Assembly: GCA_019659125.1 (NCBI GenBank) | Contig: JAIFVX010000001.1 | Location: 118,097-182,096 of the forward strand | Source of the DNA: Candidatus Pacearchaeota archaeon | GTDB taxonomy: Archaea > Nanobdellota > Nanobdellia > Pacearchaeales > GW2011-AR1 | Direction of reading: 5' to 3' | Length of the DNA: 64,000 nt | Part shown: positions 1-64,000 of the stretch, piece after piece | Position numbering within the stretch: position 1 is the first letter of the stretch | Layout: the number at the start of each line of letters is the position of its first letter | Translations under genes and position numbers: made by a program | The notes under the pieces: model-generated | What the model saw: the letters and a program-made list of their open reading frames with translations, nothing else | The model's database searches: none | What the model was told of the DNA's origin: nothing

Positions 1-438
1 ATAGGTCTTTCCTCCTTTTCTTACCGTAACTCTCATTAAAGTTGATAGTGCAGCAACAACGCTGATTCCCACCCCATGAAGTCCTCCTGAAACAGCATAA
101 CTTCCTTTGTCGAATTTTCCTCCTGCATGTAATCTGGTAACGACAATCTCCAAAGCAGGTCGCTTATAGATGGGATGCATATCAACAGGAATACCTCTTC
201 CATTATCTATGACAGTAACTGAGCCATCCTTGTTCAAGGAGACAGAGATCTTGTCGCAATGGCCTCCCATTGCCTCGTCAACCGCGTTATCAACGATCTC
301 ATACACCAGGTGATGCAATCCTGGCTTGCTCGTACTACCAATATACATCGCAGGCCTAAGTCGTACACCCTCAAGCCCTTCAAGTACCTTGATTTTCTCT
401 GCCGAGTACTCTTTTTTGTCAGTTTTTTGATCAGCCAT
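1..438 (-). CDS. gyrB: DNA gyrase subunit B, N-terminal ATPase part (gene continues past the left edge)
   Basis: Absent from the ORF track because it is edge-truncated. Hand translation from ATG at 438 gives [92 protein letters not shown], which are GyrB GHKL ATPase motifs. Confidence 0.9.
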
Positions 439-527
439 AATAAAATGTCCACTAACAAAAACAAAACTTCCTTTAAAAACCTTTCTACCTAAAAAACCAG
501 TTTATCGACGATAAAATCACAGAAAAA

Positions 528-785
528 TTATTTTTTACTCTTTTTGGGCTTCTCGTCTTTTTTCTCTGCCTGCTTGTCTGCTGTCCTCTTTGCCTGTTCC
601 GCGGCATGCACTCTAACAAGCCTATATGCCTCAGTCCACTTCAATTTTCTCTTGTCTCGCTCCAATTTAAGAGAATTCTTCCTGCACTTACTTGAACAGA
701 AGAAGCTCACTGTCCCATTATTATGAATAAGATGTACTCCCTTATGGAAACTTTCCTCTCTACCGCAGAAAACACATTTGACCAT
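528..785 (-). CDS. rpl24e: 50S ribosomal protein L24e (eL24)
   Basis: 85 aa starting [26 protein letters not shown], a zinc-ribbon-like eL24 N-terminus with a Lys-rich tail. Its start overlaps the stop of the S28e gene. Confidence 0.9.
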   Translation of the reverse strand: MVKCVFCGREESFHKGVHLIHNNGTVSFFCSSKCRKNSLKLERDKRKLKWTEAYRLVRVHAAEQAKRTADKQAEKKDEKPKKSKK

Positions 786-1075
786 TATACAGATCTCCCA
801 ACGCTTCCTCGGATTCTTCGGGCTTCAATTTCAGTTTCTCGTAATGTTAATAGATCTCCAATTTTGACAGGACCTTTGACGTTTCTTCTCATGCTTCTCC
901 CTTCATTTCGTCCTGATAATACTTTAGCCTTGACTTGAGTGACTTCCCCCCGTGCTCCCGTCCTCCCTACAATCTCTTCAACGACTGCGTTAACTGCCTC
1001 TTCAGTGCTAAATCTACCTGGCTTCGCCTGTTCTTGATTCTTATTATCTTGTTGTTTTTGTTGTTTTTGTGCCAT
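785..1075 (-). CDS. rps28e: 30S ribosomal protein S28e (eS28)
   Basis: Core [47 protein letters not shown]. Sits in the conserved archaeal L7Ae-S28e-L24e order. Has a Q/K/N-rich N-terminal extension. Confidence 0.9.
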
Positions 1076-1093
1076 GATATAAATTAAAAATTA

Positions 1094-1396
1094 CTAAGAT
1101 TTAATCTGAGCAATTTCTTTATCAGCGTCTCCGGCCTGAATAACAGCTACAGCAGACGTGTTGACGCCAATGCCGACGGCAATCCCAAGCTTTTGCTTGG
1201 AGTCGACTTCAACGCAAGGAATTTTCTTTTCCTTACATAAGACGGCAAGATGGTGAACAATCTCCTTTGGTTCAACATCTTTTGCATAGACAACCAATTT
1301 TGCCACGCCTCTCTCTATGGCTTTCGTCACTTCATTGGTTCCCTTGTCAACTTTTCCTGTTTTTCGTGCCTTTTCAACGATGGTATAGAAGTCCAT
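1094..1396 (-). CDS. rpl7ae: 50S ribosomal protein L7Ae (K-turn binding)
   Basis: 100 aa with KGTNEVTKAIERGVAKLVVYAKDVEP..IPCVEVDSKQKLG. GGAGGT lies 4 nt upstream of the ATG (plus-strand acctcc at 1401-1406). Confidence 0.9.
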   Translation of the reverse strand: MDFYTIVEKARKTGKVDKGTNEVTKAIERGVAKLVVYAKDVEPKEIVHHLAVLCKEKKIPCVEVDSKQKLGIAVGIGVNTSAVAVIQAGDADKEIAQIKS

Positions 1397-1477
1397 TATG
1401 ACCTCCGTATGATTTAAAATACCTCATAGGTTTATCAAGAGTTGAACTGATGCTTTATAAATCTTTAGTTCTGCCAA

Positions 1478-2158
1478 TTAACACGTAGCAGATCCACCAG
1501 GGCAGCTTGGACTCTTCAGGCAAGGACCGTATCCTGTGCAATCATTCCTACAGACATAGCTTCCCCACGATCCGTCGGGCAACGTGCATGAACTTGCACT
1601 AGTGCTGTCGCAATATTCTCCATTCTCAAGAACTCCGTTCGGGCACATAGATCCTCCCGACGCCGATACTGCGGCTCGAGAAGGCTCAGCGCGATTGATA
1701 CGATAGTCATTAGCAATCTTTCCTATCTTTTGTGAGCTTCCCTGTTTTGCACTGCCGCTTACTAAAGGTCGTACGGTTATCTTTGTAATATTTCCTAACT
1801 TTGTTGATGCTGTACTCCAGTTAATGTAGATGGCTCTTCTTTGGAATTCAGCAAGAGGAGCATTGGGATAATTGAAGCTCGCTGCATTTCCATTGCCGTC
1901 TTCAAGAGTAACTATCAATCCAGAAACATCTCCCGCCCCATTATTTCGTTTGACAACAAACCCCAAGGAGGTACTCGTATAATTTACAGCAACTGATTCT
2001 GGAACAACGGACAATGAAGTTGATAATGATGATGTCTCAATGTTTTGTCCAGCATTGACAAGAGTAGGCCGTACAAATTTCCAGACAATGACGATAGCGG
2101 CAAGTACGAGGAGGATCATCAGTACAGTAGTGACGACATCGCTAAGCCCTCGTTTCAT
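1478..2158 (-). CDS. archaeal type IV pilin-like protein (class III signal peptide) with Cys-rich C-terminal domain
   Basis: N-terminus MKRGLSDVVTTVLMILLVLAAIVIVW has a basic residue-Gly cleavage motif followed by a hydrophobic helix, as in archaeal pilins and archaellins. The C-terminal ~55 aa contain 10 Cys. Confidence 0.6.
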   Translation of the reverse strand: MKRGLSDVVTTVLMILLVLAAIVIVWKFVRPTLVNAGQNIETSSLSTSLSVVPESVAVNYTSTSLGFVVKRNNGAGDVSGLIVTLEDGNGNAASFNYPNAPLAEFQRRAIYINWSTASTKLGNITKITVRPLVSGSAKQGSSQKIGKIANDYRINRAEPSRAAVSASGGSMCPNGVLENGEYCDSTSASSCTLPDGSWGSYVCRNDCTGYGPCLKSPSCPGGSATC

Positions 2159-2189
2159 TTTCCAGCGAGCAGAAGAAACTTTATAAACA

Positions 2190-3167
2190 TTATCTCCAGG
2201 TCACATGCACTTCATCGGTTCTTTCTCGTGGTTTGATGTCAATATCTTTCTCGTGTATGCCTGCATTAAAGAGAAGCTCTCCCGTATAGGCTATCATTGC
2301 GCCATTATCAACTAACAAAGACTTTTCAGGGCAATAGAATTTCGCTTTCCTCTCACTGCACATAATCCTGCACATCTCCTGAAATCGTGCATTACACGCC
2401 ACTCCTCCTCCAAGCACCAGTTCCTTCTTCCCCGTATGTGCTAAAGCTCGCTCAGCAGCTTCCACAAGCATGGCGAATGCAGTTTCCTGTAATGAATAGC
2501 TTAAATCAGAAACTGCCATTCCTTTATCAAACAATTGCTGAATCTTTGTCTGCATGCCTGAAAATGAAACATCCATGCCCTTAATCGCATAGGGCAACTC
2601 AATATACTTTCCTCCTTTTGCATGGATCTCGACCTGTGGCCCTCCAGGAAATCCCATTCCCATGTATCGTGCAACCTTATCAATAAAGTTGCCAACACCT
2701 ATATCCAATGTCTCTCCAAATACCCGATACATACCTCCTGCATAGGCGATGATCTGTGTGTTTGCCCCTGAAGCATAAAGCAAGACAGGATCGGATGCTC
2801 CAACACTTCTTCCTATCTCGAGATGTGCAATACAATGATTAACTGGAATAAGGGGGACGTTAAGTTCTCTGGCTTTTCTTCTTGCAAACTCAAGGCCTAC
2901 AAGCAAACACGGAGCCAGTCCAGGAGCATTTGAAACAGCGATGCCTTTGATTGCTTTCTCACTAATATTCGCAGTTTCAAGAGCCTTCACGTAAAGAGAT
3001 TCTGAAACTGCCTTGTGATGGTGAGCACTTTCCATAGGGATAATCCCTCCTTTTTGAGTCTTATACATGTCTCGTACATTAGCAAGGATATTTCCCTTGC
3101 TGGCAATGCCAACTCCAAATGTATGTGCAGTAGATTCTATTCCTAAGATCATGATAATAGACCACAA
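2190..3167 (-). CDS. kae1: tRNA N6-adenosine threonylcarbamoyltransferase Kae1
   Basis: ILGIESTAHTFGVGIA N-terminus, HCIAHLEIG, and SGGVACN-like GGGVACNARFQEM. No Bud32 fusion. The true start may be the internal MILGIE. Confidence 0.9.
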   Translation of the reverse strand: MWSIIMILGIESTAHTFGVGIASKGNILANVRDMYKTQKGGIIPMESAHHHKAVSESLYVKALETANISEKAIKGIAVSNAPGLAPCLLVGLEFARRKARELNVPLIPVNHCIAHLEIGRSVGASDPVLLYASGANTQIIAYAGGMYRVFGETLDIGVGNFIDKVARYMGMGFPGGPQVEIHAKGGKYIELPYAIKGMDVSFSGMQTKIQQLFDKGMAVSDLSYSLQETAFAMLVEAAERALAHTGKKELVLGGGVACNARFQEMCRIMCSERKAKFYCPEKSLLVDNGAMIAYTGELLFNAGIHEKDIDIKPRERTDEVHVTWR

Positions 3168-3440
3168 ATAACCTTATAAACAATACGCACTATATACTAG
3201 AGTGTTCTATCGACATTATTCTAACCCTCCTGAAGGAAACTATAAGCCGCATGCAAGCGTACCAAGAGGTCATGAACGACGATTTTACAAGACAAGAGAA
3301 GAAGTAAGGAGTCCTACACAAAAAATATTGAGAATGTACGAACACCACAAAAGAAGAGACATTCCCTCATGTTACCGAGGAGAGGGATAAAAACCAAAAT
3401 AAAGTGTTGAATATAAAAAATAATGTGAAGTAATTAAAAA

Positions 3441-3566
3441 TTACTTCTTTTTCTTTTTTCTGCCGCCACGAGCCATCTTTGTCTCCCACACGTTTCCTTT
3501 GGCGTCAACATAGTAGAGGTGACCGTGCTTTCTCTTGACAGCTAGCTTCAAAATTACTTTACCCAT
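3441..3566 (-). CDS. small basic protein, 41 aa (MGKVILKLAVKRKHGHLYYVDAKGNVWETKMARGGRKKKKK)
   Basis: Below the ORF-track size cut-off and found by hand. ATG at 3566, TAA at 3441-3443, GGAGGT 4 nt upstream. It fills an otherwise empty intergenic gap. Family not recognised with certainty. Confidence 0.5.
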   Translation of the reverse strand: MGKVILKLAVKRKHGHLYYVDAKGNVWETKMARGGRKKKKK

Positions 3567-3570
3567 ATCT

Positions 3571-3577
3571 ACCTCCT
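3571..3577 (-). promoter_or_regulatory. Shine-Dalgarno (AGGAGGT) for the 41-aa ORF
   Basis: Plus-strand acctcct at 3571-3577 is AGGAGGT on the minus strand, 4 nt upstream of the ATG at 3566. Confidence 0.5.
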
Positions 3578-3596
3578 TTTTGAATTAAAATAAATT

Positions 3597-3962
3597 CTAA
3601 CTATTTCTAATCATAGGTCTATTTAAACCTTTTCTTTTCCCGACGATAAATTTAATTATTTTTTCATTGTTCTTATTGATAGGTATCTCGACAAGTCTTC
3701 TGAAAAGATTCCTAGGAACAATGCGAAACACAAAGGGATCGACGAGCTTCCATTCAAGGATGTTGTTTTTGTCGTCGAGCCAGACTGCCAGGAATGGAAA
3801 AAATACGAACCACGACGTTATTGACGCCTTGGAATCTCTTGAAAAATCAAAGAGAAGATTTTCTGTTGAGGGAGTCTTAAACATGAGCCCTGTCGCTCTC
3901 CCAAGAAAGGAGAGCTTTTTCACCTGCACCTCAACATATTTTTTATCATAGTATAACTTCAT
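3597..3962 (-). CDS. DUF192-like protein
   Basis: 121 aa. GRATGLMFKT..LLFDF......SWFVFFPFLAVWLDDKNNILE resembles the GLM..R / L.F.F / M..t..PLD..fld pattern of DUF192 (COG1430). Confidence 0.5.
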   Translation of the reverse strand: MKLYYDKKYVEVQVKKLSFLGRATGLMFKTPSTENLLFDFSRDSKASITSWFVFFPFLAVWLDDKNNILEWKLVDPFVFRIVPRNLFRRLVEIPINKNNEKIIKFIVGKRKGLNRPMIRNS

Positions 3963-4035
3963 AAATTGTGAAAGGGAGGATTGTTTTTAATTCTACCGAG
4001 AGAAGATTTTTATACCTGCTTCCATTCAGACGCCT

Positions 4036-4617
4036 ATGGAACTTGACCTGACTTTATTGATGTGGATCGTCGCAGGAGTTGTCGTGCTTCTATGCCTTGT
4101 TCTTATTCTCATTCAGAGACGAATGAGCCCTCCAGACCAGCCTCTGGTTGATAAAAGTATGATCTTCAGGAAAGAAATAGAAGCTATTCAAGCATCACAA
4201 AAACCTCAAGAGATGATTAATCTTTTCAATAAATTAGTGCAGGAATATCTAAAAGAAACCTATAACGTACAAACAAATGATTATGCCGAGCTCTCGCATA
4301 TTCTCTATAACCGAGAAAATCATAGCCTTTCTGATTTTTGCAAAAAAATGATACGTGCATTGTATTCAGGAGAGGAATTGCAACGAGAACAGGTTGAAGC
4401 ACTTATGCAAGAGTTTCTCGCAATCATCAATGGGAATGAGAAACCGGCGCAGTCCACTGTTGTGCAAAAACAACCAGTTGCTCAAGATGCTAAGAAAACA
4501 CCGGAAACTAAAGAGCCTCCGGGACATGGCCCTATTGAAAGTATTGATATGCTTGAAAGAATTGAAAGCAAGATCCCTAGTAAGCTTCCTGTTAACGCAG
4601 CGCATCACTTAATCTAA
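4036..4617 (+). CDS. hypothetical single-pass membrane protein
   Basis: N-terminal TM (LMWIVAGVVVLLCLVLILI) followed by a helical, charged C-terminal region. Convergent with the vWA gene. Confidence 0.45.
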   Translation: MELDLTLLMWIVAGVVVLLCLVLILIQRRMSPPDQPLVDKSMIFRKEIEAIQASQKPQEMINLFNKLVQEYLKETYNVQTNDYAELSHILYNRENHSLSDFCKKMIRALYSGEELQREQVEALMQEFLAIINGNEKPAQSTVVQKQPVAQDAKKTPETKEPPGHGPIESIDMLERIESKIPSKLPVNAAHHLI

Positions 4618-5534
4618 GGAAATACTCTATAACGCGTATTGAACAGCAAATATTCAAATATAAAGATGAGAAGTGCTGCAAGAGCACAATATCCTGACGC
4701 ATCCAGAGAAACTCGCCGTACCTTTAAATTCTTTATCTGATCAAGAGATTGTGCAAGCACTGCAGCAGACTCTGCATGGAATGCTTTTCCCCCTGTCAAA
4801 AATGAGATTGACTCGAGCGAATCAAGCTCTACTTTTGAGATTCCATAGGTAGTTTCCCCTCCCGTTTCAGTCCCGAGCGCAATGGTATGGACAAGCACTG
4901 AATTCTTTGTTGCATAATCAATAGCCTCCTGAATATTACCTACATTGAATCTTCCATCGCTCAATAAAATAATTGCCCGATAATCCTCGGGCCGCAATAG
5001 ATTGACCGCGGTAACAATCGCCTCGTATAAGTCAGTTCCGCCAATAGAACTTAATTGAACATTCCCCAGTGACTGACGAAGAAGGTCTTTATTGCTTGTT
5101 ATGTCCTGCTCAATAAGAGTGGATCCTGAAAATGAAACAATTCCTACCCTCGTTCCTGCAGGATATGATCCAATAAATGACGAAAGACTTGTCTTAGCAG
5201 CCTCAAATCGACTAGGAAGGATATCATTTGCTTCCATACTTCGTGAGGAGTCAACTGCAATAACTAACGATGAAGAGCTTGTAAGGGCATCGTATTGGAC
5301 GATAGTACCTGCAATTGATAGAACAAGAAAGAGACAGATAGAAATGCTACATGAAAGGATAACAATATTCTTCGAATATAAGTCTATTCCCTTGATGCGG
5401 GCAATAGCATCAAAATTAGAGAACTGCAAGGCAGTCTTCCTCTTGCTCTTGATGGATATAAAATGGATGAGGATAATAACTGGTATAAAGAAAAGGAATA
5501 AAAGATTGAGAGGATGTGTAAAAGTGACAATCAT
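4614..5534 (-). CDS. membrane-anchored von Willebrand factor A protein (BatA-like)
   Basis: N-terminal TMs, then a MIDAS-type VIAVDSSRSM (DxSxS) and ILLSDG, then a C-terminal TM. Its start overlaps the DUF58 stop. Confidence 0.85.
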   Translation of the reverse strand: MIVTFTHPLNLLFLFFIPVIILIHFISIKSKRKTALQFSNFDAIARIKGIDLYSKNIVILSCSISICLFLVLSIAGTIVQYDALTSSSSLVIAVDSSRSMEANDILPSRFEAAKTSLSSFIGSYPAGTRVGIVSFSGSTLIEQDITSNKDLLRQSLGNVQLSSIGGTDLYEAIVTAVNLLRPEDYRAIILLSDGRFNVGNIQEAIDYATKNSVLVHTIALGTETGGETTYGISKVELDSLESISFLTGGKAFHAESAAVLAQSLDQIKNLKVRRVSLDASGYCALAALLIFIFEYLLFNTRYRVFP

Positions 5535-6430
5535 AGGAAGACAGGGCTCCTCTTGTCCCGAGCTCTCGCATTGAGGAATTCAGCAAGTGGGGGAACAAAT
5601 GATGACGCCGTACTTAATTCAAGCACATCGATGTCAGCTTTCTGGAAACTGTCTTTGACAAATTTCTCCTGTTCAGCAGCATAATGATGATAGGCATTCT
5701 TAGCCTCTGAAGGATCAATTAACATCTGATATCCTGATTGAGGGTCTTCAATGACAAACTCTCCTGATATAGGGGGAAGTTCCTTGTCTCGAGGGTCCTT
5801 GACCATCATGGCAACAGTCTCAAACTTGCTCCCTACAAACTTCAGCAAATTAACATCCCTTTCCTTAAGCCGTATAAAATCTGAAATGATGAAGACTGCA
5901 CTGACGGATGTATCGACAGAGTCAACAAGATAGGAAAGGATCTTGCCCATGTCGCATCCTCCTCCATACACGGAGGGATTTGAAACTGCATCCACAAAAA
6001 GATCAAGCTGACTCATTCCCTTAGCAGGTGACAAGACGTGAGATACCTTATCGTTGAAAAGAATAAGTCCCAGTCTATCATCCGAATTGAGAATAAGATT
6101 GCCCAGGGCGGAAGCAAGTTCCGCACTATATTCACACTTCAATTTTTCAGTCGATCCAAAGATCATATGTTCTCCTACGTCAATGACGAACATCACTCCT
6201 ATGTTCTTTTCTTCCTTGTATTGTTTTACCAGCAGCTTGTTAGTCCGTGTGCTCGCCTTCCAGTCAATGATTGCTGCATCATCTCCTGGAGAATATATTC
6301 GGTAACTGTCAAATTCCAAACCCTTTCCCCGTAAAATAGTGTGATAAAGCTTAGTATGCAGTTCCAATTCACGAACCGAGGCCTGAAGCTCAGCAACTCT
6401 ACTTGGAATATCAAGATTAAGCTTCCCCAT
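5531..6430 (-). CDS. DUF58 domain protein (MoxR-associated)
   Basis: GKGLEFDSYRIYSPGDDAAIIDWKASTRTNKLLVKQYKEEKN is the hallmark DUF58 block. Its start overlaps the MoxR stop. Confidence 0.85.
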   Translation of the reverse strand: MGKLNLDIPSRVAELQASVRELELHTKLYHTILRGKGLEFDSYRIYSPGDDAAIIDWKASTRTNKLLVKQYKEEKNIGVMFVIDVGEHMIFGSTEKLKCEYSAELASALGNLILNSDDRLGLILFNDKVSHVLSPAKGMSQLDLFVDAVSNPSVYGGGCDMGKILSYLVDSVDTSVSAVFIISDFIRLKERDVNLLKFVGSKFETVAMMVKDPRDKELPPISGEFVIEDPQSGYQMLIDPSEAKNAYHHYAAEQEKFVKDSFQKADIDVLELSTASSFVPPLAEFLNARARDKRSPVFL

Positions 6431-7419
6431 TATGGAACCTCAACAGTAGCGAGAAGATCATGGATGATAGCATCAGTAGTGACTCCTTCGGCATGTGCCC
6501 GATATGACAAGATCAGTCTATGTCGCAAGGCATCATAAGCAACAGTCTTGACATCCTGGGGCGTAACATAATTTCGCCCACGCAAAAGCGCTTCAGCCTT
6601 GGAGCCAATGTACAAAGCAATGGTCGCTCGAGGGGATGCCCCCAGTTGGATATACTGCCCATGATGGAAATCCTTCTTTCTTGTCATGGAAACAAGAGCG
6701 AGAATATATTTCTTGACCTTTTCATCAAGATAGATCTGATGTGTCAACGCTTGCATCTGCACGATCATCTTAGGCGTGATAATCGGCTTGATGGCAAATT
6801 CCTCAAACCTCTTAAAGGTAGCATTCTCTTCCATAATCATGGCTTCATGCTCCTCATCAGGATATCCTAACATTACTTTGAATAAGAATCTGTCCAATTG
6901 CGCTTCAGGAAGTGAATAGACTCCTTCATGTTCTAAAGGATTCTGGTTTGCCATAACGAAGAAAGGAGCAGGCAAGGGGAATGTCTCAGTCCCAATCGTC
7001 ACTTGCTTCTCCTGCATGGCTTCAATAAGCGCTGACTGTGTCTTAGGAGGGCTTCTATTGATTTCATCAGCAATGATGAACTGGGCAAAGATAGGTCCTT
7101 TCACTACCTCGAATCCTTTCCGAGGATCGTAGGTCGTAAGGCCAACAATGTCCGTAGGTAGCAAATCTACCGTAAATTGAATTCTCTTTGACGTGCACCC
7201 TGATACTCGTGCAAGTGTCTTGATAAGAAGTGTCTTTGCAATACCCGGAACTCCTTCAATGAGGACATGCCCATCGCATAACATTGCCCGAAGTAAGGAA
7301 TCTACTGTATCACTATGCCCGAAGAATACTTTGGATACTTCCTCTCGCACACGGGCAAGTACTTTGGAAAGCTCGTCCACTTGAGCACTGCTGAGCTTGA
7401 CTGTAGAATCACGATTCAT
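6430..7419 (-). CDS. MoxR-family AAA+ ATPase
   Basis: Walker A GVPGIAKT, Walker B IIADEINR, and the LGASPRA segment typical of the MoxR/AAA_3 family. Confidence 0.9.
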   Translation of the reverse strand: MNRDSTVKLSSAQVDELSKVLARVREEVSKVFFGHSDTVDSLLRAMLCDGHVLIEGVPGIAKTLLIKTLARVSGCTSKRIQFTVDLLPTDIVGLTTYDPRKGFEVVKGPIFAQFIIADEINRSPPKTQSALIEAMQEKQVTIGTETFPLPAPFFVMANQNPLEHEGVYSLPEAQLDRFLFKVMLGYPDEEHEAMIMEENATFKRFEEFAIKPIITPKMIVQMQALTHQIYLDEKVKKYILALVSMTRKKDFHHGQYIQLGASPRATIALYIGSKAEALLRGRNYVTPQDVKTVAYDALRHRLILSYRAHAEGVTTDAIIHDLLATVEVP

Positions 7420-7450
7420 CTCTTTTCTTGTCCCTCAAGGGTGATGAGCA

Positions 7451-10234
7451 TTATAAACCTTTCTCACTGCTATCCGCGAATTGCTGGAATTTCCTGAATC
7501 TCCATCGCTGGTAGAAATAGAACCCTGCTCCAATCACCAGTGTGCCCATAACTGCTCCTCCAACCCATACGAAAAAGGCATTCTGGGACAGGATACTCTT
7601 TCCCGTAATGTTAGATCTCTGGGAGATAGCCCTCTTGCATGACTCGACAGCTTCATCCAGCTTCGCATCACCTTCCTCAGACTTTCCCTGTGCAATGAGA
7701 CTCTTAGCCTCATCAAGAGTTTCCTTGATCTCCAGACACTCAGGGTTCTGAGCGATCAATGCATCCGTAAGGAGCACTTTATCTTGGATCTTTGTCCCCT
7801 GACCTACAGTAAGCAATATCTTGCCTGAGTCCTGATAAGCAGGATTCTGTACCGTAGCATTCAGAAGGATCTCGTATACACCATCCTCTTCCGTATTGAC
7901 ATCTACGATCAATGTAATATTTTTAGAGGCACCGATAGGAAGAATATTCAAGAATGAATTATCGAATGAGGCAAGCAAATCCTTCCGTAAAGCACCATCC
8001 TTAGATACGGTAGCCCTCACTACAATACCTCGAAGGTCAAGTGCCCCTCTATTAGCCAAAGTAATGGGAAGGATAATCTTCTTGTTCTTCTCAGTTGATA
8101 AAGGATTAGGAAGCAGCAGTTTCAAAAGAATAGGAGTTGATTTAGCAAAATCTCCCGATCCTCCGCCGCCTCCACTATTAGGAATTGGTACATTAGGATC
8201 AGTCGATATAACACCTACTCTGTAGTTGCTCCAGCCAGTTACATTAAAAATGACAGTACCTGCATTCAGGGAAGTAAAGTTATAGCAATAAGTAGCGTTA
8301 CAAGCAATATTATTCTTGAATATCAAAGGAGCGTCAAAGTTTGTAGGGAGGCCATAAAACGTTACATTAGCACTTTGGTTAAGACCCAAGCGATTATCAT
8401 TAACTGTGACCTTATCATTTTCTATCTTTATATCATCAGTTAAGTTATCTGCGCTCTCATTAATTGGCTGCAAAAACCTGATTTCCCCATACTGCGTGTT
8501 CTTGAAATTAACAAATCCCCCAACTCCAGAAAACGAATAACTTTCTACATAACCATCAGTAATAGATAACTGATTAGAAGAATTTAAGTTTAAAACCTGT
8601 AGAGCAGTATCAAAACCCTCATTCCCGCCGATAATCGTGTTATTAAACAGAATATTTCCAGAGGTGTTATTAAGATAAACTCCACCTTCCGAATTATTGG
8701 TTATTATGGAGGAGCTAAGAGTGATATTGGAACTATCTTCTATATAAAAACCAAGATGTTCCAAATTACTGATGAACATAGAGGAAAAATTATTGTTATT
8801 AGAATTATCGATGACAAGCACACCAAAGGTGTTGCGTCCAGCTGTAGTAATACTGCAATTCTGAATGCGATTGTTACCGCTACCTGAAAGTTCAAAACTT
8901 CCCATGCCATCAGAATAGGAACCGATACTTCTACCAGATCCTTCTCCACTTGAACCGATAGTACAATGGGCAATAGTGTTGTTAGAGCTACCTTGCAAAT
9001 AAATGGGGGGATATGCCGTTGTATCTCCAAAATCAGCAGTCACATACTGAAAGACATTGTTTTTACTGTTGACAACGCTTAAGCCTGCTCCAACCTGAAG
9101 AGACGCAACTGTCAAAGAAGTAAATGTATTATTGTCGCTTGAATCGAGATTAACTCTTCCCAAGCTTAGATTAGTAAAGCTATTATTATATTGATTAGTT
9201 AGATCTAAATTTCCATCCGATATTACAGAAATAACTCGGTTATGATTGCCAGTAACAGATAAAAGAGAACTACCTTGCTCTCTAATAAGTGTATCAAGGA
9301 GATTATTAGAGTCAAGAGAAACATACCCGGAAATGTTATAGAGATTATTATTAGATCCTACATTCATTCCGGGACTACTAACTGTAAGGTTGATCATTGT
9401 ATCGTTGATGTTAAAGAAATCAGTAGAAAATGCGAGGTTAGCTATCGTTAAATCTGTAAAATTATTGTTATGACCACTATCGTTAATGTCATTGATAACT
9501 AGAAACTTAGCAAAGATATTATAAGCACTTGCCGAATCGAGAATGATAGAATCTAGAGAACTAGGAGAAAGAATATCGCCAGTGTTATTAGCATCACGAT
9601 TAGTAAAGAAATTATTGGAACTAGAGATCAGTGATATAAGAGGTGACTGCATTGAAGAAAAATTATTTTGGGTGCTTGAATTCAATAAAATTTTTCCAGC
9701 AGAAGAAGTAGTTATATTATACATAGTATTATTATGGCTCCCTAAGAAATAAAAACTATAATTGTCTTGACTCGCATTAATTTTAAGAAATGTGATATTC
9801 GAACTATTTTGGATATAAATGCCGTAACCAGTTTTATTGACAGTGATATTGATAATGCGGGAATTAGTTACATTAAGGAGATTAAGGCCATAACCGGTTG
9901 TAAGAGCCATACTTAGATTACAATTCCTGATGGTAACATTATTAGCATGAGTCACATTGATGGCAGGTCTATTAAGAGTACTGTTAGCGATGATGAAAGA
10001 CCGACAGTTCAATTCAACATTCGAGGCATTAATAAGAAAACATCCTGTAGAATTGACAAGAGACCGGTTAAGGTTCTGCGTCATTGTATAGTTGCCTGCC
10101 GTATCTAACGTCTGACAGGTTGAAACGTCTCCTGGAGTCGAAGCGCTTACCAATGAAAAAGTATCCAACAATAAGAGTACTGCTAATATCCCTGCCAGTA
10201 TCCAAAATAAAAGAAAAATATTCTTAGACGTCAC
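7451..10234 (-). CDS. membrane-anchored surface protein 1: signal peptide, long right-handed beta-helix (PbH1/NosD-like) region, two beta-sandwich-like modules, Cys-bracketed helical hairpin, C-terminal TM
   Basis: 927 aa with a GTG start. Has a signal peptide, many repeats of the type NNVTIRNC/SNITF.., a GGGGGSG linker, a CARDB-like block PITLANRGALDLRGIVVRATV..ITLIVDVNTEEDGVYEILLNATV, then TM and YQRWRF. Very dense in N-x-S/T sequons. Confidence 0.75.
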   Translation of the reverse strand: MTSKNIFLLFWILAGILAVLLLLDTFSLVSASTPGDVSTCQTLDTAGNYTMTQNLNRSLVNSTGCFLINASNVELNCRSFIIANSTLNRPAINVTHANNVTIRNCNLSMALTTGYGLNLLNVTNSRIINITVNKTGYGIYIQNSSNITFLKINASQDNYSFYFLGSHNNTMYNITTSSAGKILLNSSTQNNFSSMQSPLISLISSSNNFFTNRDANNTGDILSPSSLDSIILDSASAYNIFAKFLVINDINDSGHNNNFTDLTIANLAFSTDFFNINDTMINLTVSSPGMNVGSNNNLYNISGYVSLDSNNLLDTLIREQGSSLLSVTGNHNRVISVISDGNLDLTNQYNNSFTNLSLGRVNLDSSDNNTFTSLTVASLQVGAGLSVVNSKNNVFQYVTADFGDTTAYPPIYLQGSSNNTIAHCTIGSSGEGSGRSIGSYSDGMGSFELSGSGNNRIQNCSITTAGRNTFGVLVIDNSNNNNFSSMFISNLEHLGFYIEDSSNITLSSSIITNNSEGGVYLNNTSGNILFNNTIIGGNEGFDTALQVLNLNSSNQLSITDGYVESYSFSGVGGFVNFKNTQYGEIRFLQPINESADNLTDDIKIENDKVTVNDNRLGLNQSANVTFYGLPTNFDAPLIFKNNIACNATYCYNFTSLNAGTVIFNVTGWSNYRVGVISTDPNVPIPNSGGGGGSGDFAKSTPILLKLLLPNPLSTEKNKKIILPITLANRGALDLRGIVVRATVSKDGALRKDLLASFDNSFLNILPIGASKNITLIVDVNTEEDGVYEILLNATVQNPAYQDSGKILLTVGQGTKIQDKVLLTDALIAQNPECLEIKETLDEAKSLIAQGKSEEGDAKLDEAVESCKRAISQRSNITGKSILSQNAFFVWVGGAVMGTLVIGAGFYFYQRWRFRKFQQFADSSEKGL

Positions 10235-10345
10235 CGTAGTTCACGCTCTTTTCCATGATAGAGGTTAGAGAAAAAAGAACTTTATAAGGATTCCGAGAGG
10301 CTAGAAACTAGCAAAGATTATAGTTAATTCCAAGCACTGGCCAGC
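10228..10345. repeat. 118-bp perfect direct repeat, copy 1 (partner 14090-14207)
   Basis: Base-for-base identical to 14090-14207 by hand alignment. Covers the last 12 codons and stop of the dockerin-like gene, the whole 73-nt spacer, and the first codons of the anchored gene. Confidence 0.9.
10280..10287 (-). promoter_or_regulatory. TATA box (TTATAAAG) inside the 118-bp repeat, upstream of anchored gene 1
   Basis: Plus-strand ctttataa. 23 nt lie between the box and the minus-strand ATG at 10256 (mini-ORF). This matches the spacing seen at other leaderless genes in the window. Confidence 0.55.
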
Positions 10346-12002
10346 CGTCTGAGCACTGAGTAACTGAAGTCATGATATTGCCTGAACCTGAGTTAGAATT
10401 ACTACCAAAAGTACATAAGAAGTCTTGAAGATTCGAACAGAATTTGTTATTGTTAACAGAATTTCCTCCACCTGATTCAAGCTGAAGACCTCTATAACCA
10501 TTCTTACTTCCACTGTTACCAGTTATGGTGTTTGTATTAGAGATTATATAAAATCCAGTTTGGTTGTTATTAGTAGCATTATTATTCAAAAGAGAGTTTC
10601 CAGGAGAGGCATAATCGACATAAAATCCTTCGACATTATTGTCATTTGCAGTATTAGAAATAAGATTGTTGTTAGCAGAAGGGGTCGGATCACTAGGGGA
10701 ATATAATTGTAACACAAATCCTCCAACATTGTAGATAATGCTTGATCCAGCATTCCTATTAGCGGTGTTACCTCGAAGGGTATTAGAACTGCTTCCTCGA
10801 AGAAAGAATCCATCAATACGATTGCTGTTGGCAGTTGAGTTGATAATACTATTACCATTACTCTTCTCAAGCAAGAATCCATTCTCACCATTGTTGTTTG
10901 CTGTGGAATTTATAACTTGGTTATTAGAGCTGGTAGAGATAAAGTAAAACCCATTCTTACCATTGTTGTTTGCAAAGTTGTTTCTAAAAATGCTGTTAGA
11001 GACTTTTCCTGATAAAGCGACGCCATACAAAGAGTTACTGTTTACAGTATTGCTGGTAACGGTGGTGTTTGTATTCCAGACGAGACCAATACCTGTTCCC
11101 TTGTTGTTATTAATAACATTGTTGCTCACAACAGTATGATTTCCTCGAACGGATATTCCTTGGTCGTTATTGCTTAAGACGTTGTTAAGAACTTGAGTAT
11201 AGTGAGAATTAGAATCTATACCTACTGCATTGGCCCCATTATTGTTGTTTATATTATTGTTATTAAGTATGGCTTTAGAGGATTGTTGAAGAATTACTCC
11301 AGATCCGCTTCTTGTGAGAGTGTTACCAGATATAAAGGAGTTTTGAGCATTATCAAATTGGATGGCTCCATTGATCATGGAATCGATAACACAGTTCCTA
11401 ACGGTGGCATTCATCACATTTGAAGCAACAACTCCAAAATTATTGCTAGCTCCATTAAATGCACCATTTCGTATAGCATGATTCTGACAGTCAAGCTCGA
11501 CATTTGATGCACTGATTACCATACAAGGACTAGTTGCTGGATCTATATCAGCAGTCAATAGGTATTTAGTGTCGGGTTGATTAAGAGCTGAACATGAAGA
11601 AACAAGTACAACTGCCTGTCCTGCAAGTGCTGAGCCTGTGCATCCAACTGTGTTGAACGCGGCAGCGAGATCAATGAAATCAGATATGCTGGTAGTTCCA
11701 TCCCTGTTGATATCAGTATTGGCACACCAGTTATTTGTTGTGCCGCATCCAACTTCATTAAAGTGAGAACTTACCTCGATATAGTCAGCAATACTGACAG
11801 TTCCATCGTGATTGATGTCAGTGTTATTGCACCAGTTGTCCTTCGTTACAGAAGATTGAATAGTGGAGTCTGTCGCTGATTCAGATTTCTTAGAATTTTT
11901 TGCAGTAGAAATAGCAGTTACGCTTAGGAGCATAACAGCGACTAAGAATATTGATAGCATGAATTTCAGCGCGTTCTTCATAGGAAAATAGTAGAACATC
12001 AA
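10308..12002 (-). CDS. secreted dockerin-like + beta-helix protein 1
   Basis: Signal peptide (likely true start MKNALKF), two segments WCNNTDINHDGTVSIADYIEVSSHFNEVGC and WCANTDINRDGTTSISDFIDLAAAFNTVGC (D-x-N-x-D-G Ca-loop), NosD-like NN.I.NN repeats, and a Cys-rich tail ending WPVLGINYNLC. Confidence 0.75.
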   Translation of the reverse strand: MMFYYFPMKNALKFMLSIFLVAVMLLSVTAISTAKNSKKSESATDSTIQSSVTKDNWCNNTDINHDGTVSIADYIEVSSHFNEVGCGTTNNWCANTDINRDGTTSISDFIDLAAAFNTVGCTGSALAGQAVVLVSSCSALNQPDTKYLLTADIDPATSPCMVISASNVELDCQNHAIRNGAFNGASNNFGVVASNVMNATVRNCVIDSMINGAIQFDNAQNSFISGNTLTRSGSGVILQQSSKAILNNNNINNNNGANAVGIDSNSHYTQVLNNVLSNNDQGISVRGNHTVVSNNVINNNKGTGIGLVWNTNTTVTSNTVNSNSLYGVALSGKVSNSIFRNNFANNNGKNGFYFISTSSNNQVINSTANNNGENGFLLEKSNGNSIINSTANSNRIDGFFLRGSSSNTLRGNTANRNAGSSIIYNVGGFVLQLYSPSDPTPSANNNLISNTANDNNVEGFYVDYASPGNSLLNNNATNNNQTGFYIISNTNTITGNSGSKNGYRGLQLESGGGNSVNNNKFCSNLQDFLCTFGSNSNSGSGNIMTSVTQCSDGWPVLGINYNLC

Positions 12003-12038
12003 TATATAAATGTTTCTGTGACCACTAAGTAATGAAAA

Positions 12039-14096
12039 CTAAGACTCAATTGCCTTTTGGAATCGCCAACGCTGATAGCTATAGAAGCCAATACCTACCA
12101 CAAATGCTCCGAGAATGGCCACTCCAACCCATATAAAGAAAGTACTAGGAGTGAAAGAATTTCTTCGCTGGCTGCTTACCTTTTGGGAAATTGAGTTCTT
12201 GCATCCTTGAATTGCCTCATCAAGTTTCGCCTGCCCTTGCTGCTCTTTTCCATCGGAAAGTAGTTGTTGGGCCTCATCAAGCGTTTCCTTGATCTCTAAG
12301 CACTCATGATTATTGGCAATCAGCTGTGCAGCAAGAAGCACTTTAGCTTGTGTTTGTGTCCCTTGCCCTACTGTTAAAAATATCTTAGCAAAATCCTGAT
12401 AGAATGGATCCCTGACGCTAGCATTGAGCAGGATTTCATAAACACCTTCCTCTTCAGTATTAACATCAACGGTCAAAGTAATGTTCTGTGACTTTCCTAT
12501 AGGCAATATATCTATTGATGATGTGTCAAACGAGGTAACTAAATCCTTTCGTAAAGCCCCATTTTTAGCGACGGCTGCCTTGACGACGATGCCATTGAGT
12601 GCCACTGATCCTTTATTCTCAAGTCGAATTGGTAGTACTAGTCTGCCATTCTTTGCAGATGAAACAGGGTCAGGAAGCAGTAATTTCAGCAATACGGGCC
12701 GTATTATCAATGATCCTCCGCCACTTCCTCCACCAGAGCTTCCAGGTAGAGTGAGCAAAGAAACAACACTCACCCTATAGGAACCATATCCTGTAATATT
12801 AAAGCTGACATTACCTACATTCAACGAAGTAGAATTAAAGCACCCTTGAGCTGTTCCGCAAGCGATATCATTCTTGAATATCAAAGGATTATCAAAATTA
12901 GTGGCAAGGTTATAAAGAGAGATATTCGCGGTTCTATTGAAACGTAGATCACTTATGATCGTAATCTTATTACTCTCAATCTTAACATCATTGCTTAAGT
13001 TTGTTCCCGAGCCATTGATCGTCTGTAAAAACCTCACCGATCCATACTTAGAATTTATGAATCTTGCAATAACTTCTCCTAAGAATCTATAATCTGCCAC
13101 TAAGCTATCAGTAACGTTTATACTAAGAGGGCTAAAAGAAATATTATTGTCAAAAATATATGTATAATTGGACCATCTTAAATGTAGCCCTGAACCTGAA
13201 ATATTGATAATAGAATTGTTAGATATGGTAGTATTAACACTTTTTTCAACATAGATACCTGCTTCCGTGCCGTTGTATATAAAATTGTTAAAAACAGTCA
13301 TATTATTACCTGTTAAAAAAACCCCTCGCAAAAAACTATTATTAATAAAGTTATTAGCCAAATAAGCATTATTAGCGCTGGATACAAGAATACCCATACG
13401 TTGCGAAACAACAGTATTATCGTAAATAGTAGTGTTAATACCGTAATCGTTTCCTCCAACAACAATAGCATCACCAAACGTAGTATTCTTAACAGTATTA
13501 TGAGATATAATTATGTTGTTACAGGTATCTACACTCACGCCATTAAATAATGATCCAATGATGATGTTGCCAAGAATAGTTATATTACTACCATCAATGA
13601 CAGAAATTCCATTAAAGGTGTGATTGAAAAAAACATTGTTACTAATAGTAACATTGTTAGAAGACGTAATTACAACTCCATTACTATTAGATGAGAACGT
13701 ATTGTTTGTTATAAGTGTATTATTGTCAGAACTAATTTGGAGGGCAGTAGTTGAACTTCCCAGAGTGATATTGCAGTTTCGTACGGTAAGATTAGTAATT
13801 TCATCTCCAATTATCGCAGGCTGAGGATTTGCATTCGTAGTATTATAAATGGAAAATCCCTTACAATTTAACTCTACGTTAGAAGCACTAACCAAAAAAC
13901 AAGAGCCAGATATTTCATCATCAAACACAGTAAGGCTTTTGTTCATAGTATAAACTCCTGATATGTTAAGCTCCTGGCAAAACGAAACATTTCCAGGAAC
14001 AGAAGCACTAACAAGAGATAAAGTATCGAAAGAAAACACTACTACAAATACTCCTATCAATACTAAAAACAAGAGAAATATGTTCCTAAACGTCAC
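12039..14096 (-). CDS. membrane-anchored surface protein 2 (paralog of 7451-10234)
   Basis: 685 aa with a GTG start and the same architecture. The N-terminus MTFRNIFLLF.. and the C-terminal ~330 aa align with paralog 1. The beta-helix core is shorter and diverged. Confidence 0.75.
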   Translation of the reverse strand: MTFRNIFLLFLVLIGVFVVVFSFDTLSLVSASVPGNVSFCQELNISGVYTMNKSLTVFDDEISGSCFLVSASNVELNCKGFSIYNTTNANPQPAIIGDEITNLTVRNCNITLGSSTTALQISSDNNTLITNNTFSSNSNGVVITSSNNVTISNNVFFNHTFNGISVIDGSNITILGNIIIGSLFNGVSVDTCNNIIISHNTVKNTTFGDAIVVGGNDYGINTTIYDNTVVSQRMGILVSSANNAYLANNFINNSFLRGVFLTGNNMTVFNNFIYNGTEAGIYVEKSVNTTISNNSIINISGSGLHLRWSNYTYIFDNNISFSPLSINVTDSLVADYRFLGEVIARFINSKYGSVRFLQTINGSGTNLSNDVKIESNKITIISDLRFNRTANISLYNLATNFDNPLIFKNDIACGTAQGCFNSTSLNVGNVSFNITGYGSYRVSVVSLLTLPGSSGGGSGGGSLIIRPVLLKLLLPDPVSSAKNGRLVLPIRLENKGSVALNGIVVKAAVAKNGALRKDLVTSFDTSSIDILPIGKSQNITLTVDVNTEEEGVYEILLNASVRDPFYQDFAKIFLTVGQGTQTQAKVLLAAQLIANNHECLEIKETLDEAQQLLSDGKEQQGQAKLDEAIQGCKNSISQKVSSQRRNSFTPSTFFIWVGVAILGAFVVGIGFYSYQRWRFQKAIES

Positions 14097-14207
14097 CGTA
14101 GTTCACGCTCTTTTCCATGATAGAGGTTAGAGAAAAAAGAACTTTATAAGGATTCCGAGAGGCTAGAAACTAGCAAAGATTATAGTTAATTCCAAGCACT
14201 GGCCAGC
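14090..14207. repeat. 118-bp perfect direct repeat, copy 2
   Basis: Identical to 10228-10345. Confidence 0.9.
14142..14149 (-). promoter_or_regulatory. TATA box (TTATAAAG) inside repeat copy 2, upstream of anchored gene 2
   Basis: Same sequence and spacing as 10280-10287. Confidence 0.55.
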
Positions 14208-15423
14208 TTTCTGTTGAACATAAAGTAACTGTAGTCATTTTATTTCCAGTTCCAGACGTTCCTAGAGAAGAGAAAAAGCATATATAATCATCACCAGTAG
14301 GGGAACAAATCTTATTATTAGAAACCACATTGTTAACGACCCGTGCAACCTGGAATCCTCGAATCCAACTATTAGTAATATTATTGTCTGAAAATGTATT
14401 GTAAGAGGAGCCCTGAGTTACAATCCCGTATCGATCATTATTCAAAGAATTACTCTTAATGGTGTTATAGCTAATGTCGTTGATAGACATACCTACAGCT
14501 CCATTATTGATAACATTGTTGGAAATAGTACTGTTCGTAAGATTGGTAACGCTTAATCCGATCCAATCCAAATTTAATAAATTATTAACAACGGTGAGGT
14601 TATTGGCAGGGTAGACGGGACCACCCTCTTCTTCAGTATACGAGATGGATATAGCTTGAGAATTATTAAGAAGAACATTCTTTGCTATGATGGTGTTTGA
14701 AGTTCCCATGACCTGAATTCCTTCAACATTGTTAAAAATAGTATTATTGATGACAATTGAATTGTCTGCACCATAAAGGCTGATTGCCCGATGAGTTCCA
14801 CCAACACCATATTCGATATCGTTTACGGAAGAAAGCTTACAGTTTCGAATAACTGTATGAGGTGAACCAGAAGTGATAAGATCATAGGCATGCGGTAAAT
14901 CATTGACAATACTGTGTCCCTGGCAGTCAATCTCTACATCGTGAACATCAACAATAAGACAATACTCACCATCTAAAGGCTGGGAAACATCAGATGTTAG
15001 AACATATTTTGTATTGGACTGCTCAAGACGCATACATGAAGAGATAGGAACAATTGATTGGCTTGAAACCGGCGCTTGGCAGCCAACCTTGTTAAAGTTA
15101 GCTGATACGTCAATGAAGTCACTAATGCTAGTCGTGCCGTCATGGTTAATGTCCGTGTTAGAGCACCAATCGTTTCCAATACTGCATCCAACTTCATTAA
15201 AGTGAGAACTTACCTCGATATAGTCGGCAATACTGACAGTACCATCGTGATTGATGTCAGTGTTATTGCACCAGTTATCGACGCTCGTGGCACTAATAGC
15301 GACAGAGGTCGTTGATGCAGTTTTCTTAGAGGATTTAGCAGTTGAGAGAGCAGTTACAGAAAGTAATAAAGCAGCAACTAGAAATACTGATAGAATAACT
15401 TTCATCGTGCTTTTCATACGCAT
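14170..15423 (-). CDS. secreted dockerin-like + beta-helix protein 2 (paralog of 10308-12002)
   Basis: 417 aa. Has a signal peptide, the same two Cys-bracketed NTDINHDGT.SI.D.I motifs, a shorter beta-helix and an identical WPVLGINYNLC end. Confidence 0.75.
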   Translation of the reverse strand: MRMKSTMKVILSVFLVAALLLSVTALSTAKSSKKTASTTSVAISATSVDNWCNNTDINHDGTVSIADYIEVSSHFNEVGCSIGNDWCSNTDINHDGTTSISDFIDVSANFNKVGCQAPVSSQSIVPISSCMRLEQSNTKYVLTSDVSQPLDGEYCLIVDVHDVEIDCQGHSIVNDLPHAYDLITSGSPHTVIRNCKLSSVNDIEYGVGGTHRAISLYGADNSIVINNTIFNNVEGIQVMGTSNTIIAKNVLLNNSQAISISYTEEEGGPVYPANNLTVVNNLLNLDWIGLSVTNLTNSTISNNVINNGAVGMSINDISYNTIKSNSLNNDRYGIVTQGSSYNTFSDNNITNSWIRGFQVARVVNNVVSNNKICSPTGDDYICFFSSLGTSGTGNKMTTVTLCSTESWPVLGINYNLC

Positions 15424-15493
15424 TTATTAAAAACTCAATATATAAATGTTTCCGTAACCACTAGAAAAGAGAAACAGTATTACGCCGTAGTAA

Positions 15494-16417
15494 CTAAAGA
15501 AGCTTGCGTTTGCTGAGATGCTTGAGTTCGAACTCATAGTCATGGAGCAATCCCTTTGTTGCTGCCTTTTCTTCATCAGAGAGTTTCGAGAAAAGAGAGA
15601 CAGCACGTTCGTGGATTGCATTGGCCTTGGGAATATTATATCTCAAAAGAGCCCGTTCTCCCTTGTTGAGCAGGGCCTTTAGCCTCCATATCTTATATCC
15701 TGATGAAGTCCTAAGAAGGGTAATAAGGATAGGTAATGACAATATCCATAAGATAGTGCTAAAATACGTTACAAGAGGTGAATGGGGGGATTTGCATGAG
15801 GCGCAGGAAGGACCGCAATCAATGCCTTCTTCATTGTCGTCTTGAATACCATTAGCACACGAAGGGCAATACGACGTTTCACCCTGGACAAAACTAAGCT
15901 CTAATTGTTTCCCGTATCTCCACGCAGCAAGATTAATCCTTGTTACGGGCTTGCTATATGTGGGATCAACGAGCGTCAAAAACTTCTCGCCGCAATGATC
16001 TGCTGTGATAAACTTTACGGGAAAGGTATCCTTACATGAGTGCTCTTCCGTAAAAGGAGCTGTGCAATTATTATAGTCTATGCATGGTCTCTCTTGATAT
16101 CCTTCAAATCTGATATTGCTCTCAAAGATATCAGAGGTTTTAGCGGTAAAGACGCATGAATTCCATGCGCCACATTGGATGTTTGGAGTGCATGAGGAAG
16201 ATACGCAGAGTTTCCTCTCAGTAATATCCTCGGTGCCACACGCTATATCCTTGCAAACCCGTGTTGTAAAATCATCAACACACGAACTCCACTCAGTACA
16301 ATCATACCGTGGATTGCACTCAATAGCCCTTCCTGTCGTCGATTTATTTGTCAACGCTGATGATAATGATATAAAAAGAAGTACAAAGACGAAAGCAATC
16401 ACCACTTTTTTGAGCAT
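15494..16417 (-). CDS. Cys-rich repeat surface protein with C-terminal TM and cytoplasmic tail
   Basis: Signal peptide, then repeats such as CNPRYDCTEWSSCVDDFTTRVCKDIACG and CTPNIQCGAWNSCV, a TM (ILWILSLPILITLL) and a ~70-aa helical tail. Confidence 0.6.
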   Translation of the reverse strand: MLKKVVIAFVFVLLFISLSSALTNKSTTGRAIECNPRYDCTEWSSCVDDFTTRVCKDIACGTEDITERKLCVSSSCTPNIQCGAWNSCVFTAKTSDIFESNIRFEGYQERPCIDYNNCTAPFTEEHSCKDTFPVKFITADHCGEKFLTLVDPTYSKPVTRINLAAWRYGKQLELSFVQGETSYCPSCANGIQDDNEEGIDCGPSCASCKSPHSPLVTYFSTILWILSLPILITLLRTSSGYKIWRLKALLNKGERALLRYNIPKANAIHERAVSLFSKLSDEEKAATKGLLHDYEFELKHLSKRKLL

Positions 16418-16451
16418 GAAAAGGAGAACAAATCATGCTATAAATAGTTAA

Positions 16452-16862
16452 TTACAATTTCCAAAAAGAGGATTTCTGTGTCGGCGGCAAAGCCTGTTGC
16501 TTACGTTGGACAAACTCCCTATGGAAAACATCAATGTTTTCCTCGCACACATAATCATGCTGCCTGAACCCTCCACCAAAAGTCTTAGGGATATGCATGA
16601 GCTCGTGGATGATAACTTTATCCTGGTCAACTTTGCTCATACGATCAAATCGCTCGAGAAACTCTATGGCGTAAAATGCCCTGACACCCATGGCTCTCTG
16701 CATCAACTTTCCCATGGTATGACATCGGGCAATGGTTCTTTTCGTTGAAGATCCAAAACTGCGAAGGCACTTGACTCGTGAAAGATCAATATGTAGCATG
16801 CCTAAAGTCTTCACTATATCAATCGTTCGTTCTTGTAAATCTGGGGCTTCTTCATATTTCAT
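16452..16862 (-). CDS. predicted Zn-metallopeptidase (HExxH)
   Basis: 136 aa with VIIHELMHIPKTFGGGFRQH. Resembles the small archaeal predicted metallopeptidases (COG4900-like). Confidence 0.55.
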   Translation of the reverse strand: MKYEEAPDLQERTIDIVKTLGMLHIDLSRVKCLRSFGSSTKRTIARCHTMGKLMQRAMGVRAFYAIEFLERFDRMSKVDQDKVIIHELMHIPKTFGGGFRQHDYVCEENIDVFHREFVQRKQQALPPTQKSSFWKL

Positions 16863-17083
16863 TGTATCTCGAAAATCATGTCCTTGTATCTATCATGTCC
16901 TACAAACGAGAGCTTATGTGTCGGCACTCCCAAGTGCTTGGAAAGCAACGAGATAAGCGCTGAAATGGAATCATCATCTTCAGGAAATGGAAGATAAACC
17001 AAGTATCTTCCACTGCCAAATCCCTCAATCCTTTGCTGGGAGCTATTGAACCTCGTTTTTACAATCACCTTCATTGCCTTCAA
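16859..17083 (-). CDS. DUF167 (YggU-like) protein
   Basis: 74 aa. V.VKT....Q.I......L.V.LP.P..D..I.ALI.LLSKHLGVP...LS.V.G...K fits the DUF167 pattern. Its stop overlaps the downstream start. Confidence 0.5.
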   Translation of the reverse strand: MKAMKVIVKTRFNSSQQRIEGFGSGRYLVYLPFPEDDDSISALISLLSKHLGVPTHKLSFVGHDRYKDMIFEIQ

Positions 17084-17114
17084 TGAGTTGCAGACTTTTT
17101 AAAGATTGATGCAC

Positions 17115-17390
17115 TTACTGAACATACATATACTCGTGAGGCACCGCAGATATAAGATATTTGTCATGAGGGATTTCAATTCCAGGCTCTTTAACAGGAA
17201 GGGATACTGCATGATAAGAGAGAAAAGTGATGGTGTCAGCGACCTGAGTGAGTTCTTCCATATACTGATCGGGGCCATGGGCAGAAGCCTTTAAACAGAC
17301 ATTCCCTAAATGAGAATAAGCTACTTTCAGCTCATACGTGATATAGTCCTGCTCCTTCTCATAGAGGTCGTGATTATATGACAAATCCAT
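17115..17390 (-). CDS. hypothetical protein
   Basis: 91-aa ORF filling the gap between flanking same-strand genes. No recognisable motif. Confidence 0.35.
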   Translation of the reverse strand: MDLSYNHDLYEKEQDYITYELKVAYSHLGNVCLKASAHGPDQYMEELTQVADTITFLSYHAVSLPVKEPGIEIPHDKYLISAVPHEYMYVQ

Positions 17391-17438
17391 CGGTATAGAG
17401 TAAGGAATCCATATATAAATATTTTGTTTACTCTCGAT

Positions 17439-18614
17439 CTACTTGGTCATGATCTCAAGCCCATCTCTATGCTTCAAAAGATAGTCCTTACCCACAGCCT
17501 GCTTCGTCCGTATATCAATAGCCTTGACGAAGTTCTTGCCAATATCAGTATGCAATCGATAGGCAAAATCAAGAGCAGTTGAACCCTTTTTCATAAGGTA
17601 ACAATCGGGCAATACATTGCCCTTGCTGTCAGCTAGTTTTGCTCCTGCAGGAAAGATAGCAAGATAATGCAAAAGCTCAAACACAGCTTTATTCAATACC
17701 TCTTGCACACCAGTGCTTCCATATTTCTTCATGATATCCCGTATTGAATGCAAGGCATTCTCCTGCTTTTCGCTCAACTCTTTTACAATAGCAAAATCCT
17801 TGTCTCCAGGGACGTAATCGATCAGCCCTGCCTTGTCTGCCTGTCGTAAACTAAGCTCTCCATCTGCAAAGCAAGGAATAATATGATAGTCGAACTCTTT
17901 CTTGATACGCTCATAGTGTTCGTGTCCATGCGGCCTATCAACTTTATTGGCAGCAATAATCATAGGTTTCGTATACTTTCGCAATGCTCGAGCAAACATG
18001 AATATCTGTTCATCGGTCCATGCTGTCGGCCGTTCAACGTTCAAGTTCAATTTTAGCACCACATGCTTAACATCATCAACACTCACCTTCAATCCTGAAA
18101 ACTGCTTTGCGACCGCCTCAGCAAAGTTGCTGTGCTGCATTTCAATCGTTCGTGCAAAGGTCTTCCATGCTTTTTTCAATATGCCTACATACCACAAATC
18201 CAATTCCTTTTCAACGACATGAATATCATGTCCAGGATAATAGTTCTGTGTAGGCTTCCCCTCATGGTCTGTCTCTCCAGACATATCTACTACGTGGATG
18301 AAACCATCAGCAGCAGACAAATCATTCAAGAATTCATTGCCTAATCCTTTCCCTTCACTTGCACCCTCGACAAGACCTGCAACATCCATCAACTCAAAAG
18401 GCACAAACCTCCATCCTTTCTTGACATATCCTTCCCGAGGATTTGAGACTTTTCCAAACTCTTTCGCCAAATCCTCAATCTTCACATATGCCATCCCATG
18501 GTTTGGCTTTATCGTGGCAAACGGGTAACTGGCAATGAGAACATCGGCAAGCGTTGCTGCCTTAAAGAACGTTGATTTCCCTGCATTCGGCCTTCCTACT
18601 AATCCAAGCAACAT
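17439..18614 (-). CDS. Obg/YchF-family GTPase with C-terminal TGS domain
   Basis: G1 GRPNAGKST, G3 DVAGL, G4 ANKVD, and a TGS-like C-terminus (GSTALDFAYRLHTDIG). I place the start at the internal MLLGLVGRPN (18614), not the track start 18638. Confidence 0.85.
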   Translation of the reverse strand: MLLGLVGRPNAGKSTFFKAATLADVLIASYPFATIKPNHGMAYVKIEDLAKEFGKVSNPREGYVKKGWRFVPFELMDVAGLVEGASEGKGLGNEFLNDLSAADGFIHVVDMSGETDHEGKPTQNYYPGHDIHVVEKELDLWYVGILKKAWKTFARTIEMQHSNFAEAVAKQFSGLKVSVDDVKHVVLKLNLNVERPTAWTDEQIFMFARALRKYTKPMIIAANKVDRPHGHEHYERIKKEFDYHIIPCFADGELSLRQADKAGLIDYVPGDKDFAIVKELSEKQENALHSIRDIMKKYGSTGVQEVLNKAVFELLHYLAIFPAGAKLADSKGNVLPDCYLMKKGSTALDFAYRLHTDIGKNFVKAIDIRTKQAVGKDYLLKHRDGLEIMTK

Positions 18615-18648
18615 GCACACACAGACGAAGAACAGCATTTAAGCCTTT

Positions 18649-19212
18649 CTAAAGATTAAGAAACATGCCAAGAGCATCCCCAATACTATCATAAAAATGA
18701 GGTAAGCCTTTATCATTTTGAAGAATGATGTTTGCTGCATGCAAGCATAAAGAGCTGCTTTGTCCGTATCCGTGTGTGTCTCTGCCTTGATCGCGCTTGT
18801 CAATCTCCTCAAACCTCTTCCTCTGAAAAGGGCTATCTATAAGGTGTTCAGCATGCAGATGCCGTTGATATCTTCGCTCGAAGGAAGCAACAACACCAAG
18901 AAGTCGGAATCCATGTAATTTCTGCAAAACATCAATATCGACAGGGTTCCTAATGCCCTCAATAACAGCATAACCCATTCCCTGCAGGCGCTCACTGATA
19001 CGCTCAGCCCATATGCCTGGATTTCCTTTCAGCAAGGGAAATTCATATCCTAATCTCTGCAGGTTTTCCCGCGTAGGCGTAATATTCTGCTCTTGTGCTT
19101 CCTCGCGAACAACAGCGCCAAATGAGTCACGATAAAATCCAAAAGTCTGTGAAAGATAATTTCCGCATTCCGTTTTTCCTGCCCTAATATAGCCAGTAAC
19201 TCCGATAATCAT
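18649..19212 (-). CDS. UPF0200/CoaE-like P-loop nucleotide kinase, intact Walker A
   Basis: The track ORF (to 19455) overlaps the upstream gene. The internal start MIIGVTGYIRAGKTE at 19212 gives 187 aa, collinear with the upstream paralog. Walker A is GYIRAGKT. Confidence 0.7.
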   Translation of the reverse strand: MIIGVTGYIRAGKTECGNYLSQTFGFYRDSFGAVVREEAQEQNITPTRENLQRLGYEFPLLKGNPGIWAERISERLQGMGYAVIEGIRNPVDIDVLQKLHGFRLLGVVASFERRYQRHLHAEHLIDSPFQRKRFEEIDKRDQGRDTHGYGQSSSLCLHAANIILQNDKGLPHFYDSIGDALGMFLNL

Positions 19213-19213
19213 G

Positions 19214-19777
19214 TCAGCGTTGGTATTCAAGAATAAAATGCCGTACCTGAAGATTGAATGACTCGGGAGTGCCATTGTTATAGATAATCTTGTCAGCCAT
19301 GTCAAAAACAGCTTGGTGATTTCGTTCTCCTGCCTCACCTCTCCCTCCAAGATCATATTTTTCCCATTCCAAAAACTGCTCATATGTAGCAGGCTCATCA
19401 GGATCCCTTCCTCGGGCAAGAAGCCTCTTAAACCTAGTTTTCGGATCCGCATCAATCATGACAAGTGTGGAATAACCATGCTGCTGCAAAGGACTGTATT
19501 CCTCCGGATGGCGTATGTTTCCAACAACATAATCTCCTTTGTGCCTCATCTTACCCATCACTCTCTTTGCAAGAGCATCCATACCTTCTGTCCTTCTCAA
19601 CTCAACACCAATATCTTGAAGAGATTTCCTTGAAATTTCAATGCCTCGCTTTTCCAATTCAGGCTTAAGAATATCACGAGAGCAAGAAATATAGGTAAAT
19701 CCAGTCTGTTCTGCAATTCTGCAGAATTCATCTGTTCCAGAGCAGATTGGTCCCGTTACTCCAATGATCATCCTCAC
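19214..19777 (-). CDS. UPF0200/CoaE-like kinase paralog with degenerate P-loop
   Basis: 187 aa, MIIGVTGPICSGTDE. The Walker A Lys-Thr is replaced (GPICSGTD). The rest aligns with the downstream paralog (..GNIRHPEE.., ..RF.RLLARGRD.D..). Confidence 0.65.
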   Translation of the reverse strand: MRMIIGVTGPICSGTDEFCRIAEQTGFTYISCSRDILKPELEKRGIEISRKSLQDIGVELRRTEGMDALAKRVMGKMRHKGDYVVGNIRHPEEYSPLQQHGYSTLVMIDADPKTRFKRLLARGRDPDEPATYEQFLEWEKYDLGGRGEAGERNHQAVFDMADKIIYNNGTPESFNLQVRHFILEYQR

Positions 19778-19823
19778 ATCATAAAATCATGATTAATAAA
19801 TATTAGGGGCTTCAAAAACAACC

Positions 19824-19831
19824 TTTAAATA
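19824..19831 (+). promoter_or_regulatory. TATA box (TTTAAATA) for the tRNA gene
   Basis: 21 nt separate the box from the tRNA 5' end at 19853. Confidence 0.6.
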
Positions 19832-19852
19832 CGGTCCTCAGCATCTAGTTTC

Positions 19853-19975
19853 GATCCCATAGCTCAGCCTGGTTTAGAGCACCGCTCTTATAAGAGCTCG
19901 GCCCGCAAGGACCGTGATTTCATGCTGAAAAGCTAAGAAAGGCGGGGGTCCGGAGTTCAAATCTCCGTGGGATCA
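19853..19975 (+). tRNA. intron-containing tRNA, apparent anticodon UAU (Ile)
   Basis: Hand fold: acceptor GATCCCA/TGGGATC with discriminator A, D arm GCTC-AGCCTGGTTTA-GAGC, anticodon stem CCGCT/GGCGG, loop CTTATA|A, T arm CGGAG-TTCAAAT-CTCCG. 47 extra nt sit after position 37. CTTA can pair with intron TAAG, leaving 3-nt aaa and taa bulges (BHB-like). Confidence 0.8.
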
Positions 19976-19990
19976 GTCAATTCTAATAAA

Positions 19991-20821
19991 CTAGTCTTGA
20001 GAAGAAGGATAATTATTAACATTAAAAACACACATTGAATCACTAAAGCGTCGTTGAGCAATTGACTCAAGATCAGCAGAAATACCTGACCTATAATGCC
20101 TTACATCAGGATGATTAGGATCAAAATTTCCCCCTTCATCATACTTATGATTATCCTGAAGAAATCCGGAAAAATCATAACGAGGAGAAAGATAAACAAT
20201 ATCCTTTCCCTTTGCCCAACGACCATATTCATGAAATCTCACAACTCCTGCAACTGTCTTTGGATTTTCAGCTTTTTCCATAAATTCTGGCAGATTAGTA
20301 ATCAACCACTTTTCGAGGGTCGAACCATGATACTGAGCAATCTTTTCTATTTTTTTTCTGTCCATTTCGGGATGAGAAAAAAAAGCATAAGAGCTATTGT
20401 CAAGCTTATCACTTGATATGTTGTTAGCATAACTTCTCAGAGCTTCCTTAAACTCCTCAATCCGCGAAGGAATTGCCTTTCTGTAGGAAAGTACGGGGGC
20501 CTTAATCTTCTCGCAATCAACAATCCATAAGGGTTGAGGGAAACCTTTTTCTTTTAATGCAACATTAATGTATGGCTCTGTATCCAAATCCGCGGAACTA
20601 ACAATATCAACATATGATTTAGGAATGAGTGTTGGAATTTTATCACTAAGATACGTATTCAATGAGTTATAGGGACTTACAACAATTATTCTAGCATGAA
20701 ATTCTTCAGTTCCTACTTCCTTTCTCCGAGGATCAGTTCTAGAAGGAAGTGGTAATGTACGAGGCTCATTCCTAGGAACAAATTCAACCTGAGATTCAGT
20801 CTCTGTGTCAAGAAGAGTCAT
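19991..20821 (-). CDS. hypothetical protein
   Basis: 276-aa ORF with no recognisable motif. Confidence 0.45.
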   Translation of the reverse strand: MTLLDTETESQVEFVPRNEPRTLPLPSRTDPRRKEVGTEEFHARIIVVSPYNSLNTYLSDKIPTLIPKSYVDIVSSADLDTEPYINVALKEKGFPQPLWIVDCEKIKAPVLSYRKAIPSRIEEFKEALRSYANNISSDKLDNSSYAFFSHPEMDRKKIEKIAQYHGSTLEKWLITNLPEFMEKAENPKTVAGVVRFHEYGRWAKGKDIVYLSPRYDFSGFLQDNHKYDEGGNFDPNHPDVRHYRSGISADLESIAQRRFSDSMCVFNVNNYPSSQD

Positions 20822-20859
20822 AAAAGGAGTGAATGCTTCCGTTTATAAATATTGTGAAG

Positions 20860-21366
20860 TTATCTCAACACAGAAATAAGTACATTGCCTTTGGCGCTTC
20901 CGCCCAAAGCATCCTTGAATTCGGCATCAATAGAATAGAACATGTTTCCCATCCGTTTATGATTTGCAATCCTAAGATCTCCAGTGAATGATCTAGGATT
21001 GATAGGTCTTTTGAATTTTATTTCTTTCATCTGGGCAATATAGCAATCCTTAAGCTGTATCTTTTGAAAATCCTCTCTACTCTTGAGACCAACCTCGGGC
21101 ATAAGACCTTTTTCTATTCCTTCTCCAAACATCACATATCCAAGCTGATTAAAGCAAAATATGAATTCCGTTGCGTTGAAATGTCCTGTTGATTTTATAT
21201 AACATGATTCAGGGATCTCAAACCTTCCTGAAGAAGATAATTTTCCTTCGGAATAATGAATTGAGGCACTTTTTAGATATCTGCAATGAGGGAGGTAAGG
21301 GAGAAGCATAGTATCAATACTAGACTGCAACACCTCTTCATTTATCTCACTCTCCAATTCAAGCAT
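20860..21366 (-). CDS. hotdog-fold protein (FcoT/AfsA-like thioesterase or dehydratase), tentative
   Basis: 168 aa. STGHFNATEFIFCFNQLGYVMF resembles the central-helix HFNA..E...NQL.Y motif of FcoT-type hotdog proteins. Confidence 0.4.
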   Translation of the reverse strand: MLELESEINEEVLQSSIDTMLLPYLPHCRYLKSASIHYSEGKLSSSGRFEIPESCYIKSTGHFNATEFIFCFNQLGYVMFGEGIEKGLMPEVGLKSREDFQKIQLKDCYIAQMKEIKFKRPINPRSFTGDLRIANHKRMGNMFYSIDAEFKDALGGSAKGNVLISVLR

Positions 21367-21399
21367 GGAAAAATGTACCTGATCGAGGTAATTAACTTT

Positions 21400-22065
21400 C
21401 TATCGGTATATGTCGCGATAGGATCTCTCAAAGAAAAATGGTAGAAGCTTTTTCTCTGCTTTGCGAAGATGTGTTTGATAAGTAGAGTATGAAACGCCTA
21501 TTTTATGTGCCAGTTCCTTTAATTCTGCTTTGCGGGGAACATCATAATAGCCTTGCGCAATTGCAACTTCCACAGCCTTTTTTTGTTGCAACGTCAGCTC
21601 CGGATGCAAGGTAAGAACAGAAAGATTGGATATACTTTCCTCTCTTATCTTTAACAATTCAGACCCATACCTGCTTTCTAATAATTGTGAGAAAGACATT
21701 ATCTCTTTCCTCTCCCATGAGGCAACAGTCCACACCTCGTGCCCATCCGGACTAAACACCACAGGCTCAACATGAAAAACATGATGGTGATACATAGGGC
21801 TTAACTTAGACGACTCTCTTAAGTAACCTACAATAATGTGCCCTCTTATCTCAAAATGACTCATCCTCCTATGCTGACTGAGCTCTTTGAAGAAATTTTT
21901 AATGTTAGAGCGATTTCCAAAAGCAAAAATTACAAAATTGAGATAGATATATTTTCCCTTCCATTGTGTAGAAATAGGATACCCTCGGGCAGAAACTCTG
22001 TACTTTTTGCAAAGACGGCCAATGAGGGCCTTTTCACCATTCATTTTTATCTTAGCAACCCACAT
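21400..22065 (-). CDS. HTH_10 (Bat-like) transcriptional regulator
   Basis: C-terminus LTLQQKKAVEVAIAQGYYDVPRKAELKELAHKIGVSYSTYQTHLRKAEKKL is the classic bacterio-opsin-activator-type HTH. Confidence 0.75.
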   Translation of the reverse strand: MWVAKIKMNGEKALIGRLCKKYRVSARGYPISTQWKGKYIYLNFVIFAFGNRSNIKNFFKELSQHRRMSHFEIRGHIIVGYLRESSKLSPMYHHHVFHVEPVVFSPDGHEVWTVASWERKEIMSFSQLLESRYGSELLKIREESISNLSVLTLHPELTLQQKKAVEVAIAQGYYDVPRKAELKELAHKIGVSYSTYQTHLRKAEKKLLPFFFERSYRDIYR

Positions 22066-22137
22066 ATTCGATAAAGAAGCATTCTATTTATAATCCTTTG
22101 GAGAAGAAACAGATATAAAGAGAGATATACAGAAAAA

Positions 22138-22893
22138 ATGATGCTTAACACGTTGTACTGCCCGGGAAGAAAGAATGTAGTCATATTCATCCATGGAGAT
22201 CTTCAAAATCACACAGTTTTTCTTTCTCTCTCTTCATTCTTCGGAGATAAAGGACATTCGACTCTTTTATTTGATCTTCCAGGGCATGGAAATTCTAAGT
22301 ACGAAAGAAAAGATTTCTTGGCTATGATGGATGAAATTATAAAATCTTATAATATAAAAAATCCCATTTTTGTAGGGCACTCATTCGGGGGGATGCTTGC
22401 GGCAGAATATATTAAAGAGACTGGAAATACCTCTTCTGCCGTATTCCTAAACGCTTACCTTGGAAGGATAAAAGAAGCTAGACCATCGTTCGACATGGAT
22501 ACAGCAATACAACATTATAAAAAACTTGCAATAGACAACTTCCAGGAGCAGAAACTCGTTCAATACAATAAATCAGGGACAAAAAATGAAAGTGATGTAT
22601 CATTGATAGGATTGCAATCAACACTTCCCCAGGCGTTTGAAAAAAATCTCTTATTCTATAAAAAAACGACCCCTGAAGATGCACTTTACCAACTAGACAT
22701 CCCTATTCTATACGTAGCAACAAAAGATGATGATTTCATTCCTTCAAGTTATGCAATAGAGTGTATGAAAAAAATGAAAAACGGAAAACTAATCATTGAG
22801 GAAGGAACCCATAATTCAATCATAATAAACCCACAAGTAATTGAAAAAGCAATTAAAGACAATTATCAGTTCTTGGTTGGCCAAGAAGCGTGA
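22138..22893 (+). CDS. alpha/beta hydrolase
   Basis: HG oxyanion motif IHGDL, nucleophile elbow GHSFGG, and a C-terminal His (EGTHNS). Confidence 0.75.
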   Translation: MMLNTLYCPGRKNVVIFIHGDLQNHTVFLSLSSFFGDKGHSTLLFDLPGHGNSKYERKDFLAMMDEIIKSYNIKNPIFVGHSFGGMLAAEYIKETGNTSSAVFLNAYLGRIKEARPSFDMDTAIQHYKKLAIDNFQEQKLVQYNKSGTKNESDVSLIGLQSTLPQAFEKNLLFYKKTTPEDALYQLDIPILYVATKDDDFIPSSYAIECMKKMKNGKLIIEEGTHNSIIINPQVIEKAIKDNYQFLVGQEA

Positions 22894-23627
22894 TAAACAA
22901 CAAATGGGTTTTCCTTACCTAAAACATCTACCTTCATGCCAATACTTCGAAGCAAGTCTATATGCTCTTCGAAAGGCATTGGATTGTCATGCTCCTTTAT
23001 CGCATTTCTAAGCTCACACATAGTGTCTTTGCAAGGATAAGTTCTCCACGCATATTCAACAATCAAGTCAATTGTTCCATCAAGATTAAGACCATCACAT
23101 AGCATAATATCAAAATTAACAAATCCCCTTCCTTTTCTAGCAATCATTTCTAATTGATCTCTTCTTGTTGGAGTTTCAAAATGATGAGTTGTAAGAGCAC
23201 TTACAAAATAATCAGCCGCAGGAAGAGGTCCGTCAAATATATCTCTGATATGCAATGAAAGACCGGCAACCTTTGATTCCGCTTTCTCGGCAAAGGGCCC
23301 ATATCTATCTATTCCTATAATTTTAACGTCTGGAATATATTTCAGGATAGCAGCGCTCAAATTTCCAGTTCCAATTCCCAGGTCACATATTTTCTTCACA
23401 TCTTTTGGAATTGCCTGTGCACCAAGGTGCATAAATCTATTATATGGCTCAAAAATAGTAGGCGCAACATTATCATAATCAGTATAGAACTTTTCTAGTG
23501 TAAGCATCATTCCTAAATCAGAAAATTTCGATTGATAGCTTTTCAGGCGATATATATCTATAAGAATACAATAAACGTTCAATAGTTCTACAATTAGGGC
23601 TAAAAATGACGAGCTGAGATCTATCAT
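22866..23627 (-). CDS. class I SAM-dependent methyltransferase
   Basis: Motif I ICDLGIGTGNLS followed by IIGIDR. The start is uncertain (internal MMLTLEKF possible). Confidence 0.7.
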   Translation of the reverse strand: MIDLSSSFLALIVELLNVYCILIDIYRLKSYQSKFSDLGMMLTLEKFYTDYDNVAPTIFEPYNRFMHLGAQAIPKDVKKICDLGIGTGNLSAAILKYIPDVKIIGIDRYGPFAEKAESKVAGLSLHIRDIFDGPLPAADYFVSALTTHHFETPTRRDQLEMIARKGRGFVNFDIMLCDGLNLDGTIDLIVEYAWRTYPCKDTMCELRNAIKEHDNPMPFEEHIDLLRSIGMKVDVLGKENPFVVYHASWPTKN

Positions 23628-23645
23628 TTCTATATAAGTGCGCTC

Positions 23646-24188
23646 TCATTTTTTATCGTAACGAATCAATTTCTTCTTAACATTATATTGTAAATAAAGT
23701 ATATAAATAAAAAGGAGAAACATCCATGTTAAAATAATAAGGCCAAGAACATAAATTCCTTTTATTCCCATTCTCTCAATAAATGATTTCTTCTCCAAGA
23801 AAAAAGACTCAGAGGCCGAGCTTAACAATATATTTCTATTGATATCCCTTATTTCAACAAGAAGAGTATATGTTCCACTTCCTAGTGTGCGAGGGGTAGG
23901 GATGTTTGCCACTAATGAGATTTGTGCTTCTAAAGCAACAGTTTGCTTTCCCCCTATTATCTTTTTATCTTTATCGTCGATTATAGTATAATCAACTTCT
24001 ACATCTCTTCGGTCTTTATTGCCAAGATGGACTATGATGACCTTGAATGAAACATCGTCGCCTGCTTTCATCACTTTAGATTGTGATTGCAACTGAATAC
24101 TTGTTGAAATATCGTCCTGCGCTTTTCCCTCGGGAGCTAGAATAAGAATAAGTGCAACAATGCACCAAAATTTCAATACACGTTTCAT
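23646..24188 (-). CDS. secreted beta-sandwich-like protein with C-terminal TM
   Basis: Start placed at the internal MKRVLKFWCIVALILILAPEGKA (signal peptide). C-terminal TM is IYVLGLIILTWMFLLFIYILY. Confidence 0.5.
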   Translation of the reverse strand: MKRVLKFWCIVALILILAPEGKAQDDISTSIQLQSQSKVMKAGDDVSFKVIIVHLGNKDRRDVEVDYTIIDDKDKKIIGGKQTVALEAQISLVANIPTPRTLGSGTYTLLVEIRDINRNILLSSASESFFLEKKSFIERMGIKGIYVLGLIILTWMFLLFIYILYLQYNVKKKLIRYDKK

Positions 24189-24373
24189 GGATTTATCTTC
24201 CTTTTTTGACGCGAGGTTTACCCTCCAAAATGGATTCACAAACCCCGTGAGATCAAGAACCTCTACCACAGATCTTTATCGAATTATTATTGATAAATAT
24301 TAATACGATATATGCCTATATCTCCTCATGCTTGGTAATATCAATTCTTTATTGGTTTCTCGCATATTGTCAT

Positions 24374-25003
24374 TTAGCGCAGCTTATAGATAAGATCTGT
24401 CAATGCTGGCAATGTTTCGGCAAAATACGTGGGATTCTCAGCTACAAGTTTATCAGTAGTATGGAATCCCCAGCCAACGGCAATCGTATCAACGTCTGCT
24501 TGTTTTGCCTCACGAATATCTCCGACCGTGTCACAAATATACACGACGCGTCGAGGCGTTGTAGCCTGAGAGCCAGCTAAATAATCCCTCTTCTTGACTT
24601 TTCTTTCAAGTCCAACAATCTCTCCCTTCCAATGAACGTGATACTGCATTAAATGACCTTCAACAACCTGGTGATGATTGGCGCTCAATATGACTGAATT
24701 AGGAAGCCACCCCGTTACCTGCATCAAAAACTGTTTCATATCCTTCACCATAGGAACTGCATAATAGCGAAGGGTCAGCTGGCTTTTCATTTTCTGAAAA
24801 AAGTCTGGTAACTTACTATGATCGGAGCACCGGGCAGCGATCTCAGTCATGAAGTCTCCATTAAAGAGGTTGGCAAATTCCTCTTTATTAGCAAAAGGCT
24901 TAAGGCAGTAATCCGCGGACAACTCTTTATAGAGGGCATGCGCTAAGTCAAACGACTCGGCAACAACACCATCATAATCGAGAATAGGTTCAATGTGAAT
25001 CAT
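24374..25003 (-). CDS. HAD-superfamily hydrolase
   Basis: The C-terminal half is HAD-like: ..SANHH.., YICDTVGDIREAKQADVDTIAVGWGFH (motif IV GD..D). The N-terminal DxD is atypical (ILDYDGVV). Confidence 0.65.
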   Translation of the reverse strand: MIHIEPILDYDGVVAESFDLAHALYKELSADYCLKPFANKEEFANLFNGDFMTEIAARCSDHSKLPDFFQKMKSQLTLRYYAVPMVKDMKQFLMQVTGWLPNSVILSANHHQVVEGHLMQYHVHWKGEIVGLERKVKKRDYLAGSQATTPRRVVYICDTVGDIREAKQADVDTIAVGWGFHTTDKLVAENPTYFAETLPALTDLIYKLR

Positions 25004-25065
25004 GGTAAAATGAGGCTTACAATCCTATGAAAAGATTATTATTAAAGATAATGGTGGTCAATACG

Positions 25066-26001
25066 CTATTTCTTGCAGACCATGAGACAGTATTCGCCTT
25101 CGGAATCTTTGATGATGCTTACGTCATTGAAGTACATCTTTCCAAAGTCTGCAAATTCAGCATCATAATACTTGTATTGAATGGCTACAATAATTTCATC
25201 ACCTTTCTTGAAGGTAATGTTCTTACCATTATGGTTGAGAGTCTTGTCTATATTGATGGTGTAGAATCCCTCTACCCTGCCATGGGCAAATCTTGCATCA
25301 TACGTTACCTCATTATCACTAAATCCAAGCCCTCGAATAAGAGGAATGAACCATGAATTGAAGAGAGGATGCTTGTACTTATCAAGCTCGACAAATCGCT
25401 CTCCCGACCGTATTCCATTGCCTGCAATGAAAACATCTCCCTTAATCATAGGCTGACTTAACGTGAATAAGAAGTCACAAATCTCATAGGTAGATATGGT
25501 AGATCCCATGAGTAAGACAACATTCGTACCATAGTCTGCGCTTCTGGCCATGGCTAACACAGTATCCAGATCCTGAAAGTCAGAAACGAAGGGCTTTATT
25601 TCCTTGACATTCTTTAGATTCAATCCCTTGATTCTTTTTACAGCTTCGTCGACAAAATGCGAGCTAATGTCAACCGGGCAATAACGTATATTGACAGAAC
25701 TAGGAATTGATTTCAAAAATTCCTCTGCTTTCATGCCTGTGCTGCATCCAAGATCCACGACATTAAAAGTTGTGGCCCCAGAATCCTTGACAATAGCATC
25801 CGCATGAGCATGGATAAGGTCAATCTCTCGCTTGATGATATTCTTTCGATAAGGCTCATAGTTCTCCAATCCTCGAAAGCCTTCAGCAAGCTCGGGAGTC
25901 ACATACCATAACTTTGAATCAGAAATATCCCAAACGCGAGTGTTTCCTCTAATGGAGTACCCTCTTTTCACAAGTTCCTTGAATATTGTTGGATTAACCA
26001 T
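25066..26001 (-). CDS. EgtD-like (Methyltransf_33) SAM-dependent N-methyltransferase, tentative
   Basis: 311 aa. VVDLGCSTGMKAEEFL, YCPVDIS, LLMGSTISTY, ...FIAGNG, and a C-terminal F.F.KGDEI....YKY pattern resemble histidine N-alpha-methyltransferase family blocks. Confidence 0.5.
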   Translation of the reverse strand: MVNPTIFKELVKRGYSIRGNTRVWDISDSKLWYVTPELAEGFRGLENYEPYRKNIIKREIDLIHAHADAIVKDSGATTFNVVDLGCSTGMKAEEFLKSIPSSVNIRYCPVDISSHFVDEAVKRIKGLNLKNVKEIKPFVSDFQDLDTVLAMARSADYGTNVVLLMGSTISTYEICDFLFTLSQPMIKGDVFIAGNGIRSGERFVELDKYKHPLFNSWFIPLIRGLGFSDNEVTYDARFAHGRVEGFYTINIDKTLNHNGKNITFKKGDEIIVAIQYKYYDAEFADFGKMYFNDVSIIKDSEGEYCLMVCKK

Positions 26002-26110
26002 GAAAGACCTCTTAAAACCATGAATGATTTATGCCAGCAACAACAAAAAAGACTTTAAATTACTTTCCCCTGACCTTTTTCACTACGGAATCCTCACAAA
26101 AACAGGAACA

Positions 26111-26118
26111 TTTAAAAG
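26111..26118 (+). promoter_or_regulatory. TATA box (TTTAAAAG) for tRNA-Glu
   Basis: 23 nt separate the box from the tRNA 5' end at 26142. Confidence 0.6.
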
Positions 26119-26141
26119 TGATTTTTTCTCCTTCATGCTAT

Positions 26142-26214
26142 GCCTCTGTAGTCTAGTGGTCAAGGACACTGCCCTTTCGCGGCGGAAACCCGGGTTCAAA
26201 TCCCGGCAGGGGCA
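26142..26214 (+). tRNA. tRNA-Glu (UUC)
   Basis: Acceptor GCCTCTG/CAGGGGC, D arm GTCT..GGAC, anticodon stem CTGCC/GGCGG with loop CTTTCGC, T arm CCGGG-TTCAAAT-CCCGG, discriminator A. Confidence 0.9.
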
Positions 26215-26245
26215 CTGAACGCTTTTGTTCACATTTTAGAGGCAT

Positions 26246-26860
26246 TCACGTTTGCTCGGGCGCGTGGTTTTCCCAGGAAATAACTTCCCAAGGTCGTGCT
26301 GCACAGGCACAGGAATAAGTTCTTTTCACCTTAACGTGTCCATTGAGTCCATGAGATACAATTTCACCATCACCTTGCTCCACAACTCTAAAATACTTTC
26401 CGCAGTTGTTGCAGCGGATCTTCCTATTAACTACAATGAATAGACAACTAATAAGCATGACTACACCTGCCGCGAATAAAATCCCGACGAATCCATAATA
26501 TGGATTAAGTAATGTAAGTGGGTTGTCCATCGTGGAATGAATAGTTGATTTGATCCCCATGTACTCTTCATAACCTCCATAACCTGCAAAGATTGTTCCT
26601 ATGACTCCTAGAAACCATAAGCTCGCCTTTAAACCTATTTTTTCTATAAGCTTTGAAAGCACTACAGTCCACGGATTCTCTTGCCTTTCGGGAACGTGAC
26701 GAGGAATTGCCTGATATTGTGTAGAGCCGTCACCCAGATTAATTTGATATTTGTTTCCTTGTCCACCAAAATGATTGCTCCTGATTGCCCGGCTATTGTT
26801 AGAGGTACCATGACTTGAATTCTGTTGTCTCTTAGTGTTATTGCTATTTTCCTTCATCAT
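26246..26860 (-). CDS. hypothetical membrane protein with C-terminal Cys cluster
   Basis: 204 aa. Low-complexity N/Q/S-rich N-terminus, two TM helices, then C-x2-C...C-x-C (RCNNCGKYF...YSCACA). Overlaps the upstream gene by 17 nt. Confidence 0.5.
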   Translation of the reverse strand: MMKENSNNTKRQQNSSHGTSNNSRAIRSNHFGGQGNKYQINLGDGSTQYQAIPRHVPERQENPWTVVLSKLIEKIGLKASLWFLGVIGTIFAGYGGYEEYMGIKSTIHSTMDNPLTLLNPYYGFVGILFAAGVVMLISCLFIVVNRKIRCNNCGKYFRVVEQGDGEIVSHGLNGHVKVKRTYSCACAARPWEVISWENHAPEQT

Positions 26861-27389
26861 TTTTTCTGTTGCTTAGCTTCTCCAAGAAATTCCTCAATAT
26901 CTGTAGTTCCTGCAGCCTCTCTTGGTTTCTTTTAGCTTCTTCATAAATAGTATTGACAAGAGCGGCAATTATTTGCTCTGCTTTGAATATAGTAGTTATG
27001 GGCCAATCTGCTTCTAGTTTCCATCTACTGACGAGGTGGTCAAATTCTTCAACGTAATGCTCTATTGTTCCTGCAGCAGTAAGATAATAAGAATGAGTCA
27101 ACTCTTGCACGCCAACCTTCCCTGTAGACTCGACTAATTCATCCCATACTATTTCCTCACCAATTTTTAAATGATATGGGACGTTCCATTTATTTATTAA
27201 AACAATTATGTGTTTGAACACTTCTCGATACTCGTTTCTTAATTCGTCCGTGGGAACTATCCTATTCTCATCGATTACAATTTCTGTTTTCAGAACATTC
27301 TCGGTCAGAGCCGAGATGTTAATGCCGAGTGCCTTTGCTTTGTCTATCACGTCCTTGTCAATTCTTAACATTAAGTTCTTTTTTTCCAT
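26844..27389 (-). CDS. ribbon-helix-helix (CcdA/VapB-like) domain protein with ~140-aa C-terminal extension
   Basis: Start placed at the internal MEKKNLMLRIDKDVIDKAKALGINISALTENVLK (RHH antitoxin-like). TTTATAAA lies 22 nt upstream, at 27412-27419. Confidence 0.5.
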   Translation of the reverse strand: MEKKNLMLRIDKDVIDKAKALGINISALTENVLKTEIVIDENRIVPTDELRNEYREVFKHIIVLINKWNVPYHLKIGEEIVWDELVESTGKVGVQELTHSYYLTAAGTIEHYVEEFDHLVSRWKLEADWPITTIFKAEQIIAALVNTIYEEAKRNQERLQELQILRNFLEKLSNRKNDEGK

Positions 27390-27411
27390 ACCTATGTAGA
27401 AAACAGAAGTA

Positions 27412-27419
27412 TTTATAAA
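27412..27419 (-). promoter_or_regulatory. TATA box for the RHH-domain gene
   Basis: Plus-strand tttataaa, with 22 nt to the ATG at 27389. Confidence 0.5.
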
Positions 27420-27563
27420 TGTTTTGTTGTGATACATATGTAAGGTCTGGGACTCTAAAGAGTTGGTTAGACTATGCTTGTGCCTAAAAATAGATTTAAA
27501 GGTAAGAGTCTATGCCCCTAATTTCCCAATAATGTTTAAAAAGCCAAAGTAAATGGAGCTTTC

Positions 27564-28199
27564 ATGTTAGAAGGACTTTCCATACCCCTGAAAAGAGGAT
27601 TCTATCTAGATGAGTTTGTGAGACAAGAAGCTCCATTCAACGAGCTCACAATTGACTTCATAGGGGAGAACCCTGAAGATGCACTGTTTGCACGAACAAG
27701 AATTTCACCCATGTACAAAAACAGCAAGGGAATGTATGGATATTTGGAGTCATCCAGACACAAAGACAAAACAGATACGTATTTTGATATTCTTGGAATA
27801 ATAGAAGTGCCTAAAAAGGTATTAATAAATCTTGCAGAAAAAGATAAGAAACTTCCCCACACGTTTGCAAGAGATTTTGGCATTGACATGAATACTCCTG
27901 ATTGTGTAGAAATTGCTCCGTTTCATGGAATTAATCTCCCAAATGATACTTATTTTGTTTGCTATCATCCTAGAGCCTCCAGAATGCCTACTGAACCTGC
28001 TAAATTCAAAGACACCTATATGGTAAGTCATATTATTCTAGCAGGCTATCTTTCAAAAATGGATCAATGGGTAAATCATGCAGAAGCAGGAAATACAGGC
28101 AAATCTAAACTCTTTTATCAAGGAATGGCGAGAAATGTAGGATATGCCCCACGTAGATTAGAAAACCACTCCTCTTCAAACCCTCAGATACAAAAATAA
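27564..28199 (+). CDS. hypothetical protein
   Basis: 211-aa ORF with no recognisable motif. Confidence 0.4.
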   Translation: MLEGLSIPLKRGFYLDEFVRQEAPFNELTIDFIGENPEDALFARTRISPMYKNSKGMYGYLESSRHKDKTDTYFDILGIIEVPKKVLINLAEKDKKLPHTFARDFGIDMNTPDCVEIAPFHGINLPNDTYFVCYHPRASRMPTEPAKFKDTYMVSHIILAGYLSKMDQWVNHAEAGNTGKSKLFYQGMARNVGYAPRRLENHSSSNPQIQK

Positions 28200-28230
28200 G
28201 ATTTATAATACTAGAATCACACCATAAGGA

Positions 28231-29865
28231 ATGAGAAAAGGGGCTGTGTTGGTGATAGGATTGATGATAGTAGGGGTCTTGTTGTTCTTTAAGCCACACA
28301 TAACGGGAAGTGTTATTCTAAGTCCTACTGTGCCGACCGATTGCTCTCTAGCAAACATACAAACAGTGTGGGATACACTGTTCAAAGAATCAAGTTCGGG
28401 AATTGTTGCATTTAATGCAAGTATTGTAAGTGGAAAATGTTCTGATTACATGGCATACAAGATTGTAGGTGAAAAGACCTATGTTCTCCTTGGCTCTGAG
28501 CCTGCAGGAACTCCAAGAATCCTCTATGGATTCTACGGCGATGCAATGGCAAATTATACTGACATTCTTAAAAATGTTACCAGCATCAGCAACAAATCAT
28601 TAGTATGGGGAATGAGTCTTGATGGGATGATGAAAAGAAGGAGTGCTGCTATAACATCAACTGACGCAGACACGGAATTCAATGTAGTCTACAAGCAAAC
28701 TCCTGGAAGCTGGTCTCTCTATCAAGGGTCTACCACACTTGCTTATATCTTCAAGTATAATGAAATCTCATCTACGAAAAATCAAACAGTTTCAGCATCT
28801 GTTGACGCTAATTATACCTATCACACCCTATCAATTACTGAAGAATCTCTTTGTACTCCTTCATGGGTACAATTGAATACCTCGTGCAGGAGCGATGAGA
28901 CTCTCATTGCATGGTATAATGATACAAGCTCATGTAGCATGCAAACAGGAAAACCTGCAAATGTGACTCTTGATTGCGACTATAACAATGACAGCATGAT
29001 AGGAAACACAACAGCAATCCAAGGGAATGTGAATCTAAGCATGTATGTAAATGGTGCTCTGTTCTCATTCTCGTCATCACAGCAAGGAACTAAATTAATA
29101 GAGCTCAGAGATGGATTAATCCCACGAGTATTGTGGAACTACAGTTTTTCCACGCCATTGAATCTTCGTTCAGTCACTATCAAAAAGCAGACATCAGGGG
29201 CACGAGGATATGTTATTGTTAATGGCATAAGCGCACAGAAGATTATAGTAGTTGACAAGCTCAATGCATCAAGCCAAAACGTTTGTATAAAAAACAAAGA
29301 AATCAGCAACATTTCTGAAGTATCATCGGACTGCAGCAAAAGCGATGAGACAAAAGTAAGCTGTCCAGGAACTTCTTCACCTTATTCATGCACAATCATT
29401 AATGGTACATTTGTCGTGTCTGGACTTTCAAACTCAGCCGTTGAGGAATACTTTGATTCCCAGATTCCTGTTGGCTGTAGAGTCAACTGGACGTGTTCTC
29501 CCTGGGCGCCATGCATTGATGGCACACAGAAACGAGCGTGCGTTGACAAATCTAGTTGCGGAACAAATATCTCCAGACCAGCCGAGCAGCAAGCATGCAG
29601 TGCAGCCTGCGTTCCCGAATATACAAACTGCGAGCAATGGCCCGATATATGTCCTGCAAGCGGAAAGAAAACACGACTCTGTATCGATGCGAAGAATTGC
29701 GGTGGGCCTTCTAAGGAAGAGACCCAGGATTGCCAATACAAAAACGTCAAAAGAACACAGATCATCATTTCAATATTAGTCGGTGCAGCGGCGATCACAG
29801 GAGGACTGGTGATCTATCTCATGACTCGAAAAGGAGTCGAAACACAACAGACGATTCAATACTAA
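28231..29865 (+). CDS. sequon-rich surface protein with Cys-rich TSP1-like repeats and C-terminal TM
   Basis: N-terminal TM/signal, many N-x-S/T sequons, C-terminal repeats CRVNWTCSPWAPCIDGTQKRACVDKSSCG and CVPEYTNCEQWPDICPASGKKTRLCIDAKNCG, then TM IISILVGAAAITGGLVIYL. Confidence 0.6.
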   Translation: MRKGAVLVIGLMIVGVLLFFKPHITGSVILSPTVPTDCSLANIQTVWDTLFKESSSGIVAFNASIVSGKCSDYMAYKIVGEKTYVLLGSEPAGTPRILYGFYGDAMANYTDILKNVTSISNKSLVWGMSLDGMMKRRSAAITSTDADTEFNVVYKQTPGSWSLYQGSTTLAYIFKYNEISSTKNQTVSASVDANYTYHTLSITEESLCTPSWVQLNTSCRSDETLIAWYNDTSSCSMQTGKPANVTLDCDYNNDSMIGNTTAIQGNVNLSMYVNGALFSFSSSQQGTKLIELRDGLIPRVLWNYSFSTPLNLRSVTIKKQTSGARGYVIVNGISAQKIIVVDKLNASSQNVCIKNKEISNISEVSSDCSKSDETKVSCPGTSSPYSCTIINGTFVVSGLSNSAVEEYFDSQIPVGCRVNWTCSPWAPCIDGTQKRACVDKSSCGTNISRPAEQQACSAACVPEYTNCEQWPDICPASGKKTRLCIDAKNCGGPSKEETQDCQYKNVKRTQIIISILVGAAAITGGLVIYLMTRKGVETQQTIQY

Positions 29866-30470
29866 CGAAGATAATGGTTTTCCCACGAACGCATGAGTCC
29901 ATCATCAAGATGCAATGATTGCCTTCGTGTTCTCGTTCCTTTCTTCTTCCATAAAAATCCAAAGATAATTCCTACAATAACGCCTGAAAGATGAGCAATA
30001 TGGCCAATTCCACTAGGGACAAACACTCCAATCGCATCTCCTATTACCCAGATAGCAGCTGCAACAATTAAGGGCATAGGCAATCCAAATGCCCAGACCA
30101 CTAAAAATGGTCGCATTACTGCCAGCGTTCCAATGACTCCAAAGATAGCTCCTGAAGCTCCGAGTGAAGAAGGATATGCATAGAGTGCAATGAAATTCGC
30201 CAGTATTCCCGAAACAAAGAAAATAATAAGAAACCTCTTTCCTCCAACTACTCCTTCTAAGAGGCTTCCAAAAAGAGCAAGAGCAAAGAGATTTGCAATC
30301 AAGTGTGCAGTTCCTGCATGAAGAAATATGGCAGTCAAGAGGCGCCATACCTGATGATATGCGTTCGCATCTAGGATAAAAAGATCAGTAAATCCAGGAA
30401 TAAAGAGCTGCAAGAAAAAAACTCCTATACATATAAGGCACAACCAGAGAGCGTAAAATTTGAACGCCAT
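29862..30470 (-). CDS. rhomboid-family intramembrane serine protease
   Basis: Six predicted TMs, catalytic GASGAIFG (GxSG), H..N-type LHAGTAHLIANL and AHLSG. Confidence 0.85.
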   Translation of the reverse strand: MAFKFYALWLCLICIGVFFLQLFIPGFTDLFILDANAYHQVWRLLTAIFLHAGTAHLIANLFALALFGSLLEGVVGGKRFLIIFFVSGILANFIALYAYPSSLGASGAIFGVIGTLAVMRPFLVVWAFGLPMPLIVAAAIWVIGDAIGVFVPSGIGHIAHLSGVIVGIIFGFLWKKKGTRTRRQSLHLDDGLMRSWENHYLR

Positions 30471-30492
30471 AGGATTTGCAAATTAAGAAACC

Positions 30493-30500
30493 TTTTATAC
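30493..30500 (+). promoter_or_regulatory. TATA box (TTTTATAC) for tRNA-His
   Basis: 22 nt separate the box from G-1 at 30523. Confidence 0.55.
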
Positions 30501-30522
30501 CCTTGTTTTGTCCTGTAGGTAT

Positions 30523-30594
30523 GGCGGTTGTAGTTTAACGGTAGAATGTCAGCTTGTGGCGCTGAAGACGAGGGTTCAACTCCCTCCTTCCGCT
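30523..30594 (+). tRNA. tRNA-His (GUG) with encoded G-1
   Basis: G-1 plus acceptor GCGGTTG/CTTCCGC, D arm GTTT-AACGGTA-GAAT, anticodon stem TCAGC/GCTGA with loop TTGTGGC, T arm GAGGG-TTCAACT-CCCTC. The acceptor stem has two adjacent U-U oppositions. Confidence 0.8.
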
Positions 30595-30652
30595 TTTCTA
30601 ACATAGAGATTAATGCAATAGTATTTAAAAGAGGAGAATAGTATGAAAAAAT

Positions 30653-31054
30653 ATGAAATATTATCCACTTCCTGTTGTTAGAGTGATTCTTACAAACGAG
30701 AGAGATGAAATACTCTTCCTCAAAAGAGCTAATGAGAAATACGAGCCGGGCAAGTGGTGCCTTCCGGGAGGAAAAGTAGAATATGGGCAAACGCTGGAAG
30801 ATGCTTGTAAAGATGAAGTAAAACAAGAAACCGACCTTGATATATCAAATCTAGAACGTTTATTCTATAAAGAAGACTTACCAAGCAAGAAATACAAGCT
30901 GCATTGCATAGATTTCTACTATGCGGCACAGTACAAAGGTGAAGTAAAGATCAATGATGAATCCTCAGAATATGCATGGGTTCATCCAGCCAAATTTAAG
31001 GACATTGAGATTGCCTTCAATCAGCGAGAAGCATTAGAAAAGATTGTAAAATAA
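30653..31054 (+). CDS. Nudix hydrolase
   Basis: Nudix box GGKVEYGQTLEDACKDEVKQETDL. TATTTAAAA lies ~22 nt upstream (30622-30630). Confidence 0.8.
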   Translation: MKYYPLPVVRVILTNERDEILFLKRANEKYEPGKWCLPGGKVEYGQTLEDACKDEVKQETDLDISNLERLFYKEDLPSKKYKLHCIDFYYAAQYKGEVKINDESSEYAWVHPAKFKDIEIAFNQREALEKIVK

Positions 31055-31348
31055 TTACTGTTCTCGAACGATAGTTCTCTTAACAGTCCTGTGACGTACA
31101 GTAGGTCTATCGTGTTCATGCACAACGTGCTCGGTAACATGGACCTCGTCAGGGAGTGCTGCTCCAATGATAAGGAGTATGGCTCCGACCACGACAAGCG
31201 GGACGCTATAACCTCGATAAGGATAACTGACGCCACTCTCCCGATATGCTCCGAAAAAATAGGTTCGGTCACTGCTTATCCCATAAAAGTATGTTAAAAG
31301 GCCAAGCAAAACGAGAAGTACGCCGGCCACTAGAAATGCGGCTTTCAT
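31055..31348 (-). CDS. small two-TM membrane protein
   Basis: Start placed at the internal MKAAFLVAGVLLVLLGLL, so it no longer overlaps the 3' end of the giant gene. His/Arg-rich tail. Confidence 0.45.
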   Translation of the reverse strand: MKAAFLVAGVLLVLLGLLTYFYGISSDRTYFFGAYRESGVSYPYRGYSVPLVVVGAILLIIGAALPDEVHVTEHVVHEHDRPTVRHRTVKRTIVREQ

Positions 31349-31355
31349 ACACTCT

Positions 31356-34300
31356 CTAATCCCTTTTAATATAAAAGTCTTTCGGTCTGTAAAGGATATG
31401 ATGCTTAATATATCGACCATGCATCCACGCCCTTCTTTCATAAAACAATCGCACGCTGGTAAGTATCATCAATGCAATGACAACAAATGATGTCCAGACA
31501 AGAATAGAATGTTCTGATATGTCTGGAATAAGCCGAGGATGAGAGACTGAGATATTGATAGTTGGCTCAACTTCAGGCTCTGGAGCAGCTTCATGAGGAA
31601 TAAGGTCATGAGGGATCTCTTGGACCTTGATGACTGCCCTTGAAGCAATAATATCCAACACTTCGACCATAATATCATAATAATCTGGAGATGTAAAATT
31701 AAGCTTTACCCTATCTCCCTCATGAAGAATGAGATTGATAGGAGAACTGAATATGGTTACATTCACCGTGCTTTCCTTGATATCATTAACAATGACTGTG
31801 TGATTCACCAATCCTCGTGAGAAGTTTATCCTGTCATTAATTCGCAACGATTGATTGTATCCATCACTAAGATCGCTCGTGTTAGCTATATATGTAACAG
31901 GGGAACTCACAGCTGCTCCAGCGCCAGCTCCCGATCCGCTACCTGATGAGCCTGAAGATCCGGAGCCAGATGATGATGCTGTGATGTTAAAGACTCGTGT
32001 TGCACTGATATTTGAATTTAATACGCTGTCAAGGCAACTGATGTTCCAGGTATAAAACCCGACACCCAATGAATCTGTAAAGGTGTTGGTTGCACTCGTG
32101 CTTATACTACTTGATGAATCAATGACTGTTGAATTTACTGTCAAACTGCAATTCTGGATAATAATATCTGATACGGTATATTGGAATGAAATAGCTTGTC
32201 CTCCCGAATAATTCTTGCCATTATCAGGAGCTGTAAGGTTAATGAGAGGAGCAGCTGTATCAATGATAAATGTCCTTGTGTTTGTACTATTGACATTCCC
32301 AACTGTATCCACAATAGTAGCATTGAAGTAATAGATTCCATCAGCGGCAACACTAATGTTGACGAAGTTTGGAGATAATGTTTTCAGAGTCCTATTCACT
32401 AAGCTCGTCGTGTTAAACAGACTAATAGTAATGTTGGCAAGGTTCGTGTCATTTCCTGTGACATTTATGAGAATAAATCTCCTGGTAGAAGAACTCCCAT
32501 TTGTGTCTGTGGGAGAGACGTATTCTATTCCAGGAGTGAGAGAATCGACAAAGAATGTCGTTTGAGTAGTATCATTTCGGTTTCCAACAGAATCATTTAC
32601 CCATACTTTGAAGGTAAAGCTTCCTTGACCTATGCTAGAGTTGCTTGCATTGAAGTGCAAGCCATCTGAAGAGCTCATTGAATAATTCGTAAGCCCTGCG
32701 TTAAGAGTATAGAGGACTGTTCCGTTTTCGTTGAGAGTTACATTGAACGTGAATGAAGAGCTCGTATAGGTTGTATTCTGAGGTACATCAATTGTCACAG
32801 CAGGTACAGTTGTATCAATGGAGAAGACAACTGAAGTTGTGTCATTCCTGTTTCCTGCCGAGTCATTCGCATAGACCTTAAATGTGTAACTTCCATCACG
32901 AATGCTTGAGTTTGTATAATTAAAGCTCTGATTGTTGGTGCTTCCCATGGTGTAATTCGTTGCTCCCCCGTTAAGGCTGAAGAGAACCGTCCCCTGTTCA
33001 TTCAAACTAACATTAAAGTTGAAGGATGCATTGTTGTAGGTAATGTTGGCAGGAATGTTGATCGTAACACCTGGAATAACTGAATCAAGGGTGATCGTAT
33101 AGTTCGAGCTATTGTAAGCCCTATTGCTTGAGCTGTCGACAATCTGATAATTCCAGAACCATCGGCCTTGGGCAGACAAGATAAGAGAAAGGTTAGAACT
33201 GTTTGAGGTTCCTGTTACGGTAGTAATGTTCGTGGAAATAAGACTCCCCGTACTGTTGTAGAGCACCAGCGTTGCATTGGCAAGTTGACTATTGTCAGTA
33301 AAGTTGGCGGCGAAGAAGACAGTGCTGCTAGTAACAATTGTGTTGTTAGGAGGTGCAAGCAAATTAGCGACCGGAGCTGTGGTGTCAGCAGCAGCAAATA
33401 TCAATGTAAAGTTAGTTGCATTGAACGCTCCATTACTTGAATTATCAAATACTTTGTAGTTCCAGAAATAAGTGTCAAATCGTGGTAATACGAATGTTAT
33501 GTTTGTTGCATTGTTTGTCCCGTTAATTCCACGGAACGTCGTATTGACCAGAGAGGTGGCATTCCATATAAAGAACGTTGCATTGCTCAATTGATAGTCA
33601 TCGCTAAAGCTGGCATTGAATGATGTACTATTAGTCGTCACTGTAGTTCCATTAGACGGGGCATTGAGATTGACTGATGGAGCAGTTATATCTGCTACTG
33701 AAAAGATAACGGTGAAATTACTACTGTTGAATGCCCCGTTACTTGAGTTATCATACACTTGATAGTTCCAATAGTATGTATCTATTCTCGGTAAGACAAA
33801 CGTAATATTACTAGCATTTGATGTGCCATTGATTCCTCTGAATGTGGTGTTAACAAGTGTTGTTGCGTTCCAGATATAGAATGTGGCGTTCCTTAACTGG
33901 TAATCATCAGTAAACGTTGCATTAAACGAAGTAGCATTAGTCAATACAGTAGATCCGTTTGCAGGAGCGTTAAGATTAACACTCGGAACACTAGTGTCGC
34001 TAACAGCAAATATTAACGTAAAGTTGGTTCTATTAAATGCACTATTACTTGAGTTATCATAAGCAAGATAATTCCAGTAATAGATATCGGTTCGTGGCAG
34101 CACAAAGGTGATATTGCTTGCGTTACTTGTGCCGTTAAACCCTCGGAATGTTGTATTAACTAATGATGTCGAGTTCCAAATGTAGAAGGTTGCATTCCGT
34201 AATTGATAGTCATCACTAAAGGTAGCATTAAATGAAGTACTATTGCTGCTCACGGTAGATCCGTTTGCAGGAGCATTTAAGTTGACGACAGGAACAGTTG

Positions 34301-37300
34301 AATCATTGAGTATGGCCATGACAGTGAAATTATAGACGCTGCTGTTCGTCTGTTGGCCATCTGAATCAGTAGCGCTGGCATACCATTCATACGTTCCGTT
34401 AGGAACAAGACTTGACCATACAACCGAAGCAGAAGTTCCATTGGCGACCGATATGTTGCCAATCTCGTAGTACGTTCCATTATCTCCTCCAGCCCAGTCG
34501 AAACCAAGGCTTCCAGAATACTGGCTGTCTGCATCAGTCTCAAATGAAAGATTGTTGGCGTTGATAGTGTAGAGATTAAATCTGTTTGTGGTTGGATCTA
34601 TAATCATGTAATTAAGCCATCCCTGTCCTCCCAATGTTCTTCCTTGATAGTCATGCATGAGTTGCCAGACCATTTTTCCTCCAAGACTGGTGTCATTCCT
34701 ATGAGCTTCTCCAGGAGTATGCCCTGACGTCACTAAGAATGTGTTATTATTCGTATTGATAACTCCATCCCATATGTATTGAGTATTAGTGCCTCCTGCA
34801 CACCCACCCTCAGCACTTCCTACGTTTCTGTTCCCGCTTCCATCCAAGAATCCATGCGTGGTGACAACAGCAAGCTTGTTGGAATAATTCTTTAGTGTGT
34901 CGTTTGCCCAGACTATGGTTTCACCCCATGGGCAAAATTCAAGGCTTAAAAATATAAGGTCCTCTCCGGCAACATTATCCATAGTCATATAACTGTTTGA
35001 GTTATTGATGCTCTGGTTATTTCCCCACCACGAACGGAAGCTGTATCGTGGAGCGCCAAAATAATTCCTAAAGTTAGTATAATTTCCAAGAAGCTTATCA
35101 TGATTTCCAACATTGATAATATAGGGACTGTTATTCTGGTCAAGGACATTGTATGAAGCGTTTGCTCTATCCCATTCACTTTCCGTTTCGGTATTCTGTA
35201 CGACGTCTCCAAGACTGATAACGAACTTAATATTCAATGCAGCAGTATTTTCACGGATCCAGGTAGTTTGATTAGTAAATGTCAATGGGAATGACTCGGC
35301 ATAAAACTGAGTGTCGGGGACGAGAACAAAAGTGAAATTTTCTATCCTTCCATTGGTAATATTTCTTCCGAAGAATCTAACGGTAATGTTTCCCTGACTG
35401 TTGTCAACAACACTAACATTCAATGTTGTGGATGTAAGTTGATTTGTGGCGTTTTGAGCAGGGCTATTAATGGTAACGTTAGGGGGATTAGTGTCTACGG
35501 TAGTAAAGATCACGGTAAAGTTGGTTGCGTTAAATGCGGAATTACTCGAGTTGTCATACGCTTGATAATTCCAATAATACGTATCAAACCGAGGCAAGAC
35601 AAATGTAATGTTAGTTGCATTGTTGGTTCCATTGAACCCTCGAAATGTCGTATTCACTAAGGATGTTGAGTTCCAGATGTAGAAGGTTGCGTTTGCAAGC
35701 TGAGTGTTATCGCTAAAGGTTGCATTGAAGGATGTTGCATTGCTACTGATAGTGGTTCCGTTTGTAGGGGCATTTAGGTTAATAGCAGGAGGTGTTGTGT
35801 CCGTACTTGCAAAGAATGTAAATTCTCTTTCTTTGGCAAGTGTTGTGGTAGAATTCGAGATATTTACCTTCCAATAATATTTCTGCAATGAAAGATTATA
35901 ATGGTTCATGATCTGACTGTCGGAAAGGCTTGTATTGTAGATTGCTATCTCATCAAGAAGTCCGTTGAACGCTCCGTTTGCTGTTCCTGTTGAGAGATAG
36001 GCGACACCGATACCAATTCGCGAGGTAGAAGAGAACGTAGGTGCACTGGTGGCGCTTAAGTTGCTCCCTTCAAGCGCTCCGTTCAGATAGATATACAAAC
36101 CGCTGCTGTTCTTCTTGGCGGCAAAATGATACCATGTACTAAAGTTAAGTGTTGTTGATCCAATCGCAAGATGATTGACAGAGTTGGTAATGTTTTCATA
36201 GTCTGCTGTCAGCTTATAGTCTCCTCTGATTCCCACAAAATAAGGGAAGTCCTGAGAATTAAGTTCTGCCTCAGCCATTCCTTTTGTCACCAAAGGAATT
36301 AGGAAGGCGCCTCCTGTTCCAGTGTTTGCAGTAGTCCCGTTGCTAGTCATGTTGAACCATCCCATGATAGTGTATTCCGTTGTATTGCTCAGTTCCCCCT
36401 GATTGGCAATGAACAGATTTTGCGTTGCGTTAAACTCAAGAGCTCCTGCAATTCTTCCTGTAGGATTGAAGACAGGGCACCCTGTCCCACAGGAAGCGTT
36501 CTGCTGCGCAACACTGTTAAGTAAGGAATAATCCATGACAATGCTCGCATTCTCTCCAAAACGCGATAGATTATCCATATGAAGTAGCACAGTCAGCCCC
36601 GACTCATTTCTCCCCGTTACGGGCACACTCCAATTATATGAAAGCATCTGGTTAGGAGTGTCTCGTAATCCATGATAGACAAGGCTATCATCCATCAAAG
36701 AATAATTGCTGTTAACATAAATAAATGTCTCAACCGTAGAGCCAAGACTCTCTGGGGTCCATTGGAGTAGTGCGCTGAGGTTGCCCGTGATGAGTGAGGC
36801 GTTGGCAGGGGCATTGAGTGAAAGAGCAAAGACTATGCTTGTGTTGAGAGCAAATGTTACCGACGCAGTCCGGTTGAAATTATTTACCGTGTCATTGCAG
36901 TAGAATCGTGCCGTGTAGCTTCCATCGGCAATGCTCGAATTGCTTGCGTTGAAGGTGACATTAGAGTTGCTCTGCATCGTGTAGTTAGTGACTCCAGCAT
37001 TCAGGCTGTACTGGCACAACCCAGCCTCACTCAGGCTTACATTAAATATAATGGGTGAAGAACTATAGGTCTGGTTTGCAGGGCTATTAATGGTAACGAG
37101 AGGAGAAGCAGTATCAAAGATAAGCGTAAAGTTGGTTGCGTTAAATGCGGAATTACTCGAGTTGTCATAAGCAAGGTAATTCCAGAAATAGGTGCCTCCT
37201 CGGGGAAGGACAAACGTGATATTGCTTGCATTACTTGTTCCATTGAACCCGATAGAGGTTGTATTCACTAAGGATGTTGAGTTCCAGATGTAGAAGGTTG

Positions 37301-39401
37301 CGTTTGCAAGCTGGAAATCATCAGTAAATGTGGCATTGAAGGATGTTGCATTGCTGCCCACCGTCGTTCCATTGGTGGGAGCATTTAAGTTGCTAGCAGG
37401 AGGTGTTGTGTCAGAAGACGCAATAGTAATCGTCACATTTCTTAATTCAGTCTGGTTCTTGTTTCCCGATGTGTCAACTGCATAGGCGGTGAACGCATGA
37501 GAAGCAGCAGGCAAAGAAGTAAAATTATTAGTATATTGAGTAGCCGTTGCATCGTATAATGCTCCAATTTCTGTATTGTTCAAGCTTCTATTGAAGACAA
37601 TCACCTCATCAAGGGATCCGTTCCATGCGTTGCCCGCAGAACAGAATGAAGGTGTCCTGCAGCCAATGCCCATGCCATCGCTTGGAGGGCCGTTGAACTG
37701 GTCAAAGACTGCAGGATTGAATGCAGTAGAAGTTTGATAAACATTTCCCGTACTATTACGTAGATTACATACGATGCTGCTTCCTTCATAGGTAAGAGCA
37801 AAGGACAAGGCACCCATCTCGAAGATATAGACCGTTCCAGAGGCAGAAGGCTGCCTGTTCAGCCACAAGGATGCGGTAAAGCCTTCGCCCTCATTACGAA
37901 GCAAGGGATAGGAGGGAAGGGAAATGATGCTGCTATTGCCGTCAAAGGTGAAGGATGCGTTGAACTTTCCTGATGCATTCTGGAATGCCCTGCTCGAATT
38001 GCTTGCGTTGGTGCTGTAGCTTGATGAGTCAATAATTCCATTCGTGCTGTTGATGTCGTCCATCCTGAGCCATAGTTTTACCGTTCTATCAAAGTCAACA
38101 AACGTATAATGAGTGCTTGCGTCAGTGCTTGACACATTCACATAGATGCTTGTTGCGGTCTGTGAAGAGCCATTCGATGCTGTAGGGCTTGTGAAATTGA
38201 TAGCAGGAGGAGTGGTGTCATTAGTATTAACGGCGGATGTTGTCAGATTGAACTGAAAAGTTCCTGAAAAGTTCATGCTTCCCGTTGCATTGGTCGCGTT
38301 GACCGCCCAATATTTAATTCCCAGGGTGTGATTGTAATAATTAACAATCTCTGATGTTGATAGGCTCCTGTTGAAGATGACTATATCTGCAATCGTTCCG
38401 TTGAACGATCCGGTGATGAGACCTGCGGTGTTATATGACTGACCTATGCCTACTTTCATCGTCCCTCCCGCAATGTTAGGAGTCGAGCCGGCAATACTCC
38501 TATTTCCATCAAGAATTCCATCAAGATAGACAGAAGCATATGACCAGTTCTGAACAACATACACTACATGATGCCAGACGTTAGTAGTTACTGGAGTCGC
38601 TCCGTAGACAGGAGCATTCTGACTTAACCCTGCTCCCCCATTGGAGTTATTCTCAAAATCACCAAGAAGAACTCGGTTAGTTGAATTAATAGCGACGAAG
38701 AAATGGACGTCAGCTGCAGAGGATTCGGCCTCCGCCACTCCCTTGGTAATGATGGGATATCCCGTTGCTCCACCATTTCCAGTGTTTGCCGTTGATCCAT
38801 TTCCCACCATATAAATCCACGCCATGACAGTATACGAAGCCATATCAAATACGCCGGAATCTGCAACGCTCGCGTTTCGTTTTGATGCGACTCCATCAAG
38901 CGTGATTCCCCATCCAAAAGGCATGCTGTCATTGAACACCATGCTGCTGGTAAAGGTCGCGTTGTTGTCCGCGCCTGCAAAGTCATAGGCAAGTGTCTGA
39001 TTTTCCCCAGATCCTGACTGATTGTCAAGATGAAGAAGCAAGACTGTGTTGCTCGTTTTAGTAGGAAGAGGTGCAGTCCAGTTGATAGCAAATGTTGCAT
39101 TCCCTACGCTCATGTTGAAGTAAATAAGGCTTGTCCAAAGATTGGAAGCATTGTCAGTTGCATACACCCAAACGTTACTTGAATTTCCAATGGTAAAGTT
39201 AAGAACAACCGTTGGAAAGGTAACAACATTGCTGTTGTTCGCAGGAGAATTGATAACGATTTGAGGTGGATCTCCTGCTGCAAGAACAATAGCAATGAAA
39301 GCAAGAAGTACTCCCAAGACAACAACAAAAACACCCAGCCTATGCACATCCTGCGTGCTACTCTTCACACTATACCATAGGCCTCTTTTTGTACCTTTCA
39401 T
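31356..39401 (-). CDS. giant (2681 aa) membrane-anchored surface protein: 3 LamG/ConA-like modules, 6 copies of a ~95-aa Ig-like repeat, embedded metallophosphoesterase, further Ig-like modules, Ser/Gly linker, C-terminal TM
   Basis: Single uninterrupted ORF with an N-terminal TM/signal. LamG-like regions lie at ~38276-39059, ~37555-38085 and ~35895-36600. Phosphoesterase motifs are PDTQ, GDVV, GNHD, TTHG and GHTPGEAH. Linker SSSGSGSSGSSGSGSGAGAGAA, then TM ILVWTSFVVIALMILTSV. Confidence 0.85.
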   Translation of the reverse strand: MKGTKRGLWYSVKSSTQDVHRLGVFVVVLGVLLAFIAIVLAAGDPPQIVINSPANNSNVVTFPTVVLNFTIGNSSNVWVYATDNASNLWTSLIYFNMSVGNATFAINWTAPLPTKTSNTVLLLHLDNQSGSGENQTLAYDFAGADNNATFTSSMVFNDSMPFGWGITLDGVASKRNASVADSGVFDMASYTVMAWIYMVGNGSTANTGNGGATGYPIITKGVAEAESSAADVHFFVAINSTNRVLLGDFENNSNGGAGLSQNAPVYGATPVTTNVWHHVVYVVQNWSYASVYLDGILDGNRSIAGSTPNIAGGTMKVGIGQSYNTAGLITGSFNGTIADIVIFNRSLSTSEIVNYYNHTLGIKYWAVNATNATGSMNFSGTFQFNLTTSAVNTNDTTPPAINFTSPTASNGSSQTATSIYVNVSSTDASTHYTFVDFDRTVKLWLRMDDINSTNGIIDSSSYSTNASNSSRAFQNASGKFNASFTFDGNSSIISLPSYPLLRNEGEGFTASLWLNRQPSASGTVYIFEMGALSFALTYEGSSIVCNLRNSTGNVYQTSTAFNPAVFDQFNGPPSDGMGIGCRTPSFCSAGNAWNGSLDEVIVFNRSLNNTEIGALYDATATQYTNNFTSLPAASHAFTAYAVDTSGNKNQTELRNVTITIASSDTTPPASNLNAPTNGTTVGSNATSFNATFTDDFQLANATFYIWNSTSLVNTTSIGFNGTSNASNITFVLPRGGTYFWNYLAYDNSSNSAFNATNFTLIFDTASPLVTINSPANQTYSSSPIIFNVSLSEAGLCQYSLNAGVTNYTMQSNSNVTFNASNSSIADGSYTARFYCNDTVNNFNRTASVTFALNTSIVFALSLNAPANASLITGNLSALLQWTPESLGSTVETFIYVNSNYSLMDDSLVYHGLRDTPNQMLSYNWSVPVTGRNESGLTVLLHMDNLSRFGENASIVMDYSLLNSVAQQNASCGTGCPVFNPTGRIAGALEFNATQNLFIANQGELSNTTEYTIMGWFNMTSNGTTANTGTGGAFLIPLVTKGMAEAELNSQDFPYFVGIRGDYKLTADYENITNSVNHLAIGSTTLNFSTWYHFAAKKNSSGLYIYLNGALEGSNLSATSAPTFSSTSRIGIGVAYLSTGTANGAFNGLLDEIAIYNTSLSDSQIMNHYNLSLQKYYWKVNISNSTTTLAKEREFTFFASTDTTPPAINLNAPTNGTTISSNATSFNATFSDNTQLANATFYIWNSTSLVNTTFRGFNGTNNATNITFVLPRFDTYYWNYQAYDNSSNSAFNATNFTVIFTTVDTNPPNVTINSPAQNATNQLTSTTLNVSVVDNSQGNITVRFFGRNITNGRIENFTFVLVPDTQFYAESFPLTFTNQTTWIRENTAALNIKFVISLGDVVQNTETESEWDRANASYNVLDQNNSPYIINVGNHDKLLGNYTNFRNYFGAPRYSFRSWWGNNQSINNSNSYMTMDNVAGEDLIFLSLEFCPWGETIVWANDTLKNYSNKLAVVTTHGFLDGSGNRNVGSAEGGCAGGTNTQYIWDGVINTNNNTFLVTSGHTPGEAHRNDTSLGGKMVWQLMHDYQGRTLGGQGWLNYMIIDPTTNRFNLYTINANNLSFETDADSQYSGSLGFDWAGGDNGTYYEIGNISVANGTSASVVWSSLVPNGTYEWYASATDSDGQQTNSSVYNFTVMAILNDSTVPVVNLNAPANGSTVSSNSTSFNATFSDDYQLRNATFYIWNSTSLVNTTFRGFNGTSNASNITFVLPRTDIYYWNYLAYDNSSNSAFNRTNFTLIFAVSDTSVPSVNLNAPANGSTVLTNATSFNATFTDDYQLRNATFYIWNATTLVNTTFRGINGTSNASNITFVLPRIDTYYWNYQVYDNSSNGAFNSSNFTVIFSVADITAPSVNLNAPSNGTTVTTNSTSFNASFSDDYQLSNATFFIWNATSLVNTTFRGINGTNNATNITFVLPRFDTYFWNYKVFDNSSNGAFNATNFTLIFAAADTTAPVANLLAPPNNTIVTSSTVFFAANFTDNSQLANATLVLYNSTGSLISTNITTVTGTSNSSNLSLILSAQGRWFWNYQIVDSSSNRAYNSSNYTITLDSVIPGVTINIPANITYNNASFNFNVSLNEQGTVLFSLNGGATNYTMGSTNNQSFNYTNSSIRDGSYTFKVYANDSAGNRNDTTSVVFSIDTTVPAVTIDVPQNTTYTSSSFTFNVTLNENGTVLYTLNAGLTNYSMSSSDGLHFNASNSSIGQGSFTFKVWVNDSVGNRNDTTQTTFFVDSLTPGIEYVSPTDTNGSSSTRRFILINVTGNDTNLANITISLFNTTSLVNRTLKTLSPNFVNISVAADGIYYFNATIVDTVGNVNSTNTRTFIIDTAAPLINLTAPDNGKNYSGGQAISFQYTVSDIIIQNCSLTVNSTVIDSSSSISTSATNTFTDSLGVGFYTWNISCLDSVLNSNISATRVFNITASSSGSGSSGSSGSGSGAGAGAAVSSPVTYIANTSDLSDGYNQSLRINDRINFSRGLVNHTVIVNDIKESTVNVTIFSSPINLILHEGDRVKLNFTSPDYYDIMVEVLDIIASRAVIKVQEIPHDLIPHEAAPEPEVEPTINISVSHPRLIPDISEHSILVWTSFVVIALMILTSVRLFYERRAWMHGRYIKHHILYRPKDFYIKRD
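33095..34310 (-). repeat. four tandem ~95-aa coding repeats (..NLNAP.NG(S/T)TV..N.TSFNA(T/S)F.DDYQL.NATF(Y/F)IWN.T.LVNTTFRG.NGT.NA.NITFVLPR.D.Y(Y/F)WNY..(Y/F)DNSSN.AFN..NFT.IF)
   Basis: Read directly from the translation. Boundaries are at ~34310, ~34010, ~33705, ~33400 and ~33095. The fourth copy is degenerate. Two more copies lie at ~35505-35815 and ~37115-37420. Confidence 0.8.
34560..35345 (-). other. calcineurin-like metallophosphoesterase domain inside the giant protein
   Basis: FTFVLVPDTQFY (35311-35322 encodes PDTQ), ISLGDVVQN, INVGNHDK (~35094-35111), AVVTTHGF, and TSGHTPGEAH (~34701-34730). Confidence 0.75.
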
Positions 39402-39494
39402 ACGTCTTTTTATGTCCTGCTAAAGCAAAAAGAGATTTATAATGTTTTCCGTGTGCAAACAAGGATTTTTATATCCCTTTTTCATGCTTACAGA

Positions 39495-40709
39495 ATGAAA
39501 ATTGAGATCGACACGGTCAAGGGATTTCAAGATTACCTGCCTCCAGAATCGTTGAAGCGGAATGCAGTGAGAAACTGTATAGAAGACTGGTATAAACGCT
39601 ATGGATTCATCCCTATCGAGACACCATTTATAGAATTTGATGAAAGCATGCGTTCTGAAGCCATGGAAGAAGATGAAGCAGTCTCAGACCGTTTCAGGTT
39701 GAAGGACAGAGGAGGAAGAAATCTTGGTTTACGATATGAGTTCACCTTCCAGCTTGCACGAATATTCAAGCAAAACCCTCACATTAAGCTTCCGTTTAGG
39801 CGATATCAAATAGGGGAGGTCTTTCGGGATGAGCCTATTGGCCCAGGAAGATTTAGACAGTTCACACAATGTGATGCAGACATTGTAGGGGACTCTTCCG
39901 CTGATGGAGAGGCTGAATGTCTTGCCTTGATCCACGATATCCTTAAAGAATTAAAAATAAATGCAGGTATCCATATCAACAACAGGAAACTTCTTACGGC
40001 AATTATAGAAAGCGTTCAGATTGCTGAGAAAGAAAAGGTTATGAAAGAGCTTGACAAAATGGATAAGATCGGAGAAGATCATGTCAAGTCAAACATACGA
40101 AAATATGCTGATACGAATCAAATCCTTACCCTCTACAAGCTTCTTGAGAAGCCTCTTGAGTTCTTCATTGACAATGCCTTCGACGGAGCAAAAGAGATAG
40201 ATGCCGTAAGGCAGAAAGCAAGGAAATATGGAGCGGAGGTTATCTTCAGTCCCATGCTTGTCCGAGGATTAGGATACTACACGGGAAATGTCTTTGAAGT
40301 TAAGCATGAAGGAAAAAACACCATTGCAGCAGGAGGAAGATACGACAAAGTTGTTGGAAAATACACGAACAACGAAATTCCTGCATTTGGAATCTCATTT
40401 GGATTGGAGAGGATAACTGAATTGGCAAAAATAGAAACCCCTGCAATCCCTAAAGTCATGATCCTTTCCCTAGATCAAGACAATGAAACGATTAAGCTTG
40501 CAAGAAAGTTGAGAAAAGCAGCTGTTTCATGCATCACCACATCAGATAAAGTAGGAAAGGCATTGGAATATGCAAATGCATCAAACATCCCTAATGTCAT
40601 ATTCCTCGGAAAAGATGAAGTTGAAAAGAAGAAATTCAAACTTAAAGACATGAAGTCCGGCGAGGAAAAGCTTCTTACCGAGAAGCAGCTTCTGACGGCG
40701 CTCGAATAG
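39495..40709 (+). CDS. hisS: histidyl-tRNA synthetase
   Basis: MKIEIDTVKGFQDYLPPES, class II motifs (..FRDEPIGPGRFRQFTQCDADIVG.., ..GGRYD.., GISFGLERI) and a C-terminal anticodon-binding domain. Start moved to 39495, which has a TTTTTATAT box ~20 nt upstream. Confidence 0.9.
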   Translation: MKIEIDTVKGFQDYLPPESLKRNAVRNCIEDWYKRYGFIPIETPFIEFDESMRSEAMEEDEAVSDRFRLKDRGGRNLGLRYEFTFQLARIFKQNPHIKLPFRRYQIGEVFRDEPIGPGRFRQFTQCDADIVGDSSADGEAECLALIHDILKELKINAGIHINNRKLLTAIIESVQIAEKEKVMKELDKMDKIGEDHVKSNIRKYADTNQILTLYKLLEKPLEFFIDNAFDGAKEIDAVRQKARKYGAEVIFSPMLVRGLGYYTGNVFEVKHEGKNTIAAGGRYDKVVGKYTNNEIPAFGISFGLERITELAKIETPAIPKVMILSLDQDNETIKLARKLRKAAVSCITTSDKVGKALEYANASNIPNVIFLGKDEVEKKKFKLKDMKSGEEKLLTEKQLLTALE

Positions 40710-41082
40710 ACGTAATAACTCTATATTTATCTCTTCCTAATCGATTATAGACTTGTGCCAATGTTTTAGCAAAGGGTACAAACTCTGGAGGCCACGCATA
40801 GATGTTATGTGTCTCAAAATAAACATCCATTGCAGGCGCGGAATTTACCGTGAAATGCTCTGCAAAGGGAGATATGTGCTTGTAGTTTTGGCTTTCACCA
40901 GAATTGATGGCAACAAATCGCTCAAGATCATCTACAGGTTTTCCTTCGTTATAATCATCATATAAAGCATCAGCGATTGCCATAAGCCTATGAACATGAC
41001 TCGTAAGATTTCCGTTATGCTCTAACACTTCTACCATCCCTCGTAAAATCAAAGCATACTTAAAAACATTATTGTTATACAC
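40675..41082 (-). CDS. hypothetical protein translationally coupled to scpA
   Basis: 135 aa. Its start codon overlaps the scpA stop at 41082. No ScpB-like winged-helix pattern is recognisable by eye. Confidence 0.45.
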   Translation of the reverse strand: MYNNNVFKYALILRGMVEVLEHNGNLTSHVHRLMAIADALYDDYNEGKPVDDLERFVAINSGESQNYKHISPFAEHFTVNSAPAMDVYFETHNIYAWPPEFVPFAKTLAQVYNRLGRDKYRVITSIRAPSEAASR

Positions 41083-41966
41083 TATTCACTCAAATTGCTA
41101 AGTGTGTTGCCAAAATCATTCTCAACTTCTTCATACTCTTCCTTAAGCTCTTCAGGAAGTGTGGCATTAAACTCTTTCATTGCCTCTTCAACCTCTTTCC
41201 GCATCTCTTCAAGCAAGGGAGCATTTTCCTTCTCATATAATGTCTTGAGCCAGATCCATATTTCCTCCAAATGACCTTCCTGTTCAACCCAAACCTTATG
41301 TTGATTATCAAGATGCAGCAAAGGAACAAACGTTGCAATCCTGTCTTCCATAGATTCTCCAGCAAGCTCTGAGAATGCAAGTTTGCTGGTTCTCTCAGAA
41401 AAGATAGTTTTCAGCTTCGAGTACACTGCATGAATCTGGTCCTTAATGTTTATCTTCTGCTTTGGCAAAGACAGTGCAGTCTCTAGCTCTTGCTGTTTTG
41501 CAACAACAACTCTCTTGATTCTTCGTGTCTCTGTTTGCAACGCATTGCCTAGAGCCCTCATCAGTTCATGAAGAGTTACCTTTTTGAATCGAGGCAGGGG
41601 AGTTCTCGGGACAAGTCCGGGGATCTCATCCTCAAGTTCAATCCTTTCTTGCACATACTTTTTCTCCTCTTTCCTTCCAAACAGAATAGCATCAAGCTCT
41701 TGAAGGTCTTCTTCAAGCAAGATTTCAGACTTCATCCGCAAAAGAAGTGCCGCGGCAAGCAAGACTTTTGAAGAAACGAAGAAATTTGCCTCTTCAAGTT
41801 CCCGGACTTTGACCAAGTACTTCTGAGAAAGCACGCTAAGGTCAATGTCCCATGGATCAAGCTGTTCGCTATTGATCAAATCATAGATCAAGGACTGCCA
41901 ACTGAGTTTATCACCAAATAAAAGGCCATGAATTTGCTCCTGACCTACTTTTTCTTTTCCTTCCAT
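41082..41966 (-). CDS. scpA: segregation and condensation protein A (kleisin)
   Basis: N-terminus SLIYDLINSEQLDPWDIDLSVLSQKYLVKVRELEEANFFVSSKVLLAAALLLRMKSEILL is the ScpA signature block. Confidence 0.8.
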   Translation of the reverse strand: MEGKEKVGQEQIHGLLFGDKLSWQSLIYDLINSEQLDPWDIDLSVLSQKYLVKVRELEEANFFVSSKVLLAAALLLRMKSEILLEEDLQELDAILFGRKEEKKYVQERIELEDEIPGLVPRTPLPRFKKVTLHELMRALGNALQTETRRIKRVVVAKQQELETALSLPKQKINIKDQIHAVYSKLKTIFSERTSKLAFSELAGESMEDRIATFVPLLHLDNQHKVWVEQEGHLEEIWIWLKTLYEKENAPLLEEMRKEVEEAMKEFNATLPEELKEEYEEVENDFGNTLSNLSE

Positions 41967-42086
41967 ATACTATGGAAGAACATTAGTTTATATGTTTTCT
42001 CTAAAATAACAACTTAACCGAACTTCTCATCGTCTTCCCTTATAATCTTCATGTTCTCATTGGTAAGTTACAACAAAAACGAAAGA

Positions 42087-42094
42087 TTTAAATA
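42087..42094 (+). promoter_or_regulatory. TATA box (TTTAAATA) upstream of candidate small RNA 1
   Basis: Context aaagaTTTAAATAtag, with 20 nt to the shared ATCACCTCTTT start motif at 42115. Confidence 0.5.
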
Positions 42095-42114
42095 TAGCCA
42101 GTTTATAGATATTT

Positions 42115-42186
42115 ATCACCTCTTTTTTCCCGGAAGAGGACGTTTAGTCTTTCTTTTTTTGACGGATTAAACCTCCTCTTCACGGG
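42115..42186 (+). ncRNA. candidate structured small RNA 1 (unknown family)
   Basis: Begins ATCACCTCTTT. CCTCTT (42119-24) or CCTCTTCACGGG (42175-86) can each pair with CCCGGAAGAGG (42129-39). Contains internal T-runs. The ends are not determined. Confidence 0.3.
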
Positions 42187-42200
42187 TTTATATGCAAATC

Positions 42201-42208
42201 TTTAAATA
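42201..42208 (+). promoter_or_regulatory. TATA box (TTTAAATA) upstream of candidate small RNA 2
   Basis: Context aaatcTTTAAATAgtg, with 21 nt to ATCACCTCTTT at 42230. Same layout as 42087-42094. Confidence 0.5.
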
Positions 42209-42229
42209 GTGGGAGTGTCTTAAGATACT

Positions 42230-42331
42230 ATCACCTCTTTAGAGATCGTGAAAGATTGAAGATTCTTCAAAATTCTCCAAACAAGACCTTATGAAGGCAG
42301 GAGAAGATATCCGAATCAGGAAAGAGGTGAT
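42230..42331 (+). ncRNA. candidate structured small RNA 2 (unknown family, ~102 nt)
   Basis: An 11-bp closing helix, ATCACCTCTTT (42230-40) with AAAGAGGTGAT (42321-31), encloses hairpins TTGAA-gattc-TTCAA and TTCTCC..(CCTT-atg-AAGG)..GGAGAA. Confidence 0.4.
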
Positions 42332-42382
42332 GGATTCCTATTCTTTAGATAATCATTTAAACTGATTTCTATCCATAATAAA

Positions 42383-42943
42383 ATGGATCTTTACCTAGCA
42401 CGACATACCCAATCCATGGGAAATGTTGCTAATATCATAGATGACAATTCAATAAATTCTTCTGATAAGAACGGATTGTCTGATTTAGGAAAAGAACAAG
42501 CCAAAGAGCTTGCCATGAAGCTAGAAAAATATAGATTTGACATAATAGTCATTAGTAAGTTCAAAAGAACCAAGGAAACAATTGATCCTTACGTTAGAAA
42601 TCATAAAGTCAAAGTGGTTGTTTCCGATGTGATCGGAGAAAGAAATGCAGGTATATTTGCAGGAAAACCAAAAACTGCGATGAAAGACTATTGTCTAGCT
42701 AACAGTATAACTGATCGTGTATCATGGAGACCAGACAAAGGAGAGTCACTTCTCGAAGTTTACCAAAGAGCAAAGAAATTCATAAGTTATCTAAAAACTA
42801 ACTTTGGTAATAAGTCCGTACTAGTTGTTGGACATACTAATTTTTTACGATGTTTGGACATAGCAATAAGAAATTCAGACATAATGGATTTTTATTCAGG
42901 TAAAGAACTTGAACACGGAGAAATTAAGCACTACAAACTTTAA
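42383..42943 (+). CDS. histidine phosphatase family protein (phosphoglycerate mutase-like)
   Basis: N-terminus LYLARHTQS (RHG-type motif) and C-terminal VVGHTNFLR. Confidence 0.75.
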   Translation: MDLYLARHTQSMGNVANIIDDNSINSSDKNGLSDLGKEQAKELAMKLEKYRFDIIVISKFKRTKETIDPYVRNHKVKVVVSDVIGERNAGIFAGKPKTAMKDYCLANSITDRVSWRPDKGESLLEVYQRAKKFISYLKTNFGNKSVLVVGHTNFLRCLDIAIRNSDIMDFYSGKELEHGEIKHYKL

Positions 42944-43167
42944 GCTTTCTTATCCAAGAACTCAGTATAGTGGCATTTTCCACAATACAATCGATTAGAG
43001 TGCATTGCCAAGAATATTCCTGCTCCGCATCGAGGACAGCTTTTAGCTCTCTTGACGCTGTCGCCTGAAATAGTATATCTCTTATATTTCTCGCTTGTAG
43101 GCTTATTGATATGCTTCTTCTTCCCCTTCTTGTCTCCCTTTCCGCTTCCGCCCGTAGATGCTGCCAT
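42940..43167 (-). CDS. rps27ae: 30S ribosomal protein S27ae (eS31)
   Basis: 75 aa with a basic N-terminus and zinc ribbon CPRCGAGIFLAMHSNRLYCGKCHY. Confidence 0.85.
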   Translation of the reverse strand: MAASTGGSGKGDKKGKKKHINKPTSEKYKRYTISGDSVKRAKSCPRCGAGIFLAMHSNRLYCGKCHYTEFLDKKA

Positions 43168-43433
43168 TATAGTTTGGCCACCTTTACCTTAACTTTCTGT
43201 TCAACTCTTTGTTTCTCTTTCAGAGAGTCGTAAACGAAAGCATTGATAAGAAAAGTCTTTCTTCCAAATCTGCTCTGGATAGACTTCAAAGCAACGTGAT
43301 CCTCTCCGGTCTTAAAATGATCAGCAATCAATTTAGTAGAATGTGCAATTCCAGGATTCTTTTCAGATTCTATTTCAAGAGCTATTTCTCTTCGCTTCAA
43401 TAGATCATTCCTAACATCATGTTTCATTTTCAT
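43167..43433 (-). CDS. rps24e: 30S ribosomal protein S24e (eS24)
   Basis: 88 aa. NDLLKRREIALEIESEKNPGIAHSTKLIADHF..., F.RKTFLINAFVYDS. Sits in the conserved Spt4-S24e-S27ae order. Confidence 0.85.
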   Translation of the reverse strand: MKMKHDVRNDLLKRREIALEIESEKNPGIAHSTKLIADHFKTGEDHVALKSIQSRFGRKTFLINAFVYDSLKEKQRVEQKVKVKVAKL

Positions 43434-43615
43434 CCGAGTTTCACAGCAAACGTCCCCTTTTCCTTTATCTTAAGATTCTTAGCGATTTCAGATTCATCAG
43501 GCTTTATGATGACAACTTTTCCCTTGAATGTGTCCGTTGACTGGTCACTTCCACAGGCAGGACACTTGACATGATCGTGAATTCTCTTGCATTGTTTGCA
43601 TGCCTTGAGTGCCAT
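43430..43615 (-). CDS. spt4: transcription elongation factor Spt4 (RpoE'')
   Basis: 61 aa with zinc ribbon CKQCKRI....CPACGS followed by GKVVIIKP..SEIAK. Confidence 0.85.
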   Translation of the reverse strand: MALKACKQCKRIHDHVKCPACGSDQSTDTFKGKVVIIKPDESEIAKNLKIKEKGTFAVKLG

Positions 43616-44205
43616 TATTTCTTGCCTCCAGCAGCAATGGCTTTTTCCTTCTTAGGCTTTGGAGCCTCTTTCTTTTTCTTTTCTTCCTTTATCCAATCAA
43701 TCTTTCCTAGACCTGGCTGTCTCATGGTAAGACCAATCTTAGGCTGCTCAGCCTTATAGCTGATAGCGACAATCCGAGCGATACATTCATCTCCCTTTGA
43801 AAGGTTTCTCTTCGAGGCTTTTCCAGCTAATGTTCCGGTCTTGCTTAAAGAGACATAATCTTCCATCGTTTGTGAAATATGAATCATCCCTTGAGCTGGA
43901 CCCATCTGCATGAATGCTCCAAAATTTGTGATTTCAGAAATTGTTCCATAGACAAGTTCATGCAATTCAGGTTTCCATACTAGTAACTTAAACTGAGAAT
44001 TATAATAGGCTGCTCCGTCGCCAGCAATGATCACTCCGTCTTGAACCTTATCAACAGAAATAACTTTTATAACATATCCTAACTCTTTAGTAACCTTGTC
44101 TACAAAAGTCTCGTTGAGCTGTCGCTCAATAGCCTCGTGAGTAGGCAAGCCAAAGTGTTTAGGCTCAACCCGTACATGATCCTCAACTTCCAACAGATAA
44201 AACAT
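43615..44205 (-). CDS. rpoE: DNA-directed RNA polymerase subunit Rpo7 (E')
   Basis: MFYLLEVEDHVRVEPKHFG N-terminus and an S1 domain (GTISEITNFGAFMQMGPAQGMIHISQ). Lys-rich tail. Confidence 0.9.
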   Translation of the reverse strand: MFYLLEVEDHVRVEPKHFGLPTHEAIERQLNETFVDKVTKELGYVIKVISVDKVQDGVIIAGDGAAYYNSQFKLLVWKPELHELVYGTISEITNFGAFMQMGPAQGMIHISQTMEDYVSLSKTGTLAGKASKRNLSKGDECIARIVAISYKAEQPKIGLTMRQPGLGKIDWIKEEKKKKEAPKPKKEKAIAAGGKK

Positions 44206-44342
44206 AGTAAGTGTTGATTCAGCAAGAAAAACTTCATTTAAAAAGTTTCCTATTGCCAGGTATCGCCGATAAGTTTATAAATGAATCCAGAGTAATTATA
44301 TAAGTAATGGAACGAATAACGAGTTCTAAGGAATGAGAGAAA

Positions 44343-44720
44343 ATGAGTAAAAGATTGTTTGTTGGTAACCTACCGTTCAGCTTGTCCAAAGAGGACCTTC
44401 TAAAGGAATTTTCACACTATGGAAAAGTAGAGGAAGCGGTTATCATCACTAATAAATTCTCGGGAAGGTCAAAAGGCTTCGGTTTTGTAACTTTAGCTAA
44501 TGACGCAGATGCTGAAAAGGCCATCCAAGAGATGAATGGTAAGGATGTAGCTGGAAGACCATTAGTAGTCAACGAAGCAAAACCTATGACTGAAGATCGC
44601 CCACCACGAGAGAACAGGGGCGGATTCAGGAACGGCGGTGGCGGAGGCTTCAGAGGAGGCCATGGTGGCGGCAGAGGTGGATTCCGAGACAACAAGAGCC
44701 GAGATTCCGAAGACTTCTAA
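44343..44720 (+). CDS. RRM-type RNA-binding protein with RGG/Gly-rich tail
   Basis: RNP-2 LFVGNL, RNP-1 KGFGFVTL, and tail RGGFRNGGGGGFRGGHGGGRGGFRD. Confidence 0.85.
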   Translation: MSKRLFVGNLPFSLSKEDLLKEFSHYGKVEEAVIITNKFSGRSKGFGFVTLANDADAEKAIQEMNGKDVAGRPLVVNEAKPMTEDRPPRENRGGFRNGGGGGFRGGHGGGRGGFRDNKSRDSEDF

Positions 44721-44760
44721 TCCTAATAACATTTAAATAACCATCAAATGGCTACTTTTT

Positions 44761-45312
44761 ATGACATATAATGTAGTAGTGCATGCAAATGGTACGCTCC
44801 AGTTCAACTACAAAAAGCTCTGGGGCACAACTGCCTATGGTCGATTCCCAATCCAATCATTAGATCTACAAGGGATTCACAGACTATTTCCGCACCAAGT
44901 AGAAATAGCAACAGTTCCAAATCAGCCTCCTGCACCTAATCTCTATTTATTCTGCCATGATCCATTCATCGTCGCAACGATTAAAAGACACGATAAGCAT
45001 TGGATTGGTATAGAATCCTTTCATCGCAAAGAATCAGAAATGCTTTTAGAACAGGTTGCTGTATCTTCAGGATTCGAAATTAACCAGCAAGGAAACAGAC
45101 AACATTTTGAGAGAGGTATTAAAAGCGCTATATCTCGATATGATAATCTCGAGTTAGTCGAGGAATTTATGAATGAGGAATTTGAAAAAGTTTTTGCAGC
45201 GATGAGTTATAGAACAGTCCTGAGTGCTACCACCAGTTTATCCGAAGAGAGACTTCGGGAGAAAGTTAAGGATAGATATGGAAATGCCCTTGATAATATT
45301 ACATTATATTAG
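44761..45312 (+). CDS. hypothetical protein
   Basis: 183-aa ORF with no recognisable motif. Confidence 0.4.
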   Translation: MTYNVVVHANGTLQFNYKKLWGTTAYGRFPIQSLDLQGIHRLFPHQVEIATVPNQPPAPNLYLFCHDPFIVATIKRHDKHWIGIESFHRKESEMLLEQVAVSSGFEINQQGNRQHFERGIKSAISRYDNLELVEEFMNEEFEKVFAAMSYRTVLSATTSLSEERLREKVKDRYGNALDNITLY

Positions 45313-48273
45313 TTACAATCCATAAACCATTTCATTGCAAAATTCACAGTTCTTGTCCTGCGAGCACGCTGGAAATCCCTGCTCATAACATGAAAGTATC
45401 GCATGAGCAGTCTTGATCATGTCTTGCTCAACTTGGTAAATATTGAATCCTAACATCCTGTCGGAATGCACTGCTTTAGCATTCCCTTTGTCATCAAGCA
45501 CAAATTCTAACGGCTTCTCTTGCTTGAGCATATCTAAGGTAATTTTCCTAACTTTTCCCAGTTTCTGTGCTGCTAAAGCATAATATCCAAGCTGCCAGCT
45601 TCTATGTAATGGAGTGATTGTAGCACTTCCCGTCTTATAATCAATGATCTCTAATCCTTCTTCACTAAAATCAATCCTATCTGCAGTTCCTGTAAACAAC
45701 ATCCCTGCCCGTTCCATATGCAATTTTTGTTCAGTCTTAGAATTCTTAGAATACTTCTCCTTATTCCTTTCAAAGAACACTTTAATGAGCAGCAAAGCCT
45801 CCTCAACATTCACTGACTGCCAATCTTCCTGCAAGTGAAGTTCAGCAACCAAATCATAGTATTGCTGAAGCGTCCTAAAACATGACTTAACTCCCCAATC
45901 AAGGACATGATGGACAAATGAACCAAGTGTCATGGATTCCCATGATAAAGGCTTTCTTTCAGGCATACGATAGACATGCTTGTATTCATACTTCTTAGGG
46001 CACTCTGCAAACAGGAGAAGAGAGGAAGGAGAGAATGATATCTTAGAAGGTTTTCCAGGAGACTCGCTTCGTGTCTTCAGCATATGGGCGAGCAGTTCCT
46101 CCCCATTCTTCTGATTTAACATATATAAGGAAACTGGCTTAAATTCTGGCTCTGGCTCTGTATATTTCTCAGCCTCATCGCATGCAAATGAAAAGTCAGC
46201 ATTCTCTTTATATGAAACCTCCTCTAAAAACGAAGAGGGGAAACATAATGTATTAGAATATTGTTTAGCATAGGTAAGAATCAGTTTCTCAGAAGCTCGA
46301 GTGAATGCAACATAGCACAATCTCCTTTCCTCAAGCAAATTATTCTTTGCCTCATACTCTTTAATAAGCTCTTCATCCGAAATGCCTTGCAACTCAGGAA
46401 GTAATGCTGTTGGAATGAGAGAGCTTGAAAAAGATTCCATAGGAAACCTCTTACTCGCCATGTTTGTAATGATGACTGTTTTATACTCTAATCCCTTGGT
46501 AGAATGGAGAGTCATAAGCTGCACTCCCTCTTTCTCTAGTTCTGAAGAGCTAATCTCAATCTCTAAGTTTTCAAGAATAGTCAGATAATGCAAAAAGCTT
46601 GCAAGGTCGGGAGCATGCAAAGAAGAATGATTTCGTGCAAGCTCCAAGAATTTGTTGAGGTTAAGCATGAATTCCCTTCCATCATGACTTTCATCAGGAA
46701 CTAAATTTGCAACTCTATAGACATGAGGGATAAGTTCTACCACATCCAGGGAAGAGTAAGGGATAAGCTGTTTAATCCTATCAACCAATACCTTCATAGA
46801 AATCCTTCCCGAAGAGGAAAGGGGCAACTTATCAAGGTTTGAAAGAAGAATTGCAGAGGCATTCTCATACTCTTTCTGCTTACTGATGAACTTTCCTACT
46901 CGCATAAGGTCATCTTCCTGCATATGCAAGCCATGTATCAAATTCCACCATGCTTCATCGCTTCCACTTTTAGCAATAACTAATGAATTCAATACAGAAA
47001 GATAATCGCGAGCAGTCCTTACACCCTGGTGATGCATAAGGGGCTTTTTAGTCACCGAAGAATAAGGGATTCCCTTGAAGTCTAACGCGCGCTTAATAAT
47101 ACGACCATGCTGGTGTGTCCTGAACATGATGCAGATATCGCGCGCATTCTTTCCCGATTGTATATCCTGTTCAACAATCTCAGCAACCTTTCGAGCTTCT
47201 TCCTTTCCATTCTTGAGCTCATGGACTTCAATCTTCTCTCCCTCTCGAGCATAGACATTTTGAACTTCAAAGCAATCGTCCTTATTGGAATAATTATGGG
47301 AAATAAGCCGATGCGCAGCACGAAGGACGGTGTTCGGAGAACGATAGGAGGCAGCTAGCGTGTAAATTTCCTCCGGCTTGACGTTGAAAAAAGCCTTGAA
47401 CTGGTTGAAGTTTTCCTTATACGCTCCTCTAAATCTATAGATCGACTGATTAAGGTCTCCAACAACCGTGATATTGCCATGGGAAGCAAGGCATTGTAAA
47501 AAATCAAGCTGCACCTTATTTGTATCCTGGAATTCATCAATAATAAAATAATCATATTCTGCAGAGAGCTCGGGAAACTTCTGCAAGAGGATGATGGCAT
47601 TCTTCGTTAAATCTGCATAATCCTGATAGTTCCTTTTTGCCTTTATCTTCTCATAAGCAGACCATGCATTCACAAACTTCTTGAGATCAATCATGTTCTT
47701 ATAATTCTTAATCTCTTCAACTAATTGCTTTTTCTTTTCCTTTCCCTCTTTCAAGTGGAGTGTATGCAACTCAAACTGCACCTGTTCAAGCCGTGATTCA
47801 ATACTATCTATACCTTGAATCTTCGCTTGCACGTATCCCTGCATCTGTTCAAGCGCAATGCCTAGATCCTTGGCAACACCAATAGAACCAATATACCTAT
47901 GACAATTCTGAGGAAGGATCTTCAGATTCGTATGCAGCATTACCTTTGCCTCATCAGGATCAAGAATCACAAAATCCTTGGAAATTCCAATCCTCTCTCC
48001 ATACTTTCTAAGAATATCTGCAGAAAACGCATGAAATGTCCGAACGATGGGCTGCATACCATTCAGCCTCCTCCGAATGCGAACTACAAGGTTATGAGCA
48101 GCCTCATTCGAGAACGTAATGCACACAATCTTATCAGCAGGATAGATTCCCTTATCAACAAGATAATGCACTTTCTCAACCATCGTATAGGTTTTCCCCG
48201 TACCTGCTCCCGCAAGAATTACGCACGGACCACTAGATTTCTCAATAGCCTGCATAGTTTGAGCATTAATCAC
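45313..48273 (-). CDS. UvrD/PcrA-type SF1 helicase fused to a C-terminal Cas4/AddB-like PD-(D/E)XK nuclease with Cys cluster
   Basis: Helicase motifs ILAGAGTGKT, IIDEFQDTN, TLHSTKGLEY and VAFTRASEKL. Nuclease part: FAECPKKYEY, GSFVHHVLD, GTADRIDF..LEIIDYKTG, QLGYYALA, and terminal CSQDKNCEFC. Confidence 0.85.
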   Translation of the reverse strand: MINAQTMQAIEKSSGPCVILAGAGTGKTYTMVEKVHYLVDKGIYPADKIVCITFSNEAAHNLVVRIRRRLNGMQPIVRTFHAFSADILRKYGERIGISKDFVILDPDEAKVMLHTNLKILPQNCHRYIGSIGVAKDLGIALEQMQGYVQAKIQGIDSIESRLEQVQFELHTLHLKEGKEKKKQLVEEIKNYKNMIDLKKFVNAWSAYEKIKAKRNYQDYADLTKNAIILLQKFPELSAEYDYFIIDEFQDTNKVQLDFLQCLASHGNITVVGDLNQSIYRFRGAYKENFNQFKAFFNVKPEEIYTLAASYRSPNTVLRAAHRLISHNYSNKDDCFEVQNVYAREGEKIEVHELKNGKEEARKVAEIVEQDIQSGKNARDICIMFRTHQHGRIIKRALDFKGIPYSSVTKKPLMHHQGVRTARDYLSVLNSLVIAKSGSDEAWWNLIHGLHMQEDDLMRVGKFISKQKEYENASAILLSNLDKLPLSSSGRISMKVLVDRIKQLIPYSSLDVVELIPHVYRVANLVPDESHDGREFMLNLNKFLELARNHSSLHAPDLASFLHYLTILENLEIEISSSELEKEGVQLMTLHSTKGLEYKTVIITNMASKRFPMESFSSSLIPTALLPELQGISDEELIKEYEAKNNLLEERRLCYVAFTRASEKLILTYAKQYSNTLCFPSSFLEEVSYKENADFSFACDEAEKYTEPEPEFKPVSLYMLNQKNGEELLAHMLKTRSESPGKPSKISFSPSSLLLFAECPKKYEYKHVYRMPERKPLSWESMTLGSFVHHVLDWGVKSCFRTLQQYYDLVAELHLQEDWQSVNVEEALLLIKVFFERNKEKYSKNSKTEQKLHMERAGMLFTGTADRIDFSEEGLEIIDYKTGSATITPLHRSWQLGYYALAAQKLGKVRKITLDMLKQEKPLEFVLDDKGNAKAVHSDRMLGFNIYQVEQDMIKTAHAILSCYEQGFPACSQDKNCEFCNEMVYGL

Positions 48274-48332
48274 CTTTCCACCTCATAGAAATTCCACTCA
48301 CCTGGAGATTAAAAGGATTGTGCTTCTACTAA

Positions 48333-49511
48333 TTAGATAATTTCACCATAACCAATCAATCGCCAGTGGTTATTGATATTACGAGCAATAGCAACGTTCT
48401 CTCCCTTAAAAGCAACAATAGGAACTTTCAATGAGAGATCCATCTCATTTCCCTTGACATGCTTGACAACTCCCCCCGTAATAGATGTGTTAATGCTTAA
48501 CATAAGTAATTCGGAAGGTTTCAATGGTTCTACTTTAGCCTTTCCCATAGGGCCATAAAATTCAGGGAATAAGGTAAACTTCATATTGGTCTCAGTGGTA
48601 GCTGCAGGTAACTTTCCTTTCAATGAGGCGATATTTCCAGCAAGCAAATCGCCTTTCCCAAGAGCCATATCCAATTCTGTTTCAACAGACATGCTTCCTC
48701 CAGGGACCAACTCTTTAACGTCATTGCTTCCATTGAATAAATGCTTAACCTTGCTGATAATCGGCTTATAGAAATACTGATTTGCCTCTTTCATGACCTT
48801 TCCAGGCTTAATCTCAATCTCATCTCCTACTCGTAAAGTCCCTTGCCTCAAAGTTCCCCCCAAGACTGCTCCATGCAACTGTGCAGGCGTAGTTCCCGGC
48901 CTGTTAATATCGAAACTTCGTGCAATAATAAAAATTGGATCGCCATTCTTATTTCTCTCAGGAAGAGGAATCTCAGCCAGTGCCTGATAGATTAAATTAA
49001 GATTTACTCCCTGTTGCGCAGATACGGGGATGATTGGAGCACCCTCATACTTTCCCTTAAGCATTTCCTTGATTTCCTTGTAGTTCTTCTGTGCCTGCTC
49101 TTTCTCAACAAGGTCAATTTTGTTCTGAACGACAATAAGCCTTTGCACATGCTTAGCCTGCAAAGCCATCAAGTGTTCTCGTGTTTGAGGCTTGATGCCT
49201 TCATTGGCAGCAACAACAAGAATAGCAACATCAACCATGGCAGCTCCTGATAACATAGTTGCCATCAACATCTCATGTCCTGGAGCATCAACAAAAGAAA
49301 CATGTCGAACAGGAGTTCCCTTCTCCATATTATATCCATCCTTATCTTTGTACAGAACAATGTCTGCATATCCTAATTTGATCGTAATCCCTCGCTTCAT
49401 CTCTTCAGAATGAGTGTCAGTCCATTTCCCGCTTAATTTGTACAAGAGAGTGGTCTTACCATGGTCAATATGACCAAAGATTCCGACATTGATTGTTTCA
49501 ATAGTATTCAT
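48333..49511 (-). CDS. eif2g: translation initiation factor aIF2 subunit gamma
   Basis: GHIDHGKTTL, DAPGHE, QNKIDL, and beta-barrel domains II/III. 392 aa, with no zinc-knuckle insert noticed. Confidence 0.9.
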   Translation of the reverse strand: MNTIETINVGIFGHIDHGKTTLLYKLSGKWTDTHSEEMKRGITIKLGYADIVLYKDKDGYNMEKGTPVRHVSFVDAPGHEMLMATMLSGAAMVDVAILVVAANEGIKPQTREHLMALQAKHVQRLIVVQNKIDLVEKEQAQKNYKEIKEMLKGKYEGAPIIPVSAQQGVNLNLIYQALAEIPLPERNKNGDPIFIIARSFDINRPGTTPAQLHGAVLGGTLRQGTLRVGDEIEIKPGKVMKEANQYFYKPIISKVKHLFNGSNDVKELVPGGSMSVETELDMALGKGDLLAGNIASLKGKLPAATTETNMKFTLFPEFYGPMGKAKVEPLKPSELLMLSINTSITGGVVKHVKGNEMDLSLKVPIVAFKGENVAIARNINNHWRLIGYGEII

Positions 49512-49535
49512 TAAAAATATCTAGATTCTGGGTAT

Positions 49536-49925
49536 TTAAGCTCTTTGAGAACCATTATCTGAATAACCATGTTGATCAAGCCAGGCAAGATACTTTTTAG
49601 CTCCTGATTGTGCATCGTCTGAATAGGGATTATACCTTCCAGTTTCATAACCAGAAATTGATGGCTGAGCAACATCACAAATTTTACTTAAGTCTGTTTG
49701 TGACAATCTCTCTTTTACCCTAATTTTCCTTGCCTTTTCGCAATCAAGTTTATTACTTGGAGGAGCAGACCTTAAGTTTTCATCGCTTCTTGTAAGTGTT
49801 TTTGCGACCAAAGATTCCAATTCTCTAATAACAAAATCTCTCCTTTCGCGAGACAGAACTTCAAATTTCGCTGTAAGCGTTCCTATATAAGAATCGTACA
49901 ATCTCTTCTGTTGATTGTCTTCCAT
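49536..49925 (-). CDS. XRE-family HTH protein
   Basis: IRVKERLSQTDLSKICDVAQPSISGYETGRYNP is a Cro/C1-type HTH. ATTTAAAT lies 22 nt upstream (49948-49955). Confidence 0.7.
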   Translation of the reverse strand: MEDNQQKRLYDSYIGTLTAKFEVLSRERRDFVIRELESLVAKTLTRSDENLRSAPPSNKLDCEKARKIRVKERLSQTDLSKICDVAQPSISGYETGRYNPYSDDAQSGAKKYLAWLDQHGYSDNGSQRA

Positions 49926-49947
49926 AAAAATCCACCTAGAATCTCGT

Positions 49948-49955
49948 ATTTAAAT
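49948..49955 (-). promoter_or_regulatory. TATA box for the XRE gene, abutting direct repeat copy 1
   Basis: atttaaat, with 22 nt to the ATG at 49925. Confidence 0.5.
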
Positions 49956-49980
49956 CTATGCTGCAGCAGGAGCAGGCTCT
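49956..49980. repeat. 25-bp direct repeat, copy 1 (orphan duplicate of the rps6e 3' end)
   Basis: CTATGCTGCAGCAGGAGCAGGCTCT is identical to 50571-50595. On the minus strand it reads ..EPAPAAA-stop. Similarity continues ~5 more nt with a 1-nt indel. Confidence 0.9.
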
Positions 49981-50068
49981 CTTTCCAAGTAAGTTAGGGG
50001 AAGAGATTAAAAAGCCGGCTGGTCCTTGAGAAGGAAAGTATTATAAAACAGTAAAACTATTGAAAACT

Positions 50069-50221
50069 ATGGAAAAAGAAACAGTAATAATATCAAAAAA
50101 GGAATACGAGGAATTAAAAAGAAAGGCTGAGATAGATTATGAACTAGTTGAAAAGATAAAAAGAAGCTTTGAAGATATAAAGCACGGAAGAATAAAAGAA
50201 TGGAGAAAAACTAGGGCTTAA
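50069..50221 (+). CDS. 50-aa coiled-coil ORF, possible antitoxin (MEKETVIISKKEYEELKRKAEIDYELVEKIKRSFEDIKHGRIKEWRKTRA)
   Basis: Found by hand, below the track cut-off. TTATAAAA lies 20 nt upstream (50041-50048). The 3' end overlaps the convergent toxin-like gene by 11 nt. Confidence 0.4.
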   Translation: MEKETVIISKKEYEELKRKAEIDYELVEKIKRSFEDIKHGRIKEWRKTRA

Positions 50222-50543
50222 ATTCTCTTAACAGCTTAAAGACATAATCCTGATATGTATCCAGATTGTTCAATATCTCATTAATAGTTGCCTGTTGCGC
50301 TTTTTTATCGCTTAGGGCAACTGCCAGAACAACAGCAAAATCTTCATAGAATAAGAAATATAGTCGTTTCCCATCAAATTTCTTTTCCCTAAAAAATGGA
50401 ACTGACAATGGTTTTCCAACATTGCCTCCCTTTTCCTCTAACTGATCAATAAACTTCCTTACACGAATCTTTTCAGAACCATCCAACTTGTCAAAATCCT
50501 CATCAAACTCTCTCGTTGTAAATACCTTGAACATGCGCGTCAA
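50211..50543 (-). CDS. RelE/HigB/Gp49-like toxin (RelE superfamily), tentative
   Basis: 110 aa. F..EFDEDFDKL......R..KFIDQLEE.GGNVGKPL.....REKKFDGKRLYFLFYEDFAVVLAVALSDKK fits the small RelE/Gp49 toxin layout. Confidence 0.5.
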   Translation of the reverse strand: MTRMFKVFTTREFDEDFDKLDGSEKIRVRKFIDQLEEKGGNVGKPLSVPFFREKKFDGKRLYFLFYEDFAVVLAVALSDKKAQQATINEILNNLDTYQDYVFKLLREFKP

Positions 50544-50570
50544 AGCGCATACAGCTATAAAAAACTATCA

Positions 50571-50595
50571 CTATGCTGCAGCAGGAGCAGGCTCT
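50571..50595. repeat. 25-bp direct repeat, copy 2 (true 3' end of rps6e)
   Basis: Identical to 49956-49980. Encodes the last 7 codons and the stop of S6e. Confidence 0.9.
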
Positions 50596-50963
50596 TCTTT
50601 CTTGAATATGTCTGCCAAGTGTTTGTGTCCCACTTTAACCACTTTCATATTGATCTGAGAGGTAGTTCCAGCAACCTGTTTTCCTCGTACAGTCTTTCGT
50701 CTTCGCATTCCTTCAGTATTGTCCTTCATTCCCCATCCTTTTGTAAAGAGAACTCTCTTTAGTCCAATTCCTTCAGCTTTAGCGTACATCGGGAAACCAG
50801 CATTATCGCTTCCACCTGTAATCTCAAGCTCGTATCCATCTAAGTCATGGGATATGTCTTTTCCGTGCACCGTGTCTCCAACGTTTTTCCCCAGAAGTGC
50901 CTCTGACTCCGTCTCCATCTTAAAGGCCTTTCCTTTCTCTGATATATTCAATTTGAATGGCAT
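50571..50963 (-). CDS. rps6e: 30S ribosomal protein S6e (eS6)
   Basis: MPFKLNISEKGKAFK..GYELEITGGSDNAGFPM...G.KRVLFTKG.GM......GMRRRKTVRG. Confidence 0.9.
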   Translation of the reverse strand: MPFKLNISEKGKAFKMETESEALLGKNVGDTVHGKDISHDLDGYELEITGGSDNAGFPMYAKAEGIGLKRVLFTKGWGMKDNTEGMRRRKTVRGKQVAGTTSQINMKVVKVGHKHLADIFKKEEPAPAAA

Positions 50964-51001
50964 AGTATCTTCAGAAATTCATGGTTTTTAAAGCTATTCA
51001 C

Positions 51002-52270
51002 TTACTTCTTAAGCGGGTCCTTAATAGTCAAAATATAATTACCATTTTCTCTGTCAGGTAAATACTTGTTTGCAACTTCCAGGATTCTTTCTGCTGTCAC
51101 CTTATTGTATCTCTCCATAGCTATTTCAGCCGTGAGACCATAATCAAGTTTATCATCTATGAGTTCAATATGTCCCTCATTAGATTCAAATGTACGTGCT
51201 ATCCCATACTGTGCTCTCTTTCTTACAAGCATTAGATTATCATCATCTATTTTCTCATGCTTCATCTTTTCCATTTCATCAAAAATAGCCCCAACAGCCT
51301 CATCCAATCTTCTTGCAGGAAGACTAGCATGCACATGAAATTCACCTCCATTATAGTCTCTTGTGCATTGTGTTGATACTTGATAGGCCAATCCCTTCTC
51401 CAAACTTAGACTATTGAAGAGCAAAGAATTAGAGCTTCCTCCCAATATATGACTCATCATAGTGACTGCAAAAGCGTCGGGATGGGTTTCTGATGGAACA
51501 ACACATGACAGAGATAATCCTGCTGAACTCTCTTCTGGTCTATCTACATTATATAATTCAGGAGCGGGAAAGGTAAGAATTGTTCTTTTTTCTAAAGGGG
51601 CAAGTTCGGGAAAATCCACTCGGGTGTTCTCTCCAGGAAGTGCTTCACCAAAATATTTTCTTACAAGGTTCTCTATATTGTTTGGAAGCCCTCCAGCTAT
51701 GATTAAGTCCATATTATTCGGATGGAATCCTCGGTCATGAAGCTCACTCAATTGGTGCGAGTCTGAATTTTCTACAACTTCCTCTTTTCCTATACCTAAA
51801 ATTCCCTTAGGATGTCCACGATAAAAAACAGGAATGAATGCTGACTTTATTGCATAAGAAGGATCGCTCTTGGAATCGGAGATTTCCCGTAGGACTCTTC
51901 CACGCTCTCCATTCAGTCTTTCTTGGTCAAATCGGGGATTAAGAGTATGATCAGATACGTAAGCAAGCCAGTTTTCAAAATCCTCGCACAAAGTTCCGCC
52001 AAAAAAAGTTGTCCTGCCAACGTTTGTTGAGGCACCCATCTTGGCTAACTTTCGTCTCATCGAGTCTGCTTCCCGTACATCATACTTCGAACTGCCACCT
52101 GTAACAAGACAGTGCTCCAAAAGGTGGGAAAGTCCCTCTTCGCCAGGTTTTTGATGAACAAAACCAAAATTAACTCGAAGTTTTCCCATAATAGTTTGAG
52201 TTGGAGTGTTTCGCAAAGCTACCACTAATCCATTCTCGAGCTTGAACTCTCTGTATTCTTCAGTTATCAT
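51002..52270 (-). CDS. M16-family (pitrilysin/insulinase-like) zinc peptidase
   Basis: Inverted zinc motif HLLEH (GLSHLLEHCLVTG) near the N-terminus, with a two-domain length of 422 aa. Confidence 0.8.
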   Translation of the reverse strand: MITEEYREFKLENGLVVALRNTPTQTIMGKLRVNFGFVHQKPGEEGLSHLLEHCLVTGGSSKYDVREADSMRRKLAKMGASTNVGRTTFFGGTLCEDFENWLAYVSDHTLNPRFDQERLNGERGRVLREISDSKSDPSYAIKSAFIPVFYRGHPKGILGIGKEEVVENSDSHQLSELHDRGFHPNNMDLIIAGGLPNNIENLVRKYFGEALPGENTRVDFPELAPLEKRTILTFPAPELYNVDRPEESSAGLSLSCVVPSETHPDAFAVTMMSHILGGSSNSLLFNSLSLEKGLAYQVSTQCTRDYNGGEFHVHASLPARRLDEAVGAIFDEMEKMKHEKIDDDNLMLVRKRAQYGIARTFESNEGHIELIDDKLDYGLTAEIAMERYNKVTAERILEVANKYLPDRENGNYILTIKDPLKK

Positions 52271-52477
52271 AGAATATCTGCTGAGATTCAGCTTTTAAAT
52301 CTATCTCTTCGCATAATTCTCATTAACTGCACTTCTAACGACGATAAAACTCCAATGTACGGGGCGTTCGGCGCTTCGCGCCTCACAACACTATTGTGGC
52401 TATTTTATTTTTGGAAACTACCGCAAACTTTTTTGAACCTAACGCCATCTATTTAAAGTAGCAAACTCTCTATTTTT

Positions 52478-53101
52478 ATGAAGAAACAGCTTGTCGTTGG
52501 GTTGGTTGTTGTTTTAATAGGAATCATTGCACTCTTGATCCTGGACTCTAAGACTCCCATTTCCGAGCGATATGGACAGCAGAACAATAGTCACATCATA
52601 GGATCTGGGAATACCTCAGAAATAAACAATCCTCCCCAAAATAACAACGAACAGCCAACACTCACATATTACTCCCCAAGTGGAGACAAAGTAATGAAAA
52701 ATGATCTTCCAACAATTAAGGTTACCTTTCCTAATGGAGGAAACTCACTTACCATAGGCACAACAACCCATATTACATGGGAATCTACTCATTCAGCAGA
52801 TATACCGAATGTACTAATTCGGATCTCACAAGTTAATAATAATCCCCGCTGCATGACTGGAGAAGTAGATTGTGCTACACTCGGAGATATCATCACCCAA
52901 AGTGCTCTAAATACGGGAAGCTTTGAATGGAAGGTTGCAAATAATGACCGAGATTTCTCCATGCCTGCAGGGAACTACATCATTTCAGTTGTGGGAGTAA
53001 CCACATACACTATGAACAGTTCATCAGGTGGATCGGGGAATTATAATGCTTTTGACAGTAGCGATACGCAATTTACCGTGAAGGCAGCTTCGGGATACTA
53101 A
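52478..53101 (+). CDS. secreted or anchored hypothetical protein
   Basis: N-terminal TM/signal (LVVGLVVVLIGIIALLIL), an N/Q-rich linker and a ~130-aa beta-rich domain (TFPNGGNSLTIGTTTHITWES). Confidence 0.45.
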   Translation: MKKQLVVGLVVVLIGIIALLILDSKTPISERYGQQNNSHIIGSGNTSEINNPPQNNNEQPTLTYYSPSGDKVMKNDLPTIKVTFPNGGNSLTIGTTTHITWESTHSADIPNVLIRISQVNNNPRCMTGEVDCATLGDIITQSALNTGSFEWKVANNDRDFSMPAGNYIISVVGVTTYTMNSSSGGSGNYNAFDSSDTQFTVKAASGY

Positions 53102-53139
53102 GCAATAGATTTAAAAAAGAAAAGTTTTCTAACGGATGT

Positions 53140-54000
53140 ATGAGAGAAGTATTGAATAGATCGAAGGGAATGATCGTAGATCATCTGAAAAGAAGAATAC
53201 AGAATGAACCTATAACAGCCATAGTTGTCGTAGAAGGAGATCAAACAAAGGAAATTATTGCATATCGCCCATCTATTGACGACCAGCCAGAATACGTTCT
53301 TGAACAAAGATTAAAACCCTATGCCGACAAAAGACATAACCTTCTCTACTCTATAGAACCAAATGTCGAATCTGAAGCATTCTTAAGAAAATTTGATAAT
53401 ATTTATCATATTCTGCCACATCCCTTGCTTTTTAGAAGGGATTCTATAAAGCCATCAACGCAAATATATAGTACTGATGAAGAAAAAGCGATCATTGAAG
53501 ATACATATTGGGGAAGTAAAGATGAACAGGATGAAAGATATATGAAAGAAGCAATTATGCAGGCCCAGGTACAATCAGGGGATGCAAAACCAAAAGTAGG
53601 GGCAATAATAGTCAAAAATGATTCAATTATCGCAAGAGCAAACCGAACAGTTATAAAAAGAAGTCGCTATTCAACGAGAACACTCCATGCGGAAAGATAT
53701 GCAATTCTTCAGGCACAAGAAAACAGGGAAGACCTAACAGGAGCAACATTATATTCAACTCTTGAACCATGCCTTGGTCTAGGTAATAATATAGAAAGCT
53801 GTAGTGACCTCACCTGCTCATCTGGAATATCGAGAGTGGTCTTTGGAGTGCAAGACAACTTCAATTTCCAAGGTAGAGCCGTTGAATATCTAAGAAATAA
53901 CCAGATAGCATGCCAAAAGATATCGTCTCCTGAACTAGAAGAAGTTTTGATGAAGTTAAAAGGAAAACACAATTACCTTCCAAAGGGCGTATTTGCATAA
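53140..54000 (+). CDS. CDA-fold (cytidine/deoxycytidylate/RibD-type) deaminase domain protein with ~125-aa N-terminal extension
   Basis: MKEAIMQA....PKVGAIIV, the zinc ligands H-A-E (LHAERYAI) and PC....C (TLEPCLGLGNNIESC), and SRVVFG. Confidence 0.65.
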   Translation: MREVLNRSKGMIVDHLKRRIQNEPITAIVVVEGDQTKEIIAYRPSIDDQPEYVLEQRLKPYADKRHNLLYSIEPNVESEAFLRKFDNIYHILPHPLLFRRDSIKPSTQIYSTDEEKAIIEDTYWGSKDEQDERYMKEAIMQAQVQSGDAKPKVGAIIVKNDSIIARANRTVIKRSRYSTRTLHAERYAILQAQENREDLTGATLYSTLEPCLGLGNNIESCSDLTCSSGISRVVFGVQDNFNFQGRAVEYLRNNQIACQKISSPELEEVLMKLKGKHNYLPKGVFA

Positions 54001-54002
54001 AT

Positions 54003-55715
54003 TTATACCATCTTCTTGATTCGCATAACTTCCTGTATCACGTGCAGCTCAGAGGCAGAAAGCAATTCCTTGTTCTTCTTGAAGTTCTTTATATGTGAAT
54101 CGGCAAGATCTGCATAGAGATACTTGACATCCTTCAATTGTCTATCAAAAGTTGTTCCTGGAAGAGCCATGGCTAGTTCCTGCCCTTCTTTCCCTTCTTC
54201 CACAGATGCCTTTTCATGTTGCAATGATTTTACTCTAGCAATCTGCTTCCCATTCTCATCGATGAGAGGAATTCCTACTTTAATGTGTCCCGCTACAACT
54301 CGGACACCGAAGATAGCAGGATTTGAATTTCTGAAGACATATTGAGGAAGAATCTCTAGTTTTGCAATCGTAGCAAGTCCCAACATCTTTTCTCGCTCAA
54401 TTGCTGCCTGTTTCTCTTTTCTCCACGATTGAAGGTCTTCAATAAGCTTGTACACCACCGGATTTGTAATAATCTTAGCGCTGCCTTCCACATCTTCTTC
54501 CTTCTCAACATTAAATCCCACTATAACCGCATCAAGGGGGTTGATCGACATGTTTGCTTTAGCGGCAACAACATCAATCTTGCTAATAGGTCCAATGCCT
54601 GCCTTAACAACTTGTACGTTCTCCTGCTTAAGCAAGATAAGAAGGGCTTCGAGACTTCCTAGAGAATCTGCTTTAACAATAATGCCCTGCTTGTCTAATT
54701 GAAGAGCTCCAGAAACTTCTTTCTTGAATTGCGCTCTTAAAGCAGTAACATTATTCTTTATCTGTTCAAAAGGCATTCCCGGAAGGATTCCTGTTTTATT
54801 GGTAAGATGCAATCGAACACCAGTTGCGGCCCGTGCTTGCTTTGCAGGCTTGTATTTTCGTGACAGCGGTAATGCTTCTTCAAGTGCTCGAACTTTCGAA
54901 AGAATGAGATCATCAAAACTTGCAATTCCAAGCTCATCGCCCTCTTCAAGCATCCCATCATACAAAATGGCTTCCACATACTCTTGTGTCTTCTCTTTCT
55001 TGACCTCAAGGATAACTCCCTTCGCAACATCAGATACTTTTAATCTCTCCTTGAGAAACTTCTGGCTTAATCCTGCAAGGACAAACAGCAATTCTGGAAT
55101 TCCTTCCTTAGTCCTGGCAGAGCATGGAACAATCGCAATCTTCTTGGTAAAATCAGCCACATCATAATATAAATCAGAGTCAAAACCGTGTTCCTTTAAA
55201 CTTCCCTGGAAGGTTAAAAGCGATTCTTGGAATTCCTCATGGACATTCATTGCCTGATGCTCAATGGATTCCTTGAGTGTTGGATGCTGTTTCCATCCAG
55301 AGATAGAGTCGACCTTATTGAGCGCTACAAGGAAAGGAGTCTTGTTTGCCTTGAGTATCTGCAAGACCTCCGCAGTCTGAGGCTTGATCCCCTCTTTAAT
55401 GCTGACAACCACGATAGCCAGGTCAGCCAGAGATCCACCCCTCTTTCGTAAGTTGGTGAATGCCGCATGTCCTGGTGTGTCGATAAAGAGAAATCCAGGA
55501 ATCTCTAATTTTAATCCCTGTTTTTCAATAAGTGGGCACATCTTCGATATCTGTTCCTTGGGATAATTAGTAAATGATATCTTCTGTGTGATGCCTCCAG
55601 CCTCCTCCTGTTGAAGAGCGCTCCCTCTAAAACTATCCAAGATACTCGTCTTACCATGGTCAACATGCCCTGCCACGGTAACAATAGGCTGCCGAATGAT
55701 GTTTGTTTCTGCCAT
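54003..55715 (-). CDS. infB: translation initiation factor aIF5B (IF-2)
   Basis: VAGHVDHGKTSILD, DTPGHAAF, LNKVD, and four-domain length (570 aa). Confidence 0.9.
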   Translation of the reverse strand: MAETNIIRQPIVTVAGHVDHGKTSILDSFRGSALQQEEAGGITQKISFTNYPKEQISKMCPLIEKQGLKLEIPGFLFIDTPGHAAFTNLRKRGGSLADLAIVVVSIKEGIKPQTAEVLQILKANKTPFLVALNKVDSISGWKQHPTLKESIEHQAMNVHEEFQESLLTFQGSLKEHGFDSDLYYDVADFTKKIAIVPCSARTKEGIPELLFVLAGLSQKFLKERLKVSDVAKGVILEVKKEKTQEYVEAILYDGMLEEGDELGIASFDDLILSKVRALEEALPLSRKYKPAKQARAATGVRLHLTNKTGILPGMPFEQIKNNVTALRAQFKKEVSGALQLDKQGIIVKADSLGSLEALLILLKQENVQVVKAGIGPISKIDVVAAKANMSINPLDAVIVGFNVEKEEDVEGSAKIITNPVVYKLIEDLQSWRKEKQAAIEREKMLGLATIAKLEILPQYVFRNSNPAIFGVRVVAGHIKVGIPLIDENGKQIARVKSLQHEKASVEEGKEGQELAMALPGTTFDRQLKDVKYLYADLADSHIKNFKKNKELLSASELHVIQEVMRIKKMV

Positions 55716-55833
55716 GATAATGACACAAAAAGCACGTTTAAAAGCTTATCAGATTCAATACAAAGAAGTATTAATGTAACTAATAAGTAATAACAATAGT
55801 AATATTTAAATAGTCTAATTTTATCAATAAGTC

Positions 55834-56160
55834 ATGACACAAAGTAGATTATACATAAAAGTGATGGAAGCAGAAGAAGCTAATAAATTATTTAGAGGAG
55901 CAAGTGACATAACAAGCGGAAGAGTTGCTCATATTGATAATGGAAGCAAAATGGTAGAAATTTTACAAGAGTCAATGATCCATGTAATTGGAGATGATGG
56001 AAATAACTATACTGGAATGGCTCAAAGATTTAATGAACCAGAACCTATGATCAAAGGTAGAAACAAAGTTCAATTAGGATTTTCATTTGGACCAAGTCAA
56101 TCTTATGATTCTTTGGATAGAAAATTATTAAGTTATGGTTTTCAACTTAGAGAAAATTAG
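55834..56160 (+). CDS. hypothetical protein
   Basis: 108-aa ORF. ATTTAAATA lies ~22 nt upstream. Confidence 0.4.
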   Translation: MTQSRLYIKVMEAEEANKLFRGASDITSGRVAHIDNGSKMVEILQESMIHVIGDDGNNYTGMAQRFNEPEPMIKGRNKVQLGFSFGPSQSYDSLDRKLLSYGFQLREN

Positions 56161-56179
56161 CTTCCTATCTCTTAAACAA

Positions 56180-57220
56180 TTACTTCTTGCTAGGGGTCTT
56201 CTTATACTTTGAGTAAAACCAGAACCCTGCAAGGACTAAAGCTATAACGATAATGATGACCACGATGTTCTTGATGATCATGATCAATATCCAGAGGATG
56301 ATGAAATGCACGAGAGCAAGCACAAGACTTACAAATGCAATGATTGCTTTTCCTGCACCGCCTATAAATCGTCCAATGATTGGGATTCTTCCAACAAATC
56401 CAACCATAAGAGAGATAGGTCCGAAAATCATTGAGTAACCAAGGAATAAGACGAAGAACGTAAGTAATCTCAATACCCACGCAATGACTCGATCATTGGT
56501 CTTGAATGTGTCATACGTTCCCTGATAATCTTTGGTTGAGAGAACTAAGAATTTCTTGCTTCCGCCGTCACTGATGATCTGTCCATCAGAACTTCCTGCA
56601 ACCAACACATTCGATGCATCTTTGATGTAGTCCATGCTTTCTCTATGTGTCGTGTCTATCTGCTTGCTGTAGAGTGATGCCCCAACAATTCTCGCATTAT
56701 CAGGATAGCTGACCTTGAAGCTTCCGATAGAGAAAGGAAGTACTTTTCTTTGGCTTGAAACAACGTTCCAGTTGCTTTCATTGACGGTATAGCATTGCTT
56801 GCAGTTATTATTGCTGTCACATTCCTGCCCTTTTTGGGCAATGACCTGTTGATTGCTGCTCAATTGCCCGCAATAATCCTTAACCTCATACTGGAGCTGT
56901 TCTAGCTTATAAGAATAGTACAAACAATTGCCGTCAACCTTGCTTTGATAGCATAATGCTGGTGAGTCTGCTGATGCAACTCCCATCGTCCTGATATATC
57001 CTGATGCTCCGCTGGTTGGATCAACTTGTTTTGAATGAGAAAATACCTTGGCGCTGTTCTGGCTTTCAGCGTACCATAAAATAGCAGTAGCAAGGAAAAG
57101 AACAAATATGATTCCAACAAAAACGCCCACGATGCTTTGAAAAATAGCAGTAATAGGATTGGTTGGCCCGATTCGTCTAATTGTTCCTGCGGACGGTGCT
57201 GTAAACGGTGCCATTCCCAA
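56180..57220 (-). CDS. hypothetical multi-pass membrane protein
   Basis: One N-terminal TM, a ~190-aa extracytoplasmic Cys-containing domain, then 3-4 C-terminal TMs. The layout recalls TMEM43/DUF1625, but that is not established. Confidence 0.5.
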   Translation of the reverse strand: MGMAPFTAPSAGTIRRIGPTNPITAIFQSIVGVFVGIIFVLFLATAILWYAESQNSAKVFSHSKQVDPTSGASGYIRTMGVASADSPALCYQSKVDGNCLYYSYKLEQLQYEVKDYCGQLSSNQQVIAQKGQECDSNNNCKQCYTVNESNWNVVSSQRKVLPFSIGSFKVSYPDNARIVGASLYSKQIDTTHRESMDYIKDASNVLVAGSSDGQIISDGGSKKFLVLSTKDYQGTYDTFKTNDRVIAWVLRLLTFFVLFLGYSMIFGPISLMVGFVGRIPIIGRFIGGAGKAIIAFVSLVLALVHFIILWILIMIIKNIVVIIIVIALVLAGFWFYSKYKKTPSKK

Positions 57221-57297
57221 TTATTTAGAAAAAAGTCTTTTTAAACCCTTTTATTACAAAATAATAATCCTTAAATAGGGAGAAATAATAGAATTCT

Positions 57298-57714
57298 ATG
57301 CCTCATACACCCTATCAAAGGCCAAATATTCCACTCAAGGCCACTATTGCTTATCAACCTGCAACAGAGGAAAATCCAAAGCCAGGCTATTTGATTAAAT
57401 TTGAAAGTCCCCAACTTCTTAAAGTAGGAAATAGGCTTATACAGTATACACAATTAAGAGTAAGGCCTAACGACAAGCTTGATAAAATACGATCGGACTA
57501 CAATCTCAATGGAGAGGAAGTAAAAACCAATATAGGGCGGAGCTATTTAGAAAGCATTATAGAAATGAGGGCAGAAGAAGTGAGAGAAGCCAAGTTGATT
57601 AAGGACTCCCAAAAAACAGCGGTTGCCATGAGTCCATCCGAAGACCAGGCTGTGAGTTATCTTGAACCTGTGGCTAATCCAGGAGTATATTCTCCTGAGA
57701 AACTACCTGTTTAG
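57298..57714 (+). CDS. hypothetical protein
   Basis: 138-aa ORF with no recognisable motif. Confidence 0.4.
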   Translation: MPHTPYQRPNIPLKATIAYQPATEENPKPGYLIKFESPQLLKVGNRLIQYTQLRVRPNDKLDKIRSDYNLNGEEVKTNIGRSYLESIIEMRAEEVREAKLIKDSQKTAVAMSPSEDQAVSYLEPVANPGVYSPEKLPV

Positions 57715-58196
57715 AACCCTTCGTTCTCATCATCAAGATCGTCCAAATCATCATCAATCTCTTCAATAGTATTCATCTCCTTCTCTTCATCGATGCCTAG
57801 TTCATCATCCATGTCTTCACCAATAAATTCATCTCCAGGGCCCTTGACGTCTTCGGCATGCTTTCCTTTCACCATGGCAACTTGCCTGCCATGTTCAACC
57901 CTATTCTCCATTTCATCCTGAGGACTAACTCCATTTCTTCGTGGTGGTGAAAGAGGTTTTACAACAACGGTTTGCGATGACGCACTAAGATCATCCTCCT
58001 TGATTGAGTTGATTGCCTGTTTGAATAGGTGAAATTTATCAGCAGGAATCCTCGTTCCAGCTTTAGTAAACCCCTTATATCTATCCGATCTCACAAATTC
58101 TCGGATGGTCACTCCAGACCTTCCATTAAACTCGTCAATGCGGATGACAATATCAGTATCAGAACTTTTCTGGATCCGGTCTATTTCCTTATCCAT
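57711..58196 (-). CDS. PC4/Sub1-like ssDNA-binding domain protein with acidic C-terminal tail
   Basis: DIVIRIDEFNGRSGVTIREFVRSDRYKGFTKAGTRIPADKFHLFKQAINSI aligns by eye with the PC4 core (..V.DFKGK.LIDIREYW......P.RKGISL...QW..L...I..I). Tail EDMDDELGIDEE..DDDLDDLDDENEGF. Confidence 0.6.
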   Translation of the reverse strand: MDKEIDRIQKSSDTDIVIRIDEFNGRSGVTIREFVRSDRYKGFTKAGTRIPADKFHLFKQAINSIKEDDLSASSQTVVVKPLSPPRRNGVSPQDEMENRVEHGRQVAMVKGKHAEDVKGPGDEFIGEDMDDELGIDEEKEMNTIEEIDDDLDDLDDENEGF

Positions 58197-58275
58197 GAGG
58201 AAAAAAGGTTACACTTCTATATAAAGATTGTCATAACACATAAATATTTTTATATATGAAAAAGATACAACGAAG

Positions 58276-59415
58276 ATGAATACTCTTGCGGCGCGGATAT
58301 TTACTCCTCTTATATCTAAGATCGATCATGCTCTGCGAGGCCCTCTAACGCAAATAGTACCTCCAAAACAGATAGTAGATTTCTATTCGCGGGCACGGCC
58401 ATTTTTTCTTGATATGCTTGCATCTATCAATCCCCATGTGCAGGCTCCTCTTCAACCGGTCAAGATTGCAGGACTTACATTTAGAAATGACCTTATGAAT
58501 GCTGCAGGTTTCGACAAGGATGGAGATCTCCTTGCAATCAATTATCTCTTAGGAGCGGGTGGTGCAATTGTAGGAACCACACTTTCACATCCTCATAAAG
58601 GTAATCTCATCCCTGCATTTGGTTCTTCAGCAAATCCCTGGGTTCCTCTTCCCTACTCTCATTCAGCTATCAATTCTCTAGGACTTCCGAGCAAGGGAAT
58701 AAAAAAGGCACTTTATAACATCGAGGAGTTCAAATGGAAGTACCAACCAAAGAATTTCCCTATTATTCTTAGTATTATGGAACATCCTCTTCACACAGGC
58801 AGAGATCGTCTTGAAGAACTCGTCAAGGCGTTGAGAAGGGCATTACCTATCGTTGATGGAATAGAAATAAATGAGAGCTGTCCCAATATCAAACATAATC
58901 AAACCACTCAGCAGCAACGAGAAAAAATAAAACGGCTGCGTGCAGAACGAGACTCTTTATCAACAGATCATTATGTTCCCATTTGGTATAAGCTAGGAAA
59001 CTATGGAGATATCGAAAGAACAGTGGAATTCTTTACAGAGCTAGGTGCAGATGGCATTGCAGGACTTAACAGCCAAAAGAATTATCACGAGCTAGAAAAT
59101 GATGTCGACATTCATGATAAGCAATTATTCAATTACTATACAAGCAAGCATCAAGGAGGAGTTACTGGTAGGCTTATCAAGAAAATGGCACGAAAGAGCA
59201 ATCAAGCGCTTGCTCATGCCGTGAATACTATGGATTCTCGCCTCGAGCTTACTGATATAGGTGGAATACAGACATGGGAGGACCTTGAGGTAAGAAGAAC
59301 TCTCTCTCCAAAAACCAAGCTCTACCAATGGTATACGGGCCTCATCTACAAGTTAAGCTCGTCAGATCCTGAAAATATCTATCCCACTATGCAGAATCAT
59401 CACCATGTACATTGA
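58276..59415 (+). CDS. pyrD: dihydroorotate dehydrogenase-like protein (class 2-like, divergent)
   Basis: GLTFRNDLMNAAGFDKDG, GTTLSHPHKGN, INSLGLPSKG, INESCPN, GGVTGR, IGGIQTWED. Confidence 0.65.
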   Translation: MNTLAARIFTPLISKIDHALRGPLTQIVPPKQIVDFYSRARPFFLDMLASINPHVQAPLQPVKIAGLTFRNDLMNAAGFDKDGDLLAINYLLGAGGAIVGTTLSHPHKGNLIPAFGSSANPWVPLPYSHSAINSLGLPSKGIKKALYNIEEFKWKYQPKNFPIILSIMEHPLHTGRDRLEELVKALRRALPIVDGIEINESCPNIKHNQTTQQQREKIKRLRAERDSLSTDHYVPIWYKLGNYGDIERTVEFFTELGADGIAGLNSQKNYHELENDVDIHDKQLFNYYTSKHQGGVTGRLIKKMARKSNQALAHAVNTMDSRLELTDIGGIQTWEDLEVRRTLSPKTKLYQWYTGLIYKLSSSDPENIYPTMQNHHHVH

Positions 59416-60463
59416 TTGTCACGTCCACACGCGAGATTTCAAGGAAACACATAAGGAAACGATACAACATTCCTTAGAGGTAGCCAGAGATTCGGGGCTT
59501 GATGCTATCTATGCTATAGGAAATACAAAACCGACGACCGACAATGAAGAGATGATTCTGGATACGAAACAACGAGTGAAAGAGGCGAACGTTCCAGAAG
59601 TTAGATATGGCGTTTATCTTCTCGTAGATGGCACTGCTGAGCAGATGAAAAGAGTAACTGGTCTTTACAGAAGACATTGGCCATTCGTCGTAGGGCTAAA
59701 GATGTTTGCAGGAGATTCCACCAATCATAATGGAGTGACTCTTGAAGGCCAATATACAGTCTTTGAGATAGCTGCCAAAGAAGGATTTGATGGAGTGCTA
59801 GGTGTTCACTGTGAGAGAAGTGATATGATGAAATCTGGTCTTTGGATTCCTTCAAACCCCATTACTCATTGTTTTGCACGACCTGCAGAAGCAGAAATAG
59901 CAAGTGTAGCTGATGAGATATATTTCGCCACAACAACTAAATTTCCTGGTAAGCTTCACATTCTCCATGTTTCTGCTCCTGAGAGTATAGAAAAAATAGT
60001 CAATGCGAAAGATCAAGGTTTAGATATTTCGTGCGGAGTTTGCCCCCATCACTTCTTTTATGACTGGAGCCAGATGTATAACGAGCAAGGAATACTCTGG
60101 AAGATGAACCCTCCCCTACGAGAACCGGGAAGCCAGCAGAAAATGTTGGCCCATCTTAAGGTGGGAAATATCGACTGGATAGAGACCGATCATGCACCAC
60201 ATACTTTAAATGAAAAGACCAAGCATGATGGAAAGCAAGGGTATTTGTCAGGGATTCCTGGACTCCCCTGGTGGCCGTACTTTGAAGAATTCCTCTGGAA
60301 ACAAGGATTCACTGAGAAAAGAATTCAGGAAGTAACATTCTCAAACGTGAGAGACAGATTTGGTATTGATATTCCGGAGACTAAAAGAGAAATAAAAGAC
60401 AGACGAACAGACTATCCATTTAATCCCTATTGGGCACTTGAGCGTCAGCTCGGCTATCACTAG
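59405..60463 (+). CDS. pyrC: dihydroorotase-like amidohydrolase
   Basis: MYIDCHVHTRDF (HxH), LKMF, HCE, HILHVS, and ETDHAPHT. Overlaps the pyrD-like gene by 11 nt. Confidence 0.7.
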   Translation: MYIDCHVHTRDFKETHKETIQHSLEVARDSGLDAIYAIGNTKPTTDNEEMILDTKQRVKEANVPEVRYGVYLLVDGTAEQMKRVTGLYRRHWPFVVGLKMFAGDSTNHNGVTLEGQYTVFEIAAKEGFDGVLGVHCERSDMMKSGLWIPSNPITHCFARPAEAEIASVADEIYFATTTKFPGKLHILHVSAPESIEKIVNAKDQGLDISCGVCPHHFFYDWSQMYNEQGILWKMNPPLREPGSQQKMLAHLKVGNIDWIETDHAPHTLNEKTKHDGKQGYLSGIPGLPWWPYFEEFLWKQGFTEKRIQEVTFSNVRDRFGIDIPETKREIKDRRTDYPFNPYWALERQLGYH

Positions 60464-60493
60464 AATTATAAAACATCGTCTTCTTAAGAATGA

Positions 60494-61438
60494 ATGAAAA
60501 CTCTAAAAATAGGCAATGTAAGAATTCCTAACCCTATCTTCTTATCCCCTATGGTGGAAGTGACTGATCTTCCCTATCGATTGATATGCCGAAAAGCAGG
60601 AGCAGGCATGGCGTATATCGAAATGCTGTATGTGAATGCCATTCTCCACACCAATAAGAAAACACAGAATCTTATGAAAACATCAAAGGAAGATAGACCT
60701 TCAGGCATACAAATTACCGGAAACACTCCAGAGGAATTCAAGAAAGTCATTCCTCATCTTAAACCCTATGATATCGTTGATATCAATTGCGGATGCCCAT
60801 CAATAAGGATCGTGGGAAGCCAAGCAGGAAGTTTTCTTCTCAAGACTCCTAAAAAAATAGAATCCATGATAAGGATATTGAAAGATGCGGGTTTGACGAC
60901 AACAGCAAAGATACGTCTGGGATTCAACAAGAATAATGTCCTGAAAGTCTCAAAACTTATCGAAAAGGCTGGGGCTGATGCACTCACCATCCATGCACGA
61001 CTTGCAGTCCATAGGAATCATATTCCTGCAGAATGGAGCTGGATCAAAAAGGTGAAAGATAATCTTGGAATCCCCGTCATAGGCAATGGCGACATAGTAA
61101 ACGGGGAGAGTGCAGCAAAGATGCTTGACATCGCTGATGGGGCTATGATCGCCAGGGCAGCTTTAGGTGATCCAACCATATTCTCACGAGTTGCCTACTA
61201 TCTCAAGACTAGAAAAGAGAAGGAATTTGACTTTAAAGAGAACATTCGTTACTTTAACAGATATCTTCAATTAGCGAAGAAATATGATGTTATAGACCTC
61301 AACAGGATAAAGTACCTAGGAACTAACTTCATTAAGAGTATTCAAGGAGCGGCAAGTTTACGTCAACAGTTTATGGGTCTTAAGACTTTTAATGAAATAC
61401 AAGATTTCTCAAAGTCACTTGAAGAGAAAGAAGTATGA
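60494..61438 (+). CDS. tRNA-dihydrouridine synthase (Dus family)
   Basis: LSPMVEVTDLPYRLICRKAGAGMAY.EM, DINCGCP, K.RLG, LTIHAR, GNGDI. Confidence 0.85.
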   Translation: MKTLKIGNVRIPNPIFLSPMVEVTDLPYRLICRKAGAGMAYIEMLYVNAILHTNKKTQNLMKTSKEDRPSGIQITGNTPEEFKKVIPHLKPYDIVDINCGCPSIRIVGSQAGSFLLKTPKKIESMIRILKDAGLTTTAKIRLGFNKNNVLKVSKLIEKAGADALTIHARLAVHRNHIPAEWSWIKKVKDNLGIPVIGNGDIVNGESAAKMLDIADGAMIARAALGDPTIFSRVAYYLKTRKEKEFDFKENIRYFNRYLQLAKKYDVIDLNRIKYLGTNFIKSIQGAASLRQQFMGLKTFNEIQDFSKSLEEKEV

Positions 61439-61475
61439 GACACGAAACCCTTATAATACTCTAGTGATTCCTTGA

Positions 61476-62813
61476 ATGATGTTAAAACTTTACAATACTC
61501 TCACAAGAAAAAAAGAAACATTCAAGCCCATAAATAAAGGAGAGGTAAAGATGTATGTCTGTGGCCCTACTGTCAATGATGTCCCTCATTTAGGGCATGC
61601 ACGGCAGCAGATAACTTTTGATGTTCTACGAAGATATCTCACAAGTCAGGAATACAAGGTCACCTTTGTATCAAATGTAACAGATATTGATGACAAAATT
61701 ATTAACAAAGCTCATGAGCTTAAAGAAGACATAAAGAAGCTGGTGGAAAGAAACACTCAAGCGCACAGGCATGATTACGCAGAGATAGGTGTAATTGATC
61801 CCGATATACAGCCAAAAGCAACACAATACGTAAAAGAAATGGTAGAACTCATTTCCACATTGGAGAAAAAGGGGTATACATACACCATTGATGACGGTGT
61901 TTATTATGACATATCAAAATTCAAAGAGTATGGTAAGTTATCACACCAGAATATTGAGAACCTTAAACAGGGAGCAAGAATAAAAGTCAAAGAGCAAAAG
62001 AAAAACAAGGAAGATTTCGTACTATGGAAGTTCAGCAAGCCAGGAGAGCCTTCATGGGATTCTCCATGGGGTGCAGGCAGACCTGGATGGCATATTGAAT
62101 GTTCTGCAATGTCTCACGCATTGCTCGGTCTCCCTTTAGACATCCATGGAGGTGGACAGGATTTGATGTTTCCCCATCATGAGGATGAGATTGCGCAGTC
62201 AGAGGCAGCATATGGCAAAAAACTTGCCAATTACTGGGTACATAATGGGATGCTTAATGTTGACAAAGTGAAGATGAGCAAAAGCCTGGGAAATTTCAAG
62301 ACTATACGAGATATTCTTAAGAATTATTCAGGCAATGTTATCCGTTATTTGGTGCTTTCAACCCACTATAGAAAACCAAGCGACTTTTCTCAAGCATTGC
62401 TAGAAGATGCAAGTAACGCATATACAAGGCTCAAGAATATCATCAAAGACATCCCGCATGAAGACTCTGATGATGCACGATTCAACGAGGGCTATCTCAA
62501 GGATTTTAAAAAGGCAATGGATGATGATTTGAACACACCAAAAGCCTTGCAAGTGTTATGGAAACTCCTAAGAGATGAAAAGGCCCATGGCAAAATAAGT
62601 ACTGTATGGAAAATAGATGAAGTGCTCGGTCTTAATCTATTGAAAAAAGAAACAATAAATATTCCTCATGAAATCCAGACACTTGCACATGAACGTGAAA
62701 CAGCACGAAAGAATAAAGACTGGAAAATGGCTGACAAGCTCCGTGACACCATCAAGAAGAAAGGATACCTCATAGAAGACACTGAAACAGGCCCACGAAT
62801 TATTCCTCTCTAA
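61476..62813 (+). CDS. cysS: cysteinyl-tRNA synthetase
   Basis: LYNTLTRKKE.F.P, YVCGPTVNDVPHLGHAR (HIGH), GWHIECSAM, KMSKSLGN. Confidence 0.9.
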   Translation: MMLKLYNTLTRKKETFKPINKGEVKMYVCGPTVNDVPHLGHARQQITFDVLRRYLTSQEYKVTFVSNVTDIDDKIINKAHELKEDIKKLVERNTQAHRHDYAEIGVIDPDIQPKATQYVKEMVELISTLEKKGYTYTIDDGVYYDISKFKEYGKLSHQNIENLKQGARIKVKEQKKNKEDFVLWKFSKPGEPSWDSPWGAGRPGWHIECSAMSHALLGLPLDIHGGGQDLMFPHHEDEIAQSEAAYGKKLANYWVHNGMLNVDKVKMSKSLGNFKTIRDILKNYSGNVIRYLVLSTHYRKPSDFSQALLEDASNAYTRLKNIIKDIPHEDSDDARFNEGYLKDFKKAMDDDLNTPKALQVLWKLLRDEKAHGKISTVWKIDEVLGLNLLKKETINIPHEIQTLAHERETARKNKDWKMADKLRDTIKKKGYLIEDTETGPRIIPL

Positions 62814-62861
62814 GATAGTACATAAATCCTTAAATATTCTTATACGAAGATATCTTGAAGA

Positions 62862-63281
62862 GTGATTAAAATGACTGGTAGACCGAGCTTAACTGTGGGA
62901 GCGATCATTCGCAACCATGAAGAAAAGATACTCCTTTTGAAGTCTCCTAAATGGCAAGGCAAGTATATATTTCCCTGCGGTCATGTAGAGTCTAAAGAAA
63001 GACTTGAAGATGCTCTAAGAAGAGAAGTGCGCGAAGAGACTGGACTCGAAATATACGATATAGAATTCCTACGACCGTATGAATACATCAATCCTCTAGA
63101 ATTTCACAAGCCTGAAATTCACTGTGTTGGACTGCAGTATATATGTCGAACACATAATAAAGATGTAAGACTCAATAACGAAGCCGATGATTATTATTGG
63201 GCATCCCCCCATGAAGCACTACAACTTAATGTCGAGACTTCCACGAAAGAGACGATAGAATATTACATAAAAGCAGCGTAG
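62862..63281 (+). CDS. Nudix hydrolase
   Basis: Nudix box CGHVESKERLEDALRREVREETGL. Confidence 0.8.
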   Translation: MIKMTGRPSLTVGAIIRNHEEKILLLKSPKWQGKYIFPCGHVESKERLEDALRREVREETGLEIYDIEFLRPYEYINPLEFHKPEIHCVGLQYICRTHNKDVRLNNEADDYYWASPHEALQLNVETSTKETIEYYIKAA

Positions 63282-63329
63282 ATATCGGATGTACGATAGA
63301 TTTAAATACCACATATACTTAAAAGGGAT

Positions 63330-63959
63330 ATGAAAGCACAATCAAATATGGACTGGAGCAAGCCAGCCTCTCAAGAATCAGTACATAAAGCAATTGAATC
63401 CTTGAAAAAGAATGGTATCGAAGCCGAATTCACCTCTAATCGGGAAGAAGCTAAAAAGCGCGCTCTTGCGTTAATTCCTCATGGTGCCGAGATAATGACC
63501 ATGACCTCAGTTACTTTAACAGAAGCTGGAATTGAGCAAGAAATAGACAACTCTGGAAAATATAATTCTGTAAGAAAAAAGCTTGCAACTATGGATAGAA
63601 AAACAAAAAGCAGGGAAATGCAAATGCTGGGGGCAGCTCCTGAATATGTGATAGGAAGTGTCCATGCAGTTACCGAGAATGGAGATATCCTTGTAGCCTC
63701 AAATACAGGAAGTCAACTTCCAGCCTATGCTTACGGATCAGATCATGTTATCCTTGTTGTGGGAACTCAGAAAATAGTGAAAGATATGGATGCAGCCATG
63801 AAACGTCTGTATGAATATACCTTGCCTTTAGAAAGCGAGCGGGCAAAAAAGGCATATGGGGTGCCAGGAAGTTTTGTAAGCAAGATCTTGATTTTCCACC
63901 GAGAAGTCAAGCCGCAACGAATTCACGTTATCTTTGTCAACGAAAATATAGGATTCTAA
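63330..63959 (+). CDS. LUD-domain (LutC/YkgG-like, DUF162) protein
   Basis: 209 aa. ..GSVHAVTENGDILVASNTGSQLPAYAYGSDHVILVVGTQKIV.DMDAAMKRL fits the LUD domain core. Confidence 0.6.
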   Translation: MKAQSNMDWSKPASQESVHKAIESLKKNGIEAEFTSNREEAKKRALALIPHGAEIMTMTSVTLTEAGIEQEIDNSGKYNSVRKKLATMDRKTKSREMQMLGAAPEYVIGSVHAVTENGDILVASNTGSQLPAYAYGSDHVILVVGTQKIVKDMDAAMKRLYEYTLPLESERAKKAYGVPGSFVSKILIFHREVKPQRIHVIFVNENIGF

Positions 63960-64000
63960 AACCAATAGTGTGCAATATTGATATCTTTAATCGTCCGGAA

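Follow-up and report, generated by a model that had tools for sequence, protein, structure and literature searches.

The 64,000-nt stretch of DNA analyzed here (hereafter, the window) comes from a tiny, symbiotic-type Pacearchaeota (DPANN) archaeon, judging by the NCBI name of product P0002 and by an intron-containing tRNA that it carries. Eight open reading frames on the minus strand were all present at the coordinates given by a previous reading of the sequence alone (hereafter, the sequence-only reading), and a convergent gene lies beside them on the plus strand (Table 1). The spacing of the last four minus-strand genes had likewise been described correctly: AncB and MoxR are separated by 31 nt, MoxR and DUF58 overlap by 1 nt, and DUF58 and the vWA gene overlap by 4 nt. 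The SecB gene was also present, but its previously assigned 564-aa start is probably not the one used. An ATG at 11981, with a TATA-like box immediately upstream, is likelier, giving a protein of 557 aa that matches the NCBI product P0002.

Table 1. Features of the cluster; positions are counted from the first nucleotide of the window.
Feature	Position	Strand	Description and basis
CysTM	15494..16417	-	Signal peptide, Cys-rich ectodomain (18 Cys), TM helix aa 214-237, helical cytoplasmic tail; ORF, hydropathy
SecA, 417 aa	14170..15423	-	Signal peptide, dockerin-like pair, PbH1/NosD beta-helix, Cys-rich C-terminal cap ending WPVLGINYNLC
SecA dockerin-like module, aa 47-117	15073..15285	-	Two Cys-bracketed Ca-loop + helix segments, WCxNTDINHDGxxSIxD...GC
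Exact 118-nt repeat, copy 2	14090..14207	-	SecA end / AncA start
AncA, 685 aa	12039..14096	-	Signal peptide, beta-helix, module 1, Gly/Ser linker, module 2, helical bundle, TM helix, YQRWRF tail
AncA module 1, aa 346-445	12762..13061	-	Ig-like beta-sandwich after beta-helix; AF2, profile matches to positions 1-98
AncA anchor unit, aa 470-674	12075..12689	-	CARDB-like module 2, Cys599...Cys632-bracketed helical bundle with NPxCxExxE, TM helix
SecB, 564 aa from TTG	10308..12002	-	SecA-type architecture, longer beta-helix
SecB dockerin-like module	11634..11846	-	Pfam Dockerin_1 above threshold; PDB sequence matches
Exact 118-nt repeat, copy 1	10228..10345	-	SecB end / AncB start
AncB, 927 aa	7451..10234	-	AncA paralogue, longer beta-helix; C-terminal conserved region aa 577-925 = nt 7460-8506
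MoxR-type AAA+ ATPase	6430..7419	-	Walker A GVPGIAKT, Walker B IIADE; Pfam
DUF58 protein	5531..6430	-	vWA-like, without TM helix; Pfam DUF58; start overlaps MoxR stop
BatA-type membrane vWA protein (TM-vWA)	4614..5534	-	Two N-terminal TM helices, vWA domain, C-terminal TM helix
Convergent single-pass TM protein, 193 aa	4036..4617	+	Weakly DUF4381-like; kept beside vWA gene

The Sec and Anc genes alternate, and a Sec-Anc unit has been duplicated in tandem. Copy 1 of the exact repeat at the two Sec-Anc junctions spans the final 38 nt of the SecB gene, 73 nt of intergenic sequence containing the TATA-like CTTATAAAG, and the opening 7 nt of the AncB gene. Identity between SecA and SecB was 48% in the first 250 aa and 49% in the final 79 aa; for AncA and AncB the values were 44% in the first 150 aa and 51% in the final 430 aa. 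In neither pair could the beta-helix cores be aligned. Conserved ends with divergent cores, as the sequence-only reading had described them, were thus borne out, and so was the beta-helix assignment, with Pfam matches to NosD/Beta_helix in all four large proteins. N-glycosylation sequons were approximately twofold enriched in AncA (31 versus ~15 expected) and AncB (47 versus ~23 expected) and depleted in SecA and SecB. Neither Pfam nor NCBIfam gave a family match for CysTM.

AlphaFold modeled the C-terminal part of AncA (pLDDT 86.4) as an Ig-like module and a CARDB-like module joined by a disordered Gly/Ser linker, followed by a helical bundle bracketed by a disulfide and then by a TM helix. 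The five-part order proposed for the anchored proteins therefore stood, including the two beta-sandwich modules parted by the linker; the supposed helical hairpin did not, because three helices were predicted in the Cys-bracketed part. Module 2 superposed on the PF1109 CARDB structure 3idu/2kl6 (Foldseek; TM-score 0.70-0.72), whereas no Pfam sequence match to CARDB (PF07705) was obtained at E ≤ 0.1. The top 50 Foldseek matches of the C-terminal model included CARDB, PapD and MG-type Ig folds; the conserved modules are of a generic Ig-like/CARDB-like kind. Module 1 is repeated up to six times in giant Pacearchaeota beta-helix proteins.

An exhaustive search with a profile of the anchor unit (A1) matched no fewer than 1,572 representative proteins at E ≤ 1e-3, 249 at E ≤ 1e-30. 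Of 132 anchor domains, 127 ended within 40 aa of the C-terminus, and the ectodomains preceding them were unrelated (Big_9/cadherin-like, He_PIG, FG-GAP or beta-helix). Across 131 sequences, N494, G496, P564, D568, the motif N-P-x-C599-x-E-x-x-E and C632 were invariant, followed by the TM helix and a Y-x-x-x-R tail. No Pfam or NCBIfam model covers the family. Thus, judged by these profile matches, the C-terminal anchor is a large and so far unannotated protein family.

The secreted proteins SecA and SecB each carry TDINHDGTVSIAD and TDINHDGTTSISD, in keeping with the two tandem segments of ~22-30 residues, each an EF-hand-like Ca2+ loop (D-x-N-x-D-G-x-x-x-x-x-D) plus helix, that define type I-like dockerins. 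The claim that these Cys-bracketed segments are dockerin-like holds at the sequence level: against a Pfam gathering threshold of 22.9 bits for Dockerin_1 (PF00404), SecB scored 26.6 bits and SecA 22.1 bits, just under it, and a sequence search of the PDB matched EF-hand pairs (1e-4) and cellulosomal dockerins (1e-3 to 0.02). AF2 placed a helix directly after each Ca loop (pLDDT 60.2). The five best Foldseek matches of this weak model in the PDB were dockerins from cohesin-dockerin complexes, at values that are not significant (E 0.3-4, TM-score 0.32-0.38). Profile A3 matched the SecA module at 1.8e-43. The module was seen in only a handful of proteins, among them a metagenome protein that repeats the Sec architecture (L009) and proteins of the sister genome that carries locus L001. 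In L001 itself, a dockerin protein is encoded directly upstream of an anchored protein. P0003 in L001 has an Anc-type N-terminus, a beta-helix and module 1, and then a C-terminal dockerin pair in place of the anchor, and P0004, encoded on a different contig of that genome, combines LamG, a polysaccharide deacetylase and the same dockerin module. Because the module occurs on an unlinked deacetylase and substitutes for the anchor in P0003, it looks like a portable surface tether.

The alternation and joint duplication of Sec and Anc, the identical junctions, the gene order in L001 and the dockerin at the anchor position of P0003 would all suit an arrangement in which each dockerin protein docks specifically on the C-terminal modules of the anchored protein of its own cassette, as a substitute for cohesin, with MoxR/vWA helping to assemble two-component adhesins, along the lines of the sequence-only reading. 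We consider this doubtful. The Anc modules are common to hundreds of proteins that lack a dockerin-bearing neighbor and therefore did not evolve as dedicated dockerin receptors, and the other seven sampled loci have no dockerin neighbor. SecA and SecB do not differ over the 32 aa of their first dockerin segment, which argues against cassette-specific pairing, and the same dockerin is found on the unlinked deacetylase. Further, the earlier remark that no cohesin is recognizable still applies: cohesin PF00963 matched none of the 15 window proteins scanned, which included every predicted extracellular protein identified, and cohesin was absent from the top 50 Foldseek matches of the Anc C-terminal model. 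The same absences rule against a cellulosome-like scaffoldin system.

It is unlikely, in our estimation, that the beta-helix proteins are plain carbohydrate-active enzymes or an S-layer-like coat, with the dockerin-like segments serving merely as Ca2+-dependent stabilizers with no role in docking. The NosD/Beta_helix matches, weak matches to mannuronan C5-epimerases (E ~1e-3), the missing cohesin, the many non-cellulosomal dockerins without a known partner (PMC9012536) and comparable pectin-lyase-like glycoproteins in Nanobdella would agree with such a role. However, the module moves between N- and C-termini and among unrelated proteins, and replaces a membrane anchor in P0003, both of which are typical of a targeting tag.

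The assignments of the three genes downstream of AncB were upheld by Pfam. MoxR matched AAA_3 (2.4e-57) and AAA_lid_2 (2.2e-21), and DUF58 matched PF01882 (3.2e-38) over profile positions 1-214 of 216. The membrane vWA protein matched VWA_2 (5e-19) and, through its N-terminus, BatA, at 25.9 bits against a threshold of 25.9; it also matched the NCBIfam BatA model (9e-23), under the equivalog cut-off. Its MIDAS motif (DSSRS) is intact and hydropathy indicated three TM segments. The vWA domain is predicted to face outward because the loop between TM1 and TM2 is rich in K/R. A weak Pfam match of bpMoxR (3.9e-10) recalls the MoxR-vWA conflict or defense systems of multicellular bacteria, but such a function is extremely improbable here, as PADLOC matched no component, the effector, beta-propeller and NTPase-sensor partners are absent, and the partners are envelope proteins.

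An anchor gene lies directly upstream of MoxR-DUF58-vWA in all eight loci examined (L001, L003, L004/5, L006, L007/8, L012, L013 and L014), although these loci are phylogenetically related, so that they amount to fewer than eight independent observations, and three share the flanks of the window. MoxR orthologues were 54-83% identical in all related loci. Immediately 5' of their anchor genes, L001 and L004 encode CysTM homologues (61% and 38% identity, respectively), and a Cys-rich domain resembling that of CysTM is fused within the anchor proteins of L012 and L014. Further, the convergent 193-aa protein, whose Pfam match to DUF4381 (9e-4) was below threshold, has homologues in L001, L003, L007, L013 and L014 and a weak one in L012; it is a ninth member of the cluster, conserved with the other eight.

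By tblastn, a dockerin gene was absent from seven of the eight related loci, and thus there is no linkage of a dockerin pair to MoxR of the kind that the sequence-only reading had envisaged. The linkage of a surface protein to MoxR-DUF58-vWA is real and conserved, and it tracks the C-terminal anchor. P0007, a control protein that lacks the anchor but has beta-helices and module 1 in six copies, had no MoxR gene within 10 kb. From the adjacency in all eight loci and this control, we concluded that MoxR is linked to the anchor, whatever the ectodomain, and not to the dockerin cassettes.

Such adjacency could merely reflect an ancestral gene order retained in genomes that are small and rearrange slowly, without functional coupling, and the window, L001 and L007/8 do share wider synteny (TsaD, L7Ae, S28e). 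We regard this explanation as very unlikely. The adjacency is kept in loci with other flanks (L004, L006, L012 and L014), among them ribosomal genes in L006 and LamG/glycosyltransferase genes in L012 and L014. It has also outlasted the insertion of Peptidase_S51 in L004 and of Fic in L014, as well as full replacement of the ectodomain, and L013 apparently has two tandem MoxR-type gene sets.

The explanation that we favor, albeit with limited confidence, is that the locus is probably a lineage-specific (Pacearchaeota/DPANN) envelope cluster, in which the anchor unit would be the client of MoxR-DUF58-vWA, the dockerin a Ca2+ tether, and the beta-helices glycan-directed. The conserved core comprises an often present Cys-rich TM protein; a large, heavily N-glycosylated type-I surface protein defined by the C-terminal anchor unit and a short basic tail; and, directly downstream, MoxR, DUF58, the BatA-type vWA protein and the convergent DUF4381-like TM protein. 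In the window, the slot of the surface protein is filled by a PbH1/NosD-type beta-helix protein, tandemly duplicated with a secreted beta-helix paralogue that has a Cys-bracketed, dockerin-like double Ca2+-loop module in place of the membrane anchor. Cytoplasmic MoxR-DUF58 and the outward vWA/MIDAS protein may together form a trans-membrane assembly or remodeling device, with the anchor unit of the surface protein as its client. A direct client relationship between MoxR and the anchor would require a putative trans-membrane relay, because MoxR and DUF58 are cytoplasmic whereas the vWA domain and nearly the whole anchor unit are predicted to lie outside. The dockerin-like module may tether anchorless beta-helix proteins, in a Ca2+-dependent manner, to a common putative receptor on the cell surface. 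The variable beta-helices may serve as working surfaces that bind or cut envelope glycans of a partner or host; such glycan activity is a guess, and the beta-helices match known enzymes only weakly.

The adjacency of anchor and MoxR hints at a target of the long-mysterious MoxR ATPase/DUF58/vWA set. We tentatively suggest, as a possibility only, that the anchor unit is the recognition handle of a new DPANN envelope-assembly machine (a cytoplasmic MoxR-DUF58 motor, a BatA-type vWA/MIDAS protein on the outside and small TM partners) that installs or remodels the principal surface glycoprotein and that, in this genome, would also support a two-tier display of dockerin-tagged beta-helix proteins and enzymes for host contact. 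If so, the anchor unit would be the first defined client of a Bat-type MoxR system.

Like the Bat-type MoxR operons of Bacteroides, Leptospira and Borrelia, the cluster has overlapping genes for the three core families, arranged in the order found there, a BatA-type N-terminal TM region, a vWA domain with MIDAS and a weakly DUF4381-like neighbor. Unlike those operons, it is archaeal, its DUF4381-like gene is convergent, and in all eight loci it is preceded by a large anchor-bearing surface protein, a candidate client missing from the bacterial systems. A complete Bat operon of the Bacteroides aerotolerance type is ruled out, since BatB, BatC (TPR), BatD and BatE were not found in the window; the single vWA membrane gene is followed by the convergent gene and then housekeeping genes. 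No settled function has been assigned to the bacterial Bat proteins (PMC3557215, PMC5700661). In Bifidobacterium, the PFNA cluster (pkb2 - fn3 - AAA/MoxR - duf58 - tgm; PMC8430577) similarly places the gene for an Ig-like (FN3) surface protein directly beside a MoxR-type AAA gene and DUF58, but it is bacterial, a transglutaminase and a kinase replace the BatA-type vWA protein, and the surface protein is unrelated.

Among archaea, the arCOG01314 neighborhood, in which MoxR and vWA accompany Ig-like, S-layer-type proteins, was predicted to be a secretion or assembly system (Makarova, Galperin & Koonin 2015, PMC5898192). Both systems encode a MoxR/GvpN-family AAA+ ATPase alongside a vWA protein and S-layer-type, Ig-like proteins that are secreted or membrane-bound. 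In contrast, the present cluster includes DUF58, its vWA protein is of the BatA type and not Ig-vWA, and its surface protein bears the anchor unit; Pfam detected the arCOG01314 architecture (a membrane anchor with an extracellular flavodoxin-like domain) in none of the cluster proteins. In the DPANN archaeon Nanobdella aerobiophila, pectin-lyase-like proteins that are glycosylated and have Ig folds were described, along with distinct S-layer-like proteins bearing a TM helix at the C-terminus (bioRxiv 10.1101/2023.10.27.564410). This likeness is one of description, and that description mentions neither a MoxR linkage (the term AAA is absent) nor dockerin-tagged paralogues.

Archaea are known to have dockerins that are not tied to cellulose degradation (PMC9012536). 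The Sec module shares with cohesin-dockerin systems (cellulosomes and the non-cellulosomal systems of Archaeoglobus and ANME) a duplicated DxNxDGxxxxxD Ca-loop + helix (PF00404), and is carried at either terminus of varied secreted proteins, one an enzyme. It differs in that its segments, dockerin-like by motif, are Cys-bracketed (WC...GC) and that no cohesin or scaffoldin accompanies them among the proteins scanned.

All eight minus-strand open reading frames that the sequence-only reading had described in the cluster were present where it had placed them. Searches against Pfam and NCBIfam agreed with its assignments of the three genes downstream of the second cassette, which encode a MoxR-type AAA+ ATPase (AAA_3, 2.4e-57), a DUF58 protein (Pfam, 3.2e-38) and a BatA-type membrane vWA protein (VWA_2, 5e-19; BatA N-terminus at threshold). 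NosD/Beta_helix repeats, also proposed, were detected in all four large proteins of the two tandem cassettes, namely the secreted proteins SecA and SecB and their TM-anchored partners AncA and AncB. An intact MIDAS motif is present in the vWA protein, which has three TM segments; judging by the K/R-rich loop that separates TM1 from TM2, its vWA domain would face outward. No TM segments were found in MoxR or DUF58. A defence-system reading was rejected, as no component of the cluster matched any PADLOC model. The beta-helices weakly resemble mannuronan C5-epimerases, and these matches were too weak for an enzyme assignment.

The last 340 residues of AncA were modelled with AlphaFold from a 32-sequence alignment (mean pLDDT 86.4). 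The model comprised, in order, an Ig-like beta-sandwich (module 1), a disordered Gly/Ser linker, a second beta-sandwich (module 2), three helices and a TM helix. The proposed order of two beta-sandwiches split by a Gly/Ser linker and then a TM helix was thus recovered, and the proposed helical hairpin was modelled as three helices. A Foldseek search of the PDB with this C-terminus returned generic Ig-like folds, including the CARDB domain of PF1109 (TM-score 0.70-0.72), PapD-like/ASH domains and complement MG domains; a PDB sequence search gave no matches, and no Pfam or NCBIfam model covers the region.

A word-index search with the anchor found one homologue, and the sister MAG was the sole match in a scan of GTDB genomes. 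The impression from word-index searches that the family is very rare was overturned by an exhaustive HMMER search of 1.84 billion representative proteins, in which the anchor profile matched at least 1,572 at E<=1e-3 and 249 at E<=1e-30. Most matches share module 2, the helices and the TM helix, hereafter the anchor unit, which defines a family of at least this size lacking a Pfam or NCBIfam model. In 127 of 132 cases, no more than 40 residues separated the end of the unit from the C-terminus; its near-invariant residues are N494, G496, P564, D568, the motif N-P-x-C599-x-E-x-x-E and C632. The ectodomains preceding it are mutually unrelated and include Big_9/cadherin-like, He_PIG, FG-GAP and beta-helix types. 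Within the window, only AncA and AncB matched the profile. In three family members, P0052 (L006), P0120 and P0104, a complete anchor unit occurs twice, once internally and once at the C-terminus; these may reflect the fusion of tandem genes or errors in gene calling.

We compared the gene neighbourhoods of seven other family members and of the sister-genome locus L001, giving eight loci (L001, L003, L004/5, L006, L007/8, L012, L013 and L014). In all eight, the gene immediately preceding MoxR-DUF58-vWA, on the same strand, was an anchor-bearing one. MoxR identity across the loci was 54-83%. The adjacency was kept although the more distant neighbours vary, with ribosomal genes in L006 but LamG and glycosyltransferase genes in L012 and L014, and it was kept despite insertions (Peptidase_S51 in L004, Fic in L014). 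Homologues of CysTM, the Cys-rich TM protein of the cluster, occur upstream in L001 and L004, and the anchor proteins of L012 and L014 have a similar Cys-rich domain fused within them. The metagenome contig L013 (1-5766) appears to hold two tandem MoxR-type gene sets, with DUF58, vWA and the convergent TM gene followed by an anchor protein and the start of another MoxR.

Module 1 occurs in up to six copies in giant beta-helix proteins that have no anchor. P0007, such a protein from a Pacearchaeota MAG, served as a single negative control, and no MoxR gene was found within 10 kb of it. Given this control and the adjacency in every locus, the MoxR set tracks the anchor unit and not the beta-helix, module 1 or the dockerin. 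The proposed linkage of surface proteins to MoxR is therefore real, but what carries it is a widespread anchor family and not the dockerin cassettes.

Each secreted protein carries two segments of the form WCxNTDINHDGTxSIxD...GC. Against the Dockerin_1 threshold of Pfam (22.9 bits), SecB scored above (26.6 bits) and SecA scored 22.1 bits. A PDB sequence search with the module matched EF-hand pairs at 1e-4 and cellulosomal dockerins at 1e-3 to 0.02. Dockerin loops have Asp at position 12, as does the calcium loop of this module. Its AlphaFold model, from an alignment of five sequences, was weak (pLDDT 60.2) and placed a helix after each loop; the best five Foldseek matches of this model were all dockerins from cohesin-dockerin complexes, none of them significant (E 0.3-4). 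The Cys-bracketed module is thus dockerin-like in sequence, as had been claimed, and the fold model is too weak to confirm the structural part of that claim.

The dockerin module was found in few proteins. In the window, SecA and SecB were the sole matches to its profile; a word-index search gave one match and a metagenome scan three weak loci, of which only L009 was informative. The L009 protein has the same architecture as the Sec proteins, down to the Cys-rich C-terminal cap (C.DG[WF]P..G...C). In the sister genome, P0003, encoded upstream of the anchored protein in L001, has an Anc-type N-terminus, a beta-helix and module 1, and ends in a dockerin pair in place of the anchor. P0004, from a different contig of that genome, combines LamG, polysaccharide deacetylase and the dockerin module, and its contig shows neither an anchor nor a MoxR gene. 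These few scattered occurrences fit a portable tethering tag that could substitute for a membrane anchor, and the tag suggests a second, non-covalent route to decorate the DPANN surface.

The sequence-only reading had further proposed that the secreted protein docks on the anchored one. Three findings count, indirectly, against cassette-specific pairing: SecA and SecB have the same 32 residues in their first dockerin segment, the Anc modules are also common to proteins without dockerin-bearing neighbours, and no cohesin fold was present among the 50 best Foldseek matches of the AncA C-terminus model, in keeping with the earlier remark that no cohesin was recognisable. N-x-S/T sequons were enriched about twofold in the anchored proteins (31 in AncA vs ~15 expected; 47 in AncB vs ~23) and depleted in the dockerin-bearing ones (7 in SecA vs ~11; 8 in SecB vs ~21). 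This difference suggests that the anchored proteins, and not the secreted ones, are heavily glycosylated coat components. SecA and SecB are sequon-poor although very Asn-rich; SecB has 103 Asn.

The paralogues have conserved ends and divergent cores, as had been described. The ends aligned at 44-51% amino acid identity (SecA and SecB, 48% over the first ~250 residues and 49% over the last 79; AncA and AncB, 44% over the first ~150 and 51% over the last ~430), and the beta-helix cores did not align in either pair. The likeliest start of SecB is the ATG at 11981, giving 557 aa. At the DNA level, the cassette ends are 74-79% identical and contain two copies of an exact 118-nt repeat. Each copy takes in the final 38 nt of Sec and the whole 73-nt spacer, which holds a TATA-like CTTATAAAG, and runs 7 nt into Anc. 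Between SecA and SecB, the first dockerin segment differs at 5 of 99 nt, and the second at many positions, including synonymous ones. Identical or nearly identical patches amid such divergence point to gene conversion between old duplicates; the repeat itself likely arose by gene conversion or unequal crossing-over. A structured-RNA reading of the repeat was rejected, since it folded no better than shuffled controls (z = +1.28), and a 10-codon uORF overlapping the Anc start was dropped because it is absent from L001.

A promoter-like element, TAGTGGTYACRGAAACATTTATATATTGA, is conserved just upstream of both Sec genes, and a similar one lies upstream of P0003 (L001 6140-6195). The closeness of the TATA box to the ATG suggests leaderless SecA and SecB mRNAs, and the conserved TAGTGGTTAC part could be a regulator site. 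Positions of these and other features of the window are listed in the table.

Features in and around the cluster, by window position
Feature	Position	Strand	Remarks
226-aa protein	1478-2158	-	N-terminus MKRGLSDVVTTVLMILLVLAAIV resembles archaeal type IV pilin signal; Cys-rich C-terminus; no Pfam match
193-aa TM protein	4036-4617	convergent	weakly DUF4381-like; kept in most loci
118-nt repeat, two copies	10228-10345; 14090-14207
Promoter-like element, SecB	11982-12038
Promoter-like element, SecA	15424-15493
CysTM	15494-16417	-
136-aa PhageMetallopep (PF18894) protein	16452-16862	-	directly upstream of cluster; sister-genome counterpart at same position, 80% identical
tRNA gene, 123 nt	19853-19975	+	detected by Rfam, not ARAGORN; presumably intron-containing, consistent with an archaeal genome
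544-aa signal-peptide protein	28231-29865	+	22 Cys, 18 sequons, C-terminal TM helix; Cys-rich repeats resemble those of CysTM (BLASTP links via L001 and L004); no Pfam family
2,681-aa protein	31356-39401	-	another large surface protein; Laminin_G_3, Big_7, Big_13, DUF4625, Metallophos domain; no anchor unit or dockerin module
986-aa UvrD-helicase + PD-(D/E)XK nuclease protein	45313-48273	-	AddA-like; unrelated to cluster

DPANN archaea depend on surface contact with their hosts, and to our knowledge their envelope proteins are almost unannotated. As far as we know, few prokaryotic operons of unknown function are as widespread as the Bat-type MoxR-DUF58-vWA sets, most of their clients have yet to be found and the function of the bacterial Bat proteins is still unclear. 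The strict pairing of the MoxR set with one module on the main DPANN surface proteins provides a concrete candidate for such a client and suggests that the set takes part in envelope assembly. Our literature search, for which subscription journals were mostly out of reach, found no report tying MoxR to DPANN surface proteins, which does not prove that none exists.

Several parts of the cluster have counterparts elsewhere. Archaeal dockerins without cellulosomes are known (PMC9012536). In the cultivated DPANN archaeon Nanobdella, beta-helix proteins that are glycosylated and contain Ig folds have been described, as have separate S-layer-like proteins that end in a TM helix (bioRxiv 10.1101/2023.10.27.564410). 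In Bifidobacteria, an FN3 surface protein adjoins MoxR and DUF58 (PMC8430577). Relative to the Bat-type operon, the MoxR-DUF58-BatA core described here is a reduced version. Further, a MoxR/GvpN ATPase, a vWA protein and Ig-like S-layer-type proteins have been predicted to form an archaeal secretion/assembly system (Makarova, Galperin and Koonin 2015, PMC5898192), and the present cluster is a different variant of the same theme.

Follow-up and report, generated by a model that had tools for sequence, protein, structure and literature searches.

Ectopic gene conversion and concerted evolution are known from prokaryotic paralogs, the classic case being tufA and tufB of Salmonella, and both subjects are said to be covered by a review that Santoyo and Romero published in 2005. 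In conversion of the tufA/tufB type, non-reciprocal recombination keeps one segment identical while the remainder diverges, and the event is recognised by a run of identity longer than the divergence of the flanks would allow, together with homogenised silent sites. The locus described here appears to be of the same kind and is recognised by the same signs, but its tract is very short (118 bp), lies over a gene–gene junction rather than within one gene and belongs to a DPANN archaeon equipped with RadA rather than RecA. In archaea, Archibald and Roger reportedly detected gene conversion among chaperonin (thermosome) paralogs in 2002 from phylogenetic incongruence across many species; the present case shares with those paralogs archaeal mosaic segments homogenised within a genome, but its tract is known from two copies in one genome. 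The process that we propose is clean but familiar and does not reveal a new mechanism.

A closer parallel for the size of the tract comes from Sulfolobus acidocaldarius, in which homologous recombination transfers short and discontinuous tracts (Mao & Grogan, 2012; PMC3367456). Short-patch recombination as described there is compatible with the mismatch-bounded tract of ~100 nt found here, although that work is a transformation experiment in a crenarchaeon, whereas here a natural event between chromosomal paralogs is inferred.

Two tandem surface-protein cassettes

The window (the whole stretch of 64,000 nucleotides that was analysed, from the genome of a tiny, symbiont-type archaeon of the Pacearchaeota) contains two tandem two-gene cassettes for surface proteins. 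Their genes follow one another in the order D–C–B–A and, in correction of a preliminary description of this DNA, all of them lie on the minus strand:

7451-10234, minus strand: gene A, membrane-anchored beta-helix protein with a GTG start, an N-terminal signal and a C-terminal transmembrane segment
10308-11981, minus strand: gene B, secreted protein with Pfam matches to Dockerin_1, Beta_helix and NosD
12039-14096, minus strand: gene C, paralog of A by sequence comparison, GTG start
14170-15417, minus strand: gene D, paralog of B by sequence comparison, with a shorter beta-helix

The product of gene B comprises a signal peptide, two dockerin-like EF-hand repeats, a NosD/right-handed beta-helix and a Cys-containing C-terminal cap; the database version of this protein has 557 amino acids. 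The gene is likely to start at ATG 11981 rather than at TTG 12002, a choice supported by the presence of TTTATATA at the canonical position −29 from this ATG, and ATG 15417 is likewise the probable start of gene D, judging from the TATA spacing. Amino-acid identity between A and C is 55% over the C-terminal 360 residues and 44% over the first 150, and between B and D it is 42–45%. All four products combine conserved ends with highly variable beta-helix middles that are unalignable as DNA. The neighbours within ~5 kb encode the MoxR, DUF58 and BatA/vWA proteins (downstream of gene A), an Obg-like GTPase, a metallopeptidase-like protein and two proteins with no domain match.

A genome of the same genus (G001) carries one cassette with the same synteny. 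Its single ortholog forms an unresolved trichotomy with A and C, with branch lengths of 0.41 for A, 0.31 for C and 0.20 for the ortholog, and this three-way split with long branches indicates that the cassette duplication and the genus-level split are of similar age. The junction in G001 has a TATA box of its own, a leader of ~20 nt and no mini-ORF, and it is not homologous as DNA to the block described below. Searching 60 relatives with the junction DNA yielded nothing beyond chance matches of ~20 nt, and neither an exact 29-mer from the spacer nor a degenerate pattern for WPVLGINYNLC* was found in public genome and metagenome contig collections. Apart from B and the G001 protein, a protein search with gene D recovered only one unrelated dockerin protein, and no closer strain. 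Another genome of the family (G309) has two copies of the anchored gene 3.6 kb apart, in a different gene order and with no comparable block.

The 118-bp block and its contents

Both cassettes carry the same sequence at the boundary between their two genes:

10228-10345, minus strand: copy 1 of the block, at the junction of genes B and A; exact match to copy 2, bounds from the MAFFT profile
14090-14207, minus strand: copy 2 of the block, at the junction of genes D and C; exact match to copy 1, bounds from the MAFFT profile

The preliminary description had aligned these segments by hand and called them identical base for base, and all 118 of 118 positions are indeed equal. The block occurs in these two copies only in the whole 808,890-bp assembly, and 100 shuffles gave no match to it. 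The copies form a direct repeat with a spacing of 3,862 bp; their palindrome content amounts to 5 bp and they are devoid of the repeat architecture typical of recombinase sites. A mobile element was considered and rejected, since the block occurs just twice and lacks terminal repeats.

The sliding identity profile that had been proposed as a check, computed here with MAFFT, is sharply bounded. Identity stops no more than 1–2 nt past either edge of the block, with mismatches at positions 10227 and 10225 beyond one edge and 10346-10347 beyond the other. Over 146 alignable columns the identity of the flanks is 67.8%, the earlier estimate by eye having been 60–75%. The drop is immediate and not spread over a few dozen nucleotides. 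Farther out, past ~100 nt on the A/C side or 37 nt on the B/D side, the DNA can hardly be aligned at all (~45% identity). A recent duplication of the whole cassette, which would have left identity without such limits, is thus contradicted by the sharp bounds. In a Sawyer-type runs test, in which the mismatches were permuted 20,000 times, permuted runs reached at most 65 in the junction segment and 41 when all alignable segments were included, whereas the observed run is 118, and the probability of a 118-nt run calculated from the flank identity is ~1e-20.

The following elements were recognised within the block or across its edge:

10311-10343 (copy 2, 14173-14205), minus strand: codons for WPVLGINYNLC, the end of the C-terminal cap module, from translation
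10280-10287 (copy 2, 14142-14149), minus strand: TTATAAAG, putative TATA box for the anchored gene, with A-rich BRE-like bases before it, read from sequence
10271-10276 (copy 2, 14133-14138), minus strand: T6 tract, downstream of the TATA box and ahead of the predicted transcription start, read from sequence
10224-10256 (copy 2, 14086-14118), minus strand: mini-ORF MEKSVNYGDV* of 10 codons, read from sequence

The TTATAAAG box and the mini-ORF had been reported before, as had the complete 73-nt spacer that holds them and the first codons of the anchored gene, into which the block extends as far as GTG ACG T; all of these are present as described. At the other end, the claim of the last 12 codons and the stop of the dockerin-like gene holds for the stop, but the block contains only 11 full codons and 2 nt of the twelfth. 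The cap module of B and D, GxGNxF/MxxVxxCxxxWP[VI]L..[ND]Y..C, is conserved at their C-termini, and its motif ends or recurs within beta-helix proteins of other genera in the family.

The T6 tract may represent an oligo-T terminator of the upstream gene, oligo-T termination being a mode of transcription termination in archaea. The TTATAAA within the block stands at −31 from the ATG of the mini-ORF and at −53 from the GTG; elsewhere in the genome this motif peaks at −28 before leaderless ATGs, with 46 cases there and at most two at adjacent positions. The genome-wide register places the predicted transcription start at the A at 10259 (14121 in copy 2), from which leaders of 3 nt to the mini-ORF ATG and of ~25 nt to the GTG are predicted. 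An ATG 3 nt past the predicted start is an offset seen in just three of the 140 in-frame leaderless genes.

The mini-ORF runs out of frame across the GTG start of gene A and ends with TAG in copy 2 and TAA in copy 1; under the conversion proposed below it would be `conserved' between the copies only because of that conversion, which calls for caution in annotation. In both copies a +1 frameshift is possible on paper, as the reading frame of the anchored gene continues after the mini-ORF stop. A fusion of the mini-ORF to the anchored gene by this route was not adopted, given that there is no slippery site and that the G001 gene has a plain leader and a GTG. No RNA structure is predicted in the block (both strands fold more weakly than their shuffles, with z = +1.28 and +1.03), and an Rfam search of the junction gave no credible family, the only match being a sub-threshold one to STnc150 outside the block. 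As both the Rfam search and the fold scores were negative, a structured-RNA reading was rejected.

Silent sites, a second patch and probable gene conversion

Outside the near-identical patches, 200 of 464 codon pairs that specify the same amino acid are themselves identical (43%) and synonymous sites are saturated. Within the block, all ten degenerate codons (10/10) and all 73 non-coding nucleotides (73/73) are identical; against an expectation of 43%, ten identical codons out of ten have a probability of ~2e-4. Comparison of B with D revealed a further stretch of this kind:

11745-11837 (partner in D, 15184-15276), minus strand: second near-identical patch, in the first dockerin-like repeat of B; 93 nt with two mismatches

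Its exact runs measure 35 and 42 nt, and 28 of its 30 same-amino-acid codons are identical, compared with the 43% background, while the codons of the second dockerin repeat, which is as conserved as the first, have diverged. The 93-nt patch would represent a second and slightly older conversion patch, and it supports gene conversion at this locus. Exact blocks of 113, 87, 53, 49 and 45 bp are embedded in other diverged paralogs of the genome, which also encodes RadA (a Rad51-family match of 294.8 bits) and a second, RadB-like paralog.

These observations lead us to propose, with a probability of roughly 80%, that the block was left by a recent short-tract ectopic gene conversion between old tandem paralogous cassettes. 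Ongoing or recent conversion had been one of three explanations put forward in the preliminary description and it is well supported by silent sites that are homogenised inside the block and saturated outside it, by the second patch, by the blocks in other paralogs and by the presence of RadA. A heteroduplex would have been seeded at the sole stretch in which the two junctions were still alike, made up of the codons for the conserved B/D cap, the A/C promoter and start and the signal-peptide codons. The tract would then have been resolved within ~118 nt, halted at the mismatch clusters on either side, so that by non-reciprocal homologous recombination one junction, whichever served as the recipient, was overwritten by the other. 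The outcome would be that A and C share an identical putative terminator, a putative BRE/TATA promoter, a predicted leader of ~25 nt with its mini-ORF and a GTG start.

Other explanations and implications

Purifying selection might by itself hold all 118 nucleotides if overlapping functions left no site free. The block is dense in candidate signals, with a cap motif shared across genera, a putative TATA box with BRE-like bases that would fit the register of the genome, the T6 tract, the mini-ORF and the GTG, and the two substitutions just past its edge keep the Val and the stop of the mini-ORF while changing residues of the main ORF. Both of these changes, however, are transitions that would in any case be silent in the mini-ORF, and the ten identical synonymous sites exceed the 43% expectation. 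The promoters of B and D provide an internal control for what selection at the level of a promoter looks like, through their conserved core:

11999-12027 (partner in D, 15435-15463), minus strand: conserved core of the B promoter, TAGTGGTyACrGAAACATTTATATATTGA, from alignment

This core is identical at 27 of 29 positions with an exact run of 18 nt, and in the stretch from core to ATG only nine of 17 nucleotides agree, whereas in the block the spacers from stop to BRE and from TATA box to start are 100% identical. Since conservation in the B/D promoters is limited to a 29-nt core with two mismatches, selection alone is insufficient. Nor does the block have a predicted RNA structure or an Rfam family, and there is no conservation in the one same-genus genome, the G001 junction having its own TATA box and no mini-ORF, or any DNA match among the 60 relatives. 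The very strong regulatory selection invoked earlier cannot alone yield 118 of 118; as a sole cause it is already largely refuted, and we regard it as very improbable. Gene conversion and selection are nevertheless compatible and not mutually exclusive, and selection on the dense functional elements may have helped to fix or retain the converted tract. An artefact of assembly or polishing, with junctions that are not truly identical or a tandem joined chimerically from two strain variants, has to be considered for a metagenome-assembled draft of five contigs with 139-bp overlaps at their ends. Overlaps of exactly 139 bp point to an assembly k of ~140, however, and the block, at 118 bp, is shorter than this graph overlap, so that k-mers anchored in the unique, 68%-identical flanks would bridge each junction. 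Divergence beside identity is not something that assemblers create, the joint between C and B (12003-12038) offers no shared sequence at which two strains could be chimerised, and the regions upstream of B and D differ. With the block below the apparent k of the assembler, collapse or duplication during assembly is highly unlikely to account for it.

The third explanation put forward earlier makes the block a specialised site of crossover, at which secreted and anchored partners are re-paired (for example D with A) or the number of cassettes is altered; this would give a host-dependent archaeon a source of surface variation. The placement of the block exactly at the two-gene boundary of each cassette, the direct repeat, the conserved ends and variable middles of the surface-protein genes and the homologous recombination genes in the genome would all suit such a role. 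Against it, no recombinase or integrase is found among the neighbouring genes (~5 kb), the block has no recombinase-type repeats, the single cassette of G001 has an unrelated junction, the block is absent from G309 with its two anchored genes, and the assembly contains no chimeric or alternative contigs. Shuffling at this site thus gained no positive support and we consider it improbable. Still unlikely, though slightly less so, is the idea that the junction block is maintained as an expression-and-exchange module, which combines co-regulation of A and C, mini-ORF-dependent translation of the anchor and a crossover point. An identical unit of terminator, promoter, mini-ORF and GUG start would then co-regulate the two anchored paralogs, the anchor would be translated by termination-reinitiation after a near-leaderless 10-codon mini-ORF, and secreted (dockerin) and anchored partners would be re-paired or amplified, providing a simple combinatorial variation of the host-contact surface in a DPANN archaeon.

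If gene conversion is indeed responsible, then paralogous genes for surface proteins undergo active homologous recombination in the reduced genome of a DPANN (Pacearchaeota) archaeon, and conversion can homogenise a whole gene–gene junction, so that the genes for two anchored proteins that diverged long ago come to share one promoter, leader and start. The resulting 118-bp direct repeat could serve as a passive substrate for unequal crossing-over, with deletion or amplification of the C+B unit. The annotation of the locus also gains from the analysis, with probable corrected starts for B and D and a promoter prediction for A and C.

Anatomy and extent of the identity block

The four genes share the minus strand and run D, C, B, A, and gene A is followed by genes for MoxR (AAA_3), DUF58 and BatA/vWA proteins. 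The EF-hand repeats of B and D match Pfam Dockerin_1, while A and C share a conserved C-terminal region of ~330 residues.

Features of the two cassettes (D+C and B+A)
15417..14170, minus strand: gene D; signal peptide, two dockerin-like EF-hand repeats, NosD/right-handed β-helix
14096..12039, minus strand: gene C; N-terminal signal, β-helix, C-terminal transmembrane helix
11981..10308, minus strand: gene B; signal peptide, two dockerin-like EF-hand repeats, NosD/right-handed β-helix
10234..7451, minus strand: gene A; N-terminal signal, β-helix, C-terminal transmembrane helix
11999-12027 (B) and 15435-15463 (D), minus strand: promoter core TAGTGGTyACrGAAACATTTATATATTGA; 29 nt, 2 mismatches
11745-11837 (B) and 15184-15276 (D), minus strand: second patch, first dockerin-like repeat; 93 nt, 2 mismatches

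The segments at the B–A junction (10228-10345) and the D–C junction (14090-14207) are identical at 118 of 118 positions, as the preliminary description had claimed, and the sequence occurs nowhere else in the 808,890 bp, five-contig assembly (the window is C1:118097-182096). Aligning 1 kb around each copy with MAFFT, the step that set the block boundaries, gives 100% identity inside, with the first mismatches at 10227 and 10225 beyond one edge and at 10346-10347 beyond the other. An identity of 60–83% then persists for ~100 nt toward A/C and ~37 nt toward B/D, and farther out the sequences are unalignable (~45%); over the 146 flank columns that can be aligned, identity is 67.8%. The identity is therefore sharply bounded and the flanks are diverged as described, but the gradual fall to ~60–75% within a few dozen nucleotides was not reproduced, the drop being immediate. 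Permuting the mismatches 20,000 times produced no run longer than 65 for the junction segment or 41 for all three alignable segments, placing the observed 118 far beyond chance.

Read along the minus strand, the block comprises 2 nt of a Gly/Ser codon, the codons for WPVLGINYNLC, TAG, 20 nt with a 5 bp palindrome, TTATAAAG, 23 nt with a T6 run and finally ATG GAA AAG AGC GTG AAC TAC G followed by GTG ACG T. The stop codon, 73 nt spacer and first codons of the anchored gene are thus as reported, but the secreted gene contributes 11 codons plus 2 nt rather than 12 full codons. The TTATAAAG box and mini-ORF attributed to the spacer are present in both copies. The latter (MEKSVNYGDV*), opened by the ATG above, ends just outside the block, with TAA in copy 1 and TAG in copy 2, in an out-of-frame overlap with codons 3–4 of A and C.

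Age of the cassettes and origin of the identity

Both cassettes are old. Amino-acid identity between A and C is 55% over the C-terminal 360 residues and 44% over the first 150; between B (557 residues) and D (415 residues) it is 42–45%, with β-helices of greatly different length. Tandem 69–72 nt units (23–24-residue coils, 61–72% identity) in the B β-helix (10807-11001) suggest that much of this difference reflects coil expansion. Outside the patches, the same codon is used in 200 of 464 (43%) aligned pairs for the same degenerate amino acid, indicating saturated synonymous sites. A single cassette, in the same synteny, is present in the same-genus genome G001 (313-residue gene, 645-residue secreted protein, 912-residue anchored protein, MoxR, DUF58, vWA), and a maximum-likelihood tree of the C-terminal domain leaves A, C and the G001 protein as an unresolved trichotomy (branches 0.41, 0.31 and 0.20). 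Dockerin domain order is swapped between these close relatives: the repeats directly follow the signal peptide in B and D, whereas in the G001 secreted partner (L031, G001:C28, 6193-8130) both are C-terminal, after the β-helix and an A/C-like module.

The best explanation is a recent gene conversion over a short tract between the old tandem paralogs; it was one of the options originally raised, and we assign it a probability of about 0.8. Silent sites are homogenized, and the second patch has 28 of 30 codons identical; the second dockerin repeat shows equal protein-level conservation between B and D, but its codons have diverged. Other diverged paralogs or internal repeats across the genome contain embedded exact blocks (113, 87, 53, 49 and 45 bp) that show the same profile, and the genome encodes RadA together with a RadB-like paralog. 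Recombination experiments in archaea are reported to yield short tracts bounded by mismatches (PMC3367456). Conversion between the two junctions would have been seeded where the C-terminal cap motif GxGNxF/MxxVxxCxxxWP[VI]L..[ND]Y..C, conserved at the protein level across genera either terminally or as an internal repeat, kept the region sufficiently similar. The block would represent a new example of a well known process, here in a DPANN archaeon and spanning a gene–gene junction.

Very strong selection on a regulatory element, also proposed originally, is not enough on its own to keep the block identical. Conservation of the cap motif does not account for identical codons: all 10 degenerate codons inside the block agree (expected 0.43^10, about 2e-4), as do 73 of 73 spacer nucleotides. 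The B/D promoters, an internal control from the same cassettes, are conserved only in the 29 nt core, with 9 of 17 nt identical between core and ATG. RNA structure was predicted on neither strand of the block (z = +1.28 and +1.03), and an Rfam search gave no credible match. At the G001 junction there is a separate TATA box, a ~20 nt leader and a GTG start, but neither homologous DNA nor a mini-ORF; no DNA match to the block was found among 60 relatives, and judging from these genomes it is not conserved between species. An assembly artefact appears unlikely. Overlaps at contig ends measure exactly 139 bp, a pattern typical of de Bruijn graph assembly with k near 140, so that k-mers anchored in the unique, 68%-identical flanks would bridge each 118 bp junction, and the C-to-B joint contains no shared sequence able to chimerize two strains. 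As to cassette shuffling, no recombinase is encoded nearby, the block lacks recombinase-type repeat architecture, the assembly contains no chimeric contigs and nothing comparable to the block occurs in a family genome that has two copies of the anchored gene; even so, the 118 bp direct repeat is a passive substrate on which unequal crossing-over may act.

The ~50-residue tail with Cys residues that ends B and D (GxGNxFxxVxxCxxxWP[VI]L..[ND]Y..C) also occurs in other genera (L034, L035, L038 and L039; genomes G367, G197, G144 and G335), where it caps the C-terminus of β-helix proteins and, within single proteins of G195 and G197, forms an internal module repeated 2–3 times. Just upstream of the cassettes, a 136-residue protein (16452-16862, minus strand) matches the Pfam family 'Putative phage metallopeptidase' (PF18894, 1e-18).

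Promoters and the mini-ORF

Genome-wide, TTATAAA starts 28 nt before leaderless ATGs in 46 cases, with at most two at neighbouring offsets; promoters carry A-rich bases at -36 to -32 and show no Shine–Dalgarno-like G enrichment. This regularity suggests that leaderless mRNAs are the norm, and the 28 nt register favours ATG 11981 and ATG 15417 as the starts of B and D over longer ORF starts. Within the block, TTATAAA lies 31 nt upstream of the mini-ORF ATG, predicting transcription from A 10259 (14121 in copy 2), 3 nt ahead of that ATG and 25 nt ahead of the GTG. Since an ATG at +3 is rare (3 of 140 in-frame leaderless genes) and ~15 out-of-frame mini-ORFs occur at predicted starts genome-wide, the mini-ORF may be incidental; that both cassettes carry it unchanged is a consequence of the conversion and adds no independent support for a function. 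The T6 run is a putative terminator of the B/D transcripts, and GTGGTnAC, conserved upstream of BRE/TATA in the B/D core, could be a transcription-factor site.

Contig overlaps and further repeats

The 139 bp overlaps join the end of C1 to the start of C3, the end of C3 to the start of C5 and the end of C2 to the start of C4, and the start of C2 overlaps the reverse complement of C1 around 1086; C1:1-123 is repeated at C1:1102. The contigs can probably be ordered along the assembly graph. An exact 139 bp repeat, equal in length to the assembler's overlap, links 37569-37707 (C1:155665), in a 2681-residue surface giant, to C1:237742, in a paralog 82 kb away, and further inverted matches of 121–125 bp occur near C1:397000. 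Here the assembly may be ambiguous, or further conversion may have taken place.

Follow-up and report, generated by a model that had tools for sequence, protein, structure and literature searches.

A conserved, uncatalogued candidate small-RNA gene upstream of scpA in DPANN archaea with a 5' tail matching the 16S rRNA 3' end

Several bacterial small RNAs, among them RybB and OmrA/B, act in trans through a seed located at their 5' end, and C/U-rich small RNAs such as LhrC from Listeria and sRNA162 from Methanosarcina mazei mask ribosome-binding sites. The 3' end of archaeal 16S rRNA (...GGAUCACCUCCU) is in turn bound by the archaeal Dim2 protein. As for DPANN archaea, to our knowledge almost no non-coding RNAs have been described beyond tRNA, rRNA, SRP RNA and RNase P RNA, and little is known about regulation in these organisms. 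The small RNA predicted at the locus analyzed here resembles RybB, OmrA/B, LhrC and sRNA162 in its layout, as it combines a conserved single-stranded 5' seed complementary to Shine-Dalgarno (SD)-type sequences with a stable hairpin and a U tail. However, it has no sequence relation to them and no known chaperone, its hosts hardly use SD sequences, and its class-wide conservation is unusual for such regulators. The archaeal 16S rRNA 3' end, for its part, is identical to the small RNA over the 8-mer AUCACCUC, both stretches being single-stranded, pyrimidine-rich and placed beside a helix; in the small RNA, however, the copy lies at the 5' end, continues with U5-6 instead of CU, and belongs to an RNA of approximately 75 nt with its own promoter. 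The intact 16S 3' end of this genome is found elsewhere, separate from the small RNA. A literature search retrieved no description of such an RNA.

The analysis started from a stretch of 64,000 nucleotides (hereafter, the window), in which the scpA gene (41082-41966, minus strand, Pfam SMC_ScpA) and a histidine phosphatase gene (42383-42943, plus strand, Pfam His_Phos_1, with its ATG at 42383) are separated by a spacer of 416 bp (41967-42382). The histidine phosphatase gene is an insertion seen in this genus only. An earlier note on this DNA had described two units of the same layout in the spacer, each with a TATA box followed by a shared motif, and its coordinates proved exact: the TATA box TTTAAATA is found at 42087-42094 and 42201-42208, and plus-strand copies of the 11-mer ATCACCTCTTT at 42115-42125 and 42230-42240, the gap between box and motif being 20 nt in unit 1 and 21 nt in unit 2. 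The likeness it drew to tRNA genes also holds, with 21-23 nt between the TATA box and the mature 5' end in the three tRNA genes of the window. In addition, the exact reverse complement of the 11-mer, AAAGAGGTGAT, is located at 42321-42331. Across the whole genome (808,890 bp in five contigs), the 11-mer occurs three times, always within the scpA/phosphatase spacer, so that the window holds no exact copies beyond those, whereas the reversed 11-mer pattern, used as a control, gave two genome matches scattered outside the spacer. A palindromic TTTAAA core, read from the sequence at 42354-42361, can be assigned to both strands. On the plus strand, it is likely the TATA box of a leaderless histidine-phosphatase mRNA; on the minus strand, it reads TTTAAAT(G) from 42361 to 42354 and stands 22 nt upstream of the minus-strand motif copy, so that the locus reads alike from either end.

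The suggestion that neither unit fits a known RNA family was borne out by comparison with Rfam 15, as the whole window gave no match at the gathering score except the three tRNAs, and the best hit for positions 41900-42450 at a relaxed E-value threshold had E = 1.3. The genes for 5S rRNA, SRP RNA and RNase P RNA are all located elsewhere in the genome, which rules out each of these identities for the spacer.

Small RNA 1, the product predicted for unit 1 (42114-42189, plus strand), was delimited by a promoter, a 5' tail, a hairpin and a UUU end. The promoter (42075-42094, plus strand) consists of a BRE-like CGAAAG element (42080-42085) followed by the first TATA box, and the block ACAACAAAACCGAAAGaTTTAaATA is found at a fixed distance upstream of all homologues displayed. 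The 28 homologues extracted share one arrangement, in which this block is followed by approximately 21 nt of free sequence and then by TATCACCTCTTTTT-N-CCC...GGGTTT. The 5' tail UAUCACCUCUUUUUU (42114-42128, plus strand) is predicted to be single-stranded: columns 4-9 and 11-14 are invariant in the 28 homologues, and (U)AUCACCUCUUUU(U) is unpaired in every one of their minimum-energy folds. Indeed, when each homologue is folded alone, the same shape is obtained in 28/28 cases, i.e., a long hairpin preceded by 14 unpaired nucleotides. The earlier proposal of a switch in unit 1, with AAGAGG pairing alternatively to an upstream or a downstream arm, is therefore disfavoured by the folds and was rejected; it finds no comparative support either, because the tail never changes while the candidate arm does. 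Moreover, the invariant tail UAUCACCUCUUUUU contains the 8-mer AUCACCUC, and since the 16S rRNA of this genome ends in ...GGATCACCTCCTAA, the 8-mer is common to the tail and the 16S 3' end; what had been noted as a resemblance to the anti-SD sequence is thus an identity over eight nucleotides.

The long hairpin of small RNA 1 (42129-42189, plus strand) has approximately 20 bp, is closed by CCC/GGG, and comprises P1 (CCCG/CGGG), P2, P3 and a U-rich loop, with UUU at its end. For the window copy, the fold has an energy of -32 kcal/mol (z-score of -6.48), accounts for 79% of the ensemble and leaves the tail unpaired, and the covariance model R1 scores 54.8 bits in the window with E = 5e-11, E-values of such home-made models being rough. 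In the R1 alignment, which contains 27 distinct sequences, 92.7% of the cells are paired, versus 33-61% in slid controls, and 13/17 pairs carry compensatory changes, i.e., changes on both sides; these pair counts come from an alignment fitted to the model itself, and since the genomes are related (and mostly incomplete MAGs), they overstate independence. The covariation score was reached by none of 500 shuffles. Furthermore, on the promoter's strand there are 39 G-U pairs versus 12 A-C mismatches, an excess that fits transcription from that strand. Covariation in relatives, named in the earlier note as a check, is therefore found for unit 1, as it is for the second module described below. Judged by these comparisons, small RNA 1 is a strongly conserved, predicted small-RNA gene with its own promoter.

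The ends of its transcript are inferred, with a start at approximately 42115-42118. The U run following the hairpin is only 2-4 nt long in the cellular copies (3 nt in the window), so that both the 3' end of small RNA 1 and read-through beyond it are guesses. Other functions for unit 1 were considered and rejected. An intrinsic terminator or attenuator, for which at least five U would be expected, was discarded on account of the 3-nt U run, of a bacterial-style terminator scan that returned none in 41950-42400, and of downstream genes that differ between genomes. A leader or riboswitch of the histidine phosphatase gene was ruled out, given that this gene is an insertion seen in the genus only and that the downstream genes vary. 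Likewise, a leaderless micro-ORF starting from AUC was ruled out by the invariance at the nucleotide level, by frame shifts between homologues and by covariation of the RNA type.

We then focused on the distribution of the family. A DNA search with the spacer found a match in 35/41 genomes (40 relatives plus this one), nearly always to the unit 1 part only. Model R1 matched 45/151 genomes sampled from the class, including all 17 genomes of its own family. Hairpins in the other families are short and often have a UUCG loop, and both the tail and the CCCAG...CCAGGGUUU base are retained. The strict pattern ATCACCTCTTTT-N0-2-CCC was present in 204/301 genomes, against a single match in 301 for the reversed control pattern, in a phylum sample in which every genome is listed as one class (Pace-, Woese- and Nanoarchaeota-labelled relatives). 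The gene neighborhood is conserved as well: of 51 scpA-anchored loci, from relatives that were found through ScpA and are labelled Candidatus Pacearchaeota, Candidatus Woesearchaeota or Nanoarchaeota MAGs, 47 have the RNA gene divergently oriented upstream of scpA, and the opposite flank is occupied by the rpoE-spt4-rps24e-rps27ae operon, usually convergent with the RNA gene, except in one family, in which the RNA gene is co-directional and follows rps27ae. Overall, the small RNA 1 family is widespread in DPANN archaea and uncatalogued, with no entry in Rfam 15.

A search of the genome for further units starting with the motif, as proposed in the earlier note, found one copy with a variant tail; no exact 11-mer exists beyond the spacer. 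This second copy of small RNA 1 lies on contig C1 at 490353-490428 (search match C1:490316-490447). Its tail reads UUGCACCUCUUUUU, and the flank following its hairpin, TATA box included, is the same as in the window locus; this post-hairpin stretch with the second TATA box is common to the C1 paralogue and to the same-genus genome G001, which has the same second copy (C37:1639-1763). In another family (f36), small RNAs occur as tandem pairs 51-108 nt apart, as in G358 (C15:8585 and 8677) and G363 (C4:36023 and 36096). A different small, conserved hairpin was observed downstream of the RNA locus in several genera (loci L007, L017, L126, L129, L134 and L135); it reads CCGG-UCUAAAUU-CCGG, is followed by a CACGA/U-run, and shows compensatory changes in its stem (CCCG/CGGG and CUGG/CCAG).

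Copies were also found in viral sequences. Thirteen IMG/VR contigs contain the motif, and approximately five of them have the full unit of promoter, tail and hairpin with no cellular neighbours. One of these, IMGVR_UViG_3300035698_006764 (L145), has the motif at 1410-1427 (plus strand) between a TATA box of archaeal type and a short hairpin that ends in a U7 terminator, and its ORFs at 2934-8764 encode a large terminase, a portal protein with a Mu-F domain and a SU10-type capsid protein, as in a head-tailed virus. Full units were also seen on the IMG/VR contigs L139, L142, L146 and L147.

The second half of the spacer agrees only in part with what the earlier note had envisaged, namely two paralogous small RNAs. 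Both units do correspond to structured RNA, and unit 1 is well described as an independent gene; unit 2, in turn, owes its promoter and motif copy (42201-42240, plus strand) to this genus, and its strand is only probable. The second TATA box (42201-42208) stands 21 nt upstream of the second motif copy, an exact one (42230-42240), and this upstream copy of the tail was detected only in this genome and in G001, and not in the other genomes with the structured part of unit 2. In the DNA search, only G001 matched the whole of unit 2. A weaker search followed by a second covariance model, R2, found its core, hereafter module 2, to be homologous in 16/151 genomes of the family and in 13/51 scpA loci, always 2-90 nt downstream of small RNA 1. 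Module 2 is a nested stem at 42261-42317, probably of the plus strand, made of P1 (42261-42265/42313-42317), P2 (42273-42278/42300-42305) and P3 (42287-42290/42294-42297). P1 is formed by GAUUC/GAAUC, and the internal-loop sequences UUCAAA and UAUCC (plus strand) are invariant. Among 25 distinct sequences, 87.7% of the cells are paired, versus 36-53% in slid controls, and 11/17 pairs show changes on both sides, again in an alignment fitted to its own model. The covariation thus supports a single nested stem, P1-P2-P3, and not the three internal hairpins drawn earlier for unit 2; the hairpin UUGAAGAUUCUUCAA, which appears in the single-sequence fold of unit 2, is genus-specific and competes with P1. 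On this comparative evidence, module 2 appears to be a real, uncatalogued structured RNA part, limited to a subclade to which this genome belongs.

Directly beyond module 2 lies a complement of the tail. This anti-tail, AAAGAGGUGAU (42321-42331, plus strand), is an SD-like sequence that forms the 3' arm of an 11-bp closing helix with the second motif copy as its 5' arm. The helix, as previously proposed, is present in the single-sequence fold of 42230-42331, for which the z-score is only -2.35, and a tail complement of -11.8 kcal/mol or better follows module 2 in 20/24 relatives. Apart from antisense-to-self, nowhere in the genome is the tail of small RNA 1 better complemented than by window positions 42319-42332, at -18.3 kcal/mol and with 14 contiguous pairs. 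The anti-tail drifts and the tail is invariant, as expected for a pairing partner; the complementarity between tail and anti-tail is itself conserved. Compared with the family in general, this locus has three additions: module 2 with its covarying pairs, the conserved anti-tail and, in this genus only, a further promoter with its own tail copy.

Taken together, we lean on balance towards a model in which an uncatalogued small RNA uses its tail as a seed for SD-like sequences, with module 2 and the anti-tail as its partner. The strong BRE/TATA promoter would start transcription at approximately 42115-42118, giving an RNA made of a free 5' tail of 13-15 nt (UAUCACCUCUUUUU), a long hairpin closed by CCC/GGG and a short U run, with the hairpin sequence free to vary provided that pairing is retained. 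In most genomes with module 2, read-through from this first promoter could yield a long form comprising tail, hairpin, linker, module 2 and anti-tail, the two ends of which could pair into a terminal helix. This genus has gained another promoter and another tail copy, so that unit 2 (42230-42331) can be an RNA of its own, approximately 102 nt long and closed by the 11-bp helix; the outline given in the earlier note is therefore probably right, for this genus. The tail would act as a seed pairing with purine-rich, SD-like sequences (...AAGAGGUGAU...), thereby competing with the 30S subunit at a few leadered genes, and the anti-tail beside module 2 would serve as a partner, either built in or nearby, to sequester or titrate the tail. 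Pairing of the tail with SD-like sequences is our best guess, and the conserved anti-tail is the sole direct sign that the natural ligand of the tail may be an RNA of the AAGAGGUGAU type. Read-through into module 2, pairing in trans and an effect on translation are all steps that we infer.

We then looked at the sequences that such a seed could meet. The SD 8-mer GAGGTGAT has 19 copies in this genome; in nearly all of the 151 class genomes its frequency does not exceed that of the reversed control, and its enrichment showed no relation to the presence of the RNA across them. In these 151 genomes, translation seems overwhelmingly leaderless or SD-independent, and yet the anti-SD tail of 16S rRNA is intact. 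Given this low use of SD sequences, a global competitor would have few targets, and a role based on base pairing would be limited to a small set of genes, either leadered or internal to operons, a few such genes being present. Scanning for complementarity to the tail revealed a handful of SD sites at -14 to -16 kcal/mol, the best site being the neighbouring anti-tail, and identified no conserved mRNA target; for the tail-complementary sites upstream of rpl15e and at C4:7632 no clear meaning was found. Against 16S, partial 23S and 5S rRNA, SRP RNA, RNase P RNA and 35 tRNAs, the best value for the tail was -12.3 kcal/mol, equal to the mean of shuffled tails.

A few observations were made along the way on contig C4 and on the rRNA genes. 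The stretch C4:7560-7700 (L116, 1080-1200) has a strong BRE/TATA promoter followed by a small hairpin with the purine-rich loop GAAGAGAGGUGAAAAA, which can form 12 contiguous pairs with the tail, and Rfam has no match here; this hairpin lies upstream of a second promoter and of a gene with a signal-peptide-like start. As for the rRNA genes (C4:69102-70662 and C3/C5), the 23S gene is only partly assembled at a contig end, and its model match contains a gap that suggests an insertion, and the 16S gene stands alone on a contig of 1.7 kb, with a long processing stem in its flanks.

The proposed model reads module 2 from the plus strand, which is probably correct. When five clearly misaligned cells are left out, the wobble count for the plus strand is approximately 12 G-U versus approximately 3 A-C; the stabilities of the two strands are too close (-14.3 versus -13.8 kcal/mol) to tell them apart. 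A different arrangement, which we regard as doubtful, would make module 2 a separate small RNA of the minus strand, running from 42331 to approximately 42256, convergent with small RNA 1 and with a tail copy of its own, so that two RNAs would share one 5' module. Several features are in line with it: most copies of module 2, when read from the minus strand, start with AUCACCUCUU; the internal loop on that strand is a classic run of G.A, G.A, A.G and U.U pairs (CGGAUA/UUGAAG); in several genomes 4-5 U (T runs) come right after P1; and TTTAAAT lies 22 nt upstream in the window. Nevertheless, the mismatches on the minus strand are mostly A-C (approximately 12) with few G-U (3), and the intermediates between A-U and G-C seen at one P1 pair are A-C on that strand. 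Moreover, the TATA-like sequences found on the minus side in relatives lie at distances that vary from 10 to 30 nt and lack a BRE, as opposed to the rigid promoter of small RNA 1. The supposed second tail is free to vary, or absent altogether, in genomes with an invariant first tail, a behaviour more in keeping with a pairing partner. The minus-strand reading also brings to mind box C/D sRNAs and K-turn RNAs, as G.A, A.G and U.U pairs lie by the terminal stem (GGAUA versus UUGA) in a manner reminiscent of C/D boxes. However, module 2 lacks RUGAUGA and CUGA boxes, a 3-nt bulge and C'/D' boxes, its loop is symmetric, and the likelier strand is the other one; a box C/D identity was rejected, since only GGAUA/UUGA is present on the minus strand, with neither a second box pair nor an Rfam C/D match.

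A further question is what the tail of small RNA 1 binds. Its invariance, the association of the gene with genes for ribosomal proteins and the copies in viruses are compatible both with seed pairing and with a tail that acts as a protein-binding mimic of the 16S 3' end (...GAUCACCUCC), binding or titrating a factor that normally recognizes that end, with the KH protein Dim2/Pno1, the endonuclease Nob1 or a 16S-tail nuclease as candidates, and serving viruses as a decoy. Mimicry would account for the 8-nt identity with 16S rRNA and for an absolute invariance beyond the need of a seed for variable mRNA sites, and it agrees with the scarcity of SD sites in these genomes, with the position of the RNA gene next to ribosomal-protein genes and with the presence of the small RNA in a virus. 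No protein partner was identified for this reading, however, and the occurrence of the sole candidate tested, a nearby RRM protein, does not follow that of the RNA. Because of the conserved anti-tail beside module 2, which points to RNA-RNA pairing, seed pairing is ranked above mimicry, and we consider the latter unlikely. Far less probable still is an element acting at the level of DNA or transcription, such as a start-site operator with a terminator or attenuator hairpin for scpA or the neighbouring operon, or a loading site for SMC-ScpA. The tight linkage to scpA (47/51 loci), the position of the motif exactly at the predicted start site, and an RNA that consists of little beyond a short tail, a hairpin and a U run would all be explained in this way, but the bias towards G-U over A-C is strand-specific, which indicates that RNA is under selection, and 14 bases invariant across the class are far above what operators usually retain. 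In addition, the family is found away from scpA too, as a second copy in this genome, as tandem copies in other families and in a virus, and in one family the gene is co-directional after rps27ae. Seed pairing thus remains the reading that we prefer for the tail.

The RRM-domain protein just mentioned, which has a Gly/Arg tail (window 44343-44720), is hardly found in the rest of the class and occupies unlinked positions in other genomes. It was discarded as a partner of the RNA because only 9/17 genomes of the family encode it and several other RNA-bearing families lack it altogether.

DPANN genomes are tiny, and the RNA is kept in approximately two thirds of the sampled class genomes. It is linked to genes for ribosomal proteins and RNA polymerase, it has been copied by a virus, and its invariant end is the sequence with which the ribosome docks mRNA. 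As far as can be read from sequence, the RNA is a strong candidate for a central factor of translation or ribosome biology that has so far gone undescribed. The tail/anti-tail pair provides a concrete hypothesis that can be addressed by mutation, and the two covariance models make the family searchable. A bolder and more tentative idea, which we put forward with rather low confidence, is that the RNA may be a free-standing, trans-acting copy of the anti-SD tail, with which DPANN archaea and their viruses would choose leadered mRNAs for the 30S subunit or decoy a 16S 3'-end factor, the anti-tail module being an off switch in some lineages. If true, translation initiation would be subject to a new level of control in organisms whose translation is mostly leaderless.
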